This document shows positions 1-64,000 of a stretch of 64,000 nt of DNA, one piece after another. How positions within the stretch are numbered: position 1 is the first letter of the stretch; the number at the start of each line of letters is the position of its first letter. Source of the DNA: Candidatus Omnitrophota bacterium. Lineage in GTDB: Bacteria > Omnitrophota > Gorgyraeia > Gygaellales > Profunditerraquicolaceae. The notes under the pieces were generated by a model. The model had not been told where the DNA came from. It was given only the letters and a program-made list of their open reading frames with translations, and searched no databases. The translations under genes were made by a program, and so were the position numbers. The stretch is taken from positions 10,422 to 74,421 of the forward strand of contig JBDRKE010000033.1 in NCBI GenBank assembly GCA_043814315.1. The letters run 5' to 3'.

Positions 1-18
1 AATTTAAAAGGAGATTTT

Positions 19-1275
19 ATGAACTATGATATCAAGGACATCAAGTTAGCCAAGAGGGGAGCGTTAAGAATCGAATGGGCACGTAACAATATGCCCGTGT
101 TAGGGCTGATTGGCGCGCGTTTTAAGAAAGAGAAACCTTTGACAGGGTTAAAGGTGAGTTGCTGCCTGCATGTGACGACAGAAACGGCTGTTTTAGCAGA
201 GGTATTAAAAGGAGGAGGGGCTCGTTTAGTTGTTTGCGCCTCCAACCCTTTGTCAACGCAGGATGACGTGGCCGCTTCATTAGTCAAAGATCTTAAGATA
301 TCTGTTTTTGCGATTAAAGGTGAGGGCACCAAGATTTATTATCAGCACCTGAAATCCGCCTTAGCGATTCAGCCCGATATCACCATGGATGACGGCGCGG
401 ATTTAGTAAGCACTATTCATCAGCGCCAGAGCTCGCTGCATGTCAATATTATCGGCGGTACGGAAGAGACAACTACGGGGGTCATCCGATTGCGCGCTTT
501 GGCCAAACAGGGGAAGCTTCGCTATCCCATTATCGCGGTGAATGACGCTTCCACCAAGCATTTATTTGATAATCGTTACGGCACAGGCCAGTCTACGGTG
601 GATGGTATTATCCGGGCCACGAATAAATTATTGGCAGGAGCCACGTTTGTGGTTTGCGGTTACGGTTGGTGCGGTAAAGGCGTGGCTATGCGGGCCAAGG
701 GTATGGCCAGTAATGTGGTTGTGGTTGAGGTGGACCCCTTGCGCGCCTTAGAAGCGAGTATGGACGGTTTTCAGGTCATGCCGATGAAAAAGGCAGCCGA
801 ATTAGGGGATGTGTTTGTGACCACGACCGGAGATACCAGCGTGATCCGCAAAGAACATTTCAACGTTATGAAAGACGCTGCGATCGTTTCCAATGCCGGG
901 CATTTTAATGTCGAAATAGATATACCGGCCCTGAAAAAATTAAGCAAATCCAGAAGACGCATACGCGATTTTGTCGATGAGTATACATTAAAAGACGGCC
1001 GTAAGGTCTATTTGTTGGGAGAGGGGCGCCTCATTAATCTGGCGGCTGCCGAAGGGCACCCTGCGCAGGTTATGGATATGTCTTTTGCCAACCAGGCGTT
1101 AAGTGCTGAGTACATATCCAGGCATCACGCCCGGCTGAAAAAGGAGGTCTATAAGGTACCCGAGGAGCTCGATAAAGACATTGCCCGGTTAAAACTGAAA
1201 TCCATGGGGATTAAAATAGATAATTTGACCAGGCAGCAGAAGTTGTATCTATCCAGCTGGGAAATGGGAACGTAG
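19..1275 (+). CDS. ahcY: adenosylhomocysteinase (SAH hydrolase)
   Basis: 418-aa ORF that looks like the family over its full length ([20 protein letters not shown] site, HFNVEID). SD aaaggag precedes the ATG. Confidence 0.92.
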
Positions 1276-1276
1276 G

Positions 1277-1361
1277 CACCGGCCAGAGGCCGGCGCAATT
1301 GTATCCGCCAGCAGTTTTCAGAGAAAACTGCGAAAGCTGCCAAAACACCAGAGGTTGGCAG
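1277..1361 (+). repeat. three consecutive hairpins with CAGAG(G) apical loops
   Basis: caccggcCAGAGgccggcg (1277-1295), gcagttttCAGAGaaaactgc (1311-1331) and ctgccaaaacacCAGAGgttggcag (1337-1361). The stems differ while the loop is conserved. Confidence 0.6.
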
Positions 1362-1397
1362 ATTTCGAGGCTGGCTGATTTCAGGAGAGGGCAAATC

Positions 1398-1814
1398 ATG
1401 GAGAAGATACTCTATGCGGATGATGATGTGGAAATACAGGGGCTCATCAAAGATATCCTGAACAAGGAAGGCTATGATATCACGATCGCTAAAGACGGCC
1501 AGGAGGCGCTTAACTTAGCAAAATCCGAAAAGTTCGATTTGATTATCTTGGATTTCCTGATGCCCGGCTTAACAGGAAATGAGGTTTGTGCAGGGTTAAA
1601 AAAGGATACCGAAACAAAACACATTCCTGTTATCATGGTGACGGCCTATTCGAATGAAAAAGAAAAAGCCCTCGCCGCGGGGGCCGTTGATTTTATTAAT
1701 AAGCCGATTGAAAAAACGGATCTCCTGCTGCGTATCCGGTCGGTCATGAAAGTCAGGCACATCAAGAACGAATTGCAGAAGATCATTGCCTATATAGCGG
1801 AATTGGAAAAGTAG
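1398..1814 (+). CDS. single-domain response regulator (CheY-like receiver)
   Basis: Receiver signature: DDD near the N-terminus, phospho-acceptor context LIILDFLMPG, VIMVTA, K in NKP. Start set at ATG 1398 after the ggagagg SD; the ORF track begins at 1299. Confidence 0.8.
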   Translation: MEKILYADDDVEIQGLIKDILNKEGYDITIAKDGQEALNLAKSEKFDLIILDFLMPGLTGNEVCAGLKKDTETKHIPVIMVTAYSNEKEKALAAGAVDFINKPIEKTDLLLRIRSVMKVRHIKNELQKIIAYIAELEK

Positions 1815-1978
1815 ATTGTGTTAAAAGGATTACGGAAGCGTTATGCGAATCGGCTAACGTATAACGTCTGACGTACGCGTGACGCCCAACGCATAACGAT
1901 TCCTGCCTGCCGGCAGGCAGGGAAGGCAGGGCGGGCAGGCGCGCTACGGATCCGATGACCGAATAATATCTAATCAAA

Positions 1979-2944
1979 ATGGCCATCAAGAAAATCGCGG
2001 TTTTGACGACAGGAGGAGACTCCCCCGGCATGAATGCGGCGATACGCGCCGTGGTGCGATATGCTACCTTTCACAAATTAGAGGTAATAGGGGTTTTTCG
2101 CGGGTTCCGGGGCCTCATTAACGAAGAAATAAAACCGTTTGACCACCGTTCTGTTTCGGGGATCATCAACCAGGGGGGCACGATCTTGAAGACCGCGCGC
2201 TGTCCTGAGTTTAAGACCCAAGACGGGCAAGACAGGGCCTACGCAACATTAAAGAAGAACGGTATTGACGCGATGGTTGTCATCGGCGGTAACGGCAGTT
2301 TTACGGCGGCGCATGAATTCGGTACAAAATATAAAGTTCCCTGTATCGGTATCCCGGCTTCCATCGATAATGATATTAACGGGATTGACGTCACCATAGG
2401 CGTGGATACCGCTATCAATACGGCGCTGACGGCCATAGATAATATCCGTGATACGGCAACCTCCATGGAACGGATTTTTGTGGTTGAGGTTATGGGTAGA
2501 GGCTCAGGGTTCATTGCTTTGTCTGTGGCTTTAGCTGCCGGCTGCGAAGACGTCATCATCCCTGAGGTAAAATTAGATTTGGACAATATCTGTCATAATA
2601 TTGTCAACGGAAACTTACGGGGTAAGATAAGCTGGATTATTGTGGTAGCCGAGGGGGCGGGAAGCGCTGCGGATATCGCAAAAAAAATCTCGCAGATAAC
2701 CAGCCTGGAAGCGCGTGCCGTGATTTTAGGGCATATTCAAAGAGGGGGACGGCCCACGGCTGCCAGCCGAGAGATGGCCTTGAATCTGGGGTGTGCGGCT
2801 GTGGAGTGTTTATTAAAAGGCGAACAGGATAAGGCGGTGGCGATAAGGTGCGGGGAAATATACACCGTTGATTTGGCGTACGCGATCAAGCATAAGGAAT
2901 TGAAGGTGGATAAGTGGTATGATTTGATAAAGGTATTAACTTAA
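1979..2944 (+). CDS. pfkA: ATP-dependent 6-phosphofructokinase
   Basis: 321 aa with TTGGDSPGMNAAIR, GGNGS, PASIDND and MGRGSG motifs. Confidence 0.92.
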   Translation: MAIKKIAVLTTGGDSPGMNAAIRAVVRYATFHKLEVIGVFRGFRGLINEEIKPFDHRSVSGIINQGGTILKTARCPEFKTQDGQDRAYATLKKNGIDAMVVIGGNGSFTAAHEFGTKYKVPCIGIPASIDNDINGIDVTIGVDTAINTALTAIDNIRDTATSMERIFVVEVMGRGSGFIALSVALAAGCEDVIIPEVKLDLDNICHNIVNGNLRGKISWIIVVAEGAGSAADIAKKISQITSLEARAVILGHIQRGGRPTAASREMALNLGCAAVECLLKGEQDKAVAIRCGEIYTVDLAYAIKHKELKVDKWYDLIKVLT

Positions 2945-2947
2945 ATG

Positions 2948-3060
2948 AAAAATCCCAAATCCCAATATTGCCAAATCCCAAATCCAAAACTATTTGGGTT
3001 TTGGATTTTGACATTTGGATTTATTTGGTAGTATTGGTATTATTTGGATTTTGGATTTCT
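2948..3060. repeat. word-repeat long imperfect hairpin (aaatccc / gggattt words)
   Basis: The left arm is built of aaatcccaaat words and the right arm of ggattttggattt words. It shares tttggtagtattggtattatttg with 36216-36300 and ggattttgacatttggattta with 52333-52452. Confidence 0.7.
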
Positions 3061-3085
3061 CGCGTTAATTAAGGGAGGAAAAGCG

Positions 3086-4411
3086 ATGGGAAGAAGGCCG
3101 TTAGATATTGAAAAAATTGCGATGGAATTGATCATGAGCGATGATTTGGCTGCGAAAAAAAAACTTTCCAAAAAGATTTTTGACATCGCTTATAAAAAAG
3201 GAATTTATCCTTCAAGTATACATGATTTTTACATGGCCCGCGGCAGAGGCGAATTCTTTGGGTTCACGGTGCCAGCCATCAACTTAAGAAGCATGACGTA
3301 TGATCTGGCAAAGGCGATTTTTAGGGTTGCTCAAAAGAATAATTCCGGTGCTTTTATCTTTGAGATTGCCAAGTCCGAGATGGGTTACACCGCTCAAGCC
3401 CCCCTAGAATACGCAAGCGCCGTCCTGGCAGCTGCGGTCAAGGAGGGATACGCGGGCCCTGTGTTCATCCAGGCGGACCATACCCAGGCCAATGCCAAGA
3501 AATATTTGCAAAACCCCGAGAAAGAAATGGAGGGTTTGCAGACTTTAATCAGCGAAGCGATAGACGCCCACTTTTATAATATCGACATCGATTCATCCAC
3601 GCTCGTGGATTTGTCCCATAAGGATATCAAGAAACAGCAGCATCTGAATTTCGAAGTCTGCGCAAAACTTACCCAGTTTATCAGGCGCATCGAGCCGCGC
3701 GGGGTGACGATTTCCGTGGGAGGAGAAATCGGGGAGGTGGGCCATCAGAATTCTACTCCCGAGGACCTGAGGGCCTTTATGGCAGGTTTTAAAGAGAGAT
3801 TGCGCAAGGGGTTAATCGGAATCAGCAAGATTTCCGTGCAAACGGGAACCTCGCACGGAGGCGTGGTTCTGCCGGATGGCTCCATTGCCCAGGTTAAACT
3901 TGATTTCGATACCTTGAAGAATCTTTCCCAGATAGCCAAGTCTGAGTTCGGTTTAGCGGGCGCTGTGCAGCATGGAGCATCCACTTTACCGGCTGAGGCC
4001 TTTCATAAATTCGCCGAGTGTGATGCCGCAGAAGTACATTTAGCCACGGAATTCCAGAACATGATCTACGAAAGCAAGCACTTTTCCGCAGAATTAAGGA
4101 CAAGGATGTATGAATGGTTGAAAGTCAATGCCGCCGCAGAGAAAAAAGAGGGAGAGACCGAGGAGCAGTTTATTTATAAGACGCGTAAAAAAGCCCTGGG
4201 CCCCTTTAAAAGAGAGATTATGGGCCTTCCTCAAGAGACAAGGGATGCCATAGCCGGGGAGATAGAAGAAAGATTTGATTTCTTGTTTAAGCAACTCAAT
4301 ACGGTTAATAACAAACAGCTGGTAGATAAATATATCACTTTAAAACGCGTGATTGTGCGAAAGCGAAAAGCAGCCAAGCACGCGGTGCATAATGGAGAAG
4401 GAGCGGATTAA
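3086..4411 (+). CDS. class II fructose-bisphosphate aldolase family protein (long form)
   Basis: PAINLRS, FIQADH and QTGTSHGG motifs are typical of class II aldolases. Start set at ATG 3086 after the gggagg SD; the upstream part of the ORF lies in the repeat. Confidence 0.72.
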   Translation: MGRRPLDIEKIAMELIMSDDLAAKKKLSKKIFDIAYKKGIYPSSIHDFYMARGRGEFFGFTVPAINLRSMTYDLAKAIFRVAQKNNSGAFIFEIAKSEMGYTAQAPLEYASAVLAAAVKEGYAGPVFIQADHTQANAKKYLQNPEKEMEGLQTLISEAIDAHFYNIDIDSSTLVDLSHKDIKKQQHLNFEVCAKLTQFIRRIEPRGVTISVGGEIGEVGHQNSTPEDLRAFMAGFKERLRKGLIGISKISVQTGTSHGGVVLPDGSIAQVKLDFDTLKNLSQIAKSEFGLAGAVQHGASTLPAEAFHKFAECDAAEVHLATEFQNMIYESKHFSAELRTRMYEWLKVNAAAEKKEGETEEQFIYKTRKKALGPFKREIMGLPQETRDAIAGEIEERFDFLFKQLNTVNNKQLVDKYITLKRVIVRKRKAAKHAVHNGEGAD

Positions 4412-4541
4412 ATGAGGCCACAACTTAGCGAGCGTCAGTGAAGCTAAGATGTATGGCCGAATTTATCCCGACGAATGTGGAAGAATTTAGAATAAATTTT
4501 TCCACAGTTTATGAGTCGGGATTAAGAAGGAAGGGGTAATC

Positions 4542-6194
4542 ATGCGTTCCGATAAGATTAAAAAAGGATTAGAGAGGGTTCCGCACCGCGCTCTTTTGCA
4601 TGCTACGGGTTTGAGCAGAAAAGATCTGAAAAGGCCCTTTATCGGGGTGGCAACCTCTTTTACGGACCTCATCCCCGGCCATATCGGTATGCGAGACTTA
4701 GAGCGCTTCATTGAGCGCGGGATTTGTTACGGCCAGGGCGTGCCGTTTTTCTTCGGCGTGCCCGGGATCTGCGACGGCATCGCCATGGGGCATTTAGGGA
4801 TGTGTTACCCGTTAGCCTTAAGAGAGATCGTGGCGGATACGATTGAGACGGTTTGTAATGCCCATAGCCTCGACGGGATCGTGTGCCTGACGAATTGCGA
4901 TAAGATCACGCCGGGCATGCTGATGGGTGTGGCACGCCTTAATATCCCCGCGATTATCTTGACGGCAGGCCCTATGATGTCTGGCCGTTTTCGACAGAAA
5001 AAGTTAGCTTTTGTGCATGACACCTATGAAGCCCTGGCCAGGGCAAAAAAAGGAGAAATATCTTCGCAAGAATTATCTTGTTTAGAAATGGAGGCTTGTC
5101 CCGGGGCAGGTTCCTGCCAGGGCCTCTACACGGCGAATACCATGGCCTGTTTAACCGAAACCTTAGGGATGTCTTTGCCGGGATGCGCAACGGCCTTAGC
5201 GGTTTCAGCTAAGAAGCGTAGAATCGCCCAAGCCAGCGGTGAGCGTATCGTGGAATTGGCGAAAAAAAATATTAAACCTTTGGATATCATCAATCAAAGG
5301 TCTTTGGAAAATGCCATTACCGTGGATATGGCCCTGGGCGGCTCAAGCAACACGGTTTTGCACCTTATGGCCATCGCCCATGAGACGGGAATAGAATTGG
5401 ATCTTAAAACATTTGATAAAATCAGCAAGCATACCCCGCACATCACAAACCTAGAACCCGCCGGGCCTCACTTTATGGAAGATTTAGAATATGCCGGAGG
5501 AATCCCTGCCGTGCTTAGAAGACTAAAGAGCAGATTAAACAACGCGATGACTCTTAGCGGTAAAAGAATATTTGATATCGCGGATGATGCCGTGATCTCT
5601 GACGAGGAAGTGATTCGTTCCTTTGAGCGCGCTTATCATAAGCAGGGCGGTATTGCCGTGTTGTTTGGGAATCTTGCGCCTGATGGAGCCGTGGTCAAGC
5701 AGGCGGCCGTCAGTCCCAAGATGATGCGATCCAGCGGCAAGGCTAAAGTTTTTAACCGCGAAGAAGAAGCCATGCAGGCGATTTTGAATAAGAAGATAAA
5801 AGCAGGGGATGTGGTTGTTATCCGCTACGAAGGCCCCAGCGGAGGCCCGGGCATGAGGGAAATGCTGGCTCCCACCTCTGCGATTGTGGGGATGGGCTTG
5901 GCTGAATCCGTGGCCCTGATTACCGACGGAAGGTTCTCCGGCGGCACCCAAGGCCCCTGCATCGGGCATATTTCCCCTGAGGCTTCCAGCCGCGGCCCCC
6001 TTGCGATTTTGAAGGACGGTGATATAATCAGCATAGATATACCGAATAGAAAAATAGAGGTTAAACTAAATAAAACCGAAATTGAAAAAAGATTTAAAAA
6101 TTGGAAACCTGTTTTGCCGAAGATTAAATCAGGGTATCTGGGAAGGTATTCTAAACTGGTCAGTTCGGCGGATAAAGGAGCCATTTTAGAATGA
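4542..6194 (+). CDS. ilvD: dihydroxy-acid dehydratase
   Basis: 550 aa with [19 protein letters not shown] and GRFSGGT motifs. The TGA stop overlaps the ilvB ATG. Confidence 0.95.
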
Positions 6195-7453
6195 CAGGCG
6201 CACAAATCTTAATAGAGTGTTTGAAGCGCGAAGGGGTCAAGGTCATGTTCGGCTATCCCGGAGGCCAGGTCCTGCCTATTTTTGATAATCTTTATGATTC
6301 GGATATAAAGTTTATCCTCACCCGTCATGAGCAGGGCGCTGCCCATGCCGCTGAGGGATATTCTCGGGCCACGGGTAAGGTGGGGGTGTGCATTGCCACA
6401 TCCGGCCCGGGGGCTACAAATCTGACGACAGGATTGGCGAATGCCTTTATGGACTCCATAGCCATGGTGGCCATTACAGGACAAGTCAAATCTTTTTTGA
6501 TCGGCAACGATGCTTTTCAGGAAGCCGATGTCACGGGTATCACCCGGCCCGTAACCAAGCATAATTATCTGGTGAAGGATGCCAAAGATTTGGCCAGGAT
6601 CGTGCGGGAGGCTTTTTATATCGCCTCAAGCGGAAGGCCCGGCCCTGTGTTAATCGATATTCCTTCCGATATCCAGATGCAGGATATTGAATTCATCTGG
6701 CCTGAGAAGATTCAGATACGTAGCTATAAGCCCACTTATTTCGGACACCCCGGCCAGATCAAAAAAGCAGCTAAGCTTATTGCCAGCGCTAAAAAACCGG
6801 TTATTTATGCCGGAGGCGGAGTTATCAGTTCAGGCGCGCACCTTGTGCTTCGGGAGCTTGCCGAAAAAATCCAGACGCCGGTGACAACCACGCTTATGGG
6901 GATGGGCGGGTTTCCTGACACGCATAAGCTTTCCCTGCAGATGCTGGGCATGCACGGCACTGCCTATGCCAATCATGCGATTATGGAGGCAGATTTGATT
7001 ATTTCGGTGGGCGCGCGTTTTGATGACCGCGTGACCGGCAGGCTCGATTCCTTTGCGCCGGGAGCCAAGATCATCCATATCGATATCGACCCTTCCTCCA
7101 TAAGTAAGAACGTCAAAGTGGATGTGCCTATCGTAGGAGATGCGAAGAATATCGTGGGCGAATTATTGGAGCAGATCAAGAAGGTGCCTGATACCTCGGA
7201 GTGGTTAAAGACGGTTGAGGGATGGAAGAAAAAATATCCCATGAAATATCTGGATGACGATAAACTTCGGCCTCAATATGTAGTGGAACAGCTTTATGAG
7301 GTAACCAAGGGAAAGGCTGTCATCACCACCGAAGTCGGCCAAAACCAGATGTGGGCAGCGCAGTGGTATAAGTATACCTTGCCCCGTACTTTTATTTCCT
7401 CAGGGGGGGCTCGGTACGATGGGGTTTGGTTTTCCTGCGGCCATGGGTGCTAA
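6191..7453 (+). CDS. ilvB: acetolactate synthase large subunit, N-terminal fragment (frame lost in G7 run at 7403-7409)
   Basis: Family-typical sequence up to FISSGG, after which the frame breaks. The reading continues in the next ORF. Confidence 0.85.
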
Positions 7454-7853
7454 AATCGGCTGTCCGGATAAACACGTAATTGATATCGCAGGTGACGGTT
7501 CCATACAGATGAATATTCAGGAGCTGGCGACCTGCGTCTGCAATAAAATTAACGTCAAGGTGGTCATTTTGAATAACGGTTATTTAGGGATGGTGCGTCA
7601 GTGGCAGGAACTTTTTTATAAAAAACGTTATTCGCATGTCTGTATCAGCGGGCCTGATTTTGTGAAGCTTGCAGACAGTTACGGAGCCGTTGGGATTCAG
7701 GTAACCAGGAAACAGGACGTGCGCGCGGCGCTTGAGAAGGCCCTGGCTATTGATAATACGGTATTCATTGATTTTCGCGTTGAACAGGAAGAGAATGTGT
7801 TTCCCATGGTGCCGGCGGGGGAAGCTATTAACAGGATGATGGGGTTGGCATAG
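7419..7853 (+). CDS. ilvB: acetolactate synthase large subunit, C-terminal fragment (TPP-binding region)
   Basis: [12 protein letters not shown]...GDGS...NNGYLGMVRQWQ. Removing one G from the 7403-7409 run restores [14 protein letters not shown]. Confidence 0.85.
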   Translation: MGFGFPAAMGAKIGCPDKHVIDIAGDGSIQMNIQELATCVCNKINVKVVILNNGYLGMVRQWQELFYKKRYSHVCISGPDFVKLADSYGAVGIQVTRKQDVRAALEKALAIDNTVFIDFRVEQEENVFPMVPAGEAINRMMGLA

Positions 7854-7858
7854 AGTTT

Positions 7859-7887
7859 ATCCCTCGCCGCTAATGGCGGCTCGGGAT
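7859..7887. repeat. ATCCCTCGC...GCTCGGGAT hairpin (family copy 1)
   Basis: atccc-tc-gccgc taat ggcggc-tc-gggat. The same outer stem and TC/TC mismatch recur at 27181-27220 and 63772-63811 with different inner stems. Confidence 0.6.
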
Positions 7888-7918
7888 CAATTTACTGACA
7901 TAAGGGCGAGCGGGCAAA

Positions 7919-8392
7919 TTGATGAAACACACCATTTCAGTATTAGTTGAAAATAAATTTGGCGTACTGGCTCGAATTGCCGGATTATTCAGCGCGCGCG
8001 GATATAATATCGCTTCTTTGGCGGTTTCCGAAACACTGGACCCCACCATCTCTTATATGACGATTGTGGTAGAAGCCAAAGATGAAAATGTTCTCGAGCA
8101 GATCAAAAAACAACTAAATAAACTCATCGATGTCATCAGCGTTACGGACTTCACTAAAAAAGAGCATGTGGAGCGGGAGCTTGTTCTCATCAAGGTGGAT
8201 TGTTCCGCTAAGGAAAAGGCAAAGATAGAGGGCGTTCTTCATAAATATGTCGGTAAGATCATCCAGCATAAACAGGATATAGCTATCATTGAAGCGGCCG
8301 GGGACCAGCATCAGATTAAAAATCTGCTTACGGATCTGGAGCCGTTCGGGATCAAGGAACTTATCCGGACAGGCAGGATCGCCATGGCCTGA
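7919..8392 (+). CDS. ilvN: acetolactate synthase small (regulatory) subunit
   Basis: 157 aa with an ACT-domain start HTISVLVENKFGVLARIAGLFSARGYNI. An ATG at 7922 is the alternative start. Confidence 0.9.
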   Translation: MMKHTISVLVENKFGVLARIAGLFSARGYNIASLAVSETLDPTISYMTIVVEAKDENVLEQIKKQLNKLIDVISVTDFTKKEHVERELVLIKVDCSAKEKAKIEGVLHKYVGKIIQHKQDIAIIEAAGDQHQIKNLLTDLEPFGIKELIRTGRIAMA

Positions 8393-8403
8393 AAGAAAAA
8401 TAG

Positions 8404-8441
8404 CGTCAAAATCCTCTTAGGAGGATTTTGACGTCATTTTT
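8404..8441 (+). terminator. stem-loop with weak T tract between ilvN and ilvC
   Basis: Perfect 13-bp stem cgtcaaaatcctc/gaggattttgacg with loop ttag, followed by tcattttt. Confidence 0.45.
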
Positions 8442-8483
8442 CCGATTAGTAAAAAACTATAGAAAAATGAAGGAGGGTTGATA

Positions 8484-9476
8484 ATGGCAAAGATTTATTA
8501 TGATAATGATGCAGACTTAAACTTATTGAAAGGTAAGACCATTGCCATCATCGGTTATGGCATTCAGGGCCGCGGCCAGTCGCTTTGTCTTCGGGATTCA
8601 GGCTGCAGCGTGATTGTTTCGGAGGTGGAAGGCACGGCAAATTATGAGCAGGCAAAAAAAGACGGATTCAACCCTGTCTCTGCAGGTGAGGCAGCCAAAG
8701 CCGCCGATATCATCCAGATTTTGACCCAGGACCACGTCCAAGCCAAAGTCTATAAGGAGAGCATCAAGCCGAATCTAAAGAAAAAGAAAGCCCTTTGTTT
8801 TTCACACGGTTTCAATATCCGTTTTAAACAGATCAAGCCGCCTAAAAATGTGGATGTGTTTATGGTGGCGCCCAAAGGTCCGGGGGCTCTGGTGAGACGC
8901 ATGTACGAAGAAGGCAAAGGCGTCCCCTCGCTGATTGCAGTTTTTCAGGACGCAACAGGCCAGGCCAAACAGCTGGCTTTGGCTTATGCCAAGGCACTAA
9001 AAGCGACCACGGCAGGTGTTATTGAGACAACCTTTGAAGAAGAGACAGAAACAGACTTATTCGGTGAGCAAGCCGTGCTTTGCGGCGGGGTGACGGAACT
9101 TATCAAGGCAGGCTTTGATACGTTGATGGAAGCAGGTTATCAGCCCGAGATCGCGTACTTCGAGGTGCTCCATGAGCTTAAGCTTATCACGGATCTTATC
9201 CAGGAAAGAGGGGTTTCAGGGATGCGCCGGGGTGTTTCCAATACAGCCTGCTACGGAGATTTGACCCGCGGGCCGCGGGTTATCACCCAGAGAACACGCA
9301 AGGAAATGAAAAAAATGCTCAAAGAAATAAAAAGCGGAAAGTTCGCCCGCGAATGGATTAAAGAGAATGAAGCTGGCCGGCCGAATTTTAACAGGTTATT
9401 AGCTGAGGGAGATAATCATAAGATAGAGGAAGTAGGGAAGAGGCTAAGAGAGATGATGCCTTGGATGAAACATTAG
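8484..9476 (+). CDS. ilvC: ketol-acid reductoisomerase
   Basis: [17 protein letters not shown] and class-I KARI length. ATG 8484 lies 7 nt after the aggaggg SD; the ORF track starts at TTG 8478. Confidence 0.93.
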
Positions 9477-9800
9477 CGCGCAACAAGGGTTATGTCCTTC
9501 GCAGAGCTCAGGATGATTTTGCTGTAACCGCCAGAGGCACAGCAAAATCAATGCCGTGGATGAAACACTAAGGGATATGCACTTTGCAGAGCTCAGGATG
9601 ATTTTGCGCCTAACCCCGAGCATGGCTCGGGATAAAATTAAGCCTAATCACCAGAGGTAGGCTTAATTTTAACCGCCAGAGGCACAGCAAAATCAATGCC
9701 TTGGATGAGGAAGTAAAGGAGATATGCACCTCGCAGGGCGAGGTGCGATTTTGGCATAGGCACCAGAGGTATGCCAAAATCGTGCCTTGGATGAAGAAAG
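9456..9800 (+). repeat. tandem iteration of the ilvC 3' end plus hairpin units
   Basis: ATGCC(T/G)TGGATGA... plus a stop occurs at 9456, 9551, 9696 and 9782. Each unit carries gcagagctcaggatgatttt-like sequence and a CCAGAGG-loop hairpin. Confidence 0.8.
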
Positions 9801-9897
9801 CGTAAAGTGTAAAGCGAAAAGCGTAAAGTTAAAGTGTAAAACTAAAAGTTTTGAATTTTAAGTTTTAGTTTGGCGCATTGCGCTTTGAGTTTTGAGC
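9797..9897. repeat. word-repeat long hairpin (gtaaag / cttt.. words)
   Basis: gcgtaaagtgtaaagcgaaaagcgtaaagttaaagtgtaaaac on the left faces gttttgaattttaagttttagtttgg...ctttgagttttgag on the right. Confidence 0.55.
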
Positions 9898-9904
9898 TAA
9901 CAAC

Positions 9905-11413
9905 ATGGACAAAATAATCATATTTGATACGACATTAAGAGATGGCGAGCAGGCGCCGGGCGCAAGCCTGAATGCGGCGGAAAAACTGGAGATCGCGCAT
10001 GCGCTCGCGGATATGGGCGTAGATGTCATTGAAGCAGGTTTTCCCATATCCAGCAAAGGGGATCTGGCCTCTGTTAAGCAAATCGCCAGAGCCATTAAGG
10101 GGCCGACGATCTGCGGCCTGGCCCGTGCCGTTAAACAGGATATTGATGCCAGCGCTGAGGCTGTCAAGGTTGCCAAGAGGCCCCGTATCCACGTATTCCT
10201 GGCCACTTCCAAGATCCATATGCAGTATAAATTAAAGAAGGCAGAGGAGGAGATCTTAAGGCTTGCCGTAGAATCCGTAAAATACGCTAAAAAATTTTGC
10301 GAGGACATAGAATTTTCACCTGAGGACGCCTCGCGAAGCGAGCGTGAATTTCTTTTTAAGGTTGTTCAGGCGGTTATCGAGGCAGGGGCAACCACGGTCA
10401 ATATTCCCGATACGGTCGGTTACGCAGAACCGCAAGAATACGCGGCTCTGATAAAAGCGATTAAAGAGAATGTCCCGAATATTGACAAGGCCGTTATCTC
10501 CGTACATTGCCATAATGATTTAGGTTTAGCTGTAGCGAATTCCCTGGAAGCGGTAAGAAGCGGTGCCCGCCAGGTGGAGTGTACTGTTAACGGTATAGGG
10601 GAGCGCGCCGGCAATGCCTCGATGGAAGAGATTGTCATGGCCATAAAGACACGCAGGGATATCTTCGGGGATGTTGAAAGTCAGATCCGCACAACGCAAA
10701 TCCATAAGGTCTCTCGCCTCGTAAGCAAACTCACCGGCTTTATCGTAGCCCCGAACAAGGCTATTGTGGGCGCTAACGCTTTCAGGCATGAGTCCGGCAT
10801 TCATCAAGACGGCATTTTAAAGGAGCGCTCAACTTATGAGATTATAAAACCCGAGGATGTAGGATTCGTCGGTTCCGGTATTGTCCTGGGAAAGCATTCC
10901 GGAAGACACGCGCTGGGAGAGCGGTTAAAGGAACTGGGTTTCGATTTGACGGCCGGAGCAGTGGATAAGATTAATATACGCTTCAAAGAGCTTGCCGACA
11001 AAAAGAAAAATGTCTTTGACGAAGACCTGATTGCCGTGGTTGAAGATGAAATCAAGCTGATTAAGCCTTTGTGGAAACTGGAAGGCTTTGAAGTCAATTC
11101 GGGAACGAAAATCACTCCTTCGGCAACGGTTACGTTGAAATACCGTAACAAGCCTCTTTCGGCAAAATCTTCCGGCGATGGCCCGGTGGATGCCTGTTTT
11201 AAAGCCATTGATAAGATCACCGGCATGAAAGCCGAGCTTCAGGATTACCGTATCGAGGCGGTCACGAAAGGCAAGGACGCTTTAGGGGAAGTCGGCCTTA
11301 AACTGAAAGCCAAGGGTAAGGTGGTTACCAGCCGAGGCTCAAGCACGGATATTATCGAAGCCTCTGTCAGGGCCTATGTAAATGCCCTGAATAAGATAGA
11401 GAGTCTTTGGTAG
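9905..11413 (+). CDS. leuA: 2-isopropylmalate synthase
   Basis: 502 aa with [17 protein letters not shown] and HESGIHQDG motifs plus the C-terminal LeuA dimerisation/regulatory domain. Confidence 0.95.
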
Positions 11414-11479
11414 CATTTGATAGTGTTTAAGGTAATTAGAGAGTAGAGAAAAGTCCTAAAAGCATTCATAGCTACTTTA

Positions 11480-12331
11480 ATGGATAAAAAGTCCATTACC
11501 ACGATTTATGGCGTTTTAGGTTATCCTGCCCAGCACAGCTTATCCCCTCTTATGCATAATGCGGCATTCCGAGCCCTGAAAATAAACGCGGAATATAGAA
11601 TCTTTGAGGTTAAGCCAGAGGATTTGGATCATTTTCTGGACAACATGGATGCCAACATTTACGGCTTGAATGTCACGATTCCCTATAAAGAGAAAATCTT
11701 GGAGTTTGTTTCTCTTGATGCCGAATCATTTTTCTTGAAGAAGATTGGGGCTGTGAACACGATCGTTAAGAAGGATAATGCCTGGATGGGTTTTAATACG
11801 GATATTCCCGGATTTTCAAAGCATTTAAAAGAGGTCCTTGATCCTTACGATAAGAAAGCCGCTGTTCTGGGAGCCGGAGGTGCGGCCAGGGCTGTTTGTT
11901 ATGCTTTGGTTAAATCCGGGGCAAAGGAAATAGCGATTTTCGATATCGAAAGAACCAAGTCGCAAGGGACCGCCGAAATGATAAAGAACCTATTTCCCCA
12001 TTTTCCCATATCTGCCGTAGGCAGCATCGAAGAATTAAATATAAAAAGCAGGGATTTGCTTATCAATGCGACTCCTGTAGGGATGAAAGAGTCCGATCCT
12101 TGTCTTGTGCCCCAAGAGTTGTTGAGTGAAAACCTTTTTGTGTATGATTTGATTTATAATCCTAAGCAAACGAAGTTATTAGCGCAAGCCCAAAAGGCAG
12201 GCGCCCATACGGAGAACGGCTTGGGGACGCTTCTGTGTCAGGGGGCGCTTTCCTTTGAGCATTTTACAGGCAAGTCTGCGCCTCTGGAAATCATGAAGCA
12301 GGCGCTTAGCCAAGGAGTAAAAAGCTTATGA
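11480..12331 (+). CDS. aroE: shikimate dehydrogenase
   Basis: YGVLGYPAQHSLSPLMHNAAF, NVTIPYK and GAGGAARA motifs. Confidence 0.9.
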   Translation: MDKKSITTIYGVLGYPAQHSLSPLMHNAAFRALKINAEYRIFEVKPEDLDHFLDNMDANIYGLNVTIPYKEKILEFVSLDAESFFLKKIGAVNTIVKKDNAWMGFNTDIPGFSKHLKEVLDPYDKKAAVLGAGGAARAVCYALVKSGAKEIAIFDIERTKSQGTAEMIKNLFPHFPISAVGSIEELNIKSRDLLINATPVGMKESDPCLVPQELLSENLFVYDLIYNPKQTKLLAQAQKAGAHTENGLGTLLCQGALSFEHFTGKSAPLEIMKQALSQGVKSL

Positions 12332-13140
12332 TGGAAAAATCAATCGTGTTTATTTTTGGCTCTATCGTCGGCAGTTTCCTGAATACCTGCATCCACCGGA
12401 TGCCGGGGGGCGAGTCCGTGGTCTGGCCGCGCTCTTATTGCCCCAAATGCAAGAAGAAGATACGCGGATACGATAATATCCCGATTGCAAGTTACATCAT
12501 CTTAAGGGGACGATGCCGTTTCTGCAAAGAAAGGATATCTTTGAGGTATTTTATCGTTGAGTTATTGACGGCGGCTATGTTCCTGGTTGTTTTTAACCAT
12601 TTTGGCCTAAGTTATGATTTTTTCTTCTATATGGTGTTGGTTTGCAGCCTGATAGTAGCGACATTCGTTGATATCGCGCACCGTATTATCCCCGATGAGA
12701 TTTCTGTCGGCGGCTTGATTCTCGGTTTTATCCTAAGTTCCGTTAGGGGGATCACCTTGGGCCCGTTCGCGTTCAACTACAGGCCGTTGTTGAATTCTTT
12801 TCTGGGCATTATCGCCGGCGGTGGGATTTTGTATCTGACGGGATTCGTCTTTGATCTTGTTTATTTCAAGCTCCTCAAAAAACCCCCCATCCAGGGAGAA
12901 ACGCAATCGATGGGCGGAGGGGACATAAAGCTGCTGGCGATGATCGGTGCCTTTTTAGGCTGGCAAAAGGCATTGCTGGTTTTCTTCCTTTCTCCGTTCC
13001 TGGGCGCCTGCGTCGGTATCATAAACCTTCTGGTTAAAAAAGACCACACCATACCCTACGGGCCTTTCTTGTCGTTATCGGCCATTCTCGTCCTATTCTG
13101 GGCAGATAAGATCCTGCAGTTGTTATTCTTTGTGCCGTGA
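12328..13140 (+). CDS. pilD: type IV prepilin peptidase (A24 family)
   Basis: CPKC...CRFC zinc motif, multiple TM helices, and GGGDIKLLA with the catalytic Asp. Confidence 0.88.
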   Translation: MMEKSIVFIFGSIVGSFLNTCIHRMPGGESVVWPRSYCPKCKKKIRGYDNIPIASYIILRGRCRFCKERISLRYFIVELLTAAMFLVVFNHFGLSYDFFFYMVLVCSLIVATFVDIAHRIIPDEISVGGLILGFILSSVRGITLGPFAFNYRPLLNSFLGIIAGGGILYLTGFVFDLVYFKLLKKPPIQGETQSMGGGDIKLLAMIGAFLGWQKALLVFFLSPFLGACVGIINLLVKKDHTIPYGPFLSLSAILVLFWADKILQLLFFVP

Positions 13141-13147
13141 GGACACC

Positions 13148-14956
13148 ATGGTAACCCGCCCTTCCTTAGATGATGATTTGCTGCGTACACTCTCCCATGC
13201 CAAATGGAAATGGATCGGTTCGCAAAAAAAGGCAGGGATACTGGTGCCTTTATTTTCTGTATACTCCAGGCAAAGTCAGGCAATCGGTGATTTAGCTGAT
13301 TTGAAGCTCTTGGTGGATTGGGCGCATTTAACGGCAAACTCCATCATTCAGCTTCTGCCCATGAATGACATGGGGCCTTTATTCTGTCCTTATGATTCCA
13401 ATAGTTCCTTTGCCCTGGAGCCCGCCACTATTTCACTTAAGGACTTTGATATCGATACCAAAGATTTAAAAAGAAACTTTCCTGCAGGCAAGAGCCACAT
13501 CCATTATTCTATCAAAGAAGAGAAAATGAGGTTGCTTTGGGAAGTTTACCTTCGGGAGAAAAAAAGCAGCCCGGCGTTTGAGAAGTTCCAGGAAGAAAAC
13601 GCCTATTGGCTTTCGGATTTCGCCCTCTACAAGGTGCTCAAAGAGGTGCATGCGGGAAGCCCTTGGTACGATTGGCCGCAACCCTTGAAAAATCGATGTG
13701 CCGCAGCCCTGGAGGAGTTTAAAAGAGAACATGCCGTAAAAGTTGCCTTTCACATGTGGGTGCAGTGGGTAGCTTACCGGCAGTTTAAAGAGATTAAGAG
13801 TTATGCGCACTCAAAAAAGGTGTTACTTAAGGGAGACCTTCCCATCTTAGTTTCCAGGGACAGCGCCGATGTCTGGCAGCACCCGGGATATTTTAAACTG
13901 GAGTTTTCCGCCGGAGCACCGCCGGATATGTATTGCGCTAAGGGCCAACGCTGGGGCATGCCGCCGAATAATTGGGAGAAGATTTCAGACGACAGTTTTC
14001 AATATGTAAAAGAAAAACTTAAGTTCGCCCAGCAATTCTATGACATTTTAAGGATAGACCATGTGGTGGGATTATTTCGCATATGGAGCATTCCTTATCA
14101 GGAACCCCAGGAAAATAAAGGCCTCAATGGTTTTTTTGACCCGAGGGAAGAGTCTGTCTGGAAAGAACATGGCAGAAGAATCCTTAAGGTCATTCTGGAC
14201 AGTACGTCCATGCTGTTATGCGCCGAGGATTTAGGGACTATACCCTCGGCCTGTCCGCAGGCCTTAAAAGAGTTTGGCATTCCCGGCAATGATGTGCAGC
14301 GCTGGGCCAAGGATTGGTGGCACAGGCATGATTTTTTAGATCCCCATGAGTACCGCGGTCTTTGCGTGGCGATGTTATCCACGCATGACACGACGAACTG
14401 GCCTGCCTGGTGGGAGAATGAGGCAGGCACGGTGGACGAGGAGCTTTTCATCAGGAAATGCTCTGACCATCGGCAGATAAACTTTAGCCACGTCAGGAAT
14501 AAATTATTTGATTCCTCTCGTTCCCATCATGGGAGGCTGCGCTGGCAGGAGAAGGTTGATTCAGTGGATAAACTGGTGGCGGTTCTAGGGAAGAGAAAAG
14601 AAGAGCTGGCGGATTTTATAGATTTGTACGAAAATACCTATCGCGAAAAAGAAAAACTGTGGAAGCATCTAAAGCTGCCCGGGCCCATGCGGGAGAAATC
14701 CGATGCCAAGATTGTTGCCCGGGCCTTGCGGATAAGCCTGGATTCCAGCGCCCTATTCTGTATCAATACGTTAGTGGATTGGCTGTATATTGCTGATGTG
14801 CATAAGGGGGACGCTTATCAAAACAGGATTAATACGCCTGGCACCATCAGCGACAAGAACTGGTCCCTCACGGTCCCGCTTTCCCTGGAAGAGCTCCTCA
14901 AGCATAAAATCAACAAGACCATCCGCAAGATGATTGAGTCTTCGGGAAGAGTATAA
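13148..14956 (+). CDS. malQ: 4-alpha-glucanotransferase (amylomaltase, GH77)
   Basis: LLPMND, SPYDSNSSFA-like, QRWGMPP, LRIDHVVG and EDLGTIP motifs. Start set at ATG 13148. Confidence 0.85.
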   Translation: MVTRPSLDDDLLRTLSHAKWKWIGSQKKAGILVPLFSVYSRQSQAIGDLADLKLLVDWAHLTANSIIQLLPMNDMGPLFCPYDSNSSFALEPATISLKDFDIDTKDLKRNFPAGKSHIHYSIKEEKMRLLWEVYLREKKSSPAFEKFQEENAYWLSDFALYKVLKEVHAGSPWYDWPQPLKNRCAAALEEFKREHAVKVAFHMWVQWVAYRQFKEIKSYAHSKKVLLKGDLPILVSRDSADVWQHPGYFKLEFSAGAPPDMYCAKGQRWGMPPNNWEKISDDSFQYVKEKLKFAQQFYDILRIDHVVGLFRIWSIPYQEPQENKGLNGFFDPREESVWKEHGRRILKVILDSTSMLLCAEDLGTIPSACPQALKEFGIPGNDVQRWAKDWWHRHDFLDPHEYRGLCVAMLSTHDTTNWPAWWENEAGTVDEELFIRKCSDHRQINFSHVRNKLFDSSRSHHGRLRWQEKVDSVDKLVAVLGKRKEELADFIDLYENTYREKEKLWKHLKLPGPMREKSDAKIVARALRISLDSSALFCINTLVDWLYIADVHKGDAYQNRINTPGTISDKNWSLTVPLSLEELLKHKINKTIRKMIESSGRV

Positions 14957-15090
14957 TGGGCTATATGTTTTTCCCTGCTTCGGGGTGTGTGCTCGTCAAA
15001 TTTTCCTCGCACACGCCCCTCACGGGGACTTCTTCAACTCCTCATCAATATATAGAAGTATAAGATAATATAAATAAATATAAAGAAGTA

Positions 15091-15119
15091 TTGACATCTT
15101 CCTGCTTTTGAGGTATACT
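15091..15119 (+). promoter_or_regulatory. sigma70-type promoter of the toxin-antitoxin pair
   Basis: TTGACA (15091-15096), 17-nt spacer, TATACT (15114-15119), about 25 nt upstream of the aaggagg SD and ATG 15145. Confidence 0.6.
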
Positions 15120-15144
15120 TGTAGCAAAAAGGAGGGAATATACC

Positions 15145-15429
15145 ATGATTCAAGAGGTTATGACCACAGAGCAGTTAGCCAAATATTTGCAATTGGATGA
15201 ACAGACCATTTACCGCAAGGCACGTGCGGGCCAGATTCCGGCAGTACATATCGGAAAGACTTTAAGGTTTAAGAAAGAAGTAATCGACGGCTGGCTGAGG
15301 ATTTCTTCTCTAAGGTGGACAGCCAAGAAAAGGCAGTCCTTAAGGGGCTGGGCAGAGGAATTTGCCAAGGAAAAGGGACTTAAGGAAGAAGATTTAGAGA
15401 AGGCAATCTCCAAGAGAAGATATCATTGA
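15145..15429 (+). CDS. excisionase-family HTH DNA-binding protein (putative antitoxin)
   Basis: MTTEQLAKYLQLDEQTIYRKARAGQIPAVHIGKTLRF is the excisionase/MerR-like HTH pattern. It overlaps the PIN gene by 4 nt. Confidence 0.75.
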   Translation: MIQEVMTTEQLAKYLQLDEQTIYRKARAGQIPAVHIGKTLRFKKEVIDGWLRISSLRWTAKKRQSLRGWAEEFAKEKGLKEEDLEKAISKRRYH

Positions 15430-15833
15430 TGATAAAAGTCATCCTTGATACTAATGTTCTAATCTCTAGTCTTTTCTGGAAAGGTTCTTCCCGCCATATC
15501 GTAGATTTAGCCATCGCCAGTAAGATCAAATCCGTAACTTCCCCTGAAATAATGGAAGAGGTGGAGGCGGTTTTATACGAAGACTTTCCGCAGGTGCCTT
15601 ATGAGAAAATTGAATGGATCATCAGAGACATTTTAAGTTATTCTCAGTTGATCATACCGCGCCGGGTTACGGTGAAAAGATTAAGGGATTCCAAGGACAC
15701 GAAAATCATTGCCTGTGCTTTAAACGCGAAAGCGGAATATATCGTTACAGGAGACAAAGACCTTCTTGCGTTGGAGAAATATGCAGAAGTAAGGATACTA
15801 ACCCCCAAAACCTTCTTAGATTTATTCAAATAG
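15426..15833 (+). CDS. PIN-domain toxin (putative ribonuclease)
   Basis: VILDTNVLISS at the N-terminus and YIVTGDKDLL near the C-terminus, the conserved acidic PIN residues. Confidence 0.78.
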   Translation: MMIKVILDTNVLISSLFWKGSSRHIVDLAIASKIKSVTSPEIMEEVEAVLYEDFPQVPYEKIEWIIRDILSYSQLIIPRRVTVKRLRDSKDTKIIACALNAKAEYIVTGDKDLLALEKYAEVRILTPKTFLDLFK

Positions 15834-16203
15834 ATTTACCAAGCCCTGCTTTCAGCAAAGGCCCCACTGCTTTAACTTAGCTCTTATCGGATTAAATGAA
15901 TACTCCTCGGGCTTTAGCCCGAGGTTTCCTAGACAGCCCCCGACTCGGCTAAATTCACCAAGAAATCTCGCTATAATTTTTGTGCTCGTCGGGGTAATCG
16001 TAACGCATTCATCCCCGGCTTGAAAACCGCGGATTTCTGCGTTACGATTAAAAGAAAAAGGGGCATCTGTTTGGACTGGCCTTTTTGGCTGAGAAACCGC
16101 TAAGGCTGGAGACGCCCCCTTAATTTACCCGCTACCCGATTATCGGTAAATTACGTCAAGATTATCGCAGATAATCTTGACGTTTCTTACGAGCCGGAGT
16201 AAA

Positions 16204-19200
16204 TTATCCCTTCCCTAAAAATACCTCCCTTAATTCCTGCGCGCTTCCCATGGATTCTAACACTACCAGGATGTCTCTGAGTGTGGCGTCAGTTGAGCAG
16301 CAGCTTTCTTCCTCTGACCTTAAGATATCCGATATGCAAAAAAGAATTTTATCCCTATCCTGCGTTATGCTCTCTTGAGCGCAGGATGTCTGTATATATT
16401 CCTTTATTCTCTCCGAAGAGGGAGTAATCCCTGAACTTGCCATCCTTGCAATCTGCCGCCACTCCTCATCAAGGTTAGTGCTAACCAAATTCCGAATAGC
16501 CGAAGAACTAATATTTACGCTTAAGTTAGTCATCGCCTGGGTGACGATGGGGAGAGAGCGGAAATCGATTCCTCCAAATCTTTGTTCCATCGCCGAGCTG
16601 GCGGTCTCTGGCTCAAGCGGCGAGCCGGAGACGGGATTATTTCCCAATGGAGGAGAATTTTTGATAGAACCGTCTCCTTTTTCTCTCGCAAGAACCTCCG
16701 TCATCCTCATAAAAAGCAGCATTTTTTCAAGCTGAGAGATTGCTACTTTAAGTTTCTCGCCCTCCAGAGGTTTGCTTTTAAAAATCTCATCAAGTTTATA
16801 TGTAAAAGTGCTGAAAAATACATTTACGGCAAAACGATAATCACTGCAGATACTCTCCGGAGTTCCACTCCTTTGAAATTCCTTTTCTGCTCTATCTAAA
16901 ACTTCCCCTGCCTTCATTCTTTTCATGGTATCCTGTAAGGCATTGACGGCATCCGCGTTCCAGGTTAGTGCCGCCTCGTAAATCTTGATTGCCTGCTGCC
17001 AGAATAAATATGAACCCCGGGTATGATAATAAATATCCCTCATGACCGGATTATCAGCGAAAGGAAGCCTATACAGCCTGGTTTCCTGACGCGAAAGAAG
17101 AGACGGCACATAATACAGGCGATAACTAATAGTTTTCCCGTCTTTTTGAGGGATTCCAATACCAGCCCACTCAAAGCCGTTCTCTAACCAATCCCTAAAA
17201 TCACTGTCACTAAATTCAAGCCCTCCGTCGGGATGATAATGAAAATAAAAAACCGGGGTTGCTTTTTTTTGTTCCACTTCTTTTTGTACGCGCATTTGAT
17301 ATCTCATTGTCCGTGCATGAGAATAATCCGTTATAATCAGATCCCAGTCGTTTTCTAAACTTAATCCTCCCCTTTCCGTTATTATGCGCTGAACAGCTAC
17401 GATATTTTCTGGCAAAGTTATGGGTGCCAGTTTTGAAATTATAGCTACAGCTTCCCCCCAGTCATATTGGTCAGAGAAAATAATAGAATCGCCTTCTTTG
17501 TCCGATATCAGTGTAAGCCTACCTTGAGAATTAACTTCTAAGCGTAAATCATATGACTCTGCTATAGCACGCAAAACCTTTTCTTTAAATCCTCCGATCA
17601 TATACCGTTCGACCAATTTTGTCTCTACATAAAGAATTTTATTTCTTCTGGGTAAAATCAGATCCACCAGTATATCCTTATTGCCCTCTTTTCTAACCAA
17701 GCCCACAGTCGATAATTCAGCATCTCTATATATATCCAAATAGCGCCGATGGAATTCATTCATTTGTTCTATAACTTGAGCTTCCGCATATAACAGCTCA
17801 TCTTCATATATTCCAAAAACCGAAATCAAAGGTCTTGCTGCTGTTGACCCCATTGCCGAAGAGGCTTTAACAGGCCCACTCTCCATCACCGAGCTGGCGG
17901 ACTCTGGCTCAAGCGGCGAGCCGGAGGTTTCCTTGGAAAAATCAGAACCGTCCCTATTTCCTGCAAGATCAATCTCGCTAGTTTCTACATTAACTTGAAC
18001 TGCTATCATTCTTGCCTTATTACGTTTGTCAAAAAGAGTTATCGTTATTGTAGGGGCATAAATCTCCTCTTTCGTGACAGGCTTGACGATGCCACTGTAA
18101 GACAGATAAATAAAATCATCAACGGAAATCCCAAAAAGATCAACAACTTCATGGCGCTTGCTTTCGCTCACCAAAACACCAAAAGCTTCATAAGCTTTTT
18201 TTTCATTTTCTACTGTATCCTTGTTTGGCTCCATGGCTTTAGCAGCTTTATAACTTGCCTCCTGAGCCAAATATTCGTCCATCAAAGGAGCAAGACCTGG
18301 ATTTTCTTTGTGATTTTTTATATGTGTTGCTTCATGAGCTATCATCCGGGCTAACCAAGCATCTCTAGCTTCTTGTGAGGGTAACGCCTCTGAATTATTA
18401 TAGTAGTCATACCCTACAACAATCAATTCCAAGTCCCCAAAAATCGCCATACCCCAGTCATCATTCATGCCCTTCAAAAAGAACAACACCGGCACAAAAG
18501 AAGTACTACTGGAAAGAATATTCTCCGCCATCAAGTAATCATAAGCTTGCCTGACCAGTGTTTCGTTCTGATTAGAAAGATTAATGGATGTCTTTAAATC
18601 CTCTTCAGAAACTGAACCGAGTCTGTTGCTTACCGCATCTTGAAGTTCTTTTAAAGAAAATTCCACGCCTTGTAAAATGCTATCCTTTTTATTTTCACCG
18701 CTTTTCTCATAACTACCTCCACAGCCTAAAAAACCGAATGTCGCCCCTACTGCCAAAGCCTTTATTAATGTCCGTGTCTGTTTAAGAAATTCTCGCCTTG
18801 AAAGATCTGACGATTCTCCCACCGCCGAAGAAGCTATGGACGTCTGTTCTTGGGGGCGCAACTCTACTTTATCTATTTCGCTCGACATGGTTGTAGCACC
18901 CACTTTAATTTCTATAACATTATGATTTAAACTCTGAGGAAGGCGACTTGCTATCGAAGACGATACAGCTCCTGTTTTAGGATTATGCACTACTTCACCT
19001 AATCCAGGCATACGTCCTAAGTCAAATATTTCTCCTCCACTAAAATAACTCCTTATTGTCTGACCATAGGGTGTATAAACTGGCTCCTTGATATTATATT
19101 CTCCATCTTTAAATGACTTCTGGTATTCTTTAAAATAGGGAGTCTTTGACCAGTTTTCTTTGGAGGTAAGGTTAGTTAAGTCTTTTCTATCTATGAGATG

Positions 19201-19539
19201 GGAATAAAGGCCATCTTTACTGTAGTAGCGTGCCTTAAACCACTGGGCCATAATCAAAGAATAATAAACCTGCCTTAAGGAAGCGTAGCGCTTGGAGGAG
19301 TTTACTTCTTTGGTAAGTTTGGGGATGATGAGCTCGCGGATGAGCTGTGTAGAATATTCGTTCAGGATTTTGGAGCGTTCATCCTTAAACTCATAGTTCC
19401 CTGCACCCTGCACCATCCACCCTGCACCCTGGCCACTCTCCTGTCCCCTCAAATAATCCTGCTCTAACATGACCTTTAAAGTGGCTTTATAAATATAGGC
19501 CGAGTCCGTCGTCTCGCGGATAATGATCTCTCCCGGCAC
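16204..19539 (-). CDS. giant modular secreted protein paralog, main fragment (downstream of in-frame TGA)
   Basis: The first ~170 aa and last ~125 aa align to the 38398-43587 product. Internally it has SRREFLK...FLGC, HEATH, HYHx7SxxD and two 44-nt SGSPLEPE junctions. Confidence 0.75.
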   Translation of the reverse strand: MPGEIIIRETTDSAYIYKATLKVMLEQDYLRGQESGQGAGWMVQGAGNYEFKDERSKILNEYSTQLIRELIIPKLTKEVNSSKRYASLRQVYYSLIMAQWFKARYYSKDGLYSHLIDRKDLTNLTSKENWSKTPYFKEYQKSFKDGEYNIKEPVYTPYGQTIRSYFSGGEIFDLGRMPGLGEVVHNPKTGAVSSSIASRLPQSLNHNVIEIKVGATTMSSEIDKVELRPQEQTSIASSAVGESSDLSRREFLKQTRTLIKALAVGATFGFLGCGGSYEKSGENKKDSILQGVEFSLKELQDAVSNRLGSVSEEDLKTSINLSNQNETLVRQAYDYLMAENILSSSTSFVPVLFFLKGMNDDWGMAIFGDLELIVVGYDYYNNSEALPSQEARDAWLARMIAHEATHIKNHKENPGLAPLMDEYLAQEASYKAAKAMEPNKDTVENEKKAYEAFGVLVSESKRHEVVDLFGISVDDFIYLSYSGIVKPVTKEEIYAPTITITLFDKRNKARMIAVQVNVETSEIDLAGNRDGSDFSKETSGSPLEPESASSVMESGPVKASSAMGSTAARPLISVFGIYEDELLYAEAQVIEQMNEFHRRYLDIYRDAELSTVGLVRKEGNKDILVDLILPRRNKILYVETKLVERYMIGGFKEKVLRAIAESYDLRLEVNSQGRLTLISDKEGDSIIFSDQYDWGEAVAIISKLAPITLPENIVAVQRIITERGGLSLENDWDLIITDYSHARTMRYQMRVQKEVEQKKATPVFYFHYHPDGGLEFSDSDFRDWLENGFEWAGIGIPQKDGKTISYRLYYVPSLLSRQETRLYRLPFADNPVMRDIYYHTRGSYLFWQQAIKIYEAALTWNADAVNALQDTMKRMKAGEVLDRAEKEFQRSGTPESICSDYRFAVNVFFSTFTYKLDEIFKSKPLEGEKLKVAISQLEKMLLFMRMTEVLAREKGDGSIKNSPPLGNNPVSGSPLEPETASSAMEQRFGGIDFRSLPIVTQAMTNLSVNISSSAIRNLVSTNLDEEWRQIARMASSGITPSSERIKEYIQTSCAQESITQDRDKILFCISDILRSEEESCCSTDATLRDILVVLESMGSAQELREVFLGKG

Positions 19540-19542
19540 AAT

Positions 19543-20088
19543 TCAGGGCCGGGTGAGAGTGGGAATGGTTATATTCTCATAGCCGTAGATTTCCTCTGCC
19601 TTTTTATAGAGTTTATTCCAGTATTCTTTTCCTTCTGCGGTTTCAGGTGAAGTGAACTTGGCGGTGTCTTTCTTGAGTTGCAGGTCGGTTTCCAGCATGA
19701 TCCTGCCGACATCCGTCCGTTCCAAGAGAGGGTCTATGATATTATCAGGAGAATCAGGCCGTAAGTTCACCCAGAAGAAGTCGTTGGGCAGAGTGAGGCC
19801 GATAAGGAAATAGTTTAGGAGCGTCTTGGTTGTATCCTCAATTTCCCGGGGCTGGGGGTTCTTGAGGCTGCCTTTGTCTAGAAAAAATTGGAAGCTGTTA
19901 TTGAGATTATCGTATTGAAGGTACCTTAAATGCAGGGGGCGAAAGGTGTCCGGAACTAAGGAATTATGCAGTGCTGCTAAGTGGCCGGCAATATTCAACT
20001 GGCCTGCAACCTGGGCAAAGCCGGATTGCTGGAAGATGAGCAGAAGGCACAATAATAGAGATAATAATTTTGTTATTTTCCCTGACAT
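19543..20088 (-). CDS. giant modular secreted protein paralog, N-terminal fragment (signal peptide + conserved domain), ends at TGA replacing conserved Trp
   Basis: 181 aa colinear with residues 1-187 of the 38398 product. ...LTRP-TGA-IVPGEIIIRE here corresponds to ...LTRPWIVPGEIIIRE in the paralog. Confidence 0.75.
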   Translation of the reverse strand: MSGKITKLLSLLLCLLLIFQQSGFAQVAGQLNIAGHLAALHNSLVPDTFRPLHLRYLQYDNLNNSFQFFLDKGSLKNPQPREIEDTTKTLLNYFLIGLTLPNDFFWVNLRPDSPDNIIDPLLERTDVGRIMLETDLQLKKDTAKFTSPETAEGKEYWNKLYKKAEEIYGYENITIPTLTRP

Positions 20089-20135
20089 TTATTGCGGTTT
20101 TAAGAGATTTTGGTTTCTCAGCCTTTATTAATAAT

Positions 20136-20164
20136 AGTATACACATTTAGGTAAGGGGATTCAA
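20136..20164 (-). promoter_or_regulatory. candidate sigma70 promoter for the minus-strand giant paralog
   Basis: On the minus strand: TTGAAT, 17-nt spacer, TATACT, about 45 nt upstream of ATG 20088. Confidence 0.4.
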
Positions 20165-20396
20165 TATAAAATAGGAAACCTAAGAAAGGGTTTTCTCTTA
20201 AGAAGACAAGGAAAGCTAACTACGCGAAATAACGCTTGGCGAAATATTATCTACGCCTTATACTTACTATTGAAGAATGACTGGCGGCTTAGAGTTTTAG
20301 ATTTTTATCCAGTCAAGATTATTCTTGTAACTCATTGTTTAGCAAGCTATTTCAAGACCCGATCTTGAAAATTTTAAAAAACGTTACCTTATTCAA

Positions 20397-20651
20397 TTAA
20401 AACCTAGGATTTTCTGGGGCAGGGGGCTGATCTTTGCCTTTCGTTTTTTCAAGTGTTGTTTGGAGTAGAAGCATGAATCTTTCTATGCCGATACGGTCCA
20501 TGGCAACTCTAGCAACTGTTTTAATTGGCCCTGGTTGGCCATGTTCGCTTGGTGGCTCTTGAAAGCGGAAGTCAAGAATAAAAGTTACGCCATTATTTGT
20601 ACCTACTCCGAAATTGTTACAACAAACCGGAATCATTTTTTCTTCTTCCAT
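20397..20651 (-). CDS. small conserved protein, DUF3467-like
   Basis: 84 aa; the aggagg SD precedes the ATG. The N-terminal segment ...NNFGVGTNNGVTFILDFRF... resembles DUF3467. This is from memory, not a search. Confidence 0.45.
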   Translation of the reverse strand: MEEEKMIPVCCNNFGVGTNNGVTFILDFRFQEPPSEHGQPGPIKTVARVAMDRIGIERFMLLLQTTLEKTKGKDQPPAPENPRF

Positions 20652-20731
20652 GATTCACCTCCTGACAAAAGTATACAGTACGAAAAAGACCTCTTGCGTC
20701 CCCGGAGCTTTGTGAAAGCGGCGGGGAAAAG

Positions 20732-20752
20732 CGACAGGTTCATTTAAACTAA
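20732..20752 (+). repeat. 21-bp direct repeat, left copy (cassette boundary)
   Basis: cgacaggttcatttaaactaa is identical to 22418-22438. Confidence 0.9.
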
Positions 20753-20835
20753 TCATTTGGCAAAGATTGCAGAAATTGAGCATTAAGACCTTTGTTCCGA
20801 GTCTATGTAGAGCACCAGGTTCTTCAAGAAGTTGA

Positions 20836-22407
20836 TTGATCAACGGTCCGATTTCTTATATAAAGATGAAAGAGGAATATAATAATCTTTTATGCAAAAT
20901 AGGTCATTCACATTTTTCTGAGAAGAGCATTATTTTGATTATTCTATTCTCAAGTTTTCTAGTCTATGCACCAATCCTCGATAATTATTTTTCAATGGAT
21001 GACTTTCTCTATCTTTCATTTGCCCGTGAAAATGGGCTAGCCTTAAAAAGCTTTTTTACACCTGAAAGATGCCATATTCCTGTTATCGCGAGATTTCTAT
21101 TCGTACTTCAATTCAAACTTTTTGGTACTAATCCTTTTCCTTATCATTTAGTTAGCGTATCTTTACATTTGTTGTCTATTTTTCTTTGTATTAATTTCTT
21201 TTCGAAGTTAACATCCAGAAAAGATATTGGATTGTTATCAGGTTTGCTTTTTGCTTTGTCCGCATCGCATTGTAATACAGTCATGTGGATTATACTACAA
21301 GCTCAGATAATGACTTCTGTGTGGTTTCTTATCTGTGGGATCTATTTTTTAAAATATATGGAGACAAAAAAGCTTTCATTTCTGTTCCTATCCTTTTTCT
21401 TTCATCTTCTTATGCTATTTTCATTTACGAGCGGCTTTAGCGTACCGTTGTTATTCATATCTTTATATTTTATTTTTTATAGTTTTCAAGAAAATAGGTA
21501 TCAAAAAATAAGAAAAGGTTTTTTTATAGTCATTCCTTTCATTGCTAACATTGTTTTATTTTTTGTGCTCAACACTATTCTTTTGTCTGGCCAAGATACT
21601 CTTATAGGAAATATGGGCGGTTTAAGCGGGTTTTTAGTGAATCTGCCTCAGGCTGTTTGGTACTTAATGGGAGGAATTTGGTATGGTTACGTCCGAACAT
21701 TTATGGGTATATTTGTTCGTAATGCGTGGGGGAATATTTTCGCATATATTATTGTTTTAAGTATATTCGTGCTATCATTTTCCGGGCTTAAAAAAAATAA
21801 AAAATTAATTTTTTGGCTTATAGCTGGTTTGGTATTAACGTATTTTCCGTCTGCGATCCCAAGGAAATCGTGTTATCGTGATTATTTTTGGTTTGTGACG
21901 CGTTTCCGTTATCGGTATTTACCTTGTGTTTTTGCTTCGGCTTTAGTATCAACTGTTTTTTTTAATTTACGTCTACCTAAGAAAAGGTTGCTTAAGAATA
22001 TTTTTTGCCTCTTATTATTTATCGCTTCAGGGTTTGTGATCACTCAAAATTATTATGCCATAAGAAAACGTGAATCATATATGCATAATCAATCACGTAA
22101 CTTAGAAATTTTTTTAAAAAAATTCTTGGATAATTTAAATGGTTTTCTTTTAAGTAAAGACACTGTTTATATTATCAATCAAGCCTTTTTTGACGAAAAT
22201 AGTCGATCATATAGGTTTTGTGGTTATGCTTATGCAGGTTGGTACGTGCACCCAAGTCAGGTTTGCAGTATGTATCTTTCTGATGACAATTTTAGTCGAA
22301 TAATATTTTTAGAGGAGGATAATTGGCAAAAGTTTATACACGAATCTGTTACAGTGTATCGAATTCAGCCAATAACAGGAAATCTAATTCCTGCAGTCAA
22401 ACACTAA
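20836..22407 (+). CDS. polytopic membrane protein, GT-C/ArnT-PMT-like glycosyltransferase candidate
   Basis: 523 aa with more than 10 predicted hydrophobic helices. It has a YFSMDDF loop after TM1 as in GT39/GT83-type enzymes, and markedly AT-rich codons. Confidence 0.45.
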   Translation: MINGPISYIKMKEEYNNLLCKIGHSHFSEKSIILIILFSSFLVYAPILDNYFSMDDFLYLSFARENGLALKSFFTPERCHIPVIARFLFVLQFKLFGTNPFPYHLVSVSLHLLSIFLCINFFSKLTSRKDIGLLSGLLFALSASHCNTVMWIILQAQIMTSVWFLICGIYFLKYMETKKLSFLFLSFFFHLLMLFSFTSGFSVPLLFISLYFIFYSFQENRYQKIRKGFFIVIPFIANIVLFFVLNTILLSGQDTLIGNMGGLSGFLVNLPQAVWYLMGGIWYGYVRTFMGIFVRNAWGNIFAYIIVLSIFVLSFSGLKKNKKLIFWLIAGLVLTYFPSAIPRKSCYRDYFWFVTRFRYRYLPCVFASALVSTVFFNLRLPKKRLLKNIFCLLLFIASGFVITQNYYAIRKRESYMHNQSRNLEIFLKKFLDNLNGFLLSKDTVYIINQAFFDENSRSYRFCGYAYAGWYVHPSQVCSMYLSDDNFSRIIFLEEDNWQKFIHESVTVYRIQPITGNLIPAVKH

Positions 22408-22417
22408 AATAAAAAAA

Positions 22418-22438
22418 CGACAGGTTCATTTAAACTAA
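22418..22438 (+). repeat. 21-bp direct repeat, right copy (cassette boundary)
   Basis: cgacaggttcatttaaactaa, 10 nt upstream of the ttcA ATG. Confidence 0.9.
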
Positions 22439-22448
22439 GAGAAATTAT

Positions 22449-23168
22449 ATGGCATTATTACAGGGCACGGAGTTTTACATATCGAAGCGCGTCGGACGGG
22501 CGATGGTGGATTATGAGATGCTTTCCGAAGGGGACAAAATCGCGGTGGCAGTCTCCGGCGGCAAGGACAGCCTGACCCTGCTTAAAGTTTTAGCTGACCG
22601 CCAGAGGTTTGTGCCTATCAAATACGAACTCCTGGCTGTCCATATTGATTTAGGGTATCCGCGCTCCCTGGCCAAGACCCTGGAAAAATACTTCAAAAAA
22701 ATCAAAGTCAAATATCATATTGAAAAAGTGGATACCCTCAGGAAGACGAAGCCCAAAGACATCAGTTGCTTCTGGTGTTCCTGGAACAGGCGAAAGGCCT
22801 TGTTTGAGACGGCAAACAGATTTGGCTGCACGAAAGTGGCCTTTGGCCACCATAAGGACGATATCGTGGAGACCCTCCTGCTGAATTTATTCTTTCACGG
22901 CGAGTTTTCCGCCATGTCCCCTAAGCAGCCCTTGTTTGAGGGTAAGATCGTTATCATCAGGCCCCTGGCCTATGTAGAGGAAGATAGGATCAGGAAATTT
23001 GCCAGGGAGGCCGGCTTTCCCCACGAGAAATGCTCCTGCCCCAACTCCCTGACTTCTAACCGCACGAAGATGGCTCGCATCATTAAGGAATTGGAAAAAG
23101 TCTGCCCCGAGATAAAGACCAACATTTTCAAAAGCGCCAAAAGGGTCAAGCAGGATTATTTGCTTTAA
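22449..23168 (+). CDS. ttcA: tRNA 2-thiocytidine biosynthesis protein TtcA-family PP-loop ATPase
   Basis: SGGKDS PP-loop, CFWCSWNRR and CSCP cysteine motifs, about 240 aa. Confidence 0.8.
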   Translation: MALLQGTEFYISKRVGRAMVDYEMLSEGDKIAVAVSGGKDSLTLLKVLADRQRFVPIKYELLAVHIDLGYPRSLAKTLEKYFKKIKVKYHIEKVDTLRKTKPKDISCFWCSWNRRKALFETANRFGCTKVAFGHHKDDIVETLLLNLFFHGEFSAMSPKQPLFEGKIVIIRPLAYVEEDRIRKFAREAGFPHEKCSCPNSLTSNRTKMARIIKELEKVCPEIKTNIFKSAKRVKQDYLL

Positions 23169-23198
23169 TGGGCTTGCGGATAGTGGTATAATAAATCT

Positions 23199-24131
23199 AT
23201 GAATTGGGTAATCGCAATACTATTCTTGGGATTTGCTTTGGCCGTGATCCTTATCGTTCTGAGGATTTCATCCCAGATGAATGAGCGCCTCAGCTCAATG
23301 AATCAGGCCCTTCAGGCAGCGCATCAGACGATCGGCCAAAACCTAAGCAGTTTTGGCAGCGTCAAGGAGCAACTCGGTAAGCTAGAGGCCACCAATGCCC
23401 AGATACTTGAGGTGAGCAAAAATCTGGCCAGTTTTCAGGAGCTTTTACGCGCGCCTAAATTCAGAGGCCAGATGGGAGAAACGCTCCTCGAAAATTTATT
23501 GGCACAGGTCTTGCCCAGAGAGCACTTCCATATCCAGTATCGGTTTAAGTCCGGCGATACTGTGGATGCCGTCATCCACTTAGGCGAACGCCTTGTTCCC
23601 ATTGATGCGAAGTTTAGCCTGGAGAATTTTCAGAAGATGCTGGATGCCCAGGAGGAGCCCTTGAAGGCTTCATTCCGAAGAAAATTTATCCAGGATGTTA
23701 AAAACCGCGTCAATGAAATCTCAGAAAAGTATATTCTGCCCCAGGAGAACACCTATGATTTTTCCCTGATGTACATACCTGCGGAGAATGTCTATTATGA
23801 GGTCATCATCAAAGAAGACCTTTTTTCTTATTGCATGTCCAAGAAGGTTATCCCGGTTTCACCCAATACGTTCTATGCCTATCTTCAGGTTATCTGTTTA
23901 GGGCTCAAAGGGTTAAAGATTGAGGAAAATGCCAAGGTCATATTAAAAAATCTTAGTATGCTGACCATAGAAATCAATAAGTTCAAGGAAGATTTTGACA
24001 CTTTAGGCATTCATCTTGGTAATGCCAGGAACAAATACGAAGACAGCCAAAAGAGGCTGGATAGGTTCTCGGACAGATTGACGGGTATTCAGGATGCCGA
24101 GCAGATAGAGGGAGGCCAAGGAAAGGCATGA
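23199..24131 (+). CDS. rmuC: DNA recombination protein RmuC
   Basis: N-terminal TM/coiled coil, LRAPKFRGQMGE, PIDAKF and YIPAENVYYE motifs. Confidence 0.85.
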   Translation: MNWVIAILFLGFALAVILIVLRISSQMNERLSSMNQALQAAHQTIGQNLSSFGSVKEQLGKLEATNAQILEVSKNLASFQELLRAPKFRGQMGETLLENLLAQVLPREHFHIQYRFKSGDTVDAVIHLGERLVPIDAKFSLENFQKMLDAQEEPLKASFRRKFIQDVKNRVNEISEKYILPQENTYDFSLMYIPAENVYYEVIIKEDLFSYCMSKKVIPVSPNTFYAYLQVICLGLKGLKIEENAKVILKNLSMLTIEINKFKEDFDTLGIHLGNARNKYEDSQKRLDRFSDRLTGIQDAEQIEGGQGKA

Positions 24132-24427
24132 ATACGAATAGCTTTCATCCGGGGACCGCAGCTATTCTTTCCTTTATATTTAACGGCCTCGGCCAGCTCT
24201 ACAACGGCCAGCTCTTTAAAGGATTGGCGGTTATTTTCATCTCTTTTGTCAATATACTCGTATTCCTCGTCGGAAGCATTTTAATCGCGTTTTGGTTATT
24301 AGGAAAAACTGTCTCCGCCAATGCCCTGTGTTGGGGCCTTTCCCTCTTTTTTATCGGGTTGATTTCCATAGCCCTTTTAGGTATCTACAGCATTGTGGAC
24401 GCCTACCGGACCGCCGCCAAGAAATGA
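24128..24427 (+). CDS. small integral membrane protein
   Basis: 99 aa with three hydrophobic helices, translationally coupled on both sides (ATGA overlaps). Confidence 0.55.
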   Translation: MNTNSFHPGTAAILSFIFNGLGQLYNGQLFKGLAVIFISFVNILVFLVGSILIAFWLLGKTVSANALCWGLSLFFIGLISIALLGIYSIVDAYRTAAKK

Positions 24428-24642
24428 TTCTAGATGTTCGCGTTATCCCCAAAGCCAGCCGCAGCCTCGTTGTTAAAAAAGACAATTCTTTAAAGGTTTA
24501 TTTGACCAAGCCCGCTACCGGGGGCCTTGCGAACAGAGAGCTCATTTGCCTGTTATCCGAATATCTCAACATAAAAAAATACCAGATAAAAATTATTAAA
24601 GGTGAGAAATCAAGAGATAAACTCATTCAGGTTGATGGCTGA
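24424..24642 (+). CDS. DUF167 (YggU) family protein
   Basis: MILDVRVIPKASRS...GGLANRELICLLSEYL...IKGEKSRDK. ATG 24424 overlaps the upstream TGA. Confidence 0.75.
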   Translation: MILDVRVIPKASRSLVVKKDNSLKVYLTKPATGGLANRELICLLSEYLNIKKYQIKIIKGEKSRDKLIQVDG

Positions 24643-25342
24643 TGGCTCAAACTTAACCTGCGCTTTCAGCCATCGCCAACTCGGTAACATGTCTTTATTC
24701 TATGGGGACACGGAAGGCGCGTTTATCCATCGCAGGAGATTTCTGGAGCCTTTAGGTATGGATTATCGGGATTTAGTCTGCGCAGGGCAAATCCATTCTG
24801 ACCGCATCCACTATGTTACAGAGCAGGATAAAGGCAAAGGAGCTTCTTCGCATGAGGCCTCTATTACGGATACGGATGCCCTGATTACCGATAAGAAAGA
24901 TTTGCCTTTGGCTATATTTACGGCAGATTGCTTATCCGTCTTTTTATATGATCCTGTAAGGCCGGCTATCGGCTTGATTCATGCGGGCTGGCGCGGCTCC
25001 AAAGAGAATATTACGCTTAAGGCCCTGCAGCGCATGCAGGAGGTTTTTCAGACAGACCCTGCCTGTTTACGCGCGGGTTTCGGACCGGCTATAGGGGCCT
25101 GTTGCTATGAGGTCCGTCAAGACGTGCGCGCGAATTTCAGCGCGGGTTTTAAGGAAGAAGACAACCGTTATTATCTGGATCTGGCCTCCATCAACGAAAA
25201 ACAACTTTTGGATTTAGGGGTCAAGGCGGAAAATGTGATTCATGATTTTATTTGTACTTCCTGCCGCAATGATGATTTTTTTTCCTACCGCAAAGAGGGA
25301 AAAGGTTGCGGTAGAATCATGTCTGTGATGATGTTAAAATGA
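24635..25342 (+). CDS. pgeF: YfiH/PgeF-family purine nucleoside phosphorylase/laccase-domain protein
   Basis: TADCLSV, IHAGWRG and CCYEV motifs. The start is uncertain (24602 or 24635). Confidence 0.82.
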   Translation: MADGSNLTCAFSHRQLGNMSLFYGDTEGAFIHRRRFLEPLGMDYRDLVCAGQIHSDRIHYVTEQDKGKGASSHEASITDTDALITDKKDLPLAIFTADCLSVFLYDPVRPAIGLIHAGWRGSKENITLKALQRMQEVFQTDPACLRAGFGPAIGACCYEVRQDVRANFSAGFKEEDNRYYLDLASINEKQLLDLGVKAENVIHDFICTSCRNDDFFSYRKEGKGCGRIMSVMMLK

Positions 25343-26151
25343 TCCCTGAAAAACTCAAAGAAGTTATAAAAAAAAGCTGTAAAAAAGATTCTGTCGTATG
25401 CCTGAGTGGTGCGGGGATATCTGCAGAAAGCGGTATCCCGACATTTAGAGGCAAGGCAGGCTTATGGGAGAAATATGACCCTCAGATTTACGCTTATAGC
25501 GAGGGCCTCATCTCTCTCTTAAGGGAAAAACCGGAAGAGTTAGCCAATTTTATTGTAGATTTTTATTCTGTTCTTCTTCGGGCCCGGTTTAATCCTGCTC
25601 ATGCAGCTCTCTCGGCACTGGAAAAAAAGGGGATATTAAGATGCGTTATTACCCAAAACATCGACGATCTTCATAGATTGTCGGGCCAACGTCATATTAT
25701 CGAGCTGCACGGTAATGCCTTTAGAGCTAAATGCGGAGGTTGCTGTAAAGAAACGGTTCTGGAGAAAGAGGACATCGGGGAATTCATCCAATCCCTAAAA
25801 AAAAGCCGTCCGTCGCGCACAGCGCTGCTGAAGATTCTTAGCCAATATTTCCCGCGCTGTTCTTGCGGCTCCCGATTCAGAATCGATATTGTTTTGTTTG
25901 GAGAGATGCTTCCCCGGGAAGCTTTGTCCAACGCCTTAAGATCTTTGGATAACTGTCGCCTTCTTTTACTGATAGGCACTTCTTTGGAGGTTTATCCTGC
26001 GGCAAGTTTACCTCTGTACGCTAAAGAAAGAGGAGCGATACTCGTTGAAATCAATAGCAGCCCAGGTGCTTTATCGCCCATCTGCGATTACAGAATTCAA
26101 GGCTCGGCTTGCCAGGTTTTGCCAGAGATATTAAGCGTATTCGAGGAATAG
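25339..26151 (+). CDS. cobB: NAD-dependent protein deacylase (Sir2 family)
   Basis: GAGISAESGIPTFRG, QNIDDLH and CxxC...CxC zinc motifs. Confidence 0.88.
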   Translation: MIPEKLKEVIKKSCKKDSVVCLSGAGISAESGIPTFRGKAGLWEKYDPQIYAYSEGLISLLREKPEELANFIVDFYSVLLRARFNPAHAALSALEKKGILRCVITQNIDDLHRLSGQRHIIELHGNAFRAKCGGCCKETVLEKEDIGEFIQSLKKSRPSRTALLKILSQYFPRCSCGSRFRIDIVLFGEMLPREALSNALRSLDNCRLLLLIGTSLEVYPAASLPLYAKERGAILVEINSSPGALSPICDYRIQGSACQVLPEILSVFEE

Positions 26152-26156
26152 CCTCC

Positions 26157-26399
26157 ATGCCGCAGAAGTTTTCTCTTGAGTTTATATTGCACGTGCACGG
26201 CCCCGCGGGAGAGTCGATTAAGAGTGCGCTTTCGGAATTCGGCGATCATTTAGAGATTACGGATGACACGCAAGGCTCAGGAGAGGCCCGGGATTTTAAA
26301 ATTCGAATCCATACGGAAGATCCGACACTCGTATTTGACGTCTGCTCGCAGTTCGGAAGGATAAAGTCAGTTAAGATTAACGAAGAAGGGGGGCTTTAA
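26157..26399 (+). CDS. hypothetical small protein
   Basis: 80-aa ORF in operon context. No family recognised. Confidence 0.4.
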   Translation: MPQKFSLEFILHVHGPAGESIKSALSEFGDHLEITDDTQGSGEARDFKIRIHTEDPTLVFDVCSQFGRIKSVKINEEGGL

Positions 26400-26876
26400 A
26401 TGGCAAAGGCATTGGTTATCTATCATTCCAGGTCGGGAAACACCAAAAAGATGGCGCAGTTTGTTGCGCAGGGGATTGAGAAAGAAGGCTGCGGAGCTGT
26501 TTTAAAAGACGCCAAAGATGTCGCTGTCGATGAATTACTTAAGTACGATTGTCTCGTGATCGGCTCGCCCACTTACTACGGCACTATGGCAGCTGAGATT
26601 AAACAACTTTTGGATGAGTCAGTAAAATTCCATGGTAAACTGGAGGGAAAAGTCGGTGCGGCCTTTGCCTCCAGTGCCAATGTGGCCGGAGGTAATGAAA
26701 CCACGGTCTTAGATATATTGAACGCCATGCTGATTCATGGTATGATAATTCAAGGCGACCCGCAGGGAGACCATTACGGAGCCGTGGCTATCGGAGCGCC
26801 TGACGACAGGGCCACGAAGGAGTGCCTCAGGATGGGCTCGCGCGTCGCGAAATTAATAAAGAAAATTGCAGGTTGA
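26400..26876 (+). CDS. flavodoxin-fold FMN protein
   Basis: The VIYHSRSGNTKKMA phosphate-binding loop is typical of flavodoxin/WrbA-like proteins. Confidence 0.75.
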   Translation: MAKALVIYHSRSGNTKKMAQFVAQGIEKEGCGAVLKDAKDVAVDELLKYDCLVIGSPTYYGTMAAEIKQLLDESVKFHGKLEGKVGAAFASSANVAGGNETTVLDILNAMLIHGMIIQGDPQGDHYGAVAIGAPDDRATKECLRMGSRVAKLIKKIAG

Positions 26877-26881
26877 TTTCA

Positions 26882-27205
26882 ATGTACATCGTTATCTTAA
26901 TAACTGTTTCGAACAAAGAAGAATCAGAGCGAATTGCTCATGAGCTTATAAAAAATAAGCTTGTAGCCTGCGTGAATATGCTGGAGGGTGTGACGTCTCT
27001 GTTTTGGTGGGAGGGTAAAATCGATAAAGCCAAAGAAGTGCTCCTGGTGGCCAAGTCCAAGAAGGAGAAACTGGCCAAGATTATCAGATGCGTTAAATCC
27101 CTGCACAGTTACGAGGTGCCCGAGATTATTGCCCTGCCGATTATAGGGGGTAATAGAGCTTATTTAAAATGGATTGATATATCCCTCGCAGCAACTAGTA
27201 AATAG
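26882..27205 (+). CDS. cutA: divalent-cation tolerance protein CutA
   Basis: LVACVNM...S.FWWEGKI...E..L..K...HSYEVPEIIALP pattern. Start set at ATG 26882. Confidence 0.82.
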   Translation: MYIVILITVSNKEESERIAHELIKNKLVACVNMLEGVTSLFWWEGKIDKAKEVLLVAKSKKEKLAKIIRCVKSLHSYEVPEIIALPIIGGNRAYLKWIDISLAATSK

Positions 27206-27220
27206 AGGGGTGCTCGGGAT
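27181..27220. repeat. ATCCCTCGC...GCTCGGGAT hairpin (family copy 2), overlapping cutA stop
   Basis: atccc-tc-gca ... tgc-tc-gggat. Confidence 0.55.
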
Positions 27221-27271
27221 CATATCCATGAATTCTAAGGCCCAAGCTAATTCGATAGTCGGAGGCGAGGA

Positions 27272-27940
27272 ATGAATCTTTCAGGAACACCTCTTGATTA
27301 CCTTATAGCGTTTTTTGGGGGAGTGCTCGTCAGCTTTACTCCTTGCGTCTACCCCCTTATTCCGATAACCGTCGGTTATATCGGGGTCAAGGCCGGTAGC
27401 TCTAAGTCCCGGGGTTTCTTTTTGAGCGCCAGCTATGTGACGGGGATTGCCGTGACATATTCTTTGTTAGGGCTCCTGGCATCCCTGACGGGAACGATTT
27501 TTGGAAGCATCAGCTCAAGCCCCATAGCCTACTTTTTTGTGGGAGCCGTTATTATCCTGTTCGGGCTCTCGATGCTGGATTTATTTATCATTCCTGTTCC
27601 CCGCTTCATTAAACTGCCCTCCCTTAAGAAACAAAATACTTTTTCGGCATTTATATTAGGTTTGAGTTCCGGCCTGATAGCCGCACCCTGCCTGACTCCT
27701 GTGCTCGGTTCGATTCTCGTTTATTTAACGACGAAAAGAAATTTACTTTACGGGATCACTCTCTTGTTCAGCTTTGCTTACGGAATGGGTTCTGTTTTGA
27801 TTCTCCTGGGGACTTTTAGCGGCGTGTTAGTCAATCTTCCCAAATCCGGCAAATGGATGGGAATCATCAAGAGGCTTGCGGCGTTTGTTCTCATACTCTT
27901 GGGGGCCTATTTTATTGTTACAGCCATAAGGAGGTTATAA
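27272..27940 (+). CDS. ccdA: cytochrome c biogenesis/thiol-disulfide transporter CcdA (DsbD core)
   Basis: Six TM helices with conserved Cys in FTPCVYPLIP and APCLTPVLG. Confidence 0.85.
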   Translation: MNLSGTPLDYLIAFFGGVLVSFTPCVYPLIPITVGYIGVKAGSSKSRGFFLSASYVTGIAVTYSLLGLLASLTGTIFGSISSSPIAYFFVGAVIILFGLSMLDLFIIPVPRFIKLPSLKKQNTFSAFILGLSSGLIAAPCLTPVLGSILVYLTTKRNLLYGITLLFSFAYGMGSVLILLGTFSGVLVNLPKSGKWMGIIKRLAAFVLILLGAYFIVTAIRRL

Positions 27941-27941
27941 C

Positions 27942-28442
27942 TTGAATAAACATTTCGTTAAAGTTACTGTTTTTTTGGTTTTGCTTGTTTTTTGCGGCAT
28001 CGGGTGCAGTTGCGCTAAAGAGCAGGAAGCGGCGGATCTTTCCAGCGCCCCGGATTTCCAGTTGCAGGATTTAAGCCAGGCCACGTATACGCTCTCCAGT
28101 TATAAGGACAAACAGCAGCCGGTTATTTTATTTTTCTGGACCACATGGTGCCCTTATTGCCGTGAAGAATTGGCGGTGTTGAAGGAGAAATATGCCAAAC
28201 TATTGACGGATGGCTGGGAGCTTTTTGCTGTCAACATAGGAGAGCAGGGGAGTCGAATAGATAATTTCGTCAAAAGCTCCTCCCTGCCTTTTAAGGTCCT
28301 TCTGGATAAGACCACATCCGTAGCAAAATCCTTTGGAGTCTTCGGTGTCCCCACCTATGTCTTCATCGGGAAAGACGGGAATATTACCGCCAAGGAGCAT
28401 TATTTCCCGCAAGACACAATCAAAGAACTTATGGAACTATAG
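27942..28442 (+). CDS. TlpA/ResA-like thiol:disulfide oxidoreductase
   Basis: Signal/anchor sequence plus a thioredoxin fold with WCPYC. TTG start. Confidence 0.8.
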   Translation: MNKHFVKVTVFLVLLVFCGIGCSCAKEQEAADLSSAPDFQLQDLSQATYTLSSYKDKQQPVILFFWTTWCPYCREELAVLKEKYAKLLTDGWELFAVNIGEQGSRIDNFVKSSSLPFKVLLDKTTSVAKSFGVFGVPTYVFIGKDGNITAKEHYFPQDTIKELMEL

Positions 28443-28454
28443 GCAGAGTCTCTT

Positions 28455-29816
28455 ATGAATAACGCCTTATTGATGGATCTTTATGAGCTGACGATGGCCC
28501 AGAGCTATCTTGTGTATAAGAAAGAGGCTCGCGCCACCTTTGATTTATTCGTCAGGAAATTGCCAAGAAACCGAGCGTACCTGGTCTTCTGCGGGCTCGA
28601 CGATATCTTGCATTACATAAGAACCTTAAGATTCAATAAAGATGATTTAGCATATCTTAAGAGTACAAAGTTATTATCTTCGGATTTTCTGGGATATTTA
28701 AAGCAGTTTAGATTTACAGGCGATATTTGGGGGATGCGCGAAGGCCAGGTTTTCTTTGCCAACGAACCTGTCCTGCGAGTTACCGCCCCCATCATAGAAG
28801 CTCAGATCATTGAAAGTTTCCTGCTCAACACCGTCAATTTGCAGACCATGATTGCCAGTAAAGCCAGCCGCGTGGTTTCGGCGGCGGGTAAGAGAAACGT
28901 CTATGATTTCTCTCTCAGGAGGACCCACGGCCAGGATGCGGGAGTCAAGGTAGCGCGCTCCTCTTACATCGCAGGTTTTTCCGGCACTTCCTGTGTCCTG
29001 GCAGGCAAATTGTACGGCCTGCCTATAGTAGGGACTATGGCGCATTCTTTTGTCATGTCCTTTAAACAGGAGATCGACAGCTTCATGGCTTACGCCCGCG
29101 TTTTCCCCGAGCGTACCATACTGCTCGTAGATACTTACGAAACACAGAAGGGCATTGCCAATGCCATTGCCGTGGGATTGTATCTGAAAGACAGAGGCTA
29201 TCAGTTACAAGGTATACGATTGGACAGCCCGGATATTGCTTCTTTGTCGAAGATGGCACGAAGGTCCCTCGATAAGGCAGGGCTTAAGAAAGTCAAGATT
29301 TTTGCCAGCGGCAATCTGGATGAGTTTAAGATAAAAAACCTGCTGGATCAGAAGGCCTGCGTTGACAGTTTCGGGGTGGGCACCCATATGGGAGTCAGTA
29401 TCGACGCGCCCAGCCTGGATGTTATTTATAAAATCAGCGAAGTGACGCACGATTCACGGGAGTTTTTGCCCACGATGAAATTAAGTAAAGGCAAGGTGAC
29501 CTATCCGGGGAGAAAGCAGGCCTATAGAGTTGTGAACGCAAAAGGAAAATACGTAAAAGACATATTGGGCCTTGAGAATGAAAGGATCAAGGCAGATAAG
29601 CTGTTGATAAAAGTGGTTGACGGCGGGAGAATCATTTACAAGACTCCCGCGTTAGATAAAATCAGGGATTACGTGGCGACTTGTCTTTTAAAAATTCCTC
29701 CGGAGCTAAAACAGGCGGCTACTCAATATTCCTATCCTGTTGTTGTTAGCGATGGCCTTAAAAAGTTAAGAAGCGCTTTAGAGCGCCAGATACAGAAGAG
29801 GCAGTGCGTTGGATAA
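28455..29816 (+). CDS. pncB: nicotinate phosphoribosyltransferase
   Basis: DLYELTMA, GTMAHSF and RLDSPD motifs; 453 aa. Confidence 0.88.
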   Translation: MNNALLMDLYELTMAQSYLVYKKEARATFDLFVRKLPRNRAYLVFCGLDDILHYIRTLRFNKDDLAYLKSTKLLSSDFLGYLKQFRFTGDIWGMREGQVFFANEPVLRVTAPIIEAQIIESFLLNTVNLQTMIASKASRVVSAAGKRNVYDFSLRRTHGQDAGVKVARSSYIAGFSGTSCVLAGKLYGLPIVGTMAHSFVMSFKQEIDSFMAYARVFPERTILLVDTYETQKGIANAIAVGLYLKDRGYQLQGIRLDSPDIASLSKMARRSLDKAGLKKVKIFASGNLDEFKIKNLLDQKACVDSFGVGTHMGVSIDAPSLDVIYKISEVTHDSREFLPTMKLSKGKVTYPGRKQAYRVVNAKGKYVKDILGLENERIKADKLLIKVVDGGRIIYKTPALDKIRDYVATCLLKIPPELKQAATQYSYPVVVSDGLKKLRSALERQIQKRQCVG

Positions 29817-30435
29817 AAAAATCGAATCCTTGATCAAAAACTGGAAGAAGAGAAATATAGAGGGATTGTATTGCCGCGATAAAAAGGAAGCGGCGGATAA
29901 AATACTGGAACTTATTCCAGTGCCTGTGACCGTGGGTTTTTCCGGTTCAAAAACCCTGGAACAATTAGGTATTGTAAAGTTATTGGAGTCGAGAGGAAAT
30001 AAAGTGTTCAATCCGTATCAACCGAAGATAACCCGGCAGGAGAGCCTGGAATTAAGAAAGCGGGGGGCTGGAGCCGACTGCTATCTTGCCAGTGCCAATG
30101 CTATCTCCGAGAAGGCTGAGATAGTGTTTTTTAGTGCTTATGGAAACAGGACGGCAGGCATCTCTTATGCTAAAAAGGTCATTGTGGTCTGCGGAACAAA
30201 TAAACTTGCCCCTAATTTAGAACAAGCCTTAAAGCGGGCAAGGGAGTTTGCAACGCCCCTAAATTGTAAACGGCTGGAGTGGAATACGCCTTGCGTTAAA
30301 GACGGGGTCTGTCGTAGCGATATTTGTCTGTGGCCTGATTATAAGCGAATGTGCTGCCAGGTCCTCGTGATAGAAGCTGAAATCGATTCCCAGCGCTTGA
30401 AAGTGATTCTGGTAGATGAAAGCCTGGGTTTTTAG
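29809..30435 (+). CDS. LUD-domain (lactate-utilisation/YkgG-like) protein
   Basis: Length and layout resemble the DUF162/LUD family. C-terminal Cys-rich stretch. Start uncertain (TTG). Confidence 0.45.
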   Translation: MDKKIESLIKNWKKRNIEGLYCRDKKEAADKILELIPVPVTVGFSGSKTLEQLGIVKLLESRGNKVFNPYQPKITRQESLELRKRGAGADCYLASANAISEKAEIVFFSAYGNRTAGISYAKKVIVVCGTNKLAPNLEQALKRAREFATPLNCKRLEWNTPCVKDGVCRSDICLWPDYKRMCCQVLVIEAEIDSQRLKVILVDESLGF

Positions 30436-30485
30436 AAAAATAAGCCACCTTGAAAAAACATAAAACAAGACTATAATAGAACTCT

Positions 30486-30872
30486 ATGGAAAGACGTGTG
30501 AATTTTTATCAGGCGGTTGAAGAGATCTGCGCTGCGGATACGCGTTATAAGCCGGATAGCTACGAGTTCCTGATGCAGGCTTTGCATTTTACGCAGGAGA
30601 GGCTTAACTGTAAAACCCACGTCTCGGGCCGCCAGCTGTTAGAAGGAATCCGCAAGTTCGTCATTGAGCAATACGGCCCTATGGCCAAGACAGTTTTAAA
30701 GCATTGGGGGATAACGCGCACGGAGGATTTCGGGAATATTGTCTTCAATATGGTCCATGAACGCCTGCTCTCCAGGACAGAAGAAGATTCCATCGATGAT
30801 TTCAAGGATGTCTATGATTTTGAGGTTGTTTTCGGGAATATCCTGCGTAACAGCGTGATCAAAGATACGTGA
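30486..30872 (+). CDS. conserved hypothetical protein
   Basis: 128-aa ORF with good coding texture. It resembles a small family seen in PVC-group genomes (recollection only). Confidence 0.4.
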   Translation: MERRVNFYQAVEEICAADTRYKPDSYEFLMQALHFTQERLNCKTHVSGRQLLEGIRKFVIEQYGPMAKTVLKHWGITRTEDFGNIVFNMVHERLLSRTEEDSIDDFKDVYDFEVVFGNILRNSVIKDT

Positions 30873-30891
30873 AGGAGCAAAAGGAAAGAAT

Positions 30892-31935
30892 ATGGGCGGT
30901 TTGAAAGGTTTGGCTACGGGAATCGGAAGCCTTCCGTATACCGATATTAACGCCGCTTTGGACCTGGTTTTCAAATATTTCCCTGAGATTCCCTTCTGGC
31001 CGCAGCTGCCAAAGCTCAATGCGAGAGAAGGGATGGTGGCTCAGTTTAGCGAGAACCTTCCTTTCATGAGCATGGATGAAAACGGCCTGAGGTTTTCCAC
31101 GCTTGAGACGCCGGATAAGGATAAAGTCTTAGAATCGTATTATGAGCATATCATCGCCCACGATATAGATTATTTCCAAATCAGCGAAAATTTTGCTTTA
31201 GGTTTGCATAAATTTTATCAAAGACTCGAAGAGGAGGATTTAAAGAACGTCATTTTTATCAAAGGCCATACCATCGGCCCCTTCACATTTTGCGCCAGCC
31301 TCGCTGATGATAAAGGGGGGGTACTCTTGCATGATACGATACTGATGCAGGCGGTGTTAAAGGGCCTCTCCATGAAGGCCGCCTGGCAGATAAACTCGCT
31401 CAGGAAATTCGGCAAGAAGATTATCCTGTTTATTGATGAACCGTATCTGGGGTGCTTTGGCTCTGCTTACACGCCTATCAACAGGGAAGAGGTGGTGAAG
31501 AAATTGACGGAATTTACAGAGCCTCTGAAATCAGATGACGTTTTGTTAGGGGTGCACTGCTGCGGCAATACGGATTGGTCGATGTTAATGGAAGTGCGGC
31601 ATCTGGATATCATCAGTTTTGATGCCTTTGATTTTCTGGACCGGATGGTCCTTTATGCGGATTATCTTAAGGCCTTTTTTGGCCGCCAAGGGATATTGTG
31701 CTGGGGGATTGTGCCTACGCAGTTATTCTCGGGCCTTGAGACCGCGGAAGTTTTAATCAGAAAGTTAAAAGGGGGCGTCAATAGCCTGGTTCAGAAGGGC
31801 CTGGAAGAAAACGTATTATTTGAAAACATGCTGATCAGCCCCAGTTGCGGGCTCGGTACTTTCACTCCGGAAAAAGCGCAGAAAATTTTAACCCTGCTTT
31901 CCGAAGTCTCTTTTTTGATTAAGAAATACTACTAA
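30892..31935 (+). CDS. MetE-C-terminal/URO-D-like (cobalamin-independent methyltransferase fold) protein
   Basis: 347 aa; GIGSLPY...FWPQLP N-terminus and HCCGNTDW metal-site-like motif. Confidence 0.45.
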   Translation: MGGLKGLATGIGSLPYTDINAALDLVFKYFPEIPFWPQLPKLNAREGMVAQFSENLPFMSMDENGLRFSTLETPDKDKVLESYYEHIIAHDIDYFQISENFALGLHKFYQRLEEEDLKNVIFIKGHTIGPFTFCASLADDKGGVLLHDTILMQAVLKGLSMKAAWQINSLRKFGKKIILFIDEPYLGCFGSAYTPINREEVVKKLTEFTEPLKSDDVLLGVHCCGNTDWSMLMEVRHLDIISFDAFDFLDRMVLYADYLKAFFGRQGILCWGIVPTQLFSGLETAEVLIRKLKGGVNSLVQKGLEENVLFENMLISPSCGLGTFTPEKAQKILTLLSEVSFLIKKYY

Positions 31936-32012
31936 AAATAATTTATTTGACAAACCTGCCCAAAAATACTATCATAGATAAATCTTTTGTTATTTATAAG
32001 GAGCCTTAAGGA

Positions 32013-32555
32013 ATGAAAGAGATACGCATCCATGCCCGTGCCGGCCAGGGAGCTATCACCACTGCAGCGCTGCTTGGGCTTACCTACTTTAAAGAAGGGA
32101 TGTATCCTTATGCCTTCCCGCATTTCGGAGCGGCAAGGATGGGCGCTCCTATGAATGCGTTTGTGCGCATAGACTCTAAGCCGGTCAGGACCCGCAGCCA
32201 GATCTACAAACCGGATTATGTGCTTATTGTGGACTCCACCTTAATGAGGGGATACAACTGTTTTTCCGGATTAAAAGAGGAGGGGGTGGCTTTAATTGAT
32301 GGGAAGCCCGACCTTGAAATCCCTAAGCTCAATGCAAAACAAAAGGCTTTTGTGGTGCCTGCTACTGAAATTGCCCTTAAAACGATAGGCAGGCCTCTGG
32401 GCAATACGACTCTGGTCGGAGCGTTTGCTGCGGCAACCGGTGAAATAAAGCTGGAAACGCTTATAGAAGTCATTAAAGCGAGATTTTCAGGCAAGGTCCA
32501 GGAAGGCAACATCCAGGCAGCGCAACAGGGGTATGAGTTTATAAAAAAGCAATAA
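32013..32555 (+). CDS. porG: pyruvate/2-oxoacid:ferredoxin oxidoreductase gamma subunit
   Basis: IRIHARAGQGAITTA... is typical of the gamma subunit. It is first of a four-gene por cluster. Confidence 0.88.
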   Translation: MKEIRIHARAGQGAITTAALLGLTYFKEGMYPYAFPHFGAARMGAPMNAFVRIDSKPVRTRSQIYKPDYVLIVDSTLMRGYNCFSGLKEEGVALIDGKPDLEIPKLNAKQKAFVVPATEIALKTIGRPLGNTTLVGAFAAATGEIKLETLIEVIKARFSGKVQEGNIQAAQQGYEFIKKQ

Positions 32556-32612
32556 AATGATTACACAGATTTTTAAAAGCAGATTACACAGATTAAATCT
32601 ACGTAAAGAAAA

Positions 32613-32885
32613 ATGTTTGGGCCGTTGATTGTTAAGCCGCAAAAAAGCAAAGGGGATAAAACCGGAGCCTGGAGGGTGCAGTTAAGGCCCGATTACTTAA
32701 GAAAGAACTGCATCGCCTGCAGGATGTGCGTGCAGGTGTGCCCCGAAGGCTGCGTGCAGGGCAAAGAGAAGAATAGTTTTATGTGCGATTATAATTATTG
32801 TAAAGGCTGCGGCCTTTGCTCCCTTATCTGCCCTAAAAACGATATCGTCATGGTAGAAGAGGGTTCAGGAGAAGAAAAGAAGTGA
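32613..32885 (+). CDS. porD: 2-oxoacid:ferredoxin oxidoreductase delta subunit (2x[4Fe-4S])
   Basis: CIACRMCVQVCPE and CKGCGLCSLICP motifs. Confidence 0.85.
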   Translation: MFGPLIVKPQKSKGDKTGAWRVQLRPDYLRKNCIACRMCVQVCPEGCVQGKEKNSFMCDYNYCKGCGLCSLICPKNDIVMVEEGSGEEKK

Positions 32886-32937
32886 ATCCCGTTAGAAATT
32901 GGAATTTTAACGGGGACAAGAAGGGATTTCTAACGGG

Positions 32938-34125
32938 ATGAAAGATTTCTTAGAGGGTTCTCGGGCGGTTGCCGAGACCGTGAAACTTTGTAAGCCGGGG
33001 GTGATTTCCGCTTACCCCATTACGCCCCAGACGCACATCGTCGAAGAATTAGCCAAGATGGTGGCTAACGGCGAATTAGGCTCTTCGTTTGTCAATGTGG
33101 AGAGCGAGCATTCCGCTGCCTCCGTGGTCCTGGGAGGGGTAGCTGCAGGCGTGCGTTCTTACACGGCGACCAGCTCACAAGGCCTGCTTTATATGGGAGA
33201 GGTGATTTTTAATATCGCGGGGATGCGCCTGCCGCTCGTTCTGACTTGTGCCAACAGGGCTATCTCAGCCCCCATCAATATTTGGAACGACCAGCAGGAT
33301 TCCGTATCGCTGCGGGATGCCGGATGGATACAGTTGTATGCGGAGAATATCCAGGAAACAGTTGACCTTCATCTTATGGCCTATCGCATCAGCGAAGACA
33401 AGTCTATGATGCTTCCGGTGATGGTGTGCATGGATGGTTTCATTTTAACGCATGGCATGGAGGCCGTGGATATTCCTGAACAGGATAAGGCGGATAAGTT
33501 CCTGCCTGCTTACAAACCTCTCTATAAGCTTGATCCTGCCGCGCCTTTGACTATGGGGTTGCTGGCAGACCCTGATTATTACATGGAAACACGTTTTGCC
33601 ATTCAGGAGACCCTGAAGGCAGCCTTAAATTTTATCCCTAAGGTCAGCCAGGAATTTAAAAGCGTTTTCGGCCGGGATTATAAAGATTGTTTAATAGAAG
33701 AGTATGGCACCAGGGATGCCCAGAAGGTGATTGTGGCCATGGGTTCTGTCTGCGGCACCATCAAGGAAGTGGTGGACCAGATGCGGCAGAAAGGTAAAAA
33801 GGTCGGTTTGTTAAAGATTGTCTCTTACCGGCCGTTTCCTTACGCGCAGGTTTATCAGGCACTCAAGAATGTGCCGCAGGTTGCGGTATTAGATAAAGCC
33901 GTTTCTTTGGGGGCATGGCCTCCTTTAGCCGTGGAGATCAAGGCCGCCTTCTGCGGAAAAAAGAAGGCGCCTAAGGCCGTTGGTTCTTTTGTCGCAGGTT
34001 TAGGCGGCAGGGATATAACGCTTGATTCGATAAGGGAGATATTCAGAAGGCTCACGCAAAAAGAAATCAACTGGGAGTTTATCGATTTAAAACCCGAGTT
34101 GCTCAGGGAGGAATATGGAGAATAG
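32938..34125 (+). CDS. porA: 2-oxoacid:ferredoxin oxidoreductase alpha subunit
   Basis: 395 aa with GSRAVAE...AYPITPQT...ESEHSA motifs. Confidence 0.9.
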   Translation: MKDFLEGSRAVAETVKLCKPGVISAYPITPQTHIVEELAKMVANGELGSSFVNVESEHSAASVVLGGVAAGVRSYTATSSQGLLYMGEVIFNIAGMRLPLVLTCANRAISAPINIWNDQQDSVSLRDAGWIQLYAENIQETVDLHLMAYRISEDKSMMLPVMVCMDGFILTHGMEAVDIPEQDKADKFLPAYKPLYKLDPAAPLTMGLLADPDYYMETRFAIQETLKAALNFIPKVSQEFKSVFGRDYKDCLIEEYGTRDAQKVIVAMGSVCGTIKEVVDQMRQKGKKVGLLKIVSYRPFPYAQVYQALKNVPQVAVLDKAVSLGAWPPLAVEIKAAFCGKKKAPKAVGSFVAGLGGRDITLDSIREIFRRLTQKEINWEFIDLKPELLREEYGE

Positions 34126-35611
34126 AGTTTTGTTTAAACCGGGCCATACCGCATGTGCGGGTTGCGGCCAGTCTTTGGCTGCCCGTTTAGTCTTAGAAGC
34201 AGCCGGCCCCAATACCATCGTGGTGAATAATACGGGCTGCCTGGAGGTGTTTTCCACAAAATATCCGGAATCCGCATGGGGCGTGCCCTGGATTCACTCT
34301 CTGTTCGAGAATGCCGCGGCTGTGGCTTCGGGAGTTGAATCCGCCTTGATTTATTTAGGTAAGAAAGAGGGGATTAATGTTATTGCCCAGGCAGGTGACG
34401 GTGGTACTGCGGACATAGGCCTGCAGGCTTTATCCGGCATGTTGGAGCGGGGGCATGATATTTTATACGTCTGTTACGACAATGAGGCCTATATGAATTG
34501 TTTAAGCATATCCTCTTCAGTCATGACAAAAGAGGGTCTTAAAAGAATAACAGAAATAAAAATTGGTGACGAAATTTGTGCTTTTGACCAAAATAACCAT
34601 CAGATGGTCATAAAGAAATGTAGTGGAGTATTTGATAATGGTAGAAAAGAAGTATTTGAGCTCAAGACCCTCTATTATTCTATAAAGGCAACAGCCAATC
34701 ATCCCTTTTTGGTTTTACAGAGAAATGAAAAAGGAGGGCATAGCAGTTTAGTTTGGAAGATGCTTAAGGATGTGGATATAGCGACTGGTGATAGAGTTGT
34801 AACATTAAAAAGCATGAATGACGATACTCCTTTTCGTTTCCTAGACTTGCATAAAAGAATGTCCGTCAGTAAAATATCCACTTTTCTTCCACAGGAACAA
34901 AAAGAGAAATTTGTTGGAGGTTTGATGCTGGCTGAAGAAGAGTTCTTGCCAGATAATAAATTTTTCCAGACTGAAGAAGTATTAAGCATAAAGTCAAAAG
35001 GAGTGGAGCCAACTTTAGATTTAAGGATAGAAGAGGAGCATAATTTTATTGCCGATGGCATCGTCGTTCATAACACGGGCATTCAACGCAGCGGCCTCAC
35101 CCCTTTTCATTCCGCGACAACGACAAGCCCCTTTGGCCGTCAATCCTTTGGAAACATCCGGCCTAAAAAACCTATGCCTGAAATTGCCCTGGCGCACGGC
35201 ATCCCTTATGTGGCCACGACCTCTGCGGGCTTCATGCAGGATTTGCAGAGAAAAGTCAAAAAGGCCCTTTCTATCAAAGGCCCCAAATACCTGCAGATTC
35301 ATGTCCCTTGTCCTTTGGGCTGGAGGCATGAGCCAAATCTAACGCTGGCCGTGGCAAAATGTGCGGTTGAGACGGGCCTTTATCCTTTAATTGAATATGA
35401 AGGAGGCGCCCTTGTGTCCCGTCGGCAGATAACACCGAAACCCGTTCAGGAGTATCTGAAAGTTCAGGGCAGATTCAAGCACCTCTTGAATGCGCCCGAG
35501 GAGATCAGGAAGATCCAGGAAATAGCGGATCATAATATCGAGAAGTACGGACTAAGTGAAAAATCACAAATTCCAAATTCCAAATCACAAACAAATCCTA
35601 ATACCCAATGA
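34115..35611 (+). CDS. porB: 2-oxoacid:ferredoxin oxidoreductase beta subunit (TPP-binding), interrupted by an intein
   Basis: CAGCG, GDGG and YDNEAYMN|TGIQRSG extein motifs. 498 aa, versus about 300 aa once the insert is removed. Confidence 0.9.
   Translation: MENRVLFKPGHTACAGCGQSLAARLVLEAAGPNTIVVNNTGCLEVFSTKYPESAWGVPWIHSLFENAAAVASGVESALIYLGKKEGINVIAQAGDGGTADIGLQALSGMLERGHDILYVCYDNEAYMNCLSISSSVMTKEGLKRITEIKIGDEICAFDQNNHQMVIKKCSGVFDNGRKEVFELKTLYYSIKATANHPFLVLQRNEKGGHSSLVWKMLKDVDIATGDRVVTLKSMNDDTPFRFLDLHKRMSVSKISTFLPQEQKEKFVGGLMLAEEEFLPDNKFFQTEEVLSIKSKGVEPTLDLRIEEEHNFIADGIVVHNTGIQRSGLTPFHSATTTSPFGRQSFGNIRPKKPMPEIALAHGIPYVATTSAGFMQDLQRKVKKALSIKGPKYLQIHVPCPLGWRHEPNLTLAVAKCAVETGLYPLIEYEGGALVSRRQITPKPVQEYLKVQGRFKHLLNAPEEIRKIQEIADHNIEKYGLSEKSQIPNSKSQTNPNTQ
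34499..35074 (+). mobile_element. mini-intein (192 aa) in PorB
   Basis: It starts CLSISSSVMT, has block B TANHPF, and ends EHNFIADGIVVHN followed by +1 Thr. The flanks join to the conserved YDNEAYMN-TGIQRSG. The insert is AT-richer than the exteins. Confidence 0.88.
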
Positions 35612-35712
35612 CCAAAATTCCAAACTTAAAGTCAAAAACAAATAAATTTGGGCATTGTAATTTTGGTATTGTTTATTGTTTGTAATTTGTGTATTGTGAT
35701 TTGTGGTTTGAC
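35558..35712. repeat. word-repeat long hairpin (aaatcacaaa / tttgtgattt words)
   Basis: The left arm overlaps the last ~17 codons of porB. The right arm is ttgtttattgtttgtaatttgtgtattgtgatttgtggtttg. Related to 53332-53482. Confidence 0.7.
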
Positions 35713-35731
35713 TTAAAGGAGGTGTTGAAAA

Positions 35732-36211
35732 ATGGGTAAACAAGCAAGAGCCATAGTGGACTTGAGCCTCAAAGACCTGGTCAAAGACCTGAATAAGGCC
35801 TATTGCGATGAATGGTTGGCGTTTTACCTCTATTGGCATATGGCCCAAACCGTTTCCGGGCGCGCCTATGAGGATATATCAGAGATGCTGAACAAAATCG
35901 CCAAGGACGAATTAGAGCATGCCGGGGAACTGGCGGATTTAATCACTAAGCTGGGGGATGTGCCTATCGCTAACCCCATGGATTTAGAGAAAGGCGCTAA
36001 CTCTCCTTATCTTATGCCGCCCAAGAATACCGCAGATATCAACAGGATTATCCGCATCGTGACCGAAGCCGAAGCCGGGGCCATCGAAGTCTACAATAAG
36101 ATCGCTAAAAAAACGTTAGGCAAGGACAATGTTACGTATCAGCTCGTCACGCATATACTCTCCGAGGAAGTCAGCCACGAAGAGATGTTTGAGAATTTGA
36201 TGGAAAGATAA
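35732..36211 (+). CDS. ferritin-like/Dps-like (DPSL/bacterioferritin-related) protein
   Basis: Four-helix ferritin pattern with E...ELEH...E..H ligand spacing. Confidence 0.65.
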   Translation: MGKQARAIVDLSLKDLVKDLNKAYCDEWLAFYLYWHMAQTVSGRAYEDISEMLNKIAKDELEHAGELADLITKLGDVPIANPMDLEKGANSPYLMPPKNTADINRIIRIVTEAEAGAIEVYNKIAKKTLGKDNVTYQLVTHILSEEVSHEEMFENLMER

Positions 36212-36215
36212 TACG

Positions 36216-36300
36216 GAAAAATCCAAAATCCAAAACTATTTGAGATTTTGAAATTAGGATTTGTTTGGTAGTATTGGTATTATTTGAAATTGGGATTTCT
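36216..36300. repeat. word-repeat hairpin, homolog of 2948-3060
   Basis: aaatccaaaatccaaaactatttgagattttg...tttggtagtattggtattatttgaaattgggatttct. Confidence 0.7.
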
Positions 36301-36326
36301 CAGTTGAAAAAGGAGGTTTAACAGAG

Positions 36327-36509
36327 ATGTCTAAGGTAACAGTGGATGCTTCTGCCTGTGTGGGTTGCGGCCTGTGCGAGCAATCATGCCCTGAGGTCTT
36401 TGAGGTTCAGGGGGATGGTATCGCCCATGTGAAATCGCAAACCTGTGCCACCTGTAATCTGAAGGAAATAGCCGAGCAATGCCCGGTGAATTGCATAAAG
36501 GTAAGTTGA
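36327..36509 (+). CDS. small [4Fe-4S]/[3Fe-4S] ferredoxin
   Basis: 60 aa with CVGCGLCEQSCP and a C-terminal CP motif. Confidence 0.8.
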   Translation: MSKVTVDASACVGCGLCEQSCPEVFEVQGDGIAHVKSQTCATCNLKEIAEQCPVNCIKVS

Positions 36510-36515
36510 GCTTTA

Positions 36516-37901
36516 TCAGAAGGCTTTTCTTTTTAATTCAGCTACGAATTGAGCAAAGAATATCTGCTTCTTCTGCAAGAGTAATGTCTGGCTGAATTCT
36601 TCCTTTTCGCTCTCAAATTTTTTCTCGTCAATCGGGGTCCTGCTTTTAGTCTTAATGATAAAAAAGCCCATGGGCAAGCTCAGAATCTCACTGAATTCTT
36701 CCTCTTTCAAGGGTTTTGCCGCCATCCAGAGTTGATCCGAAGCCCCTATCCCTTCGATGTAGCTTCCGTATTTGAAGTTATCGGTAGAGCCGCTTTTGAG
36801 CCCGCATTCCTTAGCGGTTTCTTCAAAATTGGCCTGATTTTTTAACTTCTCCAGGCACTCTTGCGCCTTGTTTCTGGCTATTTTTGTGGATTCATCTTTA
36901 ATGTATAATTCTTTGGCTTTTTCCTTGGCCTCCCTAAAATCAGGAATAAAGGTTTCCTTTCTCTCCTTGAGTTCTAATATATAATAGTTTTTGTCCATGC
37001 GAATGGGAGGCGAGAACTGCCCTACTTTTAACTTTGAAATAAGGGAGAGGATCTCGGTTGACCAGCCGATGCCGGGGATAGGGTCGGTTTGAGCGAACAT
37101 CCCCGTTTCTTTTACGGAAGTTCCTAAATCCTGCGCTATTTTTTGCAGGCCCTCTTTCTTCTGAAGGCGCTTTGCGGCCTGGTTTATTTTTTCTTCCGTT
37201 TCAACCTCTATATAGTCCATGTTAAAGGAAACCGGCTGTTTGAAGCGCAAGGGGTTTTTCGTAAAATAATCTTTACTATTATCTTCTGTGGCGGATACGT
37301 CTTGGGCGAAATCTTCCGGCTTTGCGGCTATATAAGAAATACTGACTTCTTCATTGCTTCTTTCGTACTCTTTTTTTACCTCTTCGTCGGTAACGCTGAT
37401 TTTATCCGTCACTTGTTTATAGAGTTTAGAGAGGATGATATTCTGGCGGGCCTGTTCTTCAAAAACACGGGGTTGCGTGCGAAAGACATACTGGAGGATT
37501 TCCTCATAGGTTTTTTTATCGAATTTCCCGTTGTGCTGAAAAAAAGGCAAGTTTTGTAAGAATTTCACGACCTCTTTGTCACCGGCGGTGATTTTACGCC
37601 TTTTGGCCTCGTAGAGCAGAAGAAGCCTTTCCCAGGCCGAAGCCTCGAGATTAAGCTGTTGCTCTACCTCGGGAAACTTATCTCCTAATTGCATGATGAC
37701 CGAGGCCTTTTCCGCTTGATAGGCATCCCGGAATTCTGAAAAAGAAACCTTTTTGCCGAACATCCTGCCTGCGAACGCTTCTTCTTCTTTGTTGCGTATG
37801 AGGCTGCCTGAGCCCCAGAGCACAAACGCGGGCACGATGATGGCGGCGAGGCCAATCCATATTTTCTTCGCGGTTTTCCTGTTTCGCAATACTTTAAGCA
37901 T
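36516..37901 (-). CDS. PpiD/SurA-like periplasmic chaperone (parvulin-type PPIase family)
   Basis: N-terminal membrane anchor, SurA-N-like region and a degenerate parvulin segment. Confidence 0.6.
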   Translation of the reverse strand: MLKVLRNRKTAKKIWIGLAAIIVPAFVLWGSGSLIRNKEEEAFAGRMFGKKVSFSEFRDAYQAEKASVIMQLGDKFPEVEQQLNLEASAWERLLLLYEAKRRKITAGDKEVVKFLQNLPFFQHNGKFDKKTYEEILQYVFRTQPRVFEEQARQNIILSKLYKQVTDKISVTDEEVKKEYERSNEEVSISYIAAKPEDFAQDVSATEDNSKDYFTKNPLRFKQPVSFNMDYIEVETEEKINQAAKRLQKKEGLQKIAQDLGTSVKETGMFAQTDPIPGIGWSTEILSLISKLKVGQFSPPIRMDKNYYILELKERKETFIPDFREAKEKAKELYIKDESTKIARNKAQECLEKLKNQANFEETAKECGLKSGSTDNFKYGSYIEGIGASDQLWMAAKPLKEEEFSEILSLPMGFFIIKTKSRTPIDEKKFESEKEEFSQTLLLQKKQIFFAQFVAELKRKAF

Positions 37902-37978
37902 ATACCCACTCCTTTTTAAGCCATTATAGTTTAAAATTTGAATAATGCAATTATTTTCATAGCCACGTTACGCTATAT

Positions 37979-38107
37979 GCACAGATGATCACTGATGAAG
38001 AGATACAGATGATCGCAGATATCCCTCTAAAGCGGATTTTATCTGAGATCATCTGCCGGTTTTAAAGGAAGGTTGTACGCGGATCTTTATCTGTGGCCAT
38101 CTGTGTT
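37979..38107. repeat. word-repeat long hairpin (cacagat / atctgtg words)
   Basis: cacagatgatcactgatgaagagatacagatgatcgcagat faces atctgagatcatctgcc...atctttatctgtggccatctgtg. It uses the same words as 51521-51614. Confidence 0.65.
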
Positions 38108-38141
38108 TATTGTATATTCTAGTAGTTAATGCAAATTTTCC

Positions 38142-38170
38142 TTGCAAATTGCTTAATTATATGTTATATT
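38142..38170 (+). promoter_or_regulatory. candidate sigma70 promoter with flanking GCAAATT/AAATTGC repeats
   Basis: TTGCAA (38142-38147), 17-nt spacer, TATATT (38165-38170). tgcaaatt occurs at ~38130 and ~38143, and its inverted copy aaattgca at ~38177. Confidence 0.5.
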
Positions 38171-38253
38171 TACTTAAATTGCACATTGTAGACAATTAGG
38201 AATCCGGTGGTCCTGAGGTAAGTGGAGGAACTCAGGCTTGCCACGAAAGTTAG

Positions 38254-38287
38254 TCCGGATTGACTTTGGGTCAGTCCGGATTTTTTT
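38254..38287 (+). terminator. intrinsic terminator inside the leader of the giant gene (or end of a ~110-nt sRNA)
   Basis: tccggattgac / gtcagtccgga forms an 11-bp stem with one G-U pair and loop tttgg, followed by T7. It lies 110 nt upstream of ATG 38398. Confidence 0.65.
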
Positions 38288-38397
38288 ATTTGCCCTCGCC
38301 CAACGTAGTTGGTTTTGGCAAATAACCCTACGAAGCCACACTATTTATTACTGATTGAATGGCGAAGTAGGGTAAAAGGTATAGGGAGGACAGAAAA

Positions 38398-41300
38398 ATG
38401 TTACGCAAAACAACCTCATTAGTTTTAACTCTTGGTTTATTCTTCCAACAATTAAGCTTTGCGCAGGTAGCTGTGGACCTTAATATCGCCGGGCACCTTT
38501 CCAGGATGGCTTCTGGGATGGCCGTAGAAAAATTCAGGCCTGTGCACCTGCGCTATTTTTCCTACGACAGCCTAAGTGATAATTTCAAGGTGCTCCTGGA
38601 TAAAGGAGACCTCAAGCAGTTGGATCCTCTTAAGGCCGAAGAATCAGCCAGGCAGCTTTTGAGTTACTTTTTGATAGGGGTCACTATGCCGGATGAGGCG
38701 TTTTGGGTGAACCTTAGGCCTGATTCAGAGAACCAGATTATAGACCCTTACCTGGAAAAGACAGATGTAGGTAAGATTATGCTTAAGGCGGACCTTCAGC
38801 TTAAGAAGGATACCGCAGCCCTCACTTCTCCCAAGACTCCCGAAGGCAGGGAATATTGGAACCGGCTCTATAAAAAAGCAGAGGAGCTCTATGGTTATGA
38901 GGCGGTTAATATACCTGCCTTAACCAGGCCCTGGATAGTCCCCGGTGAAATCATCATCAGGGAATCCCAGGAGAGCGCCTATATCTATAAGGCGACTCTT
39001 AAGGTGATGCTGGAGCAGGATTATTTAAAGGGGCAGGGGAGTGGCCAGGGTGCAGGGTGGATGGTACAGGGTGCAGGGAATTATGAGTTTAAGGATGAGC
39101 GCTCCAGGATTCTGAATGAATACTCAACCCAGCTTGTACGCGAACTCATCGTTCCGAAACTCACCAAAGAGGTCAATAGCGCCAAGCGCTATGCCGCAGT
39201 CAGGCAGGTGTATTATTCACTCATCCTTTCCCGCTGGTTCAAGCAGCGTTTTTCCGGAAAAAGCGGCACCTATGCTTCTCTCATCAATACCGAAGACCTC
39301 ACGAACCTGCTTTCCAGGGAACCCTGGTCAAAGACCGATTATTTCAAGCAATACCAGAAGTCATTCGCAGAAGGGGAATATAACATCCAAGAGCCGGTTT
39401 ACACTCCCACAGGCCAAACGATACGGAGTTATTTCAGCGGAGGGATGGCACTGCAAGCTATCAATACAGGTAATCGTTTTACAGTTGAACCTAACCTGGC
39501 CTTGTTTAAAACAGGGTTTCCTTTGCAAGGTGATGCTAAAGGAATTATTAGCGCCGGCTCGCCGGTGACGGAAGCGCAGGCATTAGCGAAAGAGTTTGCT
39601 GAATCAATGGCAGCTAATGACATTATTAATTCTGACCTTAAGGCGCAGGAGGAGGTAATCTCTATCTTGCTGCCCCTCATAGAAGAGTTCTCCCTTCAGT
39701 TCGGGCGCGTTTCTGTTACAGAGGAAGCATTTGATTATTATAGATGGATTCAAGGTCTTCAGGCTGACCCTAAATATGTGATGGAATTACAAAATCCGGC
39801 ATTTTATTCAAAGAAAGCCAGGGAGTTTGTCAATGAAAGGTTTGATAATATCCCCACTGTTGTTGAGAATAAATTATCAAGGTTGGCCCTTGAGGAACCG
39901 GAGCTGGTCCAATTCAAAGATGAGTTAATATTTTGGCTGCAGCAGGTTATAAGTGACGGCGTGCGCAGCGACCTTCCTGATGATTCCAAAAAAGTGAGGA
40001 TATCGGCAATATTGAGCCTACCTAACTATATCGAAGCTTCCCCCCAGAAATACCCTCCTGAGATGAATTCCCTAATAAATTCTTTTCTGGATACGCATAG
40101 TGTGGAGAAGATAAGGGCAATTGAGTCAACAAACAATAAGGAATTGGGCGAGATACTAAACATACTTACATCCAGCGTGCTTGATACCAGCCTCGTAGCT
40201 TCCGCCGGATCGCCGGTGGAATCGGAAGCTGCTTTAGTGCAACAGATAAAGGACCGGTTGTGGCGTGTAATTAAGGAAACCGAGGATTCGCTACTGTTTA
40301 ATGGTACAAAATATTTGCCTAAAAAATTAAATCAAGCTGCAAGTTTGAAAGAATTAGGCAATTTTCGTGGTGAGTTTTTTGGAGCAATCGATGAACTAAT
40401 AGCATGGAATAAAGAGAATTCCACGGTATTAAAATCTTCTGAATACAACATTGGCAGGTTGAATCAGCTAAAGAACTCTATAGTTGATATCTTACCCCAA
40501 CTCTTTGCGCAGGAAATAAATAATCTATTTAACGAAAATGTGAAATTTGAGATCTATAAAGGCGAAAGTGACGGCAATTATTATTTTAAAATGTGGGACA
40601 GAATAATAAATCAGCCCAATGTTTCCAGCGCCACAGACGGAGGTTTTTATTCCGGTAAACCCAACCTGCATAGATTGTTTATAGCCCTACTAGAATCCGG
40701 CTTTGCCCTAGATCCTAAAACCAATACGATTACCTTTAGTAACAGCCAGGCAGTCGATGAGATTAAAACCCAGATTAAAGCTCATATGCCTGAATCCGCC
40801 GCCGGCCCTTCGACTCGCTCCGCTCGCTCAGGGTCAGCGCAGCCCGATGAAGACAAAGCCGCCGGCTCGCCGGTTCAAACGGAAACTGAAGATCTGAGAA
40901 AGCTTAAGAACCTTCTTCTTTTGAAGATGGAAGACCTGACGCCTGAACATCGAAAAATCATAGGAGACTCATCTCTTGAATTGCCTTTAGGCGGAACGAC
41001 TTCATTAAAAGAATTTAATGAATCCCTTATTAAGTCTATTAAAGAAGTCGACGGCTTGATAACACGAAGCGAAGAGATTATCAAACATTATAAAGATATC
41101 CTCTCCTACAGGTGGTTAGAAAACTCAGCGAAAGATAATTTAGAGGCGTGGGGTTCATTAAAAAATATCTTAGAAGAGATATCAAAAGAATTATCAAAAT
41201 ACGCATCAATCTATCCGGCCATATTCGTGAAGGGCTTTTTAACAACTGGCTTAATGGATCAGGCCCAGGCGCCGGACGAAGGTGCCGCCGGCTCGCCGGT

Positions 41301-43587
41301 GGTTTACCCCTGGGGCAGGCAATTGTCGCCTTTGCCCAGATCTGGTGAAAACATCGTGAGCGCATTAAAAAGGTTGATGGAAAATCCCGTAACCAAAATG
41401 ATTACATTGAAAGTAGAGAATAGTTTGTATCAGAGAATAGAGCTCAACATAGAAAGCATCACAAGCGAAAAAGATAAGAGCACAATAGCGGTTTCGCCGC
41501 GCGATTTAAATGAAATATTGAACAACCTTAAAGCATCTGGTGAATTTGAGTTATCACAAGTAGGAAAAGGTTATGATACCTATATAACGGCAACTCGCAA
41601 GGCCGCCTACCTTTTGCGCTTTGTTCTTGAAAGACTCGAAAGAGTAAAGAGAGCAGAAGAAATCTTGAAAAATGAGTTGAAGAACTTTAATCATGATACG
41701 GGCTTGTCACGTTTTCCGTGGCGAAGTATATCTTACTTATCGGGATATGAAATCAATATGAATTATAATGATAAAATCAGAGAAGCAAGGGTTTATTTGC
41801 TGGGTAAAGGAGGAGAGGAGTTGTTTCAACTTGTTTATCCTGAAACAAAATTGGACGAGTTGGATAGAAAAGTAATCAAGCTGGATTTAACAGATGCAGT
41901 CAATGCAGAGCTTTGGGCCTTAAAGCAGTTAGAATCAGAATTGGAAGAAGCGAAGGCTTTGCAGGGGCGCGCAACGACCCTCGCGACGCAGGCTTCTGCC
42001 GCCGGCTCGCCGGTGAGGGAGAGTAACCATAACCATTTCACCGTGTCGTATGAGGTCACTAATGGTCAGTTTTCAGATAAGGATTTACGAGAAGATATCC
42101 AAAACTTGAAAGAACATCTTCGTAGTCAAGATACAGGCACGATAACATTTGCAAGAGAATGGATCGAAGGGGTTGTTCATCTTGAGGGGGGTCTATTCGC
42201 TCCTTATAATGCCGACGCAGAACTAGGTTTGTTTATTCAATTCCTGGCTTCTTTTATCCCTGGAACAAATATCCATAGCGCTTTAGGCGACAGTGATAAT
42301 TTAGACCTGGTTCGTAGCTTAAAATTAAGCCTTGTTCATAAAGAAGGCAAGGCGCCCAAAGGGGCAACTGTCGCTATCTCAGCTCTTAGCAAACAGATCG
42401 AGCAAGGAGTGGTAACCTTTAGCTTTAATGGCGCCGACTATTTGACGCAGGCAAAGGACAAATATATCTTTGATATAAAAGATATTCCTACTATGGTTGA
42501 AGAAGAATTAACTGCTAACGGCTCTTATGTTACATTAAAAAATCTGTTAGTTACGCATCTGCAGAAGGTTGTAGCATTGCATCAAGAAGGCCGAGCAACC
42601 GCTCAGAATGTTATATCTGCCATAAAAGCTCTTGCGGAATATATTCGCCTAGTAAGAAGCACGGGCATTGATTTAGGGGCGTGGAATAAAGTTACCGCTG
42701 GTCAAATTAACTGGCCTTTAAATCAAGTGCCGGAATTGGATTTTATTCTGTCTGAGTTAGTTAGCAGAATGCGGGGAAACTATAATGATAGAGGGCAAGA
42801 GCTGGACAAAATATTAAATTCACTTGAGAATGTTATTAAGGAAGCTGCCGCCGGCTCGCCGGTGCAGGAGTCAAACGCTATGATTATGGAACGGGCATTA
42901 AATGTTTTTCAAGACCCTCAAAAATTAAGTGAATGTTATGTAGATAATCAAATAATGGGAAAGGGTGAGGGGAAAGAAAGAAGAATACGTTACCTCTCAG
43001 GTATTGCTGAAGGTTATAAGATTTCTTTGCGCTTTGATGCAGACCACAACCACACCATGATTACATTAGTGAATCCTGAAAGTAGAATTGTAATAGCGCG
43101 ACCTTCTGTCAGTGACGCTGTTTATTATTTCGAAGTCGATAGAGACGTTATACTGTATCGATTAATTAACGAGATGAAAGATAAACTGGGCATTTCTTCT
43201 TCGCCGGTACAGGCGGTGTCTACAGATATTGCAGATGAAGGGGTAGGAGGAATTGATTTTCGTGCCCTGCCTATGACCATCCAGCCCATGGGGAGCTTCC
43301 AGGGGTTGAATTTCAGCTTACCGAAGTTAAGCCAGGCAGAGCTGGAGAGGATAAATGTGGATACGGAGCTGCGCCAGATAGAGCAAATGGTAGACTCCGG
43401 TATTACGCCTTCCGGAGCAAGGATTAAAGAGCTTATCGCTGCCTGCGCGCAAAAAGGCAAAATTAGCGCTTACGCCGACCATTTATTGCTTTGCCTCGTA
43501 GATATATGTAAACTGCAGGAGGAGGAGGCGAGCGAGACTTCGGCGGAGTTGAGGGAAGCGCTGGTTATAGTTGATGCGGTGAGCTAG
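38398..43587 (+). CDS. giant modular secreted protein (1729 aa), family unrecognised
   Basis: Signal peptide (LVLTLGLFFQQLSFAQV), then a ~350-aa conserved N-domain, six unrelated modules separated by AAGSPV junctions, and a conserved ~125-aa C-domain (GGIDFRALP...SGITPS...). SD gggagg. Confidence 0.85.
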   Translation: MLRKTTSLVLTLGLFFQQLSFAQVAVDLNIAGHLSRMASGMAVEKFRPVHLRYFSYDSLSDNFKVLLDKGDLKQLDPLKAEESARQLLSYFLIGVTMPDEAFWVNLRPDSENQIIDPYLEKTDVGKIMLKADLQLKKDTAALTSPKTPEGREYWNRLYKKAEELYGYEAVNIPALTRPWIVPGEIIIRESQESAYIYKATLKVMLEQDYLKGQGSGQGAGWMVQGAGNYEFKDERSRILNEYSTQLVRELIVPKLTKEVNSAKRYAAVRQVYYSLILSRWFKQRFSGKSGTYASLINTEDLTNLLSREPWSKTDYFKQYQKSFAEGEYNIQEPVYTPTGQTIRSYFSGGMALQAINTGNRFTVEPNLALFKTGFPLQGDAKGIISAGSPVTEAQALAKEFAESMAANDIINSDLKAQEEVISILLPLIEEFSLQFGRVSVTEEAFDYYRWIQGLQADPKYVMELQNPAFYSKKAREFVNERFDNIPTVVENKLSRLALEEPELVQFKDELIFWLQQVISDGVRSDLPDDSKKVRISAILSLPNYIEASPQKYPPEMNSLINSFLDTHSVEKIRAIESTNNKELGEILNILTSSVLDTSLVASAGSPVESEAALVQQIKDRLWRVIKETEDSLLFNGTKYLPKKLNQAASLKELGNFRGEFFGAIDELIAWNKENSTVLKSSEYNIGRLNQLKNSIVDILPQLFAQEINNLFNENVKFEIYKGESDGNYYFKMWDRIINQPNVSSATDGGFYSGKPNLHRLFIALLESGFALDPKTNTITFSNSQAVDEIKTQIKAHMPESAAGPSTRSARSGSAQPDEDKAAGSPVQTETEDLRKLKNLLLLKMEDLTPEHRKIIGDSSLELPLGGTTSLKEFNESLIKSIKEVDGLITRSEEIIKHYKDILSYRWLENSAKDNLEAWGSLKNILEEISKELSKYASIYPAIFVKGFLTTGLMDQAQAPDEGAAGSPVVYPWGRQLSPLPRSGENIVSALKRLMENPVTKMITLKVENSLYQRIELNIESITSEKDKSTIAVSPRDLNEILNNLKASGEFELSQVGKGYDTYITATRKAAYLLRFVLERLERVKRAEEILKNELKNFNHDTGLSRFPWRSISYLSGYEINMNYNDKIREARVYLLGKGGEELFQLVYPETKLDELDRKVIKLDLTDAVNAELWALKQLESELEEAKALQGRATTLATQASAAGSPVRESNHNHFTVSYEVTNGQFSDKDLREDIQNLKEHLRSQDTGTITFAREWIEGVVHLEGGLFAPYNADAELGLFIQFLASFIPGTNIHSALGDSDNLDLVRSLKLSLVHKEGKAPKGATVAISALSKQIEQGVVTFSFNGADYLTQAKDKYIFDIKDIPTMVEEELTANGSYVTLKNLLVTHLQKVVALHQEGRATAQNVISAIKALAEYIRLVRSTGIDLGAWNKVTAGQINWPLNQVPELDFILSELVSRMRGNYNDRGQELDKILNSLENVIKEAAAGSPVQESNAMIMERALNVFQDPQKLSECYVDNQIMGKGEGKERRIRYLSGIAEGYKISLRFDADHNHTMITLVNPESRIVIARPSVSDAVYYFEVDRDVILYRLINEMKDKLGISSSPVQAVSTDIADEGVGGIDFRALPMTIQPMGSFQGLNFSLPKLSQAELERINVDTELRQIEQMVDSGITPSGARIKELIAACAQKGKISAYADHLLLCLVDICKLQEEEASETSAELREALVIVDAVS
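39550..43212 (+). repeat. interspersed in-frame junction repeat GCCGCCGGCTCGCCGGTG (7 sites)
   Basis: Exact 18/18 at 41284, 41998 and 42847; 17/18 at 40858; 16/18 at 39550 and 40201; core tcgccggt at ~43201. Confidence 0.9.
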
Positions 43588-43626
43588 CGCAAAAATTGAA
43601 TCGTTAAGGACAAAGATTAGAAAAAA

Positions 43627-43656
43627 GGGCAGACCTCTCAGGGTCTGCCCTTTTTT
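43627..43656 (+). terminator. intrinsic terminator after the giant gene
   Basis: gggcagacc / ggtctgccc forms a 9-bp stem followed by T6, with an A-run upstream. Confidence 0.8.
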
Positions 43657-43820
43657 CTCCTTTACAAAATATTATTATGCAGTATAATAAATTCTCGCGT
43701 CAAAGGAGAAGATTAAGGTAAGAAGGGCCTGGGCCATTAATCCCAGGACGCGCGTCAAAAAAAGCAAAAAGACGTATTCGCGCCGGAAGGCCAAGCGCGA
43801 GACGCGAAAGGCCATTAAAA

Positions 43821-44699
43821 ATGAAGAATAAAGTGTTGAAATTGGGCGTTCCCAAGGGAAGCCTGCAGGAGTCGACCTTTAAGATGTTTAAGAAGGCTGG
43901 GTTTAATATCTCCGTTTCAGAGCGCTCCTATTTTCCCTCCATCGATGATCCGGAAATAGAACCGGTGCTTTTGCGCGCCCAGGAGATGTCCCGCTACGTT
44001 GAAACAGACCTGGACTGCGGGATCACCGGAGAGGACTGGATCCAGGAGAATAGCTCTCAAGTCGTAAGAATTACGGAATTAGTGTACGCGAAACAATCCT
44101 TAAGGCCGGTGCGCTGGGTGGTTGCCGTGCCCGAGGACTCCTGTGTCAAGAGCATCAAAGACCTTGAAGGCAAGCAGATTGCCACCGAGCTGGTCAATGT
44201 CACTAAAAAATTCCTGAAAGAGAACGGAATAAAAGCGGACGTGGAATTCAGCTGGGGCGCTACGGAGGTTAAAGTCGCGCAAGGCCTGGTTGAGGCTATC
44301 GTGGAGCTTACCGAGACCGGCAGGAGCCTTGAGGCGAACAAGCTTAAAATCATTGCCACGGTCTGCCAATCCACCACCCAGTTTATCGCCAATAAGGATT
44401 CCTATAAAGATGCCTGGAAAAAGGCCAAGATGGAGCAGGTTGCCCTTCTCTTAAAAGGCGCCATCGCTGCCGAAGAGAAGGTCGGCCTTAAAATGAACGT
44501 CAGCAAAAAAGACCTTAAAAAGGTCCTTGCGCTTTTGCCGGCCTTAAAAAGGCCGACCATTTCGGGCCTTTCCGATGACGGCTGGTTTGCCATCGAGACG
44601 GTCATCGACGAGAAAGTGGTGCGGGAATTGATACCCGGCCTCAAAAATGCAGGGGCCCAGGGGATTATAGAGTATCCGTTGAATAAGGTTATCTATTAA
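43821..44699 (+). CDS. hisG: ATP phosphoribosyltransferase (long form)
   Basis: 292 aa; LGVPKGSL and TGRSL motifs plus a C-terminal regulatory domain. Confidence 0.88.
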
Positions 44700-44784
44700 G
44701 TAACCAGTAACCAGAAACCAGAAGAATATTTTTCTGTACTCTGTCATCTGTAATCTGGTTTTTCCCGAACGCAGTGAGGGCAAA

Positions 44785-44886
44785 ATGCCTTGCGGAAAAA
44801 AGAGAAAACGTAGAAAGATCAAGACCCACAAGAGAAAGAAAGCGCGCCGCCGCCTTCGTCACCTGAAGAAGAGAGCCTGGGGTTAA
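44785..44886 (+). CDS. 33-aa highly basic protein, bS22-like (AURKAIP1/COX24-type) candidate
   Basis: ATG after a gaggg SD. Product MPCGKKRKRRKIKTHKRKKARRRLRHLKKRAWG. It is below the ORF-track length cutoff. Confidence 0.5.
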   Translation: MPCGKKRKRRKIKTHKRKKARRRLRHLKKRAWG

Positions 44887-44894
44887 TCTTTTAC

Positions 44895-45866
44895 ATGGTT
44901 TCTTTTATTAAAAAGATTGGCGTGGGCCTAGGCTTGTGCCTTGCCCTGCTTGTGCTGGTAAGTACAAAAGCCGACGGCCTGGATAAAAAGGCCTCTTTTG
45001 CGCTCAGCCACTATATTATGGGCGTTTACCATGAGGACCTGGGCCAAATCGATGAGGCTATAGAGGAATACAAAAAGGCCTTAAGGGCAGACGATATGAA
45101 TTTGGTTATCCATCTGAACCTGGCCTCTAGTTATATCAAGAAAGACGATGCGGCTAAGGCCATCGAAGAGTTAAACCTGGCCAGCCGTATTGACCCCGAA
45201 GCGATAGAGCCGCATGCGCTCTTAGCGCTTCTTTATTCCTCCCAAGGCGAGTTGGGCCTGGCTACCCGCGAATATGAATCCGCGCTTGAGAATGCCTCTA
45301 AATTAGAACCCCAGAACATCGATATCTATAAAAATTTAGGCTTAATCTATTTGCAGCAGAAGAAATTTAAAGAGGCCGAAGAAACTTACCGTTTGATAAC
45401 CCAGTTGTCTCCCGAAGATGCGCGGCCCTATTTTTATTTGGCTAGCGTCTACAACGAATTAAAAAAAAATGATTTGGCTGAAACCCAGCTGCGGCGCGCC
45501 CTGGAATTAAAGCCCGATTATCACGAAGCGCTCAATTTCTTAGGATATCTTTATGTGGAGCAGGATAAGAATTTGGATGAAGCGCACGCGTTGATCAAGA
45601 AGGCCTTGGAATTTGATCCCAATAACGGCGCCTACATCGATAGCCTGGGCTGGTTTTATTTTAAAAGAGGGGATTTTGACCGGGCGCTGCAGGAACTGGA
45701 AAAAGCAAGCGCTCTTTTGGAGGATCCGGTTATTTATGACCATCTCGGCGATACCTATTTTAAGCTCAAGGATGCAGAAAGAGCAAAAAACAACTGGGAG
45801 AAATCACTGGAACTGAAGCCGCAACAGGATGAGGTCAAAGAGAAGATAGAGAAATTGAATTTGTAA
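44895..45866 (+). CDS. TPR-repeat protein with signal peptide
   Basis: N-terminal hydrophobic signal and repeated 34-aa A..Y...L...P motifs. Confidence 0.8.
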   Translation: MVSFIKKIGVGLGLCLALLVLVSTKADGLDKKASFALSHYIMGVYHEDLGQIDEAIEEYKKALRADDMNLVIHLNLASSYIKKDDAAKAIEELNLASRIDPEAIEPHALLALLYSSQGELGLATREYESALENASKLEPQNIDIYKNLGLIYLQQKKFKEAEETYRLITQLSPEDARPYFYLASVYNELKKNDLAETQLRRALELKPDYHEALNFLGYLYVEQDKNLDEAHALIKKALEFDPNNGAYIDSLGWFYFKRGDFDRALQELEKASALLEDPVIYDHLGDTYFKLKDAERAKNNWEKSLELKPQQDEVKEKIEKLNL

Positions 45867-45875
45867 GATTTCCAT

Positions 45876-46688
45876 ATGGATTCTCAAATAAAGAAACTTG
45901 AGGAGAAAGCCAAAAAGATACGCCGCCTCATCATCCGGATGCTGGCTGAGGCGGGTTCAGGGCATCCCGGAGGAAGCCTTTCCGCTACGGATTTAATCAC
46001 TGCCCTGTTTTTTTCAGTGTTAAGGCACAATCCCAAAGAGCCCTTTTGGCCTGAGCGTGACAGGTTCCATATGTCTAAAGGGCATTGTTGCCCTCTTTGG
46101 TATGCGGTTTTAGCGGAATCAGGTTATTTTCCGATAGATAAGCTTTGGACCTTGCGCCGGCTAGGCTCGATTCTTCAGGGGCATCCGGACAGGCGCACGC
46201 CCGGCGTAGAGGTGGCTTCGGGGTCTCTGGGCCAGGGCCTATCCGTTGGTTTAGGTATGTGTTTGGCCGCAAAGATAGATAAGAGGGATTACCGCGTCTA
46301 TGTCCTTTTGGGAGACGGAGAGATTCAGGAAGGCAATGTCTGGGAAGCGGCAATGGCCTCAAGTCACTATAAATGCGATAACCTCTGCGCTATCCTTGAC
46401 TACAACGGCTTCCAGATCGACGGAAAAACCAAAGATATTATGGAGATTGAGCCTGTAATAGCCAAATGGCAGGCCTTTGGCTGGCATACATTTGAGATCG
46501 ACGGGCACAATATGAGCCAGGCCTTATCCGCCTATCAAGAGGCAGCGAGTATCAAGGATAAGCCCAGCATTATCATTGCCCACACCATAAAAGGCAAGGG
46601 CGTTTCTTTTATGGAGAACGTAGTTGATTTTCATGGCCGCGCTCCCACAAAAGAAGAGGCCGAGAAGGCGTTAAAGGAACTAGAATAA
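45876..46688 (+). CDS. tkt: transketolase, N-terminal (TPP-binding) subunit
   Basis: GHPGGSLS, GSLGQGL and GDGEIQEG motifs; split-type tkt. Confidence 0.9.
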   Translation: MDSQIKKLEEKAKKIRRLIIRMLAEAGSGHPGGSLSATDLITALFFSVLRHNPKEPFWPERDRFHMSKGHCCPLWYAVLAESGYFPIDKLWTLRRLGSILQGHPDRRTPGVEVASGSLGQGLSVGLGMCLAAKIDKRDYRVYVLLGDGEIQEGNVWEAAMASSHYKCDNLCAILDYNGFQIDGKTKDIMEIEPVIAKWQAFGWHTFEIDGHNMSQALSAYQEAASIKDKPSIIIAHTIKGKGVSFMENVVDFHGRAPTKEEAEKALKELE

Positions 46689-46691
46689 AAT

Positions 46692-46801
46692 TGTGTAATG
46701 TGTAATGTGTAATGATGGTGTTATGCATCAAAGTGTAATGGAGCGCATTCGCCTTCCATTTACACAAAATAACATTAAACCCGCATTACACTTTACACAT
46801 T
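46692..46801. repeat. word-repeat long hairpin (gtgtaatg / cattacac words)
   Basis: tgtgtaatgtgtaatgtgtaatg ... cattacactttacacatt, with a nested gtgtaatgga/tccatttacac hairpin. Confidence 0.7.
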
Positions 46802-46819
46802 CAGCAAATATTAATAATT

Positions 46820-47749
46820 ATGGAATCTTTATATCAGCGTGACGTATACGGTCAAACCTTAGTCGAGTTAGGCAGACAAAACAAGGATATCGTTGTTTTG
46901 GATGCGGACCTGTCCAGTTCCACCCGTACCGGCTTATTCGCGAAGGAGTTTCCCGGGAGATTTTTTAATTTTGGCGTCGCTGAACAGAACATGATGTCCG
47001 CCGCTGCCGGGCTAGCCAGCTGCGGTAAGACCGTGTTTCTTTCAACCTTTGCGGTCTTTGCTACCGGCAGGGCCTGGGACCAGGTGAGGAATTCCGTGGC
47101 TTACAACAGTTTTAACATCAAGATTGTGGCCTCCCATGCCGGCATCACCGTGGGGCCTGACGGCGCCAGCCATCAGGCGCTGGAAGATATAACACTGATG
47201 CGCGTTATCCCCAACATCAATATTATTGTTCCCTGTGATGCCCCTCAAACCCGCGAGGCGGTAGAGGCGGCAGCGCAGACCCCGGGGCCTTTTTATATAC
47301 GCCTTGGAAGGCCTAAGGTCCCTACCATTGAAAATAAAGGGGAATTTAAATTAGGCAAGGCCCAGGTGTTAACCGAAGGAAACGATATAGCGATTATTGC
47401 CTGCGGTGTTTTGGTTTGCGAGGCATTGGCAGCCGCGAAAAATCTTCTCGGCAAAGGCATAAAGGCGCGCGTGATTAATATCCACACGCTTAGGCCTCTG
47501 GATGCAGCAACGATTATTAAAGCGGCCCAAGAGACACGCGGCATCGTTGTATGCGAGGAGCATACTGTCATCGGAGGTTTAGCCTCAAGCGTTCAGGAGG
47601 TTGTTGCGGAGAATGCGCCGGTGAAAGTCATGTGCCTGGGTATTAAAAACAGATTTGGCCAATCGGGTGAGCCAGCCGAGCTTCTCAAAGTTTATAACCT
47701 GACAAGTTCGGATATAGAAAAGGCTGGTTCAGGCCTGTGTCCAAGTTAA
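46820..47749 (+). CDS. tkt: transketolase, C-terminal (pyrimidine-binding) subunit
   Basis: FNFGVAEQNM, HAGITVGPDGASHQ motifs. Confidence 0.9.
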   Translation: MESLYQRDVYGQTLVELGRQNKDIVVLDADLSSSTRTGLFAKEFPGRFFNFGVAEQNMMSAAAGLASCGKTVFLSTFAVFATGRAWDQVRNSVAYNSFNIKIVASHAGITVGPDGASHQALEDITLMRVIPNINIIVPCDAPQTREAVEAAAQTPGPFYIRLGRPKVPTIENKGEFKLGKAQVLTEGNDIAIIACGVLVCEALAAAKNLLGKGIKARVINIHTLRPLDAATIIKAAQETRGIVVCEEHTVIGGLASSVQEVVAENAPVKVMCLGIKNRFGQSGEPAELLKVYNLTSSDIEKAGSGLCPS

Positions 47750-48666
47750 TCCTTAAATCCTACGCCAAGTTAAACCTGTTTCTTGAAGTCCTTCGTAAGC
47801 GCCCCGACAATTACCACGATATAAATACCTTATTTGAAAGAATAGACCTCTTTGATATCATAACCTTAAAGCCCCGCCCGGATAAAAAAATACAAGTTAG
47901 ATGCCCCAACCCTCTCGTGCCAAAAGGCCACACGAATCTTTGTTATCGCAGCGCAAAGCTGCTGCAGGATAAATTTAAGAAGGCTAGCGGCGTGGATATC
48001 GCGATAAAAAAACGCATCCCCGTAGGGGCAGGTTTAGGAGGAGGTTCCGGTAATGCCGCCAGCGTATTCCTGGGCTTAAACAGGCTTTGGAAACTTAATG
48101 CCTCCAGGAATAGGCTTGCGGCCTTGGCCAAAGAGATAGGCTGTGACATCCCTTTTTTTATTCATGAGGTCCCGTTTGCCCTGGGAAGCAGCCGCGGGGA
48201 TAGGATAAGGCCTTTGAAGGCATTAAAAAGGGTGAGGCTGTGGCACATCATCGTTGTTCCCGGAATACATGTTTCTACGCCCTTTATTTACAAGAAATGG
48301 GACACGCATTCTACATTAACCCCGCACTTTCAACAATCTTCGCGGGCTAAAAGGGTAGAAAGTGCGGGGTTGACAAAAACGCAAGTTAATGTTAACATAT
48401 TGCTTTCAGCCCTAAAGAAAAACGGCTTTCCCGCAGCAGGGAAGTTTTTATGGAACAGCTTAGCGCCGCTTACGCTTCAGCTTTATCCTGAGGTAAACCG
48501 CATCAAGGAGAAGCTGGCTGCGTTAGGTTTAAAATCAATCTTGATGTCCGGAAGCGGCCCGGCAGTATTTGGCGTTGTTTCTTCAAGAAAGGAGGCCGTA
48601 TCCCTAGGGTGCGAACTGAGGAAAAGAAATAAATCCTGGAAAGTTTTTGCGGCAAGGACATTTTAA
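47737..48666 (+). CDS. ispE: 4-diphosphocytidyl-2-C-methyl-D-erythritol kinase
   Basis: AKLNLFL, the GHMP motif PVGAGLGGGSGNAA and MSGSGPAVFG. Confidence 0.88.
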   Translation: MSKLILKSYAKLNLFLEVLRKRPDNYHDINTLFERIDLFDIITLKPRPDKKIQVRCPNPLVPKGHTNLCYRSAKLLQDKFKKASGVDIAIKKRIPVGAGLGGGSGNAASVFLGLNRLWKLNASRNRLAALAKEIGCDIPFFIHEVPFALGSSRGDRIRPLKALKRVRLWHIIVVPGIHVSTPFIYKKWDTHSTLTPHFQQSSRAKRVESAGLTKTQVNVNILLSALKKNGFPAAGKFLWNSLAPLTLQLYPEVNRIKEKLAALGLKSILMSGSGPAVFGVVSSRKEAVSLGCELRKRNKSWKVFAARTF

Positions 48667-48714
48667 GGAAAGACAGCAGGCCTGTTCCTTTCGGCAGGCC
48701 GGGGGAGAAGACCG

Positions 48715-49125
48715 ATGGAAATCACGGAAGTCAGGGTCGTTTTAAAAGATTCACCGGATAAGAAATTAAAAGCATATGCCACTGTCACTTTTGATAACGC
48801 ATTTGTGGTCAGAAACGTAAAAGTCATAGAAGGCACAAGCGGCTTATTTATTGCCATGCCTTCCAGAAAGATAAAGCAGCCCTGCCCGAAATGCGGATTT
48901 AAAAACGAGCTGCGCAGCAAATACTGCAATCAGTGCGCAGCGCAATTGCCTTTAGTGTCTCGGCCCACGACCCAGGATACGGCGGCAGGAGCCCAATTGG
49001 AGCATAAGGACATCGCCCATCCCATCACGCAATCTTTTAGAGAATACTTGCAGAAAAGGGTCTTGGAGGCGTACGAGCAGGAGAAGGCAAAGGGCCCCTC
49101 AAGTTCGAGTTCATTTATAGCGTAG
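48715..49125 (+). CDS. spoVG: SpoVG-family protein with inserted zinc ribbon
   Basis: MEITEVRV...LKAYATVTFDNAFVVRNVKVIEG..GLFIAMPSRK, then CPKC...CNQC, then DIAHPI. Confidence 0.82.
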   Translation: MEITEVRVVLKDSPDKKLKAYATVTFDNAFVVRNVKVIEGTSGLFIAMPSRKIKQPCPKCGFKNELRSKYCNQCAAQLPLVSRPTTQDTAAGAQLEHKDIAHPITQSFREYLQKRVLEAYEQEKAKGPSSSSSFIA

Positions 49126-49153
49126 GGATAATCGGCAAGCTCAAGCCTAAATC

Positions 49154-49224
49154 TGCCCGGTAGTGTAATGGTAGCACTTCAGAATTTGGGTCTGACTGTT
49201 GAGGTTCGAGTCCTCACCGGGCAA
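49154..49224 (+). tRNA. tRNA-Gln (anticodon UUG)
   Basis: Manual cloverleaf: acceptor tgcccgg/ccgggca, D stem gtgt/gcac, anticodon stem tcaga/tctga with loop atTTGgg, T arm tgagg-ttcgagt-cctca. No encoded CCA. Confidence 0.85.
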
Positions 49225-49275
49225 TGTTTCACCCCCCACACGTTCCAGTTCTATAATGCAAGTCTATGATACTTT

Positions 49276-50532
49276 ATGATAAAAAATAATCTAGCTGTTA
49301 TAATCTTGGCCGCAGGTAAAAGCACGCGGATGAAATCAGAGACCCCTAAGGTGCTGCATCCTATTTGCGGCAGGCCGATGATCGGGTTCGTACTGGATTT
49401 GGTGCGCGAACTCAAGATAAGGCCCGTTATTGTGGTTTTGGGCCATAAACATAAGGAAGTCGGGAAGCACCTGCCTGACGGAATAAAGATAGCTGTTCAA
49501 AAAAAACTCTTGGGCACGGCTGACGCCGTCAGGACAGCCTTGCCGCACCTTAAGAATTTTAAAGGCAGCGTGCTTGTGCTTTACGCCGATAACCCGCTGC
49601 TTAAGAAAGAGACGATCTCTAAACTCTTAAGGCACCATACGGAAAATAAACTGGACGCTACGCTTTTGACCGCGCATCTGGAGAAGCCCTTCGGTTACGG
49701 CAGGGTCCTACGGGACAAATATGCCAGCGTGTCGGGCATCGTGGAAGAAAAGGATGCCGATGTCGTTCAGAAAGACATCCGGGAGATCAATACAGGCATT
49801 ATGTGTTTTAAACAGAAGAGCCTTGCGGATGCCTTAAAGCACGTAACGCGCAACAATCTCAAGAAAGAATATTATCTTACGGATATCATAGGCCTACTTT
49901 ATAAAAAGGGCCTGTTAGTGGATGCGTTGAAGTTGCAAGATGTTCAGGAGGCGCTGGGGATCAATTCCCGTTCTGAGCTGGCCTGTGCCAACGCGATTAT
50001 GCAAAAGCGCCTTAACGAGGAATTCATGCAAAAAGGCGTTACGATCCTGGACCCGGCTTCTACCTCCATTAGTTATGGCACAAAAATAGGCAGGGATACC
50101 GCGATTTATCCCTTTACAGTTATCGAAAGGAATGTTAAAATTGGAAGCCGTTGCAGAGTTGGCCCCTTTGCCCATTTGCGGCCGGGCACCGAGCTTAAAG
50201 ACGACGTCGGAGTAGGCAATTTTATAGAGATTGTCCGCTCTAAAATCTCTTTCAAATCAAAAGCAAAACATTTTGGATATATCGGAGATGCGGATATAGG
50301 CCGTTTCGTCAATATCGGCGCCGGGACCGTAACCGCTAATTATGACGGGAAGTCAAAGAACAAAACCATCATCAAGGACCATGCCTTTATCGGTTCGGAT
50401 ACCGTGATCGTGGCACCTGTCAAAATAGGAAAAAGAGCGGCCACGGGAGCAGGCAGCGTCGTGGTCAAGCGCAGAAACGTTGCGAATGGGGCCGTCGTGG
50501 CCGGCGTCCCGGCCAGGCCTTTGAAAAAATAA
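49276..50532 (+). CDS. glmU: bifunctional GlcNAc-1-P uridyltransferase/GlcN-1-P acetyltransferase
   Basis: ILAAGKSTRMKS N-terminus plus a C-terminal left-handed beta-helix hexapeptide region. Confidence 0.85.
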   Translation: MIKNNLAVIILAAGKSTRMKSETPKVLHPICGRPMIGFVLDLVRELKIRPVIVVLGHKHKEVGKHLPDGIKIAVQKKLLGTADAVRTALPHLKNFKGSVLVLYADNPLLKKETISKLLRHHTENKLDATLLTAHLEKPFGYGRVLRDKYASVSGIVEEKDADVVQKDIREINTGIMCFKQKSLADALKHVTRNNLKKEYYLTDIIGLLYKKGLLVDALKLQDVQEALGINSRSELACANAIMQKRLNEEFMQKGVTILDPASTSISYGTKIGRDTAIYPFTVIERNVKIGSRCRVGPFAHLRPGTELKDDVGVGNFIEIVRSKISFKSKAKHFGYIGDADIGRFVNIGAGTVTANYDGKSKNKTIIKDHAFIGSDTVIVAPVKIGKRAATGAGSVVVKRRNVANGAVVAGVPARPLKK

Positions 50533-50580
50533 AGGTTGAGTTTATAGTTTACTGTAAACTTACGAGCGAAGCGAGGAGAA

Positions 50581-51519
50581 ATGGACAAATTAGCTGTTTT
50601 AAGCGGCAACGCAAATCCGAAATTAGCCCAAGACATCTGCAAATATCTTAAAACCCGGTTATCCGATTGCATGGTAAACAGGTTTAGCGAAGGGGAGGTG
50701 CGTGTTAAGATTAATGAGAATGTCCGCGGCAAAGACGTGTTCGTCGTCCAACCCACCTGCCCTGCGCCTAACGATAATTTAATGGAACTGTTGATTATGA
50801 TCGACGCTTTAAAAAGGGCGTCGGCCCAGCGCATCACGGCGGTGATTCCCTATTTTGGTTATGCCCGCCAGGATCGCAAGGACCAGCCGCGCGTCCCCAT
50901 TACCGCCAAATTGGTGGCCAATCTTTTGACGGTTGCCGGAGCCAATCGCATTTTAACCATGGACCTGCATGCCGGCCAAATCCAGGGTTTTTTTGATATC
51001 CCGGTAGACCATCTTTTTGCCGTCAACGTATTTATAGATTGCCTTGAGAAATTAAAGAATAAAAATATTGTCGTCGTTTCTCCGGATGTAGGCAGTATCA
51101 AGATGGCCAGGGCTTATGCAAAAAGAATGATGGGCAGCCTCGCCATCATTGACAAGAGGCGGATTTCACCTGAAAAAGCCGAGGTGGTGCATATTCTGGG
51201 TGAAGTGGAGGGCAAAGACTGCTTAATCGTGGATGACTTAATCGCCACGGGAGGTTCCGTTATTGAGGCTGCCGAGACCCTCAAGAAGGCCAAGGCGGAA
51301 AATGTCTGGGCGGCTATTACCCACGGCGTCTTATCAGGGCCGGCGATAGAGCGCATAGATAAATGTAAGGCCTTAACGACATTATTCATCAGCGACACCA
51401 TTCCTTTGATGGGTGTGATGAAGCACCCCAAGATTAAGGTCTTATCGGTGGCAAGCCTCTTAGGTGAAGCCATTAAAAGGATACATAACGAAGAGTCGGT
51501 GAGTTGTTTGTTTGATTAA
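50581..51519 (+). CDS. prs: ribose-phosphate pyrophosphokinase
   Basis: YARQDRK, DLHA and DDLIATGGS motifs. Confidence 0.93.
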   Translation: MDKLAVLSGNANPKLAQDICKYLKTRLSDCMVNRFSEGEVRVKINENVRGKDVFVVQPTCPAPNDNLMELLIMIDALKRASAQRITAVIPYFGYARQDRKDQPRVPITAKLVANLLTVAGANRILTMDLHAGQIQGFFDIPVDHLFAVNVFIDCLEKLKNKNIVVVSPDVGSIKMARAYAKRMMGSLAIIDKRRISPEKAEVVHILGEVEGKDCLIVDDLIATGGSVIEAAETLKKAKAENVWAAITHGVLSGPAIERIDKCKALTTLFISDTIPLMGVMKHPKIKVLSVASLLGEAIKRIHNEESVSCLFD

Positions 51520-51520
51520 T

Positions 51521-51614
51521 GTAGCACAGATTAGCACAGATGAAAAGCGCACAAGATGAACACAGATAAAATCTGTGATTATCTGTTTCATTCAATCTGC
51601 GAGCATCTGTGTTC
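51521..51614. repeat. word-repeat long hairpin (cacagat / atctgtg words)
   Basis: gcacagattagcacagatgaaaagcgcacaagatgaacacagat faces atctgtgattatctgtttcattcaatctgcgagcatctgtg. Confidence 0.7.
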
Positions 51615-51632
51615 TAAGGAGCGATAGAGACG

Positions 51633-52325
51633 ATGGAAGAAATATTTTTGGATGTAGAACTCAGGCAGGATGGTGGAAGGGCAAAGGTTAAAGATTTAAG
51701 AGGCCATGGGTTTGTCCCGGCGGTTGTCTATGCCGAAGGCAAAGAATCCATTCCTGTTAAGGTCTCTCATAGCGCACTAATAAAACTGATTCATCAGCAT
51801 AGAATCGAGGGCGTATTGATCAATGTTAAGGTCAAAGACGATAAAAAGGATAGCGTCCGGTCGTGCGTGATAAAAGAAATTCAGTATGAGCCGGTTCACG
51901 GCGAGATTCTCCATGTTGACTTTAATGAGATTTCCCTGACGAAGGCCATCAAGGTTAACGTGCCTATCGCAGTCAAAGGCGAGTCGATTGGCGTAAAGCA
52001 GGAGGGGGGATCTCTGGAGCATATACTTTGGGAAGTCGAGGTGGAGTGTTTACCCACCCAGATTCCCAAGGATATCCAGGTGGATGTGAGCCTGTTGAAG
52101 CTTGGGGATTCCATCCACGTAAAAGATTTAAATATTCCTTCCGGCATCAAAATCTTAAATGACCCCACCGCCATTGTGCTTTCTGTGGCGGCTCCCATGA
52201 AAGAAGAAGTGGCAGCACCCGTTGAGGGAGAGGAGACGCAGGAACCGGAGGTCATAAAAGAAAAGAAAGAAGCCCCCGCTGCTGAGGGCGAAGAGGCTGA
52301 AGAAAAAGAAAAGAAGGAGAAATAA
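51633..52325 (+). CDS. rplY: 50S ribosomal protein L25/general stress protein Ctc
   Basis: R...GK...LR..G.VPAVVYG-like N-terminus, two-domain Ctc form, acidic/lysine-rich tail. Confidence 0.88.
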   Translation: MEEIFLDVELRQDGGRAKVKDLRGHGFVPAVVYAEGKESIPVKVSHSALIKLIHQHRIEGVLINVKVKDDKKDSVRSCVIKEIQYEPVHGEILHVDFNEISLTKAIKVNVPIAVKGESIGVKQEGGSLEHILWEVEVECLPTQIPKDIQVDVSLLKLGDSIHVKDLNIPSGIKILNDPTAIVLSVAAPMKEEVAAPVEGEETQEPEVIKEKKEAPAAEGEEAEEKEKKEK

Positions 52326-52332
52326 AGCAAGT

Positions 52333-52452
52333 AAAATTCAAATGACAAAGCACAAAATTCAAAATAAGCCCCCATTTCCAAATCCCAAACTTACTTTTTG
52401 GATTTGGGATTTTGGATTTGTTTTGGATTTTGGATTTTGACATTTGGATTTA
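52333..52452. repeat. word-repeat long hairpin (aaattc/aaatccc vs ggattt words)
   Basis: ...ccaaatcccaaac ttac tttttggatttgggattttggatttgttttggattttggattttgacatttggattt. Confidence 0.7.
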
Positions 52453-52465
52453 GTAAAGTCTGTAC

Positions 52466-53044
52466 ATGAAATTAATCGTGGGTTTGGGTAACCCCGGAGA
52501 TATTTACGCTCAGTCAAGACATAACATCGGCTTTTCTGTAGTCAAGGCCTTAGCAAAAAACCATAAAGGGGTTTTTAAAAAAGAGCGCAACATTCAGGGC
52601 TTAGCCGCCAGGGTTCGTATCCGCGCTCAACGGGTTATCCTGGCTATGCCTTTGACCTTTATGAATTTATCGGGACGTTGCGTCGTCCAGCTGATTAGGA
52701 AACACAAGTTAGATTTAGAAGATTTGCTGGTCGTCTGCGATGACCTGGATTTAGAGATGGGAAGGTTAAAATTAAGGGCCCGTGGCTCATCGGGCGGCCA
52801 CAGGGGGCTTGAGTCGATTGCCGCTCATTTAGAAAGTCAGGAGTTTGCGCGGCTGCGTGTCGGTATCGGAAGGCCTTTACCGGGCCTGGATGCCGCAGAA
52901 TTTGTCTTATCCTGTTTCACCAGGGAGGAAGCAAGGCGGGTGAAGCAGGCGGTGGATAAGGCCTGTGCGTGTTGCGTCTCCTGGCCGAGCGCGGGGGTAA
53001 CAAAGACGATGAATATTTTTAATAAGAGGAGTGAAAAAGAATGA
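52466..53044 (+). CDS. pth: peptidyl-tRNA hydrolase
   Basis: LIVGLGNPG, HNIGF and GHRGLES motifs. Confidence 0.92.
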   Translation: MKLIVGLGNPGDIYAQSRHNIGFSVVKALAKNHKGVFKKERNIQGLAARVRIRAQRVILAMPLTFMNLSGRCVVQLIRKHKLDLEDLLVVCDDLDLEMGRLKLRARGSSGGHRGLESIAAHLESQEFARLRVGIGRPLPGLDAAEFVLSCFTREEARRVKQAVDKACACCVSWPSAGVTKTMNIFNKRSEKE

Positions 53045-53328
53045 ATAAATATGAAGCTATGTTAATCTTCAAACCGGATTTATCCGACGAGGAAAAAAAG
53101 ACTCTATTCCAGCAGATTCATGACGCCGTCACAAAGAATAAAGGGGAAGTTTACGACGGTTCCATATGGGCGGAGAAAAGAAAACTGCATTTTCCTCTTA
53201 AAAAGCATCGGGAGGGTTCTTATTATCTAATGAATTTTAATCTCGACCCTCTCTCGATTGGGCTCGTCCATCAGGCGTATAAGTTGAATGAGAATATATT
53301 AAGAGTCCTCATTACGAAGGCAGAATAA
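53041..53328 (+). CDS. rpsF: 30S ribosomal protein S6
   Basis: YE.M.I..P...EE, EKRKLHFPLKK and GSYYLMNF patterns. It lies in an rpsF-ssb-rpsR-rplI cluster. Confidence 0.9.
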   Translation: MNKYEAMLIFKPDLSDEEKKTLFQQIHDAVTKNKGEVYDGSIWAEKRKLHFPLKKHREGSYYLMNFNLDPLSIGLVHQAYKLNENILRVLITKAE

Positions 53329-53331
53329 TGT

Positions 53332-53482
53332 TAAATCCCAAATCACAAATACCAATATACAAACAAATCATAAAACCCTGCCTGCCGGCAGGCAGGCAAA
53401 ACCATAATACACAATGTTTTTTATGATTTGAATATTTGGTATTGTGGTTTGTTTGTGATTTGTGGTTTGTGATTTGGAATTT
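53332..53482. repeat. word-repeat long hairpin with 20-nt perfect palindrome at the apex
   Basis: aaatcccaaatcacaaataccaatatacaaacaaatca ... CCTGCCTGCCGGCAGGCAGG (53377-53396) ... tgatttgaatatttggtattgtggtttgtttgtgatttgtggtttgtgatttgg. Confidence 0.75.
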
Positions 53483-53516
53483 AAAAGTGTTGTTTAGTTA
53501 AGCGAAGGAGCGAAGG

Positions 53517-53960
53517 ATGGCTAATCTGAATAAAGTATTTCTTATAGGGAATCTGACGAAGGATCCCGAATTGCGCTATACGCCGCAGGGGACAGCCGTG
53601 GCGAATCTGCGCCTGGCGGTCAATAGAAGGTTCCGGAATAAAAATCAGGAATTAAAAGAAGAAGTCTGTTTTATAACCGTCGTGGTGTGGAGCCGGCAGG
53701 CTGAAACGTGCAACCAGTATTTACATAAAGGCAGTGCCTGTTTCATCGAAGGCAGGCTTCAGTCCCGCAGCTGGGAAGATAACGCCGGACAGAAACGCAA
53801 CGTTATCGAAGTCCAGGCCGAGCGCGTGCAATTTCTGGGGAAAGGCCCTGGCAAGGAGGGCACAGAGGAATCCAAGGGAGAATCTCTAGAGGGTCCGGAA
53901 GTTCCATCGACGGAAACAGCATGGTTAGGGGAAAGCGAGGAAGATGCCAATGAAAGTTAA
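53517..53960 (+). CDS. ssb: single-stranded DNA-binding protein
   Basis: [23 protein letters not shown]-fold start with an acidic C-terminus. Confidence 0.9.
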
Positions 53961-54222
53961 GACGAGGACATTTACGAAGACCAGAAAAGACAAGAAAAAA
54001 CGCGATTTCGGCTTAGCTTCCAGAAAGAAATTTTGCCGATTCTGTGTGGATAGAGTCAAGGCCATCGATTATAAAGATATGAAGAGGCTGGAGACTTTTA
54101 TTACAGAGAGAGGCAAGATTCTCGCCAGCCGCGTTTCCGGAAATTGCGCCAAGCATCAACGATGGATTGCCGAGGCCATCAAGAAGGCGCGGTTTATGTC
54201 GTTTTTGCCTTATATACGCTAA
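53944..54222 (+). CDS. rpsR: 30S ribosomal protein S18
   Basis: CRFC....IDYKD...L..FI.ERGKI...R.SG.CAKHQR pattern. Confidence 0.9.
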
Positions 54223-54254
54223 AACTGTACACTTGCGAGCGAAGCGAGGGAAAA

Positions 54255-54698
54255 ATGGATGTTATCCTTAAACAAGATGTGGATAAGTTGGGAAAGGCAG
54301 GCTCCATCGTTAAGGTCAAAGACGGTTTTGGGAGGAATTTCCTTATACCGAATGGCCTGGCATTATCTGTGACCTCCAGCAATCTGAAAAAACTGGAACA
54401 GGAAAAACAGAGAAAGATTGCGCAATCGGAGAAAATCAAACAGGAGGCCCTTGAACTTAAAGCAAGACTCGACGGGTTCTCTTTAACTATACCCGCTCTG
54501 GCCCAGGAGGAAGACAGGCTCTACGGAAGCATAGCAAACCAGGATGTGACGCAAGCCCTGGAAGAAGAAGGGTTCACTATTGACAAGAATGCCATTGTTT
54601 TGGAACAAACAATAAAATCTCTGGGCATTTACGAGATTCCTGTCAAGCTTCATCCTGAAGTAACCGCTACGATAAAAGTGTGGATTGTAAAGAAATAA
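54255..54698 (+). CDS. rplI: 50S ribosomal protein L9
   Basis: MDVILKQDVDKLGKAGSIVKVKDGFGRNFLIP. Start set at ATG 54255. Confidence 0.9.
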   Translation: MDVILKQDVDKLGKAGSIVKVKDGFGRNFLIPNGLALSVTSSNLKKLEQEKQRKIAQSEKIKQEALELKARLDGFSLTIPALAQEEDRLYGSIANQDVTQALEEEGFTIDKNAIVLEQTIKSLGIYEIPVKLHPEVTATIKVWIVKK

Positions 54699-54725
54699 GC
54701 GAGGACATAAGTTAAGTGTTCATAA

Positions 54726-56060
54726 ATGGCAGAAATAGCTCTCGATAAGATTCCTCCGCAGAATCTGGACGCCGAGATGGCGGTGCTCGGTTCTATGTTG
54801 CTGGACCAGGATGCTATCAGTGTATCCTGCGAGTCGCTGGATAAAGACTCCTTCTATAAAGACAGCCACAGGAAAATATTTGAGGCCATCCTGGCTTTAT
54901 ACAATGCCAATAAAGCGGTGGACCTGATCACCCTGACCAATGAGCTGAAGAAGGCCAGCCTGTTAGAAGAGATCGGCGGAGTGAGTTTTCTGACGGCCCT
55001 GGCGAATGCCGTTCCCACGGCGGCCAACATCAACCACTACGTCCATATCGTTAAAGAAAAAAGCACCCTACGCACCCTTATCAACAATGCCACTCGTATC
55101 GTCTCTATGTGCTATGAAAGCGAAGGCAATATCGATGAGGTGGTGGATAACGCAGAGAGATTTATATTTGAGGTCAGCGACCGAAGAATCCACGGTACCT
55201 ACCTGCATCTTAAAGAAATCGTCAAGGATAGCATCGAGACAATAGACAGGCTTTATCAGAAAAAAGCGCATGTGACCGGTATTCCCACCGGGTACATCGA
55301 TTTTGATACTAAGACCTCGGGGCTCCAGCCGTCGGATTTAATCGTCATTGCCGGCAGGCCCTCGATGGGAAAAAGCGCTCTGGCCATAGGGATGGCCGAG
55401 TATGCCGGGGTCGTCGAGAAAATACCGCTTGCCATTTTTAGCCTGGAGATGTCTAAAGAGCAACTTGTCCAGAGGATGCTTTGCTCTCATGCCAAAGTGG
55501 ATGCCCATAAAGTGAGAACCGGTTACCTTGCGACTTCGGATTGGCCCCGCCTGACAGCTGCCGCAGGAAAACTTTCCGAGACCTCTATCTTTATCGATGA
55601 CTCACCGGCGATCTCCGTGATGGAACTAAGGGCCAAGGCTCGAAGATTAAAAGCCCACCATGGCATAGAGTTGATTATATTAGATTATATGCAGTTGATG
55701 CGCGGCTCCATGGGTTCGGAGAACAGGCAGCAGGAGATTTCCGAGATTTCGCGTTCCCTCAAGGCTTTGGCGCGGGAATTGAGTGTTCCGGTTGTGGCGA
55801 TAAGCCAATTGTCGCGTGCCGTGGAATCGCGCCAGGACCATCGGCCGCAACTTTCCGATTTGAGAGAATCCGGCGCCATAGAGCAGGACGCGGATGTCGT
55901 CGTTTTAATCCTCAGAGAAGAGTATTATAATCCTAGCCCCGACAATCAGGGCGTAGCCGAGGTGATTATTGCCAAACAGCGCAACGGCCCCGTGGGCTCT
56001 TTAAAGCTGGCTTTCATCAAGGAATACACCAGGTTTGAGAATATCGCGCGTATCGAGTGA
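54726..56060 (+). CDS. dnaB: replicative DNA helicase DnaB (intein-free)
   Basis: PPQNLDAE..VLGS, Walker A GRPSMGKS and SQLSR motifs; 444 aa. Confidence 0.95.
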   Translation: MAEIALDKIPPQNLDAEMAVLGSMLLDQDAISVSCESLDKDSFYKDSHRKIFEAILALYNANKAVDLITLTNELKKASLLEEIGGVSFLTALANAVPTAANINHYVHIVKEKSTLRTLINNATRIVSMCYESEGNIDEVVDNAERFIFEVSDRRIHGTYLHLKEIVKDSIETIDRLYQKKAHVTGIPTGYIDFDTKTSGLQPSDLIVIAGRPSMGKSALAIGMAEYAGVVEKIPLAIFSLEMSKEQLVQRMLCSHAKVDAHKVRTGYLATSDWPRLTAAAGKLSETSIFIDDSPAISVMELRAKARRLKAHHGIELIILDYMQLMRGSMGSENRQQEISEISRSLKALARELSVPVVAISQLSRAVESRQDHRPQLSDLRESGAIEQDADVVVLILREEYYNPSPDNQGVAEVIIAKQRNGPVGSLKLAFIKEYTRFENIARIE

Positions 56061-56112
56061 GTGAGGCAAAAAAATATTGATTTTTAATTGAAGTTCATAT
56101 TATAATAATTGC

Positions 56113-58482
56113 ATGCGAAGAATATCCCTTGTCGTTTTTTTTATTTTGTGCGCGAGCTTAATATTTACGCCTTTTTCTTTTTTATCTGCCCAATCTGAAT
56201 CCGAACAAAACCCTCCTGCCTCAGGCTCCACAACTCCTTTCGTCACAGCCATCGAAGTCCAGGGCAATAAAACCATAAGCTCCAATACGGTTATATCTAA
56301 AATGAAGACCAGGGTCGGCAGCCCTTACCAGGAGAACGTCATTAGCGACGATTTGAAGCGGCTTTACCTGCTGGGGTTTTTTAGCGATATCAAAATCGAT
56401 ACGACGGATTACAAGGACGGCCTTAAAGTCGTTATAAACGTTGTGGAAAGGCCCATCATCGAGAAAATAACCTTTTCAGAATTGAGGCGCTTACGGACCA
56501 CTTCGGAAAAACTCAAGAAAGATCTGAAGTCTAAAGAAACGCAGTATTTGGATTATCCGGATCTTGCCGAAGATGTCCGCACCCTGCAGAAGAGGTACGA
56601 AAAAATCGGCTACAGCCAGGCCAAGGTTGATTATGAGGTCGATATCGACGAAAAGACGAATAAGGCCAAGGTGCGGTTTAACATAGAAGAGAGCAGGAAG
56701 GTGCGTATCAAAGATATCTTTACAAAAGGTAACTACGCTTTTTCCAGGAATCGCATCCTGCGGTTGATAAAGACGAAAAGGGCATGGATATTTAATCCGG
56801 GCGTCTTAAAGGAAGACGTGCTTAAAGAGGATATGGAGCGTATAAAATCTTTCTACCATAAGGCCGGTTTTACCGACGTAGCATTAGATTATGAAGTCAC
56901 CCCAGATCCCTTGAGGCCCTACCTGTTGCATATCCGCATCAAGATTGAAGAGGGGAAAAGATATTTGGTAGGCAATATCAATGTCCAGGGCCATAAGGAT
57001 ATCGAACTCAGCGAGATTTTAGATAGCCTAAAAGAATGTGTGCCGGTAAAGGTCTTTAGTAAAGAAGCCTTGCAGATGGACGTCGCCAATATCAAGAGCC
57101 TGTATTTTGACCGCGGCTATATATCCTGTCAGGTCCAGGAAACGACTTCCGTCAATACGTATACGGGGCGGGTGGACATCCTTTACACTATCGCCGAGCA
57201 TGAAATAGCCTATATAGATAAGATCAAGATCAGAGGGAATGTTAAGACCAGGGATGTGGTCATCCGCAGGGAATTAAGGATACTTCCCGGGGACAGGTTC
57301 GATGGGGAGAAGCTCAGGCGCAGCCGTGAAAGACTTCAGAACCTGGGGTTTTTCGAACAGGTAGGTTACGATACCGAAGATGCGGATGCGGCTGACAGAA
57401 AGAATCTCGTGGTGGATGTGAAAGAGACCAAGACAGGGGCCTTTAGTTTTGGCGGCGGCTACAGCACGGTCGACAAATTTATAGGTTTTATTGAGGTGGA
57501 ACAGAAGAATTTCGACTGGAAGAATTTCCCTTATTTTACCGGTGCGGGCCAGGACTTGAGATTGCGGGCTTCCTTCGGGACGATCAGCAGCGGTTTTGAT
57601 TTAAGTTACACGAATCCGTGGGTATTTGATTATCCGGTGAGTTTTGGTTTTGATGCCTATCGGCATACCCGCGAACGCGAGGAAGACGTGGGCTATGCCT
57701 ACGATGAGAAGATAACCGGGGGAGACCTGAGGCTCGGCAAAGAGATATCAGAATACGTCAGGGGCAATATCATGTATCGCCATGACGTTATAGATATTTC
57801 CAACGTTGACCCGGCGGCCTCAAATGCGCTGCACAAGGAAGCCGGCACCAATACGGTCAGCAGCCTGACGCCGGGGCTTACTTTTGACAATCGCGATAAT
57901 GTCTTTAGCCCCCGAAAGGGAGATTTGATAAGCGGTTCTTTTGAGTTAGCCGGCGGGCCCTTTGCAGGGAACAAGGATTTCTGGAAATTCAATAGCCGTT
58001 TTTCGCATTACTTCCCTTTACCTAAAGATTCTGCCCTTGAGATGCGCGCGAGGGTGGGCGCAGGTGAACCTTACGGCGATTCTGAGGAGATTCCGATATA
58101 CGAAAGATTCTTTTCCGGCGGTGCTTATACCATTAGAGGTTATGAGGAAAGGTCCATAGGGCCGGTGGATCCTTTGACCTATGACCCCTTAGGCGGGCAG
58201 GCGTTTTTGGTGGGGAATCTTGAGTACACCTTGCCGCTGTATCAGGCCACCGACAAAAGCTTTAAGATCAGCATGGCGGCATTTTATGACACGGGAAACG
58301 TTTGGGCAAAGTTAAGCAATATTGGGTCCGGAAGTTTTTACTCCGGTATGGGATTCGGCGTCCGGCTCAAGACGCCTATCGGCCCGATTATGGTTGATTA
58401 CGGGATACCTTTAAATAAAGCGCCTGGAGAACAGGATAAGGGTAGCGGCAGGCTGCATTTCAGCGCAGGGCACGCGTTCTAA
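56113..58482 (+). CDS. bamA: outer membrane protein assembly factor BamA
   Basis: Signal peptide, POTRA repeats (I.V.GN......I), and a C-terminal Omp85 barrel ending ..HFSAGHAF. Confidence 0.9.
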   Translation: MRRISLVVFFILCASLIFTPFSFLSAQSESEQNPPASGSTTPFVTAIEVQGNKTISSNTVISKMKTRVGSPYQENVISDDLKRLYLLGFFSDIKIDTTDYKDGLKVVINVVERPIIEKITFSELRRLRTTSEKLKKDLKSKETQYLDYPDLAEDVRTLQKRYEKIGYSQAKVDYEVDIDEKTNKAKVRFNIEESRKVRIKDIFTKGNYAFSRNRILRLIKTKRAWIFNPGVLKEDVLKEDMERIKSFYHKAGFTDVALDYEVTPDPLRPYLLHIRIKIEEGKRYLVGNINVQGHKDIELSEILDSLKECVPVKVFSKEALQMDVANIKSLYFDRGYISCQVQETTSVNTYTGRVDILYTIAEHEIAYIDKIKIRGNVKTRDVVIRRELRILPGDRFDGEKLRRSRERLQNLGFFEQVGYDTEDADAADRKNLVVDVKETKTGAFSFGGGYSTVDKFIGFIEVEQKNFDWKNFPYFTGAGQDLRLRASFGTISSGFDLSYTNPWVFDYPVSFGFDAYRHTREREEDVGYAYDEKITGGDLRLGKEISEYVRGNIMYRHDVIDISNVDPAASNALHKEAGTNTVSSLTPGLTFDNRDNVFSPRKGDLISGSFELAGGPFAGNKDFWKFNSRFSHYFPLPKDSALEMRARVGAGEPYGDSEEIPIYERFFSGGAYTIRGYEERSIGPVDPLTYDPLGGQAFLVGNLEYTLPLYQATDKSFKISMAAFYDTGNVWAKLSNIGSGSFYSGMGFGVRLKTPIGPIMVDYGIPLNKAPGEQDKGSGRLHFSAGHAF

Positions 58483-58490
58483 GCGAGGGT

Positions 58491-58661
58491 GAACTTACCC
58501 CCCCACCACTTTTTGTAACAAGCGCGTGATTTACTAAATAGGGGGCGAGGGGTAGCTATACCGAAGGATCTTATTTCAAGTGTATTCTCAAAAAGTGGTG
58601 GGGGGTTAATTCGCGCATTAACTTACGTCGTGCTTCGCACTCCGTAAGTTAAGCGCTCATT
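58491..58661 (+). repeat. two-hairpin 5'-UTR element, copy E1 (upstream of skp)
   Basis: ccccccaccactttttg/caaaaagtggtgggggg forms a 17-bp stem, then TTAATTCG, then the hairpin cgcattaacttacg...cgtaagttaagcg, then CTCATTAAA and the SD. Confidence 0.7.
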
Positions 58662-58677
58662 AAAAGGAGGAGGAAAG

Positions 58678-59187
58678 ATGAGAAAGGCTTCAGCAGCTTT
58701 TTGGGTAACGCTTTTTTGTTTAACCTTATTGGTAAAACCGGCCTTTGCGGCCGATAAATTTGCCTATGTTGATTTAAGCCGCATTTTCAGCGAATACGGC
58801 AAGACAAAAGATTACGATAAGATTTTGACGGATAAAGAGAATGTCTATAGCACGGACAGAGAGAAGAAGGTCAATGAGATAAAGCAATTTCAGGATAAAT
58901 TGAATCTATTAAGCGAGAAAGAAAAAGAAACAAAGAAAGGAGACCTGGAGACGAGAATCAAGACCCTTCAGGAGTTTGACCGGGAGAAGCAGACAGATCT
59001 ACGCAAAGAGCAAGACGAAAGAATGAAAGAAATCCTTAAGGATATCGAAGAGGTCGTTAAGCAGTATTCCGAAAAAGAGGGCTACACCTTGGTTTTTAAT
59101 GACCGTGTTTTAGTCTATCAGAATAAGACGATGGATATCACAGACAAGGTCATAGAGATTTTAAGCAAAGGATACAAGAAGCAATGA
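58678..59187 (+). CDS. skp: OmpH/Skp periplasmic chaperone
   Basis: Signal peptide, K/E-rich coiled-coil body, position between bamA and lpxD. Confidence 0.85.
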   Translation: MRKASAAFWVTLFCLTLLVKPAFAADKFAYVDLSRIFSEYGKTKDYDKILTDKENVYSTDREKKVNEIKQFQDKLNLLSEKEKETKKGDLETRIKTLQEFDREKQTDLRKEQDERMKEILKDIEEVVKQYSEKEGYTLVFNDRVLVYQNKTMDITDKVIEILSKGYKKQ

Positions 59188-59279
59188 TGCCATCATAGCC
59201 TGCGATGTGCGAGTTCATCATCTAGGCAAACGTTCCATTCAAACAACCCCTGGTCTTCGGGGTTGTTTGCTCATCTGAT

Positions 59280-60317
59280 ATGCGTAAAACCTTAAGAGAG
59301 ATTGCCAAGATTATCGAGGGAGAGGTTGTGGGAGACCCCGACGTGCTGATTACGGGAATCTCGGGGATAAAAGAGGCCCGCGAAGGAGATATCACATTTC
59401 TGGCGAACCCCAAGTATGCAACGCTCGCGGAGACGACGCGCGCCTCAGCCATCATCACCTCCGAAGACGAGCGGGGCTTATCCAAACCCGTTATCCGTAC
59501 GGCAAATCCTTCTTTGGCGTTCGTCAAGATCGTTGAGGCCTTTTTGCCTTCCGAGGTCAATCGCCCGCAAGGAATACATCCTACGGCTGTTATAGGCAAA
59601 GGCGTAACTTTTGGCGAGGACGTCGCTGTCGGGCCGTATACCGTCATCGAAGAGGGCGTGTCTATCGGCGACAAAACAATCATTTACTCAGGCTGTTTTG
59701 TGGGGTATTCCAGCAGGATAGGCCCTAGCGCCTTGATATATCCCCATGTCTCCATCCGTGAACAGACGCATATTGGAAGCCGCGTTATCATACATAGTGG
59801 TGCGGTTATCGGTTCTGACGGGTTCGGTTTTGTAACCATTAAGGGCGTGCATCATAAAATCCCGCAGGTTGGCAGCGTCGAAATAGGGGATGATGTAGAG
59901 ATCGGAGCTAATGTCACTATCGACCGCGCCCGGTTCGATAAGACCGTGATTGCAAGCGGCACAAAAATTGACAATCTGGTCCAGATCGCCCATAATGTGG
60001 TGATCGGAGAAAATTCCATTATTGTGTCGCAGGCAGGTATTGCCGGAAGCGCGACCATCGGCCGGGGCGTTACCCTGGCAGGCCAAGTGGGGATCGTTGG
60101 GCATATCACTATCGGAGACAGGGCCGTAGTCATGGGGCAGTCGGGGGTGACAAAGTCTATTGCTGCCGATACGATTGTTTGGGGGATGCCGGCAAAGCCG
60201 CATGCTTTCGCGAAACGCGTCAATGCCTGCATGCAGAATCTGCCTAAATTGTTTGAAACCGTAACACAGCTGAAGAAGAAAATAGAGGCATTAGAGGCTA
60301 AGTTAAGAGAAAGATAG
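59280..60317 (+). CDS. lpxD: UDP-3-O-acylglucosamine N-acyltransferase
   Basis: N-terminal LpxD domain plus hexapeptide repeats and a C-terminal helix; 345 aa. Confidence 0.92.
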
Positions 60318-60380
60318 AAAGAGTAACCAGAAACTAGAGCACAGAAACCAGAAGGGTAAAAGAGGGAGATTGCGAAATAA

Positions 60381-61697
60381 ATGGAGAAACAAAGGACGAT
60401 TACTAAAGAATTAGCCTTAAGCGGTATAGGATTGCACACGGCCAAGAAGGTGAACATGGCCTTTAAGCCGGCCGAAGAGGACAGCGGCATCCAGTTTATC
60501 CGCGTGGACCTGCCCCGCAAGCCGGTGATCAGGGCTTGCGTAGAGAACCTGCTTTCTTCCACCCTTACGCCCCGACGCACCTCTATCGGCACGCAAGGTG
60601 TTGAAATACAGACCATCGAACATCTCATGGCATCCCTGGCAGGCTTAAGCATCGACAATATTGCTATCGAGCTGGATAATGACGAGGTCCCGGGATTGGA
60701 CGGCAGCAGTCTTAATTTCTTAGAGATCCTTTATGATGCCGGCATAAAAGAACAGAAAAAAGAGCGCCAGTATTATTCTATTAAAGAACCGATTTATGCC
60801 GAAGAGGAAGATTCGACCATCATTGCCCTGCCGTCATCTGAATTCAAGATTTCTTATACGCTCAATTACAACCACCCAATGCTTAAGACAGATTTTATGG
60901 AGTTGATGATTACTCCCGATGTATTTAAAAACGAAATCTGCCGTGCCAGGACTTTCTGCCTTGAGAACGAAGTCAACGAATTACAGCGCCAGGGCCTGGG
61001 CCGCGGAGCCAACTACAATAATACTCTTGTCTTAGGCGAGGAAGGGGTCATCAAGAATAAATTACGTTACGAAGACGAATTCATCCGCCATAAGATATTG
61101 GACCTCATGGGAGACCTGTATCTGGCGGGTTCTCCATTAAAGGCGCATATTATTGCCTTAAGAAGCGGCCACTCCTTGAATCTGAAATTAATCAGGAAGA
61201 TAGGCCAACAGAGGCAAAGGTCTTTTGCGGGGGGCGTAGGCTCAAGTTACCAGCCTAAGCAGGAAGAAGAATTGGGTTTAACGATGATTAAGAAGATTCT
61301 GCCGCATCGGGAGCCCTTTTTGTTCGTCGACAAAATAATTCATTTAGAACAGGGGAAGCACTGCGTGGGCATTAAGAACGTAACGATCAATGATTATTTT
61401 TTTAAAGGGCATTTTCCCGGTAGGCCCGTCATGCCGGGTGTCTTAATCGTGGAAGCCCTGGCTCAGGTGGGAGGCGTGATGATGCTTTCTCCGGAAGCCA
61501 ACCGCGGGAAGCTCGCCTATTTTATGTCCGCTAATAACATAAAATTCAGAAAAACGGTTATTCCCGGAGACCAGTTGGTGCTTGACGTAGAGGCGGGTAA
61601 AATCAAGGCAAGGACCGGCCAAGTCCGCGGCAAGGCCCTTGTGGATGGCAGGGTCGTGGCCGAAGCGGACCTCATGTTCGTGCTGGCCGATTCCTAA
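60381..61697 (+). CDS. lpxC: bifunctional UDP-3-O-acyl-GlcNAc deacetylase / 3-hydroxyacyl-ACP dehydratase (LpxC-FabZ fusion)
   Basis: SGIGLHT, TIEHLMA and HKILDLMGDL (LpxC) are followed by LPHREPFLFVD...HFPGRPVMPGVL (FabZ). Confidence 0.92.
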   Translation: MEKQRTITKELALSGIGLHTAKKVNMAFKPAEEDSGIQFIRVDLPRKPVIRACVENLLSSTLTPRRTSIGTQGVEIQTIEHLMASLAGLSIDNIAIELDNDEVPGLDGSSLNFLEILYDAGIKEQKKERQYYSIKEPIYAEEEDSTIIALPSSEFKISYTLNYNHPMLKTDFMELMITPDVFKNEICRARTFCLENEVNELQRQGLGRGANYNNTLVLGEEGVIKNKLRYEDEFIRHKILDLMGDLYLAGSPLKAHIIALRSGHSLNLKLIRKIGQQRQRSFAGGVGSSYQPKQEEELGLTMIKKILPHREPFLFVDKIIHLEQGKHCVGIKNVTINDYFFKGHFPGRPVMPGVLIVEALAQVGGVMMLSPEANRGKLAYFMSANNIKFRKTVIPGDQLVLDVEAGKIKARTGQVRGKALVDGRVVAEADLMFVLADS

Positions 61698-61779
61698 TGG
61701 GACATCGGGTGATCAGGATATCAGGATTTGGAGATCAGGTCCCCTGATATCCAAATCTCCTGAAAAGCTTAAACGTTAG

Positions 61780-62562
61780 ATGATTCACCCTACAGCGATT
61801 GTTTCTAAAAAAGCGAAATTAGATACCGATGTCACCGTCGGACCGTTTGCGGTTATCGGAGACGATGTGGCCATCGGCAAGGGAACTTTCATCGCAGCGC
61901 ATTGCGTCATTGAGGGTTATACGACAATCGGAAAGAACTGCCAGATTTTCTCCGGCGCTGTGGTAGGAAGCAGGCCTCAGGACCTCAAATATAAAGGCGA
62001 AAAGGTATACCTTGAGATAGGAGACGAAAATATCATCCGGGAATACTGCACGTTTAATCCCGGAACCCAGCAGGGCGCAAAGACCGTTATCGGCCACAAT
62101 AATCTCTTTATGGCTTATTCCCACATTGCCCACGATTGCGTTATAGGCCATCATTGCGTCATCGCCAATAACGGGACTTGCGCCGGATACGTTACGATCG
62201 AAGACAAAGCCATTATAGGCGGAATAGTAGCCATTCACCAGTTCGTCAGAATCGGCACCCTTTCCATCATCGGCGGATGTTCCAAGGTTGTTTCGGATAT
62301 CCCTCCGTTTTCAACCTGTGACGGACATCCGGCAGCCGTGTACGGCCTTAACATGGTGGGTTGTAAACGCAATAATGTCCCTAAAGAATCCATCGATCAG
62401 CTTCACCGCGCTTTTAAGATACTTTTTAATCAGGGCCTCACTCTTAAACACGGATTAGATAAGGTTCAAAAAGAAGTCAAACAGACCAAGGAAGTTATCT
62501 ACCTGGTTAATTTTATAAAGAACTCCCAGCGAGGCATCGCTCATTCCTGTCGAAAGAAGTAA
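61780..62562 (+). CDS. lpxA: acyl-ACP:UDP-GlcNAc O-acyltransferase
   Basis: IHPTAIV start, hexapeptide repeats and a C-terminal helical domain; 260 aa. Confidence 0.92.
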   Translation: MIHPTAIVSKKAKLDTDVTVGPFAVIGDDVAIGKGTFIAAHCVIEGYTTIGKNCQIFSGAVVGSRPQDLKYKGEKVYLEIGDENIIREYCTFNPGTQQGAKTVIGHNNLFMAYSHIAHDCVIGHHCVIANNGTCAGYVTIEDKAIIGGIVAIHQFVRIGTLSIIGGCSKVVSDIPPFSTCDGHPAAVYGLNMVGCKRNNVPKESIDQLHRAFKILFNQGLTLKHGLDKVQKEVKQTKEVIYLVNFIKNSQRGIAHSCRKK

Positions 62563-62741
62563 GTGAGGCCTAAACTTATGGAGCGCGCACCCGGCTTTAT
62601 ACCCACTCCACCATATCGGAGTGGTGGGTACGCCGCCTTCTGCGGCGGGATCAGCGGCACCCGGCCTTAAATGATAGGCTTAGTGTCTTGCCTCCTGCAA
62701 GATGTGCCGCTTCTGCGGCAAGCGAACATAAGTTTATGGCC

Positions 62742-62857
62742 GAACTTACCCCCCACCACCTTCAATATAGCATAGGCTATAGCGAAAGTGGTGGGGGGTC
62801 AATTCGCGCAGATAACTTACGTCGCGCCTTCAGCGCTTTGTAAGTTATGCGCTCATT
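62742..62857 (+). repeat. two-hairpin 5'-UTR element, copy E2 (upstream of lpxI)
   Basis: gaacttaccccccaccac...gtggtggggggTCAATTCGcgcagataacttac...gtaagttatgcgCTCATTGAA-ATG. Confidence 0.7.
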
Positions 62858-62859
62858 GA

Positions 62860-63663
62860 ATGGAAAAAATAGGCCTTATCGCAGGCAACAAAAAGTTTCC
62901 TCTGATTGTCGCGCAGGCGGCTAAGAAAAACAATTTTCATATTGTCGCAGTAGCCATCCGGCAAGATACATCGCGGCAGCTTGAGAAGTTTGTCGATAAG
63001 ATTTACTGGATAGGGCTGGATGAATTTATGCGGATGTGCGAGATATTTAAACGGGAAGGCATCCGTAAGGTTATGATGGCAGGCCAGATCAGTCCTGCCA
63101 GGCTTTTCAGCAAGGAAGTCGAGAGAAGCGAAGACTTAAAAAATCTACTGGCCAGCTTGAAAGACAAAAAAGCTGATACGATATTTGTTGCCGTCGCAGA
63201 GAAATTAAAAGAGTTTCAGATTGAATTATTGGACTCTACGGCTTTTGTAAAAGAACTCCTGCCCAAAAAAGGAACACTCACCAGGCGCGAACCCGATTCT
63301 TGGCAATGGGAGGATATTCATTTCGGATTCGATTTGGCTAAGGAGATTGCGCGTCTTGATATCGGCCAGACAGTAGCGGTGAAATCAAAAGCCGTGGTTG
63401 CGGTTGAAGCTCTGGAAGGGACGGATAACCTGATTCGCCGAGCCGCGAAAATTAGCCGCGGCGGTTTTTTGTTAGTCAAGGTCAGCAAACCCAGGCAGGA
63501 TATGCGTTTTGATATACCGGTCGTCGGCCTGAATACCGTAAAGAATCTGCTCAAAGCCAAGGCCAAGGGGTTGGCCATTGAAGCAGAAAAAACCCTTTTC
63601 ATAGATTTTGAGGAAAGCGTTAACTTAGCGGATAGAAAAGGGTTAGTTATTGTAGCCCTTTAG
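62860..63663 (+). CDS. lpxI: UDP-2,3-diacylglucosamine diphosphatase LpxI (DUF1009)
   Basis: IGLIAGNKKFP start, EALEGTD motif, and position after lpxA. Confidence 0.82.
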   Translation: MEKIGLIAGNKKFPLIVAQAAKKNNFHIVAVAIRQDTSRQLEKFVDKIYWIGLDEFMRMCEIFKREGIRKVMMAGQISPARLFSKEVERSEDLKNLLASLKDKKADTIFVAVAEKLKEFQIELLDSTAFVKELLPKKGTLTRREPDSWQWEDIHFGFDLAKEIARLDIGQTVAVKSKAVVAVEALEGTDNLIRRAAKISRGGFLLVKVSKPRQDMRFDIPVVGLNTVKNLLKAKAKGLAIEAEKTLFIDFEESVNLADRKGLVIVAL

Positions 63664-63726
63664 GCTAAGGCCAGCGTCTTGTCCTGTTTTGTCCCGGACA
63701 CAGATAGAAAGAGGCAGAAATTTCTC

Positions 63727-63755
63727 TTGACACAGCTTTAGTTGTTGTGTATAAC
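63727..63755 (+). promoter_or_regulatory. candidate sigma70 promoter
   Basis: TTGACA (63727-63732), 17-nt spacer, TATAAC (63750-63755). Confidence 0.5.
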
Positions 63756-63771
63756 TAAAACATCAAAGTTT

Positions 63772-63866
63772 ATCCCTCGCACCCAGCAGGAAATAGCCGG
63801 GTGCTCGGGATCAATTCGTCCCGCTTCTTGCAGTCTTGCGAATGCAAGAATGCAGCGGGGCTCATT
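63772..63866 (+). repeat. two-hairpin 5'-UTR element, copy E3 (also ATCCCTCGC...GGGAT family copy 3)
   Basis: atccc-tc-gcaccc...gggtgc-tc-gggat, TCAATTCG, the hairpin cccgct-tcttgca...tgcaaga-..agcggg, then CTCATTGAAGGAGG. Confidence 0.65.
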
Positions 63867-63879
63867 GAAGGAGGAACCC

Positions 63880-64000
63880 ATGGTAGTGGCGAGGGTAAAG
63901 ACGGCAGAATTCAAATTATATGCACCCCAGGCAAAAAAAGTCAGTATTGCCGGGACTTTTAATAATTGGGATACCAAGGCGCTTAGCGCAAAAAAGGATT
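63880..64000 (+). CDS. 5' end of a glycogen-binding (CBM48/AMPK-beta GBD-like) domain protein, truncated by window
   Basis: ATG after a gaaggagg SD. MVVARVKTAEFKLYAPQAKKVSIAGTFNNWD matches the F.L.AP.A..V.L.G.FN.W pattern of CBM48/E-set N-terminal domains. Confidence 0.55.
   Translation, partial: MVVARVKTAEFKLYAPQAKKVSIAGTFNNWDTKALSAKKD

Follow-up and report, generated by a model that had tools for sequence, protein, structure and literature searches.

The long hairpins that occupy the intergenic spacers of the DNA analyzed here, a 64-kb stretch (the window) of the chromosome of a Candidatus Omnitrophota MAG of the WOR_2 lineage, probably belong to several families of dispersed, MITE/BIME-like repeats that are small, palindromic and non-coding and would form putative intercistronic mRNA hairpins. 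We assign this reading a probability of roughly 60%. Five of the 12 hairpins in the original prediction are members of a single conserved element of ~140 nt, the AAATCC element, that is found widely in metagenomes. The hairpins may function between cistrons, as we infer from a comparison with Correia, ERIC and REP elements. Elements of this kind are known, but the families themselves, as well as where they occur and how their orientation is biased, appear to be undescribed, and a literature search found no paper on Omnitrophota hairpins or repeats of such kind. The window has a G+C content of ~47%, and almost all of its genes lie on the + strand and are housekeeping genes: ahcY, pfk, fba, ilvD/B/N/C, leuA, the PFOR subunits, hisG, a split transketolase and prs, together with L25, pth, S6-ssb-S18-L9, dnaB, bamA and lpxD/C/A. 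The L25 protein of the window is identical to one from an 87-kb NCBI MAG contig that carries the annotation 'Candidatus Omnitrophota bacterium'. At the gathering threshold of Rfam, tRNA-Gln was the sole match in the window. A canonical terminator with a T tract is present at 43619-43658.

The original prediction described 12 spacers in which a left arm of tandem A/C-rich words pairs with a right arm of complementary G/T-rich words, and all 12 intervals contained an inverted repeat. The described content was also present, except at 1836-1900 (unstranded), where the proposed cgttatgcg array proved to be a plain inverted repeat of 9-10 nt (CGTTATGCG...CGCATAACG) with a 40-nt loop. We calculated MFE z-scores against dinucleotide shuffles and against stricter shuffles that preserved the composition of each arm. 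Nine or ten of the 12 spacers were far more stable than the shuffled controls, which bears out the excess stability on which the prediction depended. Eight hairpins (starting at 2948, 52333, 53332, 37979, 51521, 46692, 9797 and 61713) had z-scores of -4.3 to -7.5, and the hairpin at 35558 had z-scores of -2.9/-3.8. The excess was weak at 44699 and 1836 (z = -2.5 for both), and 36216 was at chance level (z = -0.6) because it is a decayed copy. Folding of whole spacers agreed with these per-hairpin values, and many additional spacers were strongly structured.

Several details of the predicted design required revision. The hairpins are not G-U-rich, as they contain 0-7 G·U among 18-53 pairs. Folding on either strand held for most of them; 9797, 52333 and some hairpins of relatives fold far better as the sense strand. 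The A/C-left, G/T-right layout was seen, but it cannot serve as a strand bias: this polarity reads identically on both strands of any inverted repeat and is thus uninformative, and 46692-46801 has its G/T-rich arm on the left. We also considered a family-wide chirality with an A-rich 5' arm and a T-rich 3' arm, which was present in 17 vs. 7 hairpins of at least 20 pairs under unbiased detection, and dropped it as independent evidence because the bias came mostly from one family. As predicted, the hairpins exceed canonical terminators in size and have no clean T tract. They do not show the short G+C-rich stem and directly following T tract of intrinsic terminators; despite this, their 3' arms are T-rich, with runs of T3-T5. 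A simple terminator scan of the window found 29 candidates against 24.1 ± 5.4 expected, showing no enrichment, and within the hairpins it called only the apical parts of two (51561-51577 and 2977-2998).

The tandem words of the arms were confirmed and have a period of ~7 nt. In the intergenic DNA of the window, autocorrelation at lag 7 reached z = 8.4 relative to dinucleotide shuffles and was echoed at lags 14 and 21. Period 7 accounted for 20 of 49 TRF tandem-repeat rows in the window vs. 69 of 909 rows in a set of 80 loci, most of which belong to other phyla. Among the hairpins there were at least eight different words, with G runs that were mostly GG or irregularly spaced GGG. The idea of one design with a different word at each locus therefore stands for the shared word-hairpin architecture, but the set is better described as several dispersed families plus singletons. 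Homology between some copies was evident, as had been noted: 2944-3061 and 36210-36301 were 87% identical over 63 nt (2999-3061 in the first), and a direct-repeat search aligned 35555-35710 with 53327-53480 at 80-82% identity. The predicted position after genes applied to most spacers; 37979-38107 lies in a divergent region, downstream of no gene. Long hairpins started 0-10 nt past a stop codon and ended 1-42 nt before the next start, a tight placement that is partly expected if insertions into a short spacer are possible at no more than those few positions.

The AAATCC element is ~140 nt long and has fixed ends (ATGATAAATCC ... GGATTTATC), at both of which similarity breaks off sharply. It comprises two arms of ~55-60 nt each, built of AAATCC(A/C) heptamers, and its 3' arm carries a conserved unpaired 9-nt duplication (TTGGTAGTA followed by TTGGTATTA). 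Alignment of 18 clean copies yielded the consensus ATGATAAATCCAAAATCCAAATACTACCAAATCCAAAATAAATCCCAAATCCCAAATCCAAAA - loop - TTTTGGATTTTGAAATTTGGATTTATTTGGTAGTATTGGTATTATTTGGATTTTGGATTTATC, with a structure of 32 pairs in which the whole element forms a hairpin. Clear covariation was seen at one position (U-A in nine sequences, C-G in four and U·G in four). An exact search of a metagenome collection with the 22-nt block TTGGTAGTATTGGTATTATTTG, common to 2944-3061 and 36210-36301, returned 59 contigs from many different samples, nearly all of them with the complete AAATCC hairpin. When a covariance model (CM R1) built from the 18-copy alignment was run on 0.51 Mb of Omnitrophota-like loci, it matched 69 distinct places, of which five are in the window, and the local density was about one per 4-13 kb. 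Proteins adjoining AAATCC copies were identical to those of 'Omnitrophica WOR_2' MAGs, including SM23_72. Non-orthologous copies had a mean identity of 81% between samples and 88% within a sample.

These copies share several properties with MITEs. At ~140 nt they are small (MITEs measure less than ~300-600 bp), and no reading frame is conserved among them; ATGATAAATCC at one end is complementary to GGATTTATC(AT) at the other, as in terminal inverted repeats; and the 69 CM places lie at non-homologous sites, with filled and empty sites in relatives. The core length clustered at 118-128 nt. We looked for length steps of 7 among the copies and saw none, which indicates that present-day AAATCC copies act as a fixed element and not as a freely expanding array. 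No Rfam family matched the element, and a permissive search gave a weak likeness to miRNA-precursor hairpins (26-32 bits vs. thresholds of at least 90).

Within the window, the copy with the 22-nt block at 3025-3046 lies in the pfk/fba spacer (2940..3068, + strand; 101.5 bits with CM R1 on + and 67.1 on -). It starts 4 nt past the stop codon and ends ~20 nt upstream of the RBS; its left arm is 18 nt shorter than the consensus owing to a deletion, its MFE is -37.5 (z = -4.6), and an orthologous copy occurs in the related loci L110 and L139. The copy in the L25 (ctc)/pth spacer (52324..52461, +; 78.7 bits) is without the 22-nt block and has an MFE of -45.9 on + vs. -29.6 on - (z = -6.4). Downstream of a ferritin-like gene is the decayed copy (36183..36308, +; 52.2 bits), whose hairpin proper spans 36216-36300; it retains the 22-nt block (36265-36286) and has lost most of its left arm. 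In the related locus L081, the matching position is occupied by a full AAATCC-type hairpin. Two further members are unstranded: an AAATCAC/AAATTCC variant (35552..35711; 47.7 and 44.8 bits on the two strands), into whose left arm the final 18 codons of the PFOR beta-subunit ORF (34115..35611) run, and an AAATCC/AAATCAC-type element in the rpsF (S6)/ssb spacer (53323..53492; 47.4 bits, z = -7.5).

Other hairpins of the window belong to different families or stand alone. The CACAGAT family includes an unstranded hairpin between surA (-) and a 1729-aa gene (+) (37979..38107; MFE -51.5, z = -5.2) and a + strand hairpin in the prs/L25 spacer (51521..51614; z = -4.8); the former aligns with 51518-51618 and with positions 9855-9978 of the related locus L083. 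The remaining + strand hairpins are TGTGTAA/TTACACA between tktN and tktC, the transketolase halves (46692..46801; z = -6.4), GTAAAG/AGTTTTG upstream of leuA (9797..9897; z = -5.4), a weak AACCAGA/TCTGGTT hairpin past hisG (44699..44765) and ATCAGG/CCTGAT in the lpxC-fabZ/lpxA spacer (61713..61768; z = -4.3). The hairpin upstream of leuA folds only as sense-strand RNA because it depends on G·U pairs (7 of 39 pairs; MFE -35.9 on + vs. -11.8 on -). The TGTGTAA, GTAAAG, AACCAGA and ATCAGG hairpins had no detectable relative in 1.8 Mb of loci in which the host genome is represented by 64 kb, and the same search left 6 or 7 window hairpins in all without a relative. These could be local products, and with 64 kb of the host genome represented, such singletons may also belong to families. 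A GTTCGTAG/CTACGAAC hairpin occurred at the same site in L082 and L084 and twice in L110 at other sites.

Small palindromes nest within the larger hairpins. The unstranded 21-nt mini-palindrome CCTGCCTGCCGGCAGGCAGG is nested in the S6/ssb element (53376..53396), and a second, exactly matching window copy adjoins the inverted repeat at 1836-1900 (1902..1922). It was also found in L081, L083, L099, L104, L108, L130, L134 and L139, and two other small palindromes were nested inside metagenome AAATCC copies. Such nesting gives the elements a BIME-like mosaic structure. The ispE gene of the window contains a palindrome that differs from the spacer elements.

We compared the spacers of the window with those of syntenic relatives: L081 and L082 (SM23_72 and a near relative; L25 84% identical), L083 and L084 (81%), L002 (Prs 69%), and L110 and L139 (~80% nucleotide identity to window positions 446-14956). 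Gene order was conserved across relatives, but spacer content was not. In the prs/L25 spacer, the window has a 113-nt CACAGAT hairpin and L083 a 163-nt CGCAGAT hairpin, and the spacers of L081, L084 and L002 (21-55 nt) have none. The words at this site (CACAGAT/ATCTGTG in the window vs. CGCAGAT/ATCTGCG in L083; 58% identity) co-vary between the arms, a behavior that the original prediction had raised. The AAATCC element of the L25/pth spacer corresponds to 8 nt in L081, to overlapping genes in L085 and L002, and to an unrelated 76-nt word hairpin in L083. Conversely, the S18/L9 spacer, ~30 nt in the window, holds an AAATCC-type element in L081, and ilvD and ilvB, which overlap in the window, are separated by a 105-nt word hairpin in L110. 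The window spacers 1815-1978, 8393-8477 and 9477-9904 (164, 85 and 428 nt) measured 15-80 nt in L110, and the 164-nt spacer around 1902-1922 was just ~15-18 nt in L110 and L139. In the spacer past hisG, L084 instead carries an AAATCC-type element, and the lpxC-fabZ/lpxA spacer is 24 nt in L083.

L082 carries a 140-nt AAATCC element (642-780) where L081 has only TTAAATCCCAAA. This is the single clean filled/empty pair; no target-site duplication was clearly readable in it, and the 'empty' site retains TTAAATCCCAAA. Some sites stayed occupied. In the S6/ssb and ferritin-like downstream spacers, AAATCC-type hairpins were present in both the window and L081 despite 53-67% spacer identity, and the AAATCC-type elements in the S6/ssb spacers of L081 and L082 (53% overall identity to the window spacer) contain the same nested palindrome as the window. 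Absence from homologous spacers of close relatives had been named as grounds for regarding the hairpins as neutral slippage products, and it applied in part: elements were often absent or replaced at 80-90% nucleotide identity, and others persisted. Such frequent absence and replacement favor elements that are mobile or turn over fast, and speak against regulatory hairpins that are fixed and indispensable.

Because of its unpaired 9-nt duplication, the AAATCC element is asymmetric and can be assigned an orientation. When we counted ORFs of 90 aa or longer located no more than 90 nt from an element, the upstream gene was co-oriented in 22 vs. 6 cases and the downstream gene in 22 vs. 4, confirming the orientation bias relative to gene ends for which the original prediction had suggested a check. 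About 80-85% of copies were thus co-oriented with their flanking genes, and ~15-20% were reversed. Among mismatch cells at consensus pairs, G·U outnumbered A·C by 87 to 22, or by 40 to 8 (~5:1) when pairs touching the ascertained 22-mer were excluded. This excess is no more than suggestive, as the cells were counted per sequence and do not represent independent events, and as both the CM alignment and the choice of strand are biased toward pairing. Across 27 hand-picked hairpins, the G·U asymmetry was weak alone, the sense strand being more stable in only 15; the large differences between sense and antisense stability all favored sense, and the sense-favored folds included 9797, 52333, L083 9858 and L002 5211. 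Together, the co-orientation and the G·U bias of the AAATCC sequences suggest that the elements form part of operon transcripts, in which they would be tolerated or favored by selection as stem-loops of one orientation. The hairpins that fold only on the sense strand, and the persistence of hairpins in some orthologous spacers of 53-67% identity with a compensatory change of word, likewise point to a role at the RNA level.

The same biases would be expected if the hairpins were immobile, host-encoded cis-regulatory RNAs, that is, lineage-specific terminators, attenuators or processing sites selected at particular operon junctions. We consider this alternative unlikely, and it has several observations in its favor. 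The tktN/tktC spacer held a word hairpin in all five relatives examined. The words at this site were mutually unrelated in the window, L081 and L083; the GTTCGTAG-type hairpin common to L082 and L084 was 89% identical between them, differing by one 7-nt unit, vs. 76% for the flanking genes. One AAATCC copy was also terminator-like by the scan, with an apical stem and then a U-rich tail; the L102 copy was not called. However, the tkt region of L081 and L082 is 89-92% identical, yet their tktN/tktC hairpins are unrelated, most occupied spacers are empty or differently filled in relatives, and the same element occurs at unrelated junctions in different genomes. The unenriched terminator scan, the existence of canonical T-tract terminators elsewhere (43619-43658), the location of 37979-38107 in a divergent promoter region and the reversed fraction of AAATCC copies likewise argue against it.

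Dispersed palindromic repeats that turn over within operons account for these observations under the following scheme. The elements would occupy the short gap that separates a stop codon from the ribosome-binding site of the following gene, where they would be gained, lost and replaced quickly and smaller palindromes would nest within them. Replication slippage would first homogenize the words within an arm, producing the 7-nt texture, and pairing between the arms would be kept by selection or by arm-to-arm templating. The elements would then be transcribed inside operons, and the sense RNA would finally form a long imperfect stem-loop that serves as intercistronic punctuation. Such a stem-loop may stand in the way of 3' exonucleases, be cleaved by RNase III or, through its apical stem and U-rich 3' arm, bring about partial termination; RNase III processing or termination at the hairpins is plausible by comparison with known elements.

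The first step is consistent with the word texture. Words were more alike within a hairpin than between hairpins, and this likeness, the period-7 excess and the single-heptamer indel between the L082 and L084 hairpins fit slippage homogenization inside each arm. Slippage could in principle suffice: heptamers might expand locally and then be copied into an inverted partner by template switching, leaving neutral by-products with no mobility and no function. The period-7 excess, the 7-nt indel between orthologous hairpins, the singleton word types without relatives and the rapid gain and loss all accord with such an origin, and polymerase slippage has been proposed as the cause of the Xanthomonas heptamer arrays and of heptamer simple-repeat excess elsewhere in bacteria (PMC4692102). 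As an account of the whole set we regard it as quite improbable, because it leaves unexplained a sharp-ended consensus of ~140 nt at at least 60 non-orthologous sites in many samples, as well as the orientation bias and the conserved unpaired 9-nt duplication. Neutral local slippage may still hold as the origin of the singletons.

A mobile 'operon punctuation cassette' in WOR_2 Omnitrophota would go further than the dispersed-repeat reading. The upstream transcript would be terminated or processed at the AAATCC hairpin, and the 9-nt duplication would restart transcription: its copies TGGTAGTAT / TGGTATTAT can be read as TGn plus a -10-like hexamer, that is, as a candidate extended -10 promoter 25-45 nt before the next start codon. 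The scan called no canonical two-hexamer promoter in the AAATCC 3' arm, and we consider this proposal a long shot. If it were true, the heptamer texture would reflect a lineage-specific repeat-generating mechanism and not ordinary slippage. With respect to mobility, no transposase or autonomous parent element was found in the 64-kb window (Pfam) or between the paired AAATCC copies of L130, where the intervening genes are serA, serC, clpP and tig. The elements may have spread by recombination or through a transposase that acts in trans.

Correia/NEMIS elements of Neisseria and ERIC/IRU elements of enterobacteria are bacterial MITEs of ~100-150 nt, non-coding, with long inverted arms that form a hairpin. 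They are present in many dispersed intergenic copies, are co-transcribed with their neighbors and show insertion polymorphism between strains. Their effects on mRNA depend on orientation and include processing by RNase III or RNase E, changes in stability and sometimes promoter activity. The Omnitrophota elements resemble them in being small, non-coding, hairpin-forming and dispersed in spacers; they differ in that their arms are low-complexity arrays of 7-nt words and their host is an uncultured lineage.

In Xanthomonas, GGGAATC heptamer arrays occur as 70-75 convergent pairs per genome that can form stem-loops, lie nearer the upstream ORF, often keep their position between species while varying in length, and are mostly transcribed (Rehm et al. 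2015, PMC4692102). STRR/GGGGA(C/T)T heptamers in Nostoc and Calothrix are likewise tandem and intergenic (PMC4692102). The Omnitrophota hairpins share the tandem intergenic heptamers of these systems, and their architecture is most like the paired arrays of Xanthomonas. They differ from the latter in that Xanthomonas uses one G-rich, quadruplex-prone word genome-wide, whereas here there are several words and families, the G runs are too short and irregular to form quadruplexes, and unique, non-repeat segments are part of the fixed ~140-nt consensus of the AAATCC family.

REPINs are hairpins of ~100 nt made of two inverted copies of a 20-40-nt palindromic unit and are linked to RAYT transposases (Bertels & Rainey 2011, PMC3116915). 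As in REP/BIME systems, the Omnitrophota repeats are extragenic and palindromic and combine into mosaics, with small palindromes nested in larger hairpins. Unlike REPINs, their arms consist of tandem A/C-rich words that are not palindromic themselves, and the 64 kb contain no RAYT; only the nested CCTGCCTGCCGGCAGGCAGG unit looks REP-like. Rickettsia palindromic elements (RPE) are likewise small palindromic repeats, and they are able to enter protein-coding genes by in-frame insertion. The palindrome inside ispE and the element arm that supplies the last 18 codons of PFOR-beta are reminiscent of RPE, but most Omnitrophota copies are strictly intergenic.

Arrays of recognition words, either protein-binding sites or DNA-uptake sequences paired as terminators as in Neisseria and Haemophilus, would also place short words in inverted pairs just past genes, the arrangement by which paired DUS/USS resemble the hairpins; this is very improbable, since AAATCC/GGATTT, unlike DUS/USS words, is not enriched in coding DNA (70 observed vs. 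62.2 ± 7.3 in shuffles), the whole 140-nt element is conserved and not the word alone, and the words differ between families. Equally remote are integron attC-like sites, which are also structured, strand-specific and located at the 3' ends of genes, and a small gene in the element, whose left-end ATG opens an ORF of 25-28 codons (many copies begin TAAATG or ATGA, and by eye the window copy reads MKNPKSQYCQIPNPKLFGFWILTFGFIW): the flanks are housekeeping genes in conserved order and not cassettes, Pfam revealed no integrase nearby, and R''/R' core sites are absent, while, from copy to copy, the ATG does not keep a constant frame with the words (ATGAAATCC, ATGATAAATCC) and the loops differ in length by numbers not divisible by 3.

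Omnitrophota is a widespread and almost wholly uncultured phylum, and to our knowledge nothing is known of operon punctuation in it. The result presented here is a high-copy, conserved and orientation-biased element defined with a covariance model. For annotation, recognizing it avoids the spurious ORFs and false C-terminal extensions that arise in these spacers. In metagenomes, the AAATCC element serves as a lineage marker and offers a handle on strain-level variation, and it provides concrete targets for metatranscriptomic RNA-end mapping. After Xanthomonas and Nostoc, this is the third independent lineage with an unexplained heptamer excess in bacterial intergenic DNA, and here the heptamers are paired in hairpins.

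A palindrome with 26-nt arms, AACCCCGCACTTTCAAC...GTAGAAAGTGCGGGGTT, lies at 48318-48371, within the ispE ORF (47737..48666). The encoded protein is 309 aa long in the window and in L082, a near relative's syntenic locus, compared with 288 aa in the syntenic loci L083 and L084. The ispE gene of L081 (SM23_72) lacks the palindrome segment, with a net difference of 54 nt that preserves the reading frame. The segment looks like an in-frame palindromic insertion within a gene, resembling in this respect the Rickettsia RPEs, which are palindromic elements able to insert in frame within genes. The identity between L082 and L081 changes exactly at this palindrome, from just 89-92% over L082 positions 1-3170 to 99.4% over 3229-10972, and the L25 proteins of the two loci are identical. 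This switch reflects either recombination or an assembly chimera at the repeat.

Further repeats were found outside ispE. A C-rich hairpin, TTACCCCCC(C)ACCAC...GTGGTGGGGGGT, occurs at 58489-58660 and 62741-62859, and at 12523-12661, 13106-13179 and 14515-14680 of L083, where the version present has CCCCGCACC. It is followed by a second hairpin module, AATTCGCGC...TAACTTACG...CGTAAGTTA...GCGCTCATT, and together they form an additional repeat family, whose copies often begin with GTGAGG directly behind a stop codon. A REP-like mini-palindrome, CCTGCCTGCCGGCAGGCAGG (1902-1922 and 53376-53396; also in L081, L083 and the further loci L099, L104, L108, L130, L134 and L139), is found both alone and nested within copies of the AAATCC element, the dispersed palindromic repeat of about 140 nt. 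Metagenome copies carry two more nested palindromes, TTCCCGCC..GGCGGGATCCCGC..GCGGGAGG and TTCGCCATAATCATTGGCGAATCCGCC..GGCGGA.

The 3' arm of the AAATCC element contains an unpaired tandem, TTGGTAGTA|TTGGTATTA, at 3025-3046 and in the consensus of the family alignment. The tandem reads as two TGn + TAnnAT motifs similar to extended -10 elements, located 25-45 nt upstream of the next start codon; a two-hexamer promoter scan did not call it.

The acetolactate synthase large subunit is divided between two overlapping ORFs (6191-7853), one with TPP_N and TPP_M (6191..7453) and the other with TPP_C (7419..7853); either the gene is frameshifted or a pseudogene, or the assembly is wrong at this point. 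The ilvC 3' end (ATGCCTTGGATGAAACATTA and adjoining sequence) recurs twice more further downstream, at ~9551 and ~9696, alternating with strong hairpins; the spacer corresponding to this region (9456-9790) measures 80 nt in the related locus L110. The G+C content is lowered across 16204-22407, reaching 35% at 20-22 kb, and this region, which may be a foreign island, contains large ORFs without Pfam matches (1111 and 181 aa on the minus strand, 523 aa on the plus strand) and adjoins an HTH/PIN toxin-antitoxin-like pair (15145..15833). A 1729-aa ORF (38398..43587) is missing from the surA-hisG interval in L081 and L084.

The PFOR beta-subunit ORF (34115-35611) harbors an intein, identified by Intein_splicing/Hint matches. 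Because its final 18 codons extend into the left arm of the repeat element at 35558-35712, the annotated C-terminus of this subunit is probably derived from the element.

Follow-up and report, generated by a model that had tools for sequence, protein, structure and literature searches.

A dispersed two-hairpin repeat and iterated ilvC ends in the ilvC-leuA spacer of a Candidatus Omnitrophota bacterium

The spacer between ilvC and leuA in a 64,000-nucleotide stretch of Candidatus Omnitrophota DNA (hereafter the window) is made up of three units and one nested copy of a two-hairpin repeat, with each unit followed by an intact copy of the ilvC end. These units belong to a family of elements that is dispersed over other junctions, patchily present among relatives and able to nest within its own copies, and the spacer occupies an ancestrally short junction with allele-like gene tails. 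The explanation that we favour, and hold to be reasonably probable, is that a lineage-specific selfish repeat of the REP/MITE kind accumulated in an originally gap-free operon junction and that the iterated tails are displaced gene termini. With this analysis, a tempting regulatory annotation, be it sponge RNA or attenuator, falls away for a branched-chain amino-acid operon. The repeat family belongs to an uncultivated phylum in which, as far as a literature search shows, none has been described, and its density is roughly that of REPs in enterobacteria. The element would have colonised an overlapping-gene junction with duplication of the shared codons and retention of the old gene ends as datable fossils. 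It is also well suited as a natural test of structural maintenance and interspecies movement in hairpin repeats, as the stems are purely Watson-Crick but completely variable and the copies in genomes L094 and L101 are near identical in hosts that are synonymously saturated.

Architecture of the ilvC-leuA spacer

The ilvC gene (ketol-acid reductoisomerase; Pfam KARI_N and KARI_C) extends over positions 8484..9476 of the + strand and its translation ends in MMPWMKH*. The leuA gene (2-isopropylmalate synthase; Pfam HMGL-like and LeuA_dimer) follows on the same strand at 9905..11413. A sequence-only reading of this DNA had noted that the end of ilvC is iterated downstream, and the recurrences were confirmed in the sequence, with the 20-24 nt tail ATGCCTTGGATGAA repeated at 9551, 9696 and 9782 at spacings of 95, 145 and 86 nt. 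The true ilvC end (t0), consisting of the last six codons and the stop (MPWMKH*), lies at 9456..9476. All three copies are on the + strand: t1 (9551..9571) again encodes MPWMKH*, with three synonymous differences from t0; t2 (9696..9716) encodes MPWMRK*, a real IlvC end in 10 relatives; and t3 (9782..9805) encodes VPWMKKA*, with KKA* being a real IlvC end in 3 relatives. This last copy is probably the oldest, displaced ilvC terminus. Four tail matches fell within the spacer region as compared to 0.6 expected over the whole window, and folding of the 355-nt spacer stretch was far stronger than that of shuffled sequences (z = -7.1). A second, unrelated repeat type, comprising 7-nt direct repeats (AAAGTGT/AAAGCGT) and then their inverted complement, occupies 9797..9896 between t3 and leuA.

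Unit 1 (9477..9550, + strand) consists of an 18-nt leader, hairpin A at 9495-9513 with an AGA triloop and hairpin B at 9514-9550 with a 12-bp stem, an AACCG bulge and a CC-AGA-GG apex, and matched the covariance model R1 at 74 bits. Unit 2 (9572..9695, +) is a duplicate of unit 1 and is 89-100% identical to it outside an insert; alignment and folding placed the arms of its hairpin B at 9599-9607 and 9684-9695, split by a nested copy of the element. This nested copy (9611..9674, +) sits in the loop of hairpin B, has its own hairpin A at 9615-9631 and hairpin B at 9633-9674, and matched R1 over 9612-9673 (67.5 bits). The insert measures 54 nt and the nested copy is flanked by a direct repeat of TAACC (9611-9615 and 9670-9674), a sequence found singly in unit 1 (9525-9529). 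Unit 3 (9717..9781, +) has hairpin A at 9726-9746 with an AGG triloop and hairpin B at 9747-9781 with a GGCA bulge and the CC-AGA-GG apex; it is 63% identical to unit 1 and matched R1 at 71.3 bits.

Three CCAGAGG-apex hairpins with differing stems, as the sequence-only reading had described, are present at 9514-9550, 9630-9674 and 9741-9787. The second, shorter hairpin A of each unit, the nested insert in unit 2 and the further copies in the window did not feature in that reading. The CCAGAGG motif occurred 13 times in the window as compared to 7.0 expected. AGA triloop hairpins were considered as a general feature of the genome and dropped, as the nine perfect triloop hairpins of the window show no preferred loop. 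Rfam scanning, which had been recommended for this region, assigned the spacer to no known family: scans of the spacer region (E<=10) and of seven relatives (E<=0.5) produced chance-level matches only (i.e. a tRNA at 18.8 bits, a betaproteobacterial sRNA and miRNAs).

A dispersed and patchily distributed element family

Members of the family are non-coding, 55-130 nt long and contain two dissimilar hairpins arranged in direct order. The base of hairpin A is TCC...GGA. That of hairpin B, AATT(C)G...C(TC)ATT, is rich in A/T, and the apex of hairpin B is either CC-AGA-GG with a 4-5 nt 5' bulge or ACTTAYG...CRTAAGT. A copy in L089 combines the CCAGAGG apex with the AATTCG...CTCATT base and therefore forms a bridge between the element types. 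In an alignment of six copies (A1), 94.7% of cells were paired and double changes occurred at 17 of 19 pairs (reached by 0 of 500 shuffles), with one-sided changes in 0 pairs. An alignment of eleven type-2 hairpins (A3) was 98.5% paired with compensatory changes at 11 of 18 pairs. Overall, the stems were 95-98% Watson-Crick and G-U pairs made up about 2% of some 700 predicted pairs, whichever strand was read. Comparison of sense and antisense folding and of G-U counts detected no RNA-strand signature, the antisense strand folding as well or slightly better, and the near-absence of G-T pairs in the stems points to DNA palindromes. Mid-stem sequences are wholly different between copies yet perfectly paired. 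This pattern would not be expected of a simple master-copy repeat and counts against a mobile-repeat reading.

Searches with models R1 and R2 and direct reading placed the family at some 7-8 loci of the window, including ilvC-leuA and all of them intergenic (i.e. 1.3, 4.4, 9.5-9.8, 32.9, 58.5, 62.7 and 63.8 kb). The host sites are junctions of housekeeping operons, as judged from the Pfam domains of the neighbours. Six of the seven loci are in sense orientation, the exception being the 4.4-kb copy, and six of the seven copies lie on the G-rich strand. At 1276..1370 (+), between the S-adenosylhomocysteine hydrolase gene (ahcY) and a response-regulator gene, a lone CC-AGA-GG hairpin (1276-1296) is accompanied by a full two-hairpin element (1310-1370; R1, 70.7 bits), and the gene tail is unduplicated (tail test, p=0.47). 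The antisense copy (4412..4522, - strand; type-2; R2, 73.1 bits) separates a class-II aldolase-like gene (stop codon TAA at 4409-4411) from ilvD and is bordered by TAA at either side. Two further type-2 copies were found on the + strand, one at the bamA-skp junction (58483..58661; R2, 73 bits; genes assigned from the Pfam domains of the neighbours), whose right end, CTCATT, adjoins the Shine-Dalgarno sequence AAAAGGAGG, and one between lpxA and the next gene (62742..62857; R2, 75.7 bits). The hairpin A sequences of these two copies are nearly identical. Another copy (GGGATCAATTCG...GGGGCTCATT followed by GAAGGAGG) lies at 63780..63869 (+; R2 match over 63807-63869, 25.6 bits), and a hairpin-A-like palindrome (ATCCCG...CGGGAT) stands alone at 32886..32939 (+), after a stop codon and ahead of the following start codon. 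The usual placement is the gap from a stop codon to the next ribosome-binding site, with the right end nearly always abutting the Shine-Dalgarno sequence at a distance of 0-3 nt.

Duplication of gene ends was not detected at other junctions of the window: in a test for which the ilvC positive control gave p = 0, values of p = 0.28-0.58 were obtained for four gene ends (ahcY, the aldolase-like gene, bamA and lpxA) and three gene starts (ilvD, skp and the gene that follows lpxA). A resemblance to the ahcY tail seen by eye was dropped as it was non-significant in the tail test. Tail iteration is, in this respect, a property of the ilvC-leuA site. According to the sequence-only reading, copies elsewhere in the genome would mark the unit as a generic dispersed repeat, and the copies at other window junctions identify it as one.

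The family is confined to a clade of Candidatus Omnitrophota, with 29 loci of other phyla giving zero model matches. Viral contigs scanned for GGGATAAATTCG...GCTCATT yielded four chance matches, none of which was confirmed by either covariance model. Within the clade, comparison of orthologous sites revealed both filled and empty states at the ilvC-leuA, ilvN-ilvC and aldolase-ilvD junctions. The ilvC-leuA spacer measures -1 to 8 nt in about 15 relatives, among them L083, which is closest to the window in the IlvC tree, and the aldolase-ilvD junction measures 1-36 nt in L095, L093, L126 and L090 as compared to 130 nt in the window. Copies at ilvN-ilvC were found in L001, L012, L016, L086, L089, L092, L100 and L103, with a remnant in L093, and antisense copies occurred in L089, L099 and L115. 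A tail-element-tail arrangement with one or two units was present in 13 further genomes (i.e. L004, L012, L020, L022, L026, L081/82, L087, L089, L093, L094, L095, L101 and L126), such that 20-24 nt direct repeats of the tail occur in 14 genomes, window included. Copy number, which the sequence-only reading had proposed to compare among relatives, ranged in these from gap-free junctions to one or two units.

Similarity between units was compared with that between hosts. L026 contains two identical 93-nt units, which, like the close identity of units 1 and 2 in the window, suggests that recombination alters the arrays. The units of L094 and L101 are 95.5% identical, in an identity block that runs from t0 through the 5' half of t1, and the four-fold degenerate sites of their ilvC genes are only 34% identical. 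L020 and L126, which are sister genomes with 58% identity at four-fold sites, have units that are only 60% identical, and by unit similarity L020 goes best with L095 and L126 with L093. Judged from these sequences, element similarity departs from the host tree. Strong selection, instead of transfer, could account for the near-identical copies of L094 and L101. No recombination mosaic was detected in the ilvC gene of the window, to which all relatives are about 75% identical per 120-nt bin.

Origin of the spacer and of the iterated tails

The tails themselves carry a record of their source. Real IlvC ends of other genomes (KK, RK, KKA, KH and RSERK) are encoded by 14 of 19 distal tails. Differences from the resident copy concentrate at wobble positions, with 9 of 15 differences falling on N of ATGCCNTGGATG, and the two tails of L089 read AGA-AAG (t0) versus CGT-AAA (t1). 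The last tail copy often keeps an ancestral stop/start overlap with leuA (e.g. TAATG in L020 and TAGTG in L126), and decayed last tails lie beside leuA in L093, L095 and L101. From their codons, the tails of one array look like the termini of different ilvC alleles and not like fresh copies of the resident end. The good preservation of distal tails could mean that they have a function of their own. A tail-tail intermediate lacking the element was seen in no genome examined.

Accumulation of a mobile repeat in a gap-free junction would account for these features as follows. Ancestrally, ilvC and leuA overlapped or were 1-8 nt apart, so that the leuA start region falls inside the last ilvC codons and an inserted element would survive only with a tail at both sides. 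The tail would be needed twice, once for completing ilvC and once ahead of leuA, and the tail copies would thus be former or duplicated ilvC termini pushed downstream. For the window, the starting state would have been ilvC-t3(KKA*)-leuA, to which a module of t2(RK*) and unit 3 and subsequently a module of t(KH*) and a unit were added; unequal recombination between tails may then have produced units 1 and 2 by tandem duplication, and another element copy may have entered a TAA in the loop of unit 2. The element would have moved as DNA, and recombination would have driven the iteration of the tails. By analogy with REP and ERIC, the hairpins may stabilise the upstream mRNA segment and uncouple leuA translation from ilvC. 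Repeated insertion of a small element with target duplication had been among the suggestions of the sequence-only reading. The inserted element is favoured by the finding of a dispersed, nested and patchy family; target duplication is only half right, as none was found at six other junctions and the tails are allele-like.

Insertion was probably at TAA. Copies at ilvN-ilvC read TAA, element and TAAGGAGG, and most copies have TAA or TAG at their left flank, with an exception in L115; as a target duplication the TAA flanks are ambiguous, since TAA serves as stop codon and also opens the extended Shine-Dalgarno sequence TAAGGAGG. No transposase, integrase or RAYT gene was found in the window (49 ORFs, Pfam) or beside any copy, and mobility is consequently deduced from distribution alone. 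The sense bias and the location of the right end at the ribosome-binding site would also be predicted by a host-selected RNA function.

Such a function, in the form of an intercistronic RNA module whose hairpins serve, for example, as a barrier in mRNA processing or stability or as an insulator upstream of the ribosome-binding site, is possible and in our judgement unlikely. A protein would read the TCC/GGA base and CC-AGA-GG apex, and the tail would be retained as the translation start region of leuA. Besides the mostly sense copies ending 0-3 nt from a Shine-Dalgarno sequence, this module would explain why base and apex are conserved and stems covary, why the last tail restores the ancestral geometry before leuA in L020, L126, L094 and L087, and why distal tails are better kept than expected of neutral DNA. 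It is at odds with the antisense copies (window 4412-4522, L089, L099 and L115), with the practical absence of G-U pairs and of strand asymmetry in folding, and with a distribution that is patchy even between sister genomes and a similarity that is incongruent with the host tree. Nor would it predict one copy nested in another, service to mutually unrelated genes or decay of several leuA-adjacent tails (L093, L095 and L101).

Returning to mobility as DNA, the ilvC tail and hairpin element may together form a protein-free homing unit that spreads between species without an integrase, an idea that we advance tentatively and with low confidence. The module is bounded twice by an extremely conserved 20-mer (the MMPWMKK codons), so fragments could recombine into a naive single tail. 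Homing would then install a new gene end and push the previous one aside, and the KH, RK and KKA fossils would represent successive arrivals.

Site-specific integration of a miniature module, consisting of the rest of the tail, the stop codon, the hairpins and the first half-tail and using the ilvC tail as its attachment site, appears distinctly improbable. Integration, mediated by an integrase encoded elsewhere or, following DNA uptake, by recombination over short homologies, would each time substitute the incoming gene end for the resident one and displace the latter, in the manner of integrative elements at tRNA genes and at protein-gene 3' ends. The direct repeats do correspond to the gene 3' end, distal copies are natural termini of other alleles, the L094/L101 identity block includes t0 and stops in mid-t1, type-1 modules align end to end, the post-stop leader included, and the arrays resemble tandem accretion as reviewed for ICEs, IMEs and CIMEs (PMC5704250). 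Against this, the same subfamilies occur at ilvN-ilvC and other junctions without a gene-end repeat, indicating that the tail is not intrinsic to the element. Some 115 loci contained no integrase between ilvC and leuA, a circle of 65-130 bp is an implausible recombination substrate, and the window ilvC has no mosaic tract. Larger inserts between ilvC and leuA were found in L008 (a HEPN/nucleotidyltransferase pair) and L018 (an unrelated 622-aa protein), and were rejected as an autonomous partner as neither has a recombinase or a tail repeat.

The two regulatory functions proposed from sequence fared poorly. An attenuator responding to branched-chain amino acids, in which translation of a micro-ORF with an Ile-Leu-Leu end would control the hairpins upstream of leuA, is very improbable. 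The micro-ORFs on which it was built do exist, with MSFAELRMILL* and MHFAELRMILR... present and MHLAGRGAILA* read from the ATG at 9724; 11-codon ORFs follow Shine-Dalgarno-like sequences, and in units 1 and 3 the stop codons of these ORFs fall within the 5' arm of hairpin B. They are limited to the window units and, partly, L026, and are absent from L020, L126, L093, L095 and every type-2 or type-3 unit. Each contains one Ile and one or two Leu codons, with no run of regulatory codons. No terminator-like site was found at hairpins A or B and no T-run follows these hairpins, the sole + strand terminator-like site (9872-9884) lying in the unrelated heptamer repeat. The element also lies ahead of genes unrelated to one another (i.e. 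the response regulator, ilvD, skp and the gene that follows lpxA) and ahead of genes without a link to these amino acids, and many relatives have no spacer at all.

A sponge RNA that titrates CsrA/RsmA through repeated GGATGA/CAGGATG motifs is less credible still. The counts were accurate, with six GGATGA between 9463 and 9794 (i.e. within 340 nt), two of them as CAGGATG. Four of the six, though, are the Trp-Met codons of the tail, and both CAGGATG lie in units 1 and 2, which stem from a recent duplication; this motif is missing from unit 3, from the L020, L001, L126 and L093 units and from the copy downstream of ahcY, and is thus unconserved in homologous units. The GGA is located in the stem base or linker and not in the loops, which are AGA, AGG or ATG. 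Rfam gave no CsrB/Rsm family match in the window region or seven relatives, tblastn found no csrA in the window or the loci of relatives (a search confined to these sequences and uninformative at genome scale), and the spacer has no sRNA-type promoter-terminator pair.

Several other candidates were rejected: a hammerhead ribozyme (the CUGANGA/GAAA core is missing from the sequence), a hairpin ribozyme (a mere 7-nt ACCAGAG resemblance with no Rfam match), translational bypassing (the product would stay unchanged), pairing of the CCAGAGG loop with CCNTGG of the tail (type-2 and type-3 units keep the tail without that loop) and, from sequence inspection, ANTAR or T-box sites, a diversity-generating retroelement and a CRISPR-like array.

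Comparison with known systems

Integron attC sites are 57-141 nt long, variable in sequence, conserved in their folded single-strand structure and arranged in arrays. The units described here are likewise sequence-variable, structure-conserved and arrayed. They differ in lacking RYYYAAC/GTTRRRY core sites (units begin with TCC... and terminate in ...CTCATT or ...ATCA), in having two hairpins instead of one long imperfect hairpin, in the absence of cassettes and intI, and in their neighbours, which are ilv/leu genes and housekeeping operons.

Mitochondrial elements of the Allomyces and Glomus kind were reportedly described by Paquin et al. in 1994 and 2000. Such mitochondria contain double-hairpin elements as well as mobile ORFs that supply a gene with a foreign C-terminus (PMC3787672). 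Parallels lie in the intergenic, mobile two-hairpin repeats and, separately, in displaced native C-terminal fragments downstream of an insert; those cases, however, concern organelle genomes, and there the duplicated C-termini are linked to endonuclease ORFs, of which there are none here. Integrative elements at gene 3' ends and the tandem accretion of cis-mobilizable remnants have been reviewed (PMC5704250). Shared features are direct repeats of the target gene end, replacement of that end with displacement of the old one, and arrays of repeat-bounded modules. In contrast, our modules are 65-130 nt long without a gene or integrase, and the element occurs elsewhere without such repeats.

REP/REPIN sequences are mobilised by RAYT transposases (Bertels & Rainey 2011, PMC3116915; PMC3337134). 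Like them, the present elements are short, non-coding, extragenic palindromes, typically within operons and just 3' of stop codons, with several sequence classes per genome, retention of stems and no transposase beside the copies. Unlike them, they lack a conserved GTAG-type box on the 5' side of the hairpin (a GTAG is present in L026 and L093 alone), combine two different hairpins in direct order as compared to an inverted REP doublet, and conserve the apex and base of the hairpin and not the whole arm.

Bacterial MITEs found in transcribed intergenic regions include ERIC/IRU, Correia/NEMIS, RUP and BOX, and ERIC and Correia have a short flanking direct repeat, TA. The family resembles these in its size (50-150 nt), intra-operon position, mRNA hairpins, patchiness among relatives, nested or tandem copies and short flanking direct repeats (here possibly TAA). 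The distinctions are the absence of terminal inverted repeats (reverse complementation leaves ATCCCGAC... and ...GGCCTCAT matching at 4 of 8 positions), stems that are wholly different among copies and an ambiguous flanking repeat. Having neither terminal inverted repeats nor a GTAG box, the element falls outside the classical MITEs and REPs.

Miniature elements derived from IS200/IS605 are palindrome-associated transposable elements. In common with these, our element has two different subterminal hairpins on one strand, without terminal inverted repeats, and may insert beside a short fixed sequence; a replication-related orientation bias would be expected. It differs in having no identifiable cleavage or guide sequences, in being shorter than the known minimal ends and in that no TnpA was seen. 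Recognition of folded single-stranded DNA, as in IS200/IS605, would explain the purely Watson-Crick stems, and we regard a kinship with these elements as a lead only.

The ilvC-leuA spacer and its repeated units

The + strand of the window encodes ilvD, ilvB (as two ORFs), ilvN, ilvC and leuA. Translation of ilvC (8484..9476, +) ends in MMPWMKH*, and leuA starts at 9905 (+) after a spacer of 428 nt. The final 20 nt of ilvC are repeated at 9551, 9696 and 9782 (spacings of 95, 145 and 86 nt); a 14-mer of this tail (≤2 mismatches) had 4 matches in the spacer region as compared to 0.6 expected for the whole window. Hairpins with differing stems and a common CCAGAGG apex lie between the tail copies, six GGATGA and two CAGGATG motifs were counted, and the stretch folds far better than shuffled sequence (z = -7.1). 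The short ORFs named in the sequence-only reading are likewise present, and every detail of that observation was confirmed.

Three units of two hairpins (i.e. units 1, 2 and 3) separate the tail copies. Each consists of a short leader past the stop codon, hairpin A (8-9 bp, triloop, TCC...GGA base), and hairpin B (11-13 bp, A/T-rich base, 4-5-nt bulge on the 5' side, CC-AGA-GG apex), with a tail copy next to it on the 3' side. Identity between units 1 and 2 is 89-100%, and unit 2 has an extra 54-nt insert that is a complete A+B element in its own right. This insert lies within the loop of hairpin B with TAACC at either flank, where unit 1 has one TAACC only. Unit 3 shares 63% identity with unit 1. 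Between the last tail copy and leuA (9797-9896), a repeat of another kind is found, consisting of direct 7-nt copies followed by their inverted complement. This second intergenic repeat type, whose heptamer differs per site, also occurs at 2950-3058, 35561-35643, 52395-52444 and 53326-53368 and in spacers of ten loci fetched from relatives (L004, L007, L008, L023, L033, L091, L099, L100, L105 and L112), and recalls the repeated TAACTGA heptamers that have been reported from Beggiatoaceae (PMC4679880).

Other features of the window were also recorded. Two overlapping ORFs (6191..7453, TPP_enzyme_N+M; 7419..7853, TPP_enzyme_C) make up the acetolactate synthase large subunit, an arrangement that may reflect a genuine split, a frameshift or an assembly error. 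Between ilvN and ilvC (8395-8442) lies an inverted repeat of 22 bp with a T-run after it, which is terminator-like, intra-operon and unrelated to the two-hairpin family. A pyruvate:ferredoxin oxidoreductase-like TPP-binding subunit (34115-35611) carries an Intein_splicing domain (residues 137-320). Two very large ORFs (16204-19539, -, 1111 aa; 38398-43587, +, 1729 aa) had no Pfam match at E<=1e-5; the former is encoded on the minority strand, within a lower-GC region whose GC skew is reversed.

A dispersed element family with signs of mobility

An alignment of six copies had 94.7% of cells paired, and 17 of its 19 pairs showed double changes, with no shuffle coming close. The covariance model built from it matched every copy in the ilvC-leuA spacer, a site at 1310-1370 after the S-adenosylhomocysteine hydrolase gene, copies in L020, L026, L095, L126 and L093, and untrained ilvN-ilvC copies in L001 and L089, with zero matches among 29 loci from other phyla. 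The units of L004, L012, L022, L081 and L087 differ at first sight from this type, sharing a linker (GGRATAAATTCG), a GCTCATT(T) end, a TC/TC internal mismatch and an ACTTAYG...CRTAAGT apex. As the ilvN-ilvC copy of L089 joins the base of the ACTTAYG-type units to a CCAGAGG apex, the types belong together. A second model, of the ACTTAYG-type hairpin (98.5% paired cells, 11 of 18 pairs compensatory), was combined with direct reading and located further copies at 4412-4522 (antisense), 58483-58661, 62742-62857 and about 63780-63869, a hairpin-A-only copy at 32886-32939, copies in L016, L099 (antisense), L100, L103 and L115 (antisense), and an inverted copy in L089. The family has eight loci in the 64-kb window, every one between housekeeping genes, and is matched by no Rfam family. 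Relatives carry at least three other palindromic families of MITE-like type (tttcgcgggtcctgcc..., gggacggttctcaactc... and aaatggggtcagatttatttt...) at these operon junctions, i.e. in L001, L010, L024, L085 and L113 (ilvC-leuA), L024, L107 and L110 (ilvN-ilvC and ilvC-leuA) and L086 and L094 (upstream of ilvD); tail duplication is absent from all of them.

Orthologous sites are both filled and empty at three junctions, copies occur in both orientations, one copy is nested within another (unit 2), and hairpin A is nearly identical between the 58.5-kb and 62.7-kb window copies. Unit similarity does not follow host relationships. The units of L094 and L101 are 95.5% identical whilst four-fold sites are 34% identical, and the identity block runs from the true ilvC end through the first half of the first downstream tail copy. 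The 65-nt units (L094 4994-5058; L101 1765-1829) have three differing positions; ilvC synonymous sites are saturated and the samples differ. Between the sisters L020 and L126 unit identity is only 60%, and their units best match those of L095 and L093, respectively. No transposase or recombinase was found within the 64-kb window.

The first alignment contained zero pairs with a one-sided change, G-U accounted for ~2% of the pairs predicted on each strand, and the complementary strand folded equally well or better. These almost purely Watson-Crick stems and the lack of strand asymmetry argue for a structure preserved in the DNA, as opposed to selection acting on a single RNA strand. Its cause in the DNA could be the folding of a single strand, or else the templated correction of quasi-palindromes described in PMC8794818. 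Insertion at TAA is suggested by the presence of this trinucleotide beside the nested copy (in the form TAACC), the copy at 4.4 kb and several of those at ilvN-ilvC; the case is weak, since TAA also serves as a stop codon and TAAGGAGG begins with it. The top strand lies on the G-rich strand in 6 of 7 window loci, which fits a replication-linked or a transcription-linked bias alike.

Iteration of the ilvC tail

Judged by IlvC relatives retrieved from collections of genomes and metagenomes, the window belongs to Candidatus Omnitrophota, with ~75% identity between its ilvC DNA and that of all relatives and four-fold sites near saturation. Of the roughly 85 loci from this clade, ~15 have leuA overlapping ilvC or following it after 1-8 nt; these gaps are too small for a Shine-Dalgarno sequence and hence the leuA start region would lie inside the final ilvC codons. 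The window's nearest neighbour in the IlvC tree (L083) has no ilvC-leuA spacer. A tail-element-tail layout with one or two units was present in 13 further genomes (L004, L012, L020, L022, L026, L081/82, L087, L089, L093, L094, L095, L101 and L126), and unit-bearing genomes are scattered among empty ones in the tree. The stop of the last tail copy overlaps the leuA start in L020 (TAATG) and L126 (TAGTG), indicating that this copy is the old junction. The ilvC-leuA insert of L008 (3174-4467) carries three ORFs, two of which encode a HEPN-like protein and a nucleotidyltransferase.

Six other junctions exhibited no repeated gene end or gene start whilst the ilvC control was highly significant; tail iteration belongs to the ilvC-leuA junction and not to the element. 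The distal tails are not copies of the resident tail in the course of decay: of 19, 14 still specify real IlvC ends of other genomes (KK, RK, KKA, KH and RSERK), differences from the resident tail are mostly at wobble positions (27 of 45 at codon position 3; 9 of 15 on N in ATGCCNTGGATG), and synonymous codons differ throughout between the two tails of L089 and of L022. Three different termini are represented in the window array itself (KH twice, RK and KKA). Most simply, distal tails would be former termini, displaced downstream by each segment of tail plus element added in front. Additions would arise by misaligned recombination between tail copies, within a genome or with incoming DNA of relatives, and losses by recombination between the same repeats. 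This process is seen in its local form in L026, which has two identical units, and in units 1 and 2 of the window. A candidate first duplication would be tandem, between the first Met codon ATG and the leuA ATG, and predicts TAATGATGCC past the element; GAATGATGCC is present in L089, L093, L094 and L101. No intermediate of this duplication was seen among the genomes compared. Preservation of such fossil tails is unusual.

Interpretation and comparison with known systems

A selfish palindromic repeat family combined with recombination between duplicated ilvC termini is, on balance, the probable explanation. The earlier proposal of a small inserted element is supported, except that the 20-nt tail repeat is not a standard target-site duplication. 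The two regulatory proposals, a BCAA attenuator and a CsrA sponge, are unsupported: they fail on conservation, on where the motifs lie, on the lack of terminators and on how generically the element is distributed.

The family works like REP/REPIN sequences but lacks their GTAG box and inverted doublet, like ERIC and Correia elements but without terminal inverted repeats, and like IS200/IS605-derived miniature elements; these testable defining features of known classes are all absent from it. Although no recombinase or endonuclease gene is present here, the tail arrays resemble the repeats that integrative elements leave, with accretion, at gene 3' ends (PMC5704250) and the displaced C-termini beside mobile ORFs in fungal mitochondria (PMC3787672).

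Follow-up and report, generated by a model that had tools for sequence, protein, structure and literature searches.

An in-frame TGA at an invariant tryptophan codon of a Candidatus Omnitrophota secreted-protein gene, probably a very recent nonsense mutation in a redundant family

Introduction

Cases in which UGA has been reassigned from stop to Trp (translation table 4) are reviewed in PMC13462651 and PMC13092985, and the accessible parts of these two articles do not mention Omnitrophota as a reassignment case. A search of the literature found nothing on stop-codon recoding in this phylum. Where UGA is a stop it can leak: in E. coli, competition between Trp-tRNA(Trp) and RF2 leads to a read-through of about 2–4%, with heterogeneity from cell to cell (PMC10570021), and tRNA-Trp variants with a 4-bp anticodon stem, which boost the reading of UGA, occur in diverse bacteria (PMC13092985). 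Omnitrophota are also the source of very long multi-enzyme proteins. The subject of the two reports on these (bioRxiv 10.1101/2023.11.21.568195; 10.64898/2026.06.07.730766) is, in their accessible parts, proteins of at least 10,000 aa, and the ~350-aa N-terminal module that defines the family studied here is not described in those parts.

The gene considered here is located in a 64 kb stretch of DNA from the Omnitrophota assembly GCA_043814315.1, and this whole stretch is referred to below as the window. An earlier note on the window had pointed to an in-frame TGA in a minus-strand gene that has a TGG-bearing paralog, and had offered as explanations a very recent nonsense mutation giving a silent or archival copy, UGA read-through by tRNA-Trp, or a sequencing or assembly error.

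Results

The interrupted gene and its intact paralog

The interrupted gene starts with an ATG immediately 3' of an in-frame upstream stop, is preceded by a sigma-70-like motif, and specifies, in order, a signal peptide, an N-terminal family domain, a variable middle and a C-terminal family domain. The gene, its parts and the intact paralog are as follows.

16204..20088, minus strand: whole interrupted gene, from ATG at 20088 to TAA at 16206..16204, 1,294 codon positions (translation)
19545..19543, minus strand: in-frame TGA, codon 182, at the invariant-Trp position (sequence and translation)
19546..20088, minus strand: 5' fragment of 181 codons, with the signal peptide and the first half of the N-terminal domain
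16204..19542, minus strand: 3' fragment, 1,112 sense codons open past the TGA (ORF list)
19033..20088, minus strand: conserved, family-defining N-terminal module, residues 1-352, with the TGA in its middle (homolog searches and alignment)
18781-18801, minus strand: Tat-like SRREFLK motif in the gene middle, residues 430-436
18322-18336, minus strand: HExxH motif in the gene middle
17200-17241, minus strand: exact JAMM-type HxH-x7-S-xx-D motif in the gene middle, with a weak Prok-JAB match
16207..16575, minus strand: conserved C-terminal module (GGIDFRSLP... to the end), common to the paralog and to P0124, an intact family member of 1,471 aa
38398..43587, plus strand: intact paralog of 1,729 aa (GenBank ABIG31_05380, MFH1458576.1), with TGG at 38932-38934

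The minus strand at 19560..19524 reads ACT CTC ACC CGG CCC TGA ATT GTG CCG GGA GAG, and with Trp in place of the stop the stretch across the site is ...IPTLTRPWIVPGEIIIR... The paralog, which aligns here without gaps, reads ACC AGG CCC TGG ATA GTC CCC GGT GAA (T R P W I V P G E). Reading the minus strand at 19545..19543 against the paralog TGG confirms the in-frame TGA at a conserved Trp codon that the earlier note had reported, and the codon comparison confirms its single G-to-A difference. The further claim, that the frame stays open and conserved for another 1111 codons, stands as regards the open frame (1,112 sense codons, the 1,111-aa ORF beginning at a GTG) but not as regards conservation: past the TGA, homology with the paralog is limited to ~170 codons, being the rest of the N-terminal domain, and to the last ~120 codons, which form the C-terminal domain, while the ~800-codon middle is unrelated to the paralog. 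Nor does the label 'giant' suit a gene of 1,294 codons by the standards of the phylum Omnitrophota.

The ORF list splits the gene into 19543..20088 (181 aa) and 16204..19539 (1,111 aa, from the GTG two codons past the TGA). These flanking ORFs are collinear across the stop with the uninterrupted homologs, both the paralog and P0124. The similarity to P0124 is modular and includes a ~300-aa cassette with 63% identity to part of that protein. In the interrupted gene the SRREFLK motif is followed by a hydrophobic stretch and then LGC, an arrangement kept at residues ~703-760 of P0124, and judged by its sequence this region looks like an entire exported pre-protein embedded as an internal cassette.

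In GenBank, the 5' half is a separate CDS, ABIG31_05250 (MFH1458551.1), for a hypothetical protein of 181 aa. The 3' half is represented by ABIG31_05245 (MFH1458550.1), also a hypothetical protein, which takes in the last 1,017 codons from a TTG start at 19257; with this start, 94 in-frame codons that belong to the conserved domain are lost from the CDS. The record gives the locus no pseudogene flag. The annotation needs correction, as ABIG31_05250 and ABIG31_05245 are pieces of one interrupted gene and not two proteins.

The family defined by the N-terminal module

Residues ~1-352, comprising the signal peptide and the module, match hundreds of proteins at 50–73% identity, with E-values down to 1e-181, and the named sources are almost all Candidatus Omnitrophota MAGs. 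A HMMER search of 1.84 billion cluster representatives returned 7,419 matching representatives (5,233 at E <= 1e-30). Among the 150 matches listed of these 7,419, the module is nearly always N-terminal and the proteins range from ~410 to more than 6,000 residues. Shorter family members also occur, and complete stand-alone versions of the module (342-352 aa) are found on long contigs, for example at positions 5330-6382 of locus L032. Single MAGs can carry several copies of the family. The bodies fused to the module vary, and include HEAT repeats, methyltransferases, PGK, HD domains, phosphoglucomutase and others.

Neither the N-terminal nor the C-terminal module is matched by a Pfam or NCBIfam model. 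The N-terminal module of the paralog (38398-39459, plus strand) was modelled with AlphaFold2 (pLDDT 82.7, pTM 0.77), and a Foldseek search of the PDB with this model returned no significant match. In the model, the Trp opens a predicted beta-hairpin with strands at 178-189 and 193-205 (paralog numbering), so that the break is predicted to interrupt a folded domain rather than to coincide with a domain border.

Conservation of the Trp codon

Trp occupies the stop position in all 120 homologs of the protein alignment (120/120), and the flanking R-P and the following I-V-P are likewise invariant. At the DNA level, a degenerate pattern for T-R-P-(TGR)-I-V-P-[DGN]-E-I-I matched at least 118 loci in GTDB representative genomes; among the matches listed, 121 of 121 copies have TGG and none has TGA (0/121). 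With TGA fixed, the pattern had no match across 241 million metagenome records. In the protein database, the only short family fragment that ends at the stop residue is that of this genome. Exact-protein look-ups with the 181-aa fragment, the 1,017-aa CDS and two neighbouring genes returned no independent copy of the locus, the middle region, which is specific to this gene, gave no relative when genome_contigs and metagenome_contigs were searched for related loci, and a short query centred on the stop site gave nothing above 75% identity. By these comparisons the stop is private to the GCA_043814315.1 assembly, and, Trp being invariant in the homologs and in the sampled genomic copies, its replacement by a stop is a match beyond what chance would be expected to give.

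Age of the lesion

The remainder of the gene shows no decay: over 3.3 kb there is neither a further stop nor a frameshift, and the frame stays open as far as the normal C-terminal domain. A test was made of 111 further alignment columns with at least 95% conservation in the family. The interrupted gene has a violation in none of them (0/54 upstream and 0/57 downstream of the stop), while intact homologs show a mean of 0.75 plus 0.91 violations. Because there is no further decay, the lesion should be very young, still polymorphic or not real. Over the 170 codons 3' of the stop, the interrupted gene and the paralog give a dN/dS of ~0.06 with synonymous sites saturated, a ratio that, as far as the alignment of the two copies goes, shows long-term purifying selection and is uninformative on the time since the stop arose.

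That the lesion is not real, i.e. that a TGG of the organism is shown in the MAG contig with a wrong or minority base through a sequencing, assembly or consensus artefact, is considered unlikely. Such an error would leave the gene otherwise perfect, as is seen, and the consensus of a MAG can take up minority variants; no independent assembly was found that confirms the base. The ~48 long ORFs of the 64 kb are intact, however, with full-length profile matches and no frameshifts, and real broken copies occur in other Omnitrophota genomes. In a tblastn search of the N-terminal module against the 118 loci listed, 86 copies span the module uninterrupted and many others are cut off by the ends of their loci, while four copies among ~120 in the loci listed, or ~3%, are damaged, all at other sites. 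One of these (L048) has a TAG at the position of Gln-20, in the signal peptide, and three (L026, L096 and L011) have frame breaks inside the N-terminal module. With ~3% of copies broken and with few positions at which a substitution can create a stop, a real mutation has a higher prior than a substitution error. By the same figure, one broken copy in the present genome is unremarkable.

Meaning of TGA in the window

The stops of the 48 long ORFs in the window are 24 TAA, 13 TGA (interrupted ORF included) and 11 TAG. The TGA-ending ilvD, aroE, pgeF, dnaB and pth match NCBIfam profiles up to the profile ends, and in pilD, also TGA-terminated, which matches Pfam domains, the end of the ORF is the end of the profile. 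Profile searches thus verified, for these six genes and through a weak RmuC-like match, the earlier statement that TGA is a normal stop elsewhere in the window. Since TGA-ended ORFs stop where their family profiles end, the standard code applies, and an alternative code (table 4 or table 25) is ruled out by the 12 other ORFs that end on TGA, six of them at profile ends. No other in-frame TGA or split ORF was seen in the 64-kb window, which is otherwise densely coding. Selenocysteine is ruled out as well: the homologs have Trp at the site, not Cys or Sec, and neither Rfam nor folding gave a SECIS match. The sole tRNA gene in the window is for tRNA-Gln, the tRNA-Trp gene lying outside it, and prfB was not seen in the 64 kb.

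Gaps in the ORF map are occupied by small genes, such as an overlapping pair just downstream of the interrupted gene (15145-15429 and 15426-15833, plus strand). One gene of the pair is for a DNA-binding protein (HTH_17, E = 4e-13) and the other for a protein with a PIN_3 domain (E = 5e-19), and from these matches the pair has the look of a toxin-antitoxin module. Elsewhere in the window, a gene for a PorB-like pyruvate synthase beta subunit (34115-35611, plus strand, 498 aa) is interrupted by a ~185-aa intein: the PorB NCBIfam match falls into two parts (residues 3-131 and 318-477), and residues 137-320 match Pfam Intein_splicing (PF14890, E = 2e-12).

The local hairpin and read-through of the stop

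The stop codon lies within a predicted local fold.

19527..19558, minus strand: local RNA/DNA hairpin, GC-rich, stem of 10 bp, one mismatch, -18.1 kcal/mol, UGA placed in the apical loop

Its 91-nt context has a z of -2.8. An equally good fold is found at two of 120 homologous sites, the paralog site gives -4.7 kcal/mol, and the fold is the same with TGG or TGA. The hairpin was rejected as a read-through stimulator, being copy-specific, with the UGA in its loop and its 5' arm upstream of the stop; it would already be melted by the time the UGA enters the A site. The hairpin has an equivalent on the complementary strand, in whose loop the mutated base reads C, and it may be speculated that deamination of this single-stranded C gave rise to the G-to-A change. 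Rfam gave no relevant recoding element, and no stimulatory RNA structure was found 3' of the stop. In E. coli, an A after the UGA does not make one of the strongest contexts for termination.

The read-through by tRNA-Trp proposed in the earlier note survives as possible, unselected background leakage. As a conserved or programmed event it does not, with TGA in none of the 121 copies among the matches listed and in none of the metagenome records scanned, and with no stimulator. There is a narrower form of the proposal, in which a low and possibly condition-dependent read-through by Trp-tRNA(Trp) is functional and the allele has been selected as an expression attenuator, and this is very unlikely. 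Near-cognate reading of UGA would insert the ancestral Trp, at rates that in E. coli reach ~2-4% with heterogeneity (PMC10570021) and that tRNA-Trp variants can boost (PMC13092985), and the downstream frame is intact and undecayed; but an intact frame is equally expected of a recent event, the same absence of TGA from relatives applies, TGA terminates at least 12 genes of the window and is nowhere else in frame, and the sole local structure, which matches no Rfam element, holds the UGA in a loop and is absent from relatives. A related idea, that the TGA is kept as an attenuator or switch, its effect being lifted by Trp read-through (possibly with an unusual tRNA-Trp or a weak RF2) or by gene conversion from the neighbouring paralog back to TGG, is given the same slight chance. 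If it were true, the TGA copy would act as an OFF allele that can be reversed, within a large repertoire of surface or secreted proteins.

Exchange between paralogs

The two paralogs share a patch of ~100 nt with ~92% nucleotide identity (19369-19467, minus strand, codons 208-240, and ~39010-39108, plus strand), against 50-70% elsewhere. The patch corresponds to a loop (SGQGAGWMVQGAGNYEF) that is variable in other family members and is likely to be a gene-conversion tract, from which it appears that the paralogs probably exchange sequence. The putative tract does not extend to the stop codon.

Linker elements conserved at the nucleotide level are carried at the module borders of both genes. 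In the minus-strand gene they take the form of a 45-nt direct repeat (16586-16630 and 17882-17926, 96% identity) that encodes SGSPLEPE(S/T)ASS. In the paralog the partly palindromic CGCCGGCTCGCCGGTG, which encodes (A)AGSPV, is present six times, and the intact relative P0124 has an AGSPLEE linker. Such elements could be cassette-shuffling junctions or processing sites. The copies in the paralog are located as follows.

39552-39572, 40203-40223, 40860-40880, 41286-41306, 42000-42020 and 42849-42869, plus strand: linker copies of the paralog

In another reading, the interrupted gene would serve as a silent or archival reservoir that exchanges segments with expressed paralogs by gene conversion, as happens in antigenic or phase variation. 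Such a role, for which the ~92% patch and the repeated linkers at the module borders of both genes could be cited, is even less probable than selected read-through. The gene is complete, with its own start codon, signal peptide and upstream sigma-70-like motif, and is no promoterless cassette; its one point lesion lies outside the putative conversion tract; the stop site has neither a repeat nor a slippery tract that could make the change reversible; and for most of the gene body the neighbouring paralog has no counterpart. The 'silent or archival copy' attached to the nonsense mutation in the earlier note is therefore unsupported.

The possibility of two polypeptides

Re-initiation at GTG 19539 was rejected, as no SD-like sequence precedes this codon, while many genes of the window have clear AGGAG-type sites. 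Least probable of all is a functional split gene, in which the 181-aa N-terminal fragment and a product re-initiated at GTG 19539 or later act as two polypeptides: a GTG does lie two codons past the TGA, GenBank lists two CDSs and stand-alone N-domain genes occur elsewhere, but the break cuts a conserved domain where a predicted beta-hairpin begins, the stand-alone versions are whole domains of 342-352 aa and not halves, the GTG is without an SD-like sequence, the downstream product would have no N-terminal signal peptide, and the database has no further family fragment with its end at the stop residue.

Discussion

The interrupted gene probably owes its stop to a genuine TGG-to-TGA nonsense mutation of very recent date, either fixed or segregating, in a redundant, multi-copy family of secreted proteins. 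This part of the earlier proposal fits all of the evidence, including the private nature of the stop on comparison with related genomes and the absence of other decay. A G-to-A transition would have placed a premature stop in one modular secreted member of the family, and RF2 would be expected to terminate translation at codon 182, inside a folded domain. The product would be a 181-residue fragment with a signal peptide, and probably nothing productive would be made from the downstream part. The allele is thus predicted to be null or strongly hypomorphic, either as a nascent pseudogene or as a variant that still segregates within the population sampled, and redundancy within the family probably makes the lesion tolerated. 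Because the rest of the gene is undecayed, the event would be very recent. Occasional near-cognate reading by Trp-tRNA(Trp) would restore the exact wild-type protein and may, as unselected leakage, soften the defect.

The stop itself means little, being one nonsense lesion in a redundant family and an ordinary event. What the site provides is a clear negative: UGA has its standard meaning in this Omnitrophota genome, and the site holds no conserved recoding signal. The family is of greater interest. It has thousands of members, almost only in Omnitrophota, that share a constant, secreted module of ~350 aa, and it may be worthy of its own follow-up, with a fold that has no PDB match by Foldseek and variable enzyme-like cassettes joined by linkers conserved at the nucleotide level.

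With the long multi-enzyme proteins of Omnitrophota, as far as these are described in the accessible parts of the two reports, the family shares the phylum, a signal peptide and heterogeneous enzyme-like modules. HEAT, methyltransferase, phosphoglucomutase and HD modules are carried by signal-peptide proteins in both. The two genes of the window differ from them in size, as they encode proteins of only 1.3 and 1.7 kaa.

Among systems in which UGA is translated, reassignment to Trp (table 4) is similar in that UGA stands where relatives carry Trp, but here there is one such occurrence in 64 kb, and TGA ends at least 12 genes, with ilvD, dnaB and pth among them. Bacterial selenocysteine recoding also combines an in-frame UGA with a nearby hairpin, but in the present gene the UGA is inside the loop, rather than having a hairpin that starts just 3' of it, and Rfam gave no SECIS match. 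The leaky termination at UGA in E. coli (PMC10570021) involves the same codon, and if that behaviour carries over, the inserted Trp would be the ancestral residue, so that a leak would regenerate the wild-type protein. Such regeneration by background leakage is generic to any TGG-to-TGA mutation, and, unlike a selected signal, the site is marked by no special context, structure or conservation.

The closest likeness is to an ordinary nonsense pseudogene of a multi-copy family. In both, one point mutation turns a conserved sense codon into a stop, the homologs are uninterrupted, annotation yields two 'hypothetical proteins' and other copies of the family are broken elsewhere. The interrupted gene differs in showing zero secondary decay, which would place it at the youngest end of the range of pseudogene ages, or mark it as a variant not yet fixed.

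Follow-up and report, generated by a model that had tools for sequence, protein, structure and literature searches.

We found that 1665 bp of compositionally foreign DNA, carrying a single gene, has been inserted just upstream of ttcA in a contig from the phylum Omnitrophota, and that this real insertion duplicated a 21-bp stretch of its target (26 bp when one mismatch is allowed). Our preferred reading, held tentatively at a probability of about 0.45, is that a circular, non-autonomous cassette integrated in a Campbell-type event at a short sequence that it shared with the chromosome, placing the foreign DNA 10 nt before ttcA. Omnitrophota is an uncultivated phylum in which, to our knowledge, mobile genetic elements are almost undescribed, and the insertion provides a clean, base-pair-resolved case of recent gene gain within it. 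The case itself is fairly ordinary, being an insertion of known type. The malQ-ttcA interval in which it lies has served repeatedly as a landing site for accessory and defence-type genes, and the duplicated sequence is part of a structured palindromic element whose family members differ in orientation. If a dedicated recombinase acts in trans, the locus would represent a new cassette-capture system; otherwise it is an ordinary genomic islet.

A foreign gene between two copies of a 21-bp repeat

Throughout, the window is the whole 64-kb stretch of DNA that was analysed, and the features discussed are collected in Table 1. The two copies of CGACAGGTTCATTTAAACTAA are exact, lie on the forward strand 1686 bp apart and have no further counterpart on either strand of the window, even when 3 mismatches are allowed; 100 shuffles gave 0 matches by chance. 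The pair can be extended to 26 nt with one mismatch, AAAA[G/A]CGACAGGTTCATTTAAACTAA (20727-20752 and 22413-22438), so that identity is 21/21 in the core and 25/26 with the extension. Outside this match, Smith-Waterman scores of the flanks were no better than those of shuffled controls. Relative to the ttcA ATG, the right copy occupies positions -31 to -11. The repeats bracket one ORF only, which is open from a TTG codon and for which the NCBI annotation (ABIG31_05260) adopts the downstream ATG. An earlier sequence-only reading of the window had described the perfect repeats, the single gene between them and the 10-nt spacing to ttcA, and all of these hold, with the NCBI start codon as an amendment.

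Inside the insert GC content is 0.28-0.36 in 300-nt windows, compared with about 0.46-0.49 in the rest of the window. The cargo gene has a GC3 of 0.28, whereas the 53 other window ORFs average 0.54 (sd 0.05, minimum 0.40; z = -5.2 for the cargo gene), which bears out the earlier claim that the gene is much more AT-rich than its neighbours. Amino-acid composition does not explain this low value, because two equally hydrophobic membrane proteins encoded in the window have GC3 of 0.62 and 0.53. Domain and repeat scans agreed with the sequence-only reading that there is no integrase, transposase or terminal inverted repeat in or adjoining the insert: its sole ORF encodes the GT-C enzyme described below, and the inverted repeats that are present are internal and weak (I6 at 75%).

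Neither repeat copy takes part in a hairpin in the window, from which an inverted partner of the repeat is absent; folded as DNA, 22290-22450 gives no significant structure and leaves the repeat unpaired. A ttcA promoter within the 21-mer, with TAAACT as its -10 box, is unsupported because a sigma-70 scan found promoter sites no more often than in shuffled sequence and none in the repeat. The insertion would leave ttcA with its nearest 31 nt of upstream sequence, and ttcA and the cargo gene are probably transcribed together, since they share an orientation and no terminator-like site was found between them (22300-22450).

Table 1. Coordinates in the window of the insert, its flanks and the surrounding island
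Feature	Position	Strand	Remarks
malQ (4-alpha-glucanotransferase, GH77)	13130..14956	+	PF02446, E = 3.8e-116; left core flank
Rest of island	14957..20684	.	No tblastn match for its genes in any related locus
HTH_17 antitoxin-like gene	15145-15429	+	Pfam
PIN toxin gene	15426-15833	+	Pfam; GC3 0.46
1111-aa ORF	16204-19539	-	GC3 0.40
181-aa ORF	19543-20088	-	Island member
84-aa ORF	20397-20651	-	Island member; earlier called DUF3467
Element A remnant, about last 66 nt of 3' end	20685..20752	+	Relatives carry intact copy upstream of ttcA
Left repeat copy	20732..20752	+	Contiguous with ancestral upstream sequence; end of element A remnant
Inserted DNA, 1665 bp	20753..22417	+	113-nt 5' leader, one ORF, 10 nt (AATAAAAAAA) after stop
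GT-C-fold membrane glycosyltransferase gene	20866..22407 (ATG, 513 aa) or 20836..22407 (TTG, 523 aa)	+	Predicted fold
Right repeat copy	22418..22438	+	Ends 10 nt before ttcA ATG (22449)
ttcA (tRNA 2-thiocytidine synthetase)	22449..23168	+	Conserved right core flank; then rmuC, as in relatives

The empty site and the malQ-ttcA insertion hot spot

Two metagenome contigs from one relative (L081 and L082, TtcA 84.5% identical) each have the 21-mer a single time, 10 nt upstream of ttcA. With 20753-22438 removed, the window and L082 are colinear and 83.5% identical across the junction, and from 22440 onward the window is colinear with both contigs. These alignments show the L081/L082 locus to be an empty site, with one copy of the repeat between colinear flanks; it belongs to a different species (about 77-80% nucleotide identity) and not to a strain of the same population. 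This is the kind of site that the sequence-only reading had proposed to look for in related genomes, and the colinearity agrees with its expectation that removing the insert and one repeat would restore a normal ttcA upstream region. A stretch of 28 nt (20726-20753) is identical to the single copy in L081/L082. Selection on the 21-mer was considered on the strength of this identity and rejected, because the 4.6 kb aligned contain at least 7 exact runs of at least 28 nt. The cargo gene itself was absent from about 90 related loci (80 GTDB-species loci and 10 further ones).

The closest TtcA relatives (82-83%) have the gene order leuA-aroE-pilD-malQ-ttcA-rmuC, and in relatives either malQ or the prepilin peptidase gene (pilD) stands directly upstream of ttcA, whose product in the window matches NF007972 TtcA (E = 5.8e-66). 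In the window, a 7.5-kb lineage-specific island occupies 14957-22448, with the insert at its right-hand end. The junction between ‘DUF3467’ and ttcA that had been taken as the reference is thus not ancestral, as the 84-aa gene lies in the island; nor does its product match any Pfam family, even at E ≤ 10. The island, the hot spot and the place of the 21-mer as the terminal arm of a structured palindromic element had all been missed. All ORFs in 14957-22448 were scanned against Pfam and NCBIfam, which gave only HTH_17 and PIN and no recombinase, and a search for repeats bounding the whole island found only a 10-mer, consistent with chance.

The malQ-ttcA interval is a recurrent insertion hot spot: the gap between malQ or pilD and ttcA measures 15-100 nt in distant relatives and is widened by unrelated cargo to more than 800 nt in the window and in loci L001, L003, L009, L048, L089 and L082. 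The cargo includes toxin-antitoxin pairs, SIR2-like, Schlafen/AlbA_2 and ORF6N genes and the GT-C enzyme. Most of the other insertions have no flanking repeats. In L003, an HTH_17/Fic module lies between a ttcA 5' remnant and an intact ttcA and is bounded by a 25-nt exact (32-nt imperfect) repeat, and at least two insertions in the hot spot have left duplications of 21-32 bp with ttcA intact. The L003 repeat is located at +8 to +32 from the ttcA ATG, about 40 nt from the position of the repeat in the window, and therefore no single defined att core is reused. A decayed ttcA remnant like that of L003 was sought after the left copy in the window by Smith-Waterman alignment and none was found.

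In E. coli, Shigella and Salmonella, the 5' end of ttcA is where Rac and rac-like prophages integrate, flanked by attL/attR repeats (PMC4632033). Our locus shares with them the ttcA 5' region as a landing site and short attL/attR-like repeats that keep ttcA intact, and L003 alone also has the ttcA 5' remnant and altered N-terminus, as with ttcC'/ttcA. The window differs in that its repeat is upstream of the start codon, with no ttcA remnant, and in that the insert contains no phage genes, integrase or excisionase. The bacteria belong to unrelated phyla, and their sites are not similar in sequence.

Palindromic element A and the mode of insertion

The 21-mer is the 3' terminal arm of a structured palindromic element of ~235 nt, element A, found in L082, L001 and L083. 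In the window, an nhmmer search matched 20685-20750 to positions 172-241 of the element A profile (E = 6.4e-7). The element has long terminal inverted-repeat arms, folds as a strong hairpin in relatives (z = -11.4), occurs in both orientations and can be present in one and absent from the other of two 90%-identical genomes, and in all of this it resembles MITE and REPIN-like repeats. It is unlike them in having been found only at the malQ-ttcA locus in about 0.95 Mb of related sequence, in its branched interior, which shows compensatory changes, and in having no clear target-site duplication or linked transposase known. There is also a sister element, B, a copy of which lies at a second intergenic site, as in such repeat families; neither A nor B matched Rfam, either at gathering thresholds or at E ≤ 1.

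Because the 21-mer is an arm of element A, an incoming molecule could share it with the chromosome. In the integration that we favour, a circular cassette without its own recombinase would carry the same 21-26-nt sequence, derived from the terminal arm of the MITE-like element found at this locus in the lineage, and a single crossover with the chromosomal copy would produce the attL/attR-like direct repeats. The cassette would have to be non-autonomous, since no integrase or recombinase lies in or adjoining it, and the enzyme would act in trans, whether as a site-specific recombinase or as RecA on minimal homology. On excision, the circle junction would read …AATAAAAAAA + 21-mer + TCATTTGG…. 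Immediately outside the 21-mer, 4 of 5 flanking bases match (probability about 0.05 by our own estimate), and therefore the recombination of two pre-existing similar sites fits better than a fill-in duplication. Several observations run against integration: the island contains no recombinase, the window no third 21-mer, the repeat of L003 is at another position, most hot-spot insertions have no repeats and the empty site comes from a different species. Nor was the cassette found elsewhere, free or integrated, by protein search, in metagenome contigs, in IMG/VR (from which the 21-mer was absent) or among 50,697 phage records (in which tblastn found no match to the cargo and hence no sign of a phage origin).

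Among known systems, non-autonomous integrated elements with att sites at their ends (CIMEs, cis-mobilizable elements; cargo-only genomic islets) are similar to our locus in having direct repeats around foreign cargo, a single-copy empty site in a relative, no recombinase of their own and a conserved housekeeping neighbour. Compared with these elements, the insert is very small (1.7 kb, one gene) and known from assembled sequence alone, its repeat lies in an intergenic palindromic element and not in a tRNA or gene end, and no cognate integrase or parent ICE/IME was identified.

A 21-nt staggered cut, filled in around captured or transposed DNA, would leave the same duplicate whether it was made by a transposase or by a casposase/Cas1-like integrase, or arose from two closely spaced nicks at a fragile palindrome. 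We regard such a target-site duplication as unlikely, even though the 21-bp duplicate is perfect and sharply edged with no significant homology beyond, no att-type recombinase is nearby and the site lies in relatives at the base of a strongly hairpin-forming element, long palindromes being prone to breakage. The insert has neither terminal inverted repeats nor a transposase, 21 bp exceeds the 2-15 bp typical of duplications by transposases and casposons, the palindrome is already truncated in the window with neither copy folding into a hairpin, and the 4/5 match just outside the 21-mer would be unexpected from fill-in. Distinctly less probable is that no dedicated insertion mechanism operated and that the locus came from a related donor with the cassette already beside ttcA, through homologous recombination in ttcA and an illegitimate join on the left. 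Recombination in flanking core genes is a common explanation for integrase-less hot spots, and this one has received many unrelated cargos, mostly without repeats; the base upstream of the right copy (AAAAA-C) also agrees with the arm version of L083/L086 and not with that of L082. We consider this only a minor rival because homology-facilitated illegitimate recombination replaces or deletes recipient DNA, normally without duplicating it, and would predict replacement where duplication is seen. Both the window and L003, with their 21-32-bp duplications, would each need an illegitimate join a few tens of nt inside the homology, and a donor with such an arrangement was looked for and not found.

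An assembly artefact, in which a graph loop at a shared 21-mer spliced in sequence from another molecule or strain, is very improbable. The repeat length does equal a common k-mer size (by default MEGAHIT and SPAdes start at a k of 21), the insert differs sharply in composition from the contig and the 87,113-bp source contig, from a MAG, was seen once. Final contigs are built at much larger k, however, and the match runs on to 26 nt with one mismatch instead of stopping at k. The loop would need the 21-mer at both ends of the foreign sequence, which cannot arise by chance and would still imply a real circular or integrated molecule with the same site. The gene is also intact, and it lies close up against ttcA in the same orientation. 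That the gene is ancestral and was lost in relatives by recombination between the repeats, making the empty site a deletion scar, is scarcely credible: such recombination would leave one copy, as in L081/L082, but the GC3 of the gene is 5 sd below that of other genes, it is missing from all of the related loci, even where malQ or pilD adjoins ttcA directly, its best homologue anywhere is 41% identical and the origin of the repeat would still need explaining. Insertion of an integron-type cassette by IntI at attC or attI, one of the origins raised by the sequence-only reading, is largely refuted. Like integron cassettes, the insert is foreign in composition, its spacers are very short and its one ORF is promoter-proximal and reads in the same direction as the neighbouring gene; in relatives the repeat belongs to an imperfect palindrome that folds as a hairpin, and L003 has a toxin-antitoxin ‘cassette’ at the same place. 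However, the window contains no inverted partner of the repeat and no attC-like hairpin at either copy or at the end of the insert, no GTTRRRY core at the boundaries and no attI, no cassette array (there is one repeat pair) and no intI in the island. The palindrome of relatives, at about 235 nt with internal branches, is far longer than attC sites, which measure 57-141 nt.

In a more ambitious and quite improbable version of site-specific integration, the 21-26-nt sequence would be where a site-specific system, as yet uncharacterised, recombines DNA in this Omnitrophota clade: inverted copies would bound a structured segment of ~200 nt that flips, and direct copies would bound mobile, recombinase-less cassettes shuttled into the promoter-proximal region of ttcA. 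The idea of a flipping segment comes from element A being seen in both orientations. Were it true, the locus would capture genes much as an integron does, using sites of another architecture and another enzyme.

A predicted GT-C-fold glycosyltransferase as cargo

The AlphaFold (AF2) model of the cargo protein has high confidence scores (pLDDT 91.3, pTM 0.92), and among its top 24 Foldseek matches in the PDB almost all are GT-C enzymes (PglB, STT3, AglB, ArnT, Pmt1/2/4 and DPY19), with E-values of 4e-6 to 5e-2 and TM of about 0.46-0.51. These models support its prediction as a polytopic membrane protein with a GT-C fold. The sequence-only reading had called it GT-C/ArnT-like, which structure upholds and family assignment does not: the protein itself had no match in Pfam or NCBIfam, and a PDB sequence search with its profile gave no match. 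Curated families are rarely matched by its homologues either (PMT_2 in 2/44, STT3 in 1/44). An impression from a word-indexed search that the protein is an orphan was overturned by an exhaustive HMMER scan, which identified 5175 homologues, the best at 41% identity, including some in other phyla.

In the homologue alignment D46, F129 and Y351 are invariant. D46, conserved in all 44 homologues, is part of an FSMDDF motif in the first extracytoplasmic loop and is the candidate catalytic residue. The modelled fold is best explained by a GT-C glycosyltransferase of the polyprenyl-phosphate-sugar type, which probably modifies an envelope glycan or protein. Such a foreign envelope glycosyltransferase plausibly alters the cell surface, which bears on phage and host recognition in small, possibly host-associated cells. 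GtrC-type serotype-converting enzymes and accessory GT-C enzymes (ArnT, PglB, PMT/TMTC) share with the cargo the GT-C fold and an acidic motif in the first external loop, whereas the cargo differs from them in having no Pfam or NCBIfam GT-C membership at the sequence level, no adjacent GT2 or flippase partner and no phage context. Like their genes, the cargo gene is AT-rich and horizontally acquired, and the gene of one homologue (P0006) adjoins a GT2 gene, as in gtrB-gtrC pairs.

The repeat pair and its empty site

The 21-mer CGACAGGTTCATTTAAACTAA occurs exactly twice in the 64-kb window, both times on the plus strand, with a spacing of 1686 bp. No third copy was found in the window on either strand with up to three mismatches allowed, and 100 dinucleotide shuffles gave no match. 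Only 10 nt separate the end of the right copy from the ATG that starts ttcA (NF007972, E = 5.8e-66; PP-loop PF01171), so that both the perfect repeats and their distance from ttcA are as the sequence-only reading described them. When extended, the pair spans 26 nt and differs at a single position (AAAA[G/A]CGACAGG…), and the flanks outside this match are no more similar between copies than shuffled sequence.

When 241 million metagenome records were searched for exact matches to the 21-mer, two contigs were retrieved, L081 and L082. Both belong to a single relative (TtcA 84.5% identical; 77-80% identity at the nucleotide level), and each carries one copy 10 nt upstream of ttcA. The L082 sequence upstream of this copy corresponds by homology to what precedes the left copy in the window, and its downstream sequence to what follows the right copy; with 20753-22438 removed, the window and L082 are colinear and 83.5% identical across the junction. 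Judged by this alignment, the locus is the single-repeat empty site that the earlier reading had envisaged, in another species rather than a strain of the same population. The 28-nt identity between window and L082 is not exceptional for these genomes and thus, taken alone, is no argument for selection on the 21-mer site.

The inserted gene and its product

A single ORF with a TTG start occupies the interval, annotated by NCBI from an ATG at 20866 (513 aa, 'hypothetical protein ABIG31_05260, Candidatus Omnitrophota bacterium'). GC is 0.28-0.36 between the repeats versus about 0.46-0.49 elsewhere in the window, and GC3 of the gene is 0.28 versus 0.54±0.05 (minimum 0.40) in 53 other window ORFs (z = -5.2). 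GC3 is 0.62 and 0.53 for two other membrane proteins of the window that match it in hydrophobic fraction; the anomaly of this AT-rich gene, already remarked on from the sequence, is not an amino-acid effect. With its empty site and foreign composition, the proposed cassette-like insertion is real: the DNA is foreign in origin and was inserted with a 21-bp duplication.

The protein has no Pfam or NCBIfam match even at E <= 10, and a word-indexed search returned only itself and four weak matches. When 1.84 billion representatives were scanned exhaustively with HMMER, 5175 proteins passed E <= 1e-3, led by one of 41% identity (E = 5e-101). Named homologues are from MAGs of Aminicenantes and Thermodesulfobacteriota, the closest homologue's gene lies between a GT2 and a GT87 gene, and no phage match was found. 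D46 (of FSMDDF), F129 and Y351 are invariant in a 44-member alignment, a few members of which have TPR tails or PMT_2 or STT3 matches. Because the AlphaFold2 model built from this alignment (pLDDT 91.3, pTM 0.92) is best matched in the PDB by PglB, STT3, AglB, ArnT, Pmt4 and DPY19 (E = 4e-6 to 5e-2, TM about 0.46-0.51), the product is a GT-C-fold membrane glycosyltransferase of a family without a curated model, which supports the initial GT-C/ArnT-like guess.

Cargo and palindromic elements upstream of ttcA

Across 80 loci from GTDB species representatives encoding TtcA relatives, homologues are missing for the GT-C gene and for each of the 84-aa, 181-aa and 1111-aa genes to its left (each 0/80). 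Synteny holds for ttcA-rmuC and everything downstream, and all of the closest TtcA relatives (82-83%) have the order leuA-aroE-pilD-malQ-(190-850 nt)-ttcA-rmuC. Since the gene directly upstream of ttcA in relatives is the counterpart of malQ (GH77) or, where malQ is missing, of the prepilin peptidase gene, the 7.5 kb at 14957-22448 are lineage-specific, with the repeat-bounded 1.7 kb as their right-hand part.

From malQ or pilD to ttcA, distant relatives have 15-100 nt and close ones 190-420 nt that hold palindromic elements; in seven lineages (the window and related loci L001, L003, L082, L089, L009 and L048) the gap is longer than 800 nt and carries unrelated cargo. Cargo of L001, L082 and L089 looks defence-like and has no flanking direct repeats. 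Repeats of at least 14 nt with one copy no more than 150 nt from the ttcA start were seen in the window and L003 only. In L003, an HTH_17/Fic toxin-antitoxin module has gone into the ttcA 5' end and lies between an 11-codon ttcA remnant and intact ttcA; the repeat that bounds it (25 nt exact, 32 nt imperfect) alters TtcA residues 2-3. In E. coli, where Rac and rac-like prophages sit in ttcA, attL/attR are imperfect and four N-terminal residues are changed (PMC4632033); L003 has this arrangement and is a close parallel to Rac attL/attR and ttcC'.

Features of the window and of related ttcA loci
Feature	Locus	Position	Remark
Prepilin peptidase gene (pilD)	window	12328-13140	
malQ	window	13130-14956	
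Island remainder	window	14957-20684	absent from all relatives
Intergenic hairpins	window	14960-15040; 15995-16050; 16146-16190	in or at edge of island
HTH_17 + PIN pair	window	15145-15833	cargo
84-aa, 181-aa, 1111-aa ORFs	window	within 14957-20684 (-)	cargo (three unknown genes); operon; no Pfam match
45-nt direct repeat	window	16586-16630; 17882-17926	in 1111-aa ORF
84-aa ORF	window	20397-20651 (-)	
Element A remainder	window	20685-20750	last ~66 nt, plus 25 nt of right copy
21-mer copies	window	20732-20752; 22418-22438	
GT-C gene	window	20836-22407	cargo
Schlafen/AlbA_2 gene	L001	4736-5710	cargo; AT-rich
TIM-barrel gene	L003		cargo
HTH_17/Fic pair	L003	5139-6000	cargo
Direct repeat	L003	5100-5138; 6001-6039	
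SIR2_2 gene	L082	3075-4220	cargo, with others
ORF6N gene	L089	3714-4229	cargo
Element A	L082	2095-2338 (-)	
Element A	L001	5749-5989 (+)	
Element A	L083	4581-4808	inverted
Element B	L083	4814-4989	
Element B	L087	4813-4985	
Element B	L009	6732-6885	between ttcA and rmuC
Element B	L089	3490-3663	

For the 84-aa ORF, called DUF3467 in the sequence-only reading, Pfam gave no match even at E <= 10; by eye, its stretch NNFGVGTNNGVTFILDF resembles that family, so the label is tentative, not refuted. The 1111-aa ORF (GC3 0.40) shows by eye an HExxH motif (HEATH), a JAMM-like motif (HYHPDGGLEFSDSD) and an internal twin-arginine-like signal (SRREFLK…LGC), so the ORF may represent two genes that are fused or mis-started. 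Its internal repeat is 96% identical and encodes SGSPLEPE(S/T)ASS(V/A)ME twice. One of three further hairpins directly follows malQ (GGGGTGTGTGC…GCACACGCCCC), and the other two are inverted repeats with arms of 27 nt and 21 nt.

Directly upstream of ttcA in L082 and L001 lies element A, which is G+C-rich, non-coding, about 235 nt long and bounded by the arms of a long inverted repeat (AAATGAACCTGTC…GACAGGTTCATTT), the 3' arm being the 21-mer. It folds very stably at -126 kcal/mol (z = -11.4; L001 copy, z = -8.7) with compensatory changes in 15 of 59 predicted pairs across four sequences, and has no Rfam match; ~0.95 Mb of related sequence contain it at the malQ-ttcA locus only. L083-L086 carry it reversed, in the malQ-ttcA interval. 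An RNA, an invertible segment and a MITE are all candidate readings. Element B (176 nt, palindromic, z = -6.1) has opposite orientations at the same site in L083 and L087, whose flanks are 90% identical; this flip and the copy between ttcA and rmuC suggest a mobile or invertible repeat family. Both elements are MITE/REPIN-like and orientation-variable. Because two different elements flip, a dedicated recombinase and a general mechanism driven by the inverted repeats are equally likely. We consider a dedicated inversion/integration system using the 21-mer site improbable. Within 120 nt upstream of ttcA, L007 has a different short palindrome (GGGACGCTCTTTTTGCTAA…TTAGCAAAAAGAGCGTCCC) and L005 a repeated GGGTGTCCC/GGGACACCC; hairpin elements seem to be typical of this intergenic region in general.

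Candidate mechanism of insertion

Although the insertion is real and well documented, its mechanism is a candidate. Like the sequence-only reading, we found no recombinase (integrase) or transposase in the 7.5-kb island and no terminal inverted repeats on the repeat-bounded insert. Nor was an attC-like hairpin found at either repeat copy, which goes against the integron-like origin that reading had offered; the insertion is not an integron cassette, an explanation largely excluded, and not a transposon. Ancestral presence of the gene with loss in relatives is largely excluded as well. Competing explanations are target-site duplication by fill-in, transfer of the locus from a related donor with the repeat as a by-product, and an assembly artefact, 21 being a common minimal k.

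We favour a single crossover with a circular, non-autonomous molecule. Such a circle would have carried a copy of the 21-26-nt sequence, and one crossover with the chromosomal sequence, by a recombinase in trans or by RecA at minimal homology, would integrate it and leave direct repeats. This reading is preferred because direct repeats arise without special insert ends, because the near-match beyond the 21-mer and the imperfect L003 repeat suggest two pre-existing similar sites, because the 21-26-nt sequence belongs to a repeat element and could thus be carried by unrelated DNA, and because ttcA 5' regions are proven att sites elsewhere. The GT-C gene is co-oriented with ttcA, with no terminator between them. 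Among known kinds, the insertion comes nearest to a cargo-only islet or cis-mobilizable element with att-like repeats at its ends, and Rac-type integration at ttcA parallels it functionally.
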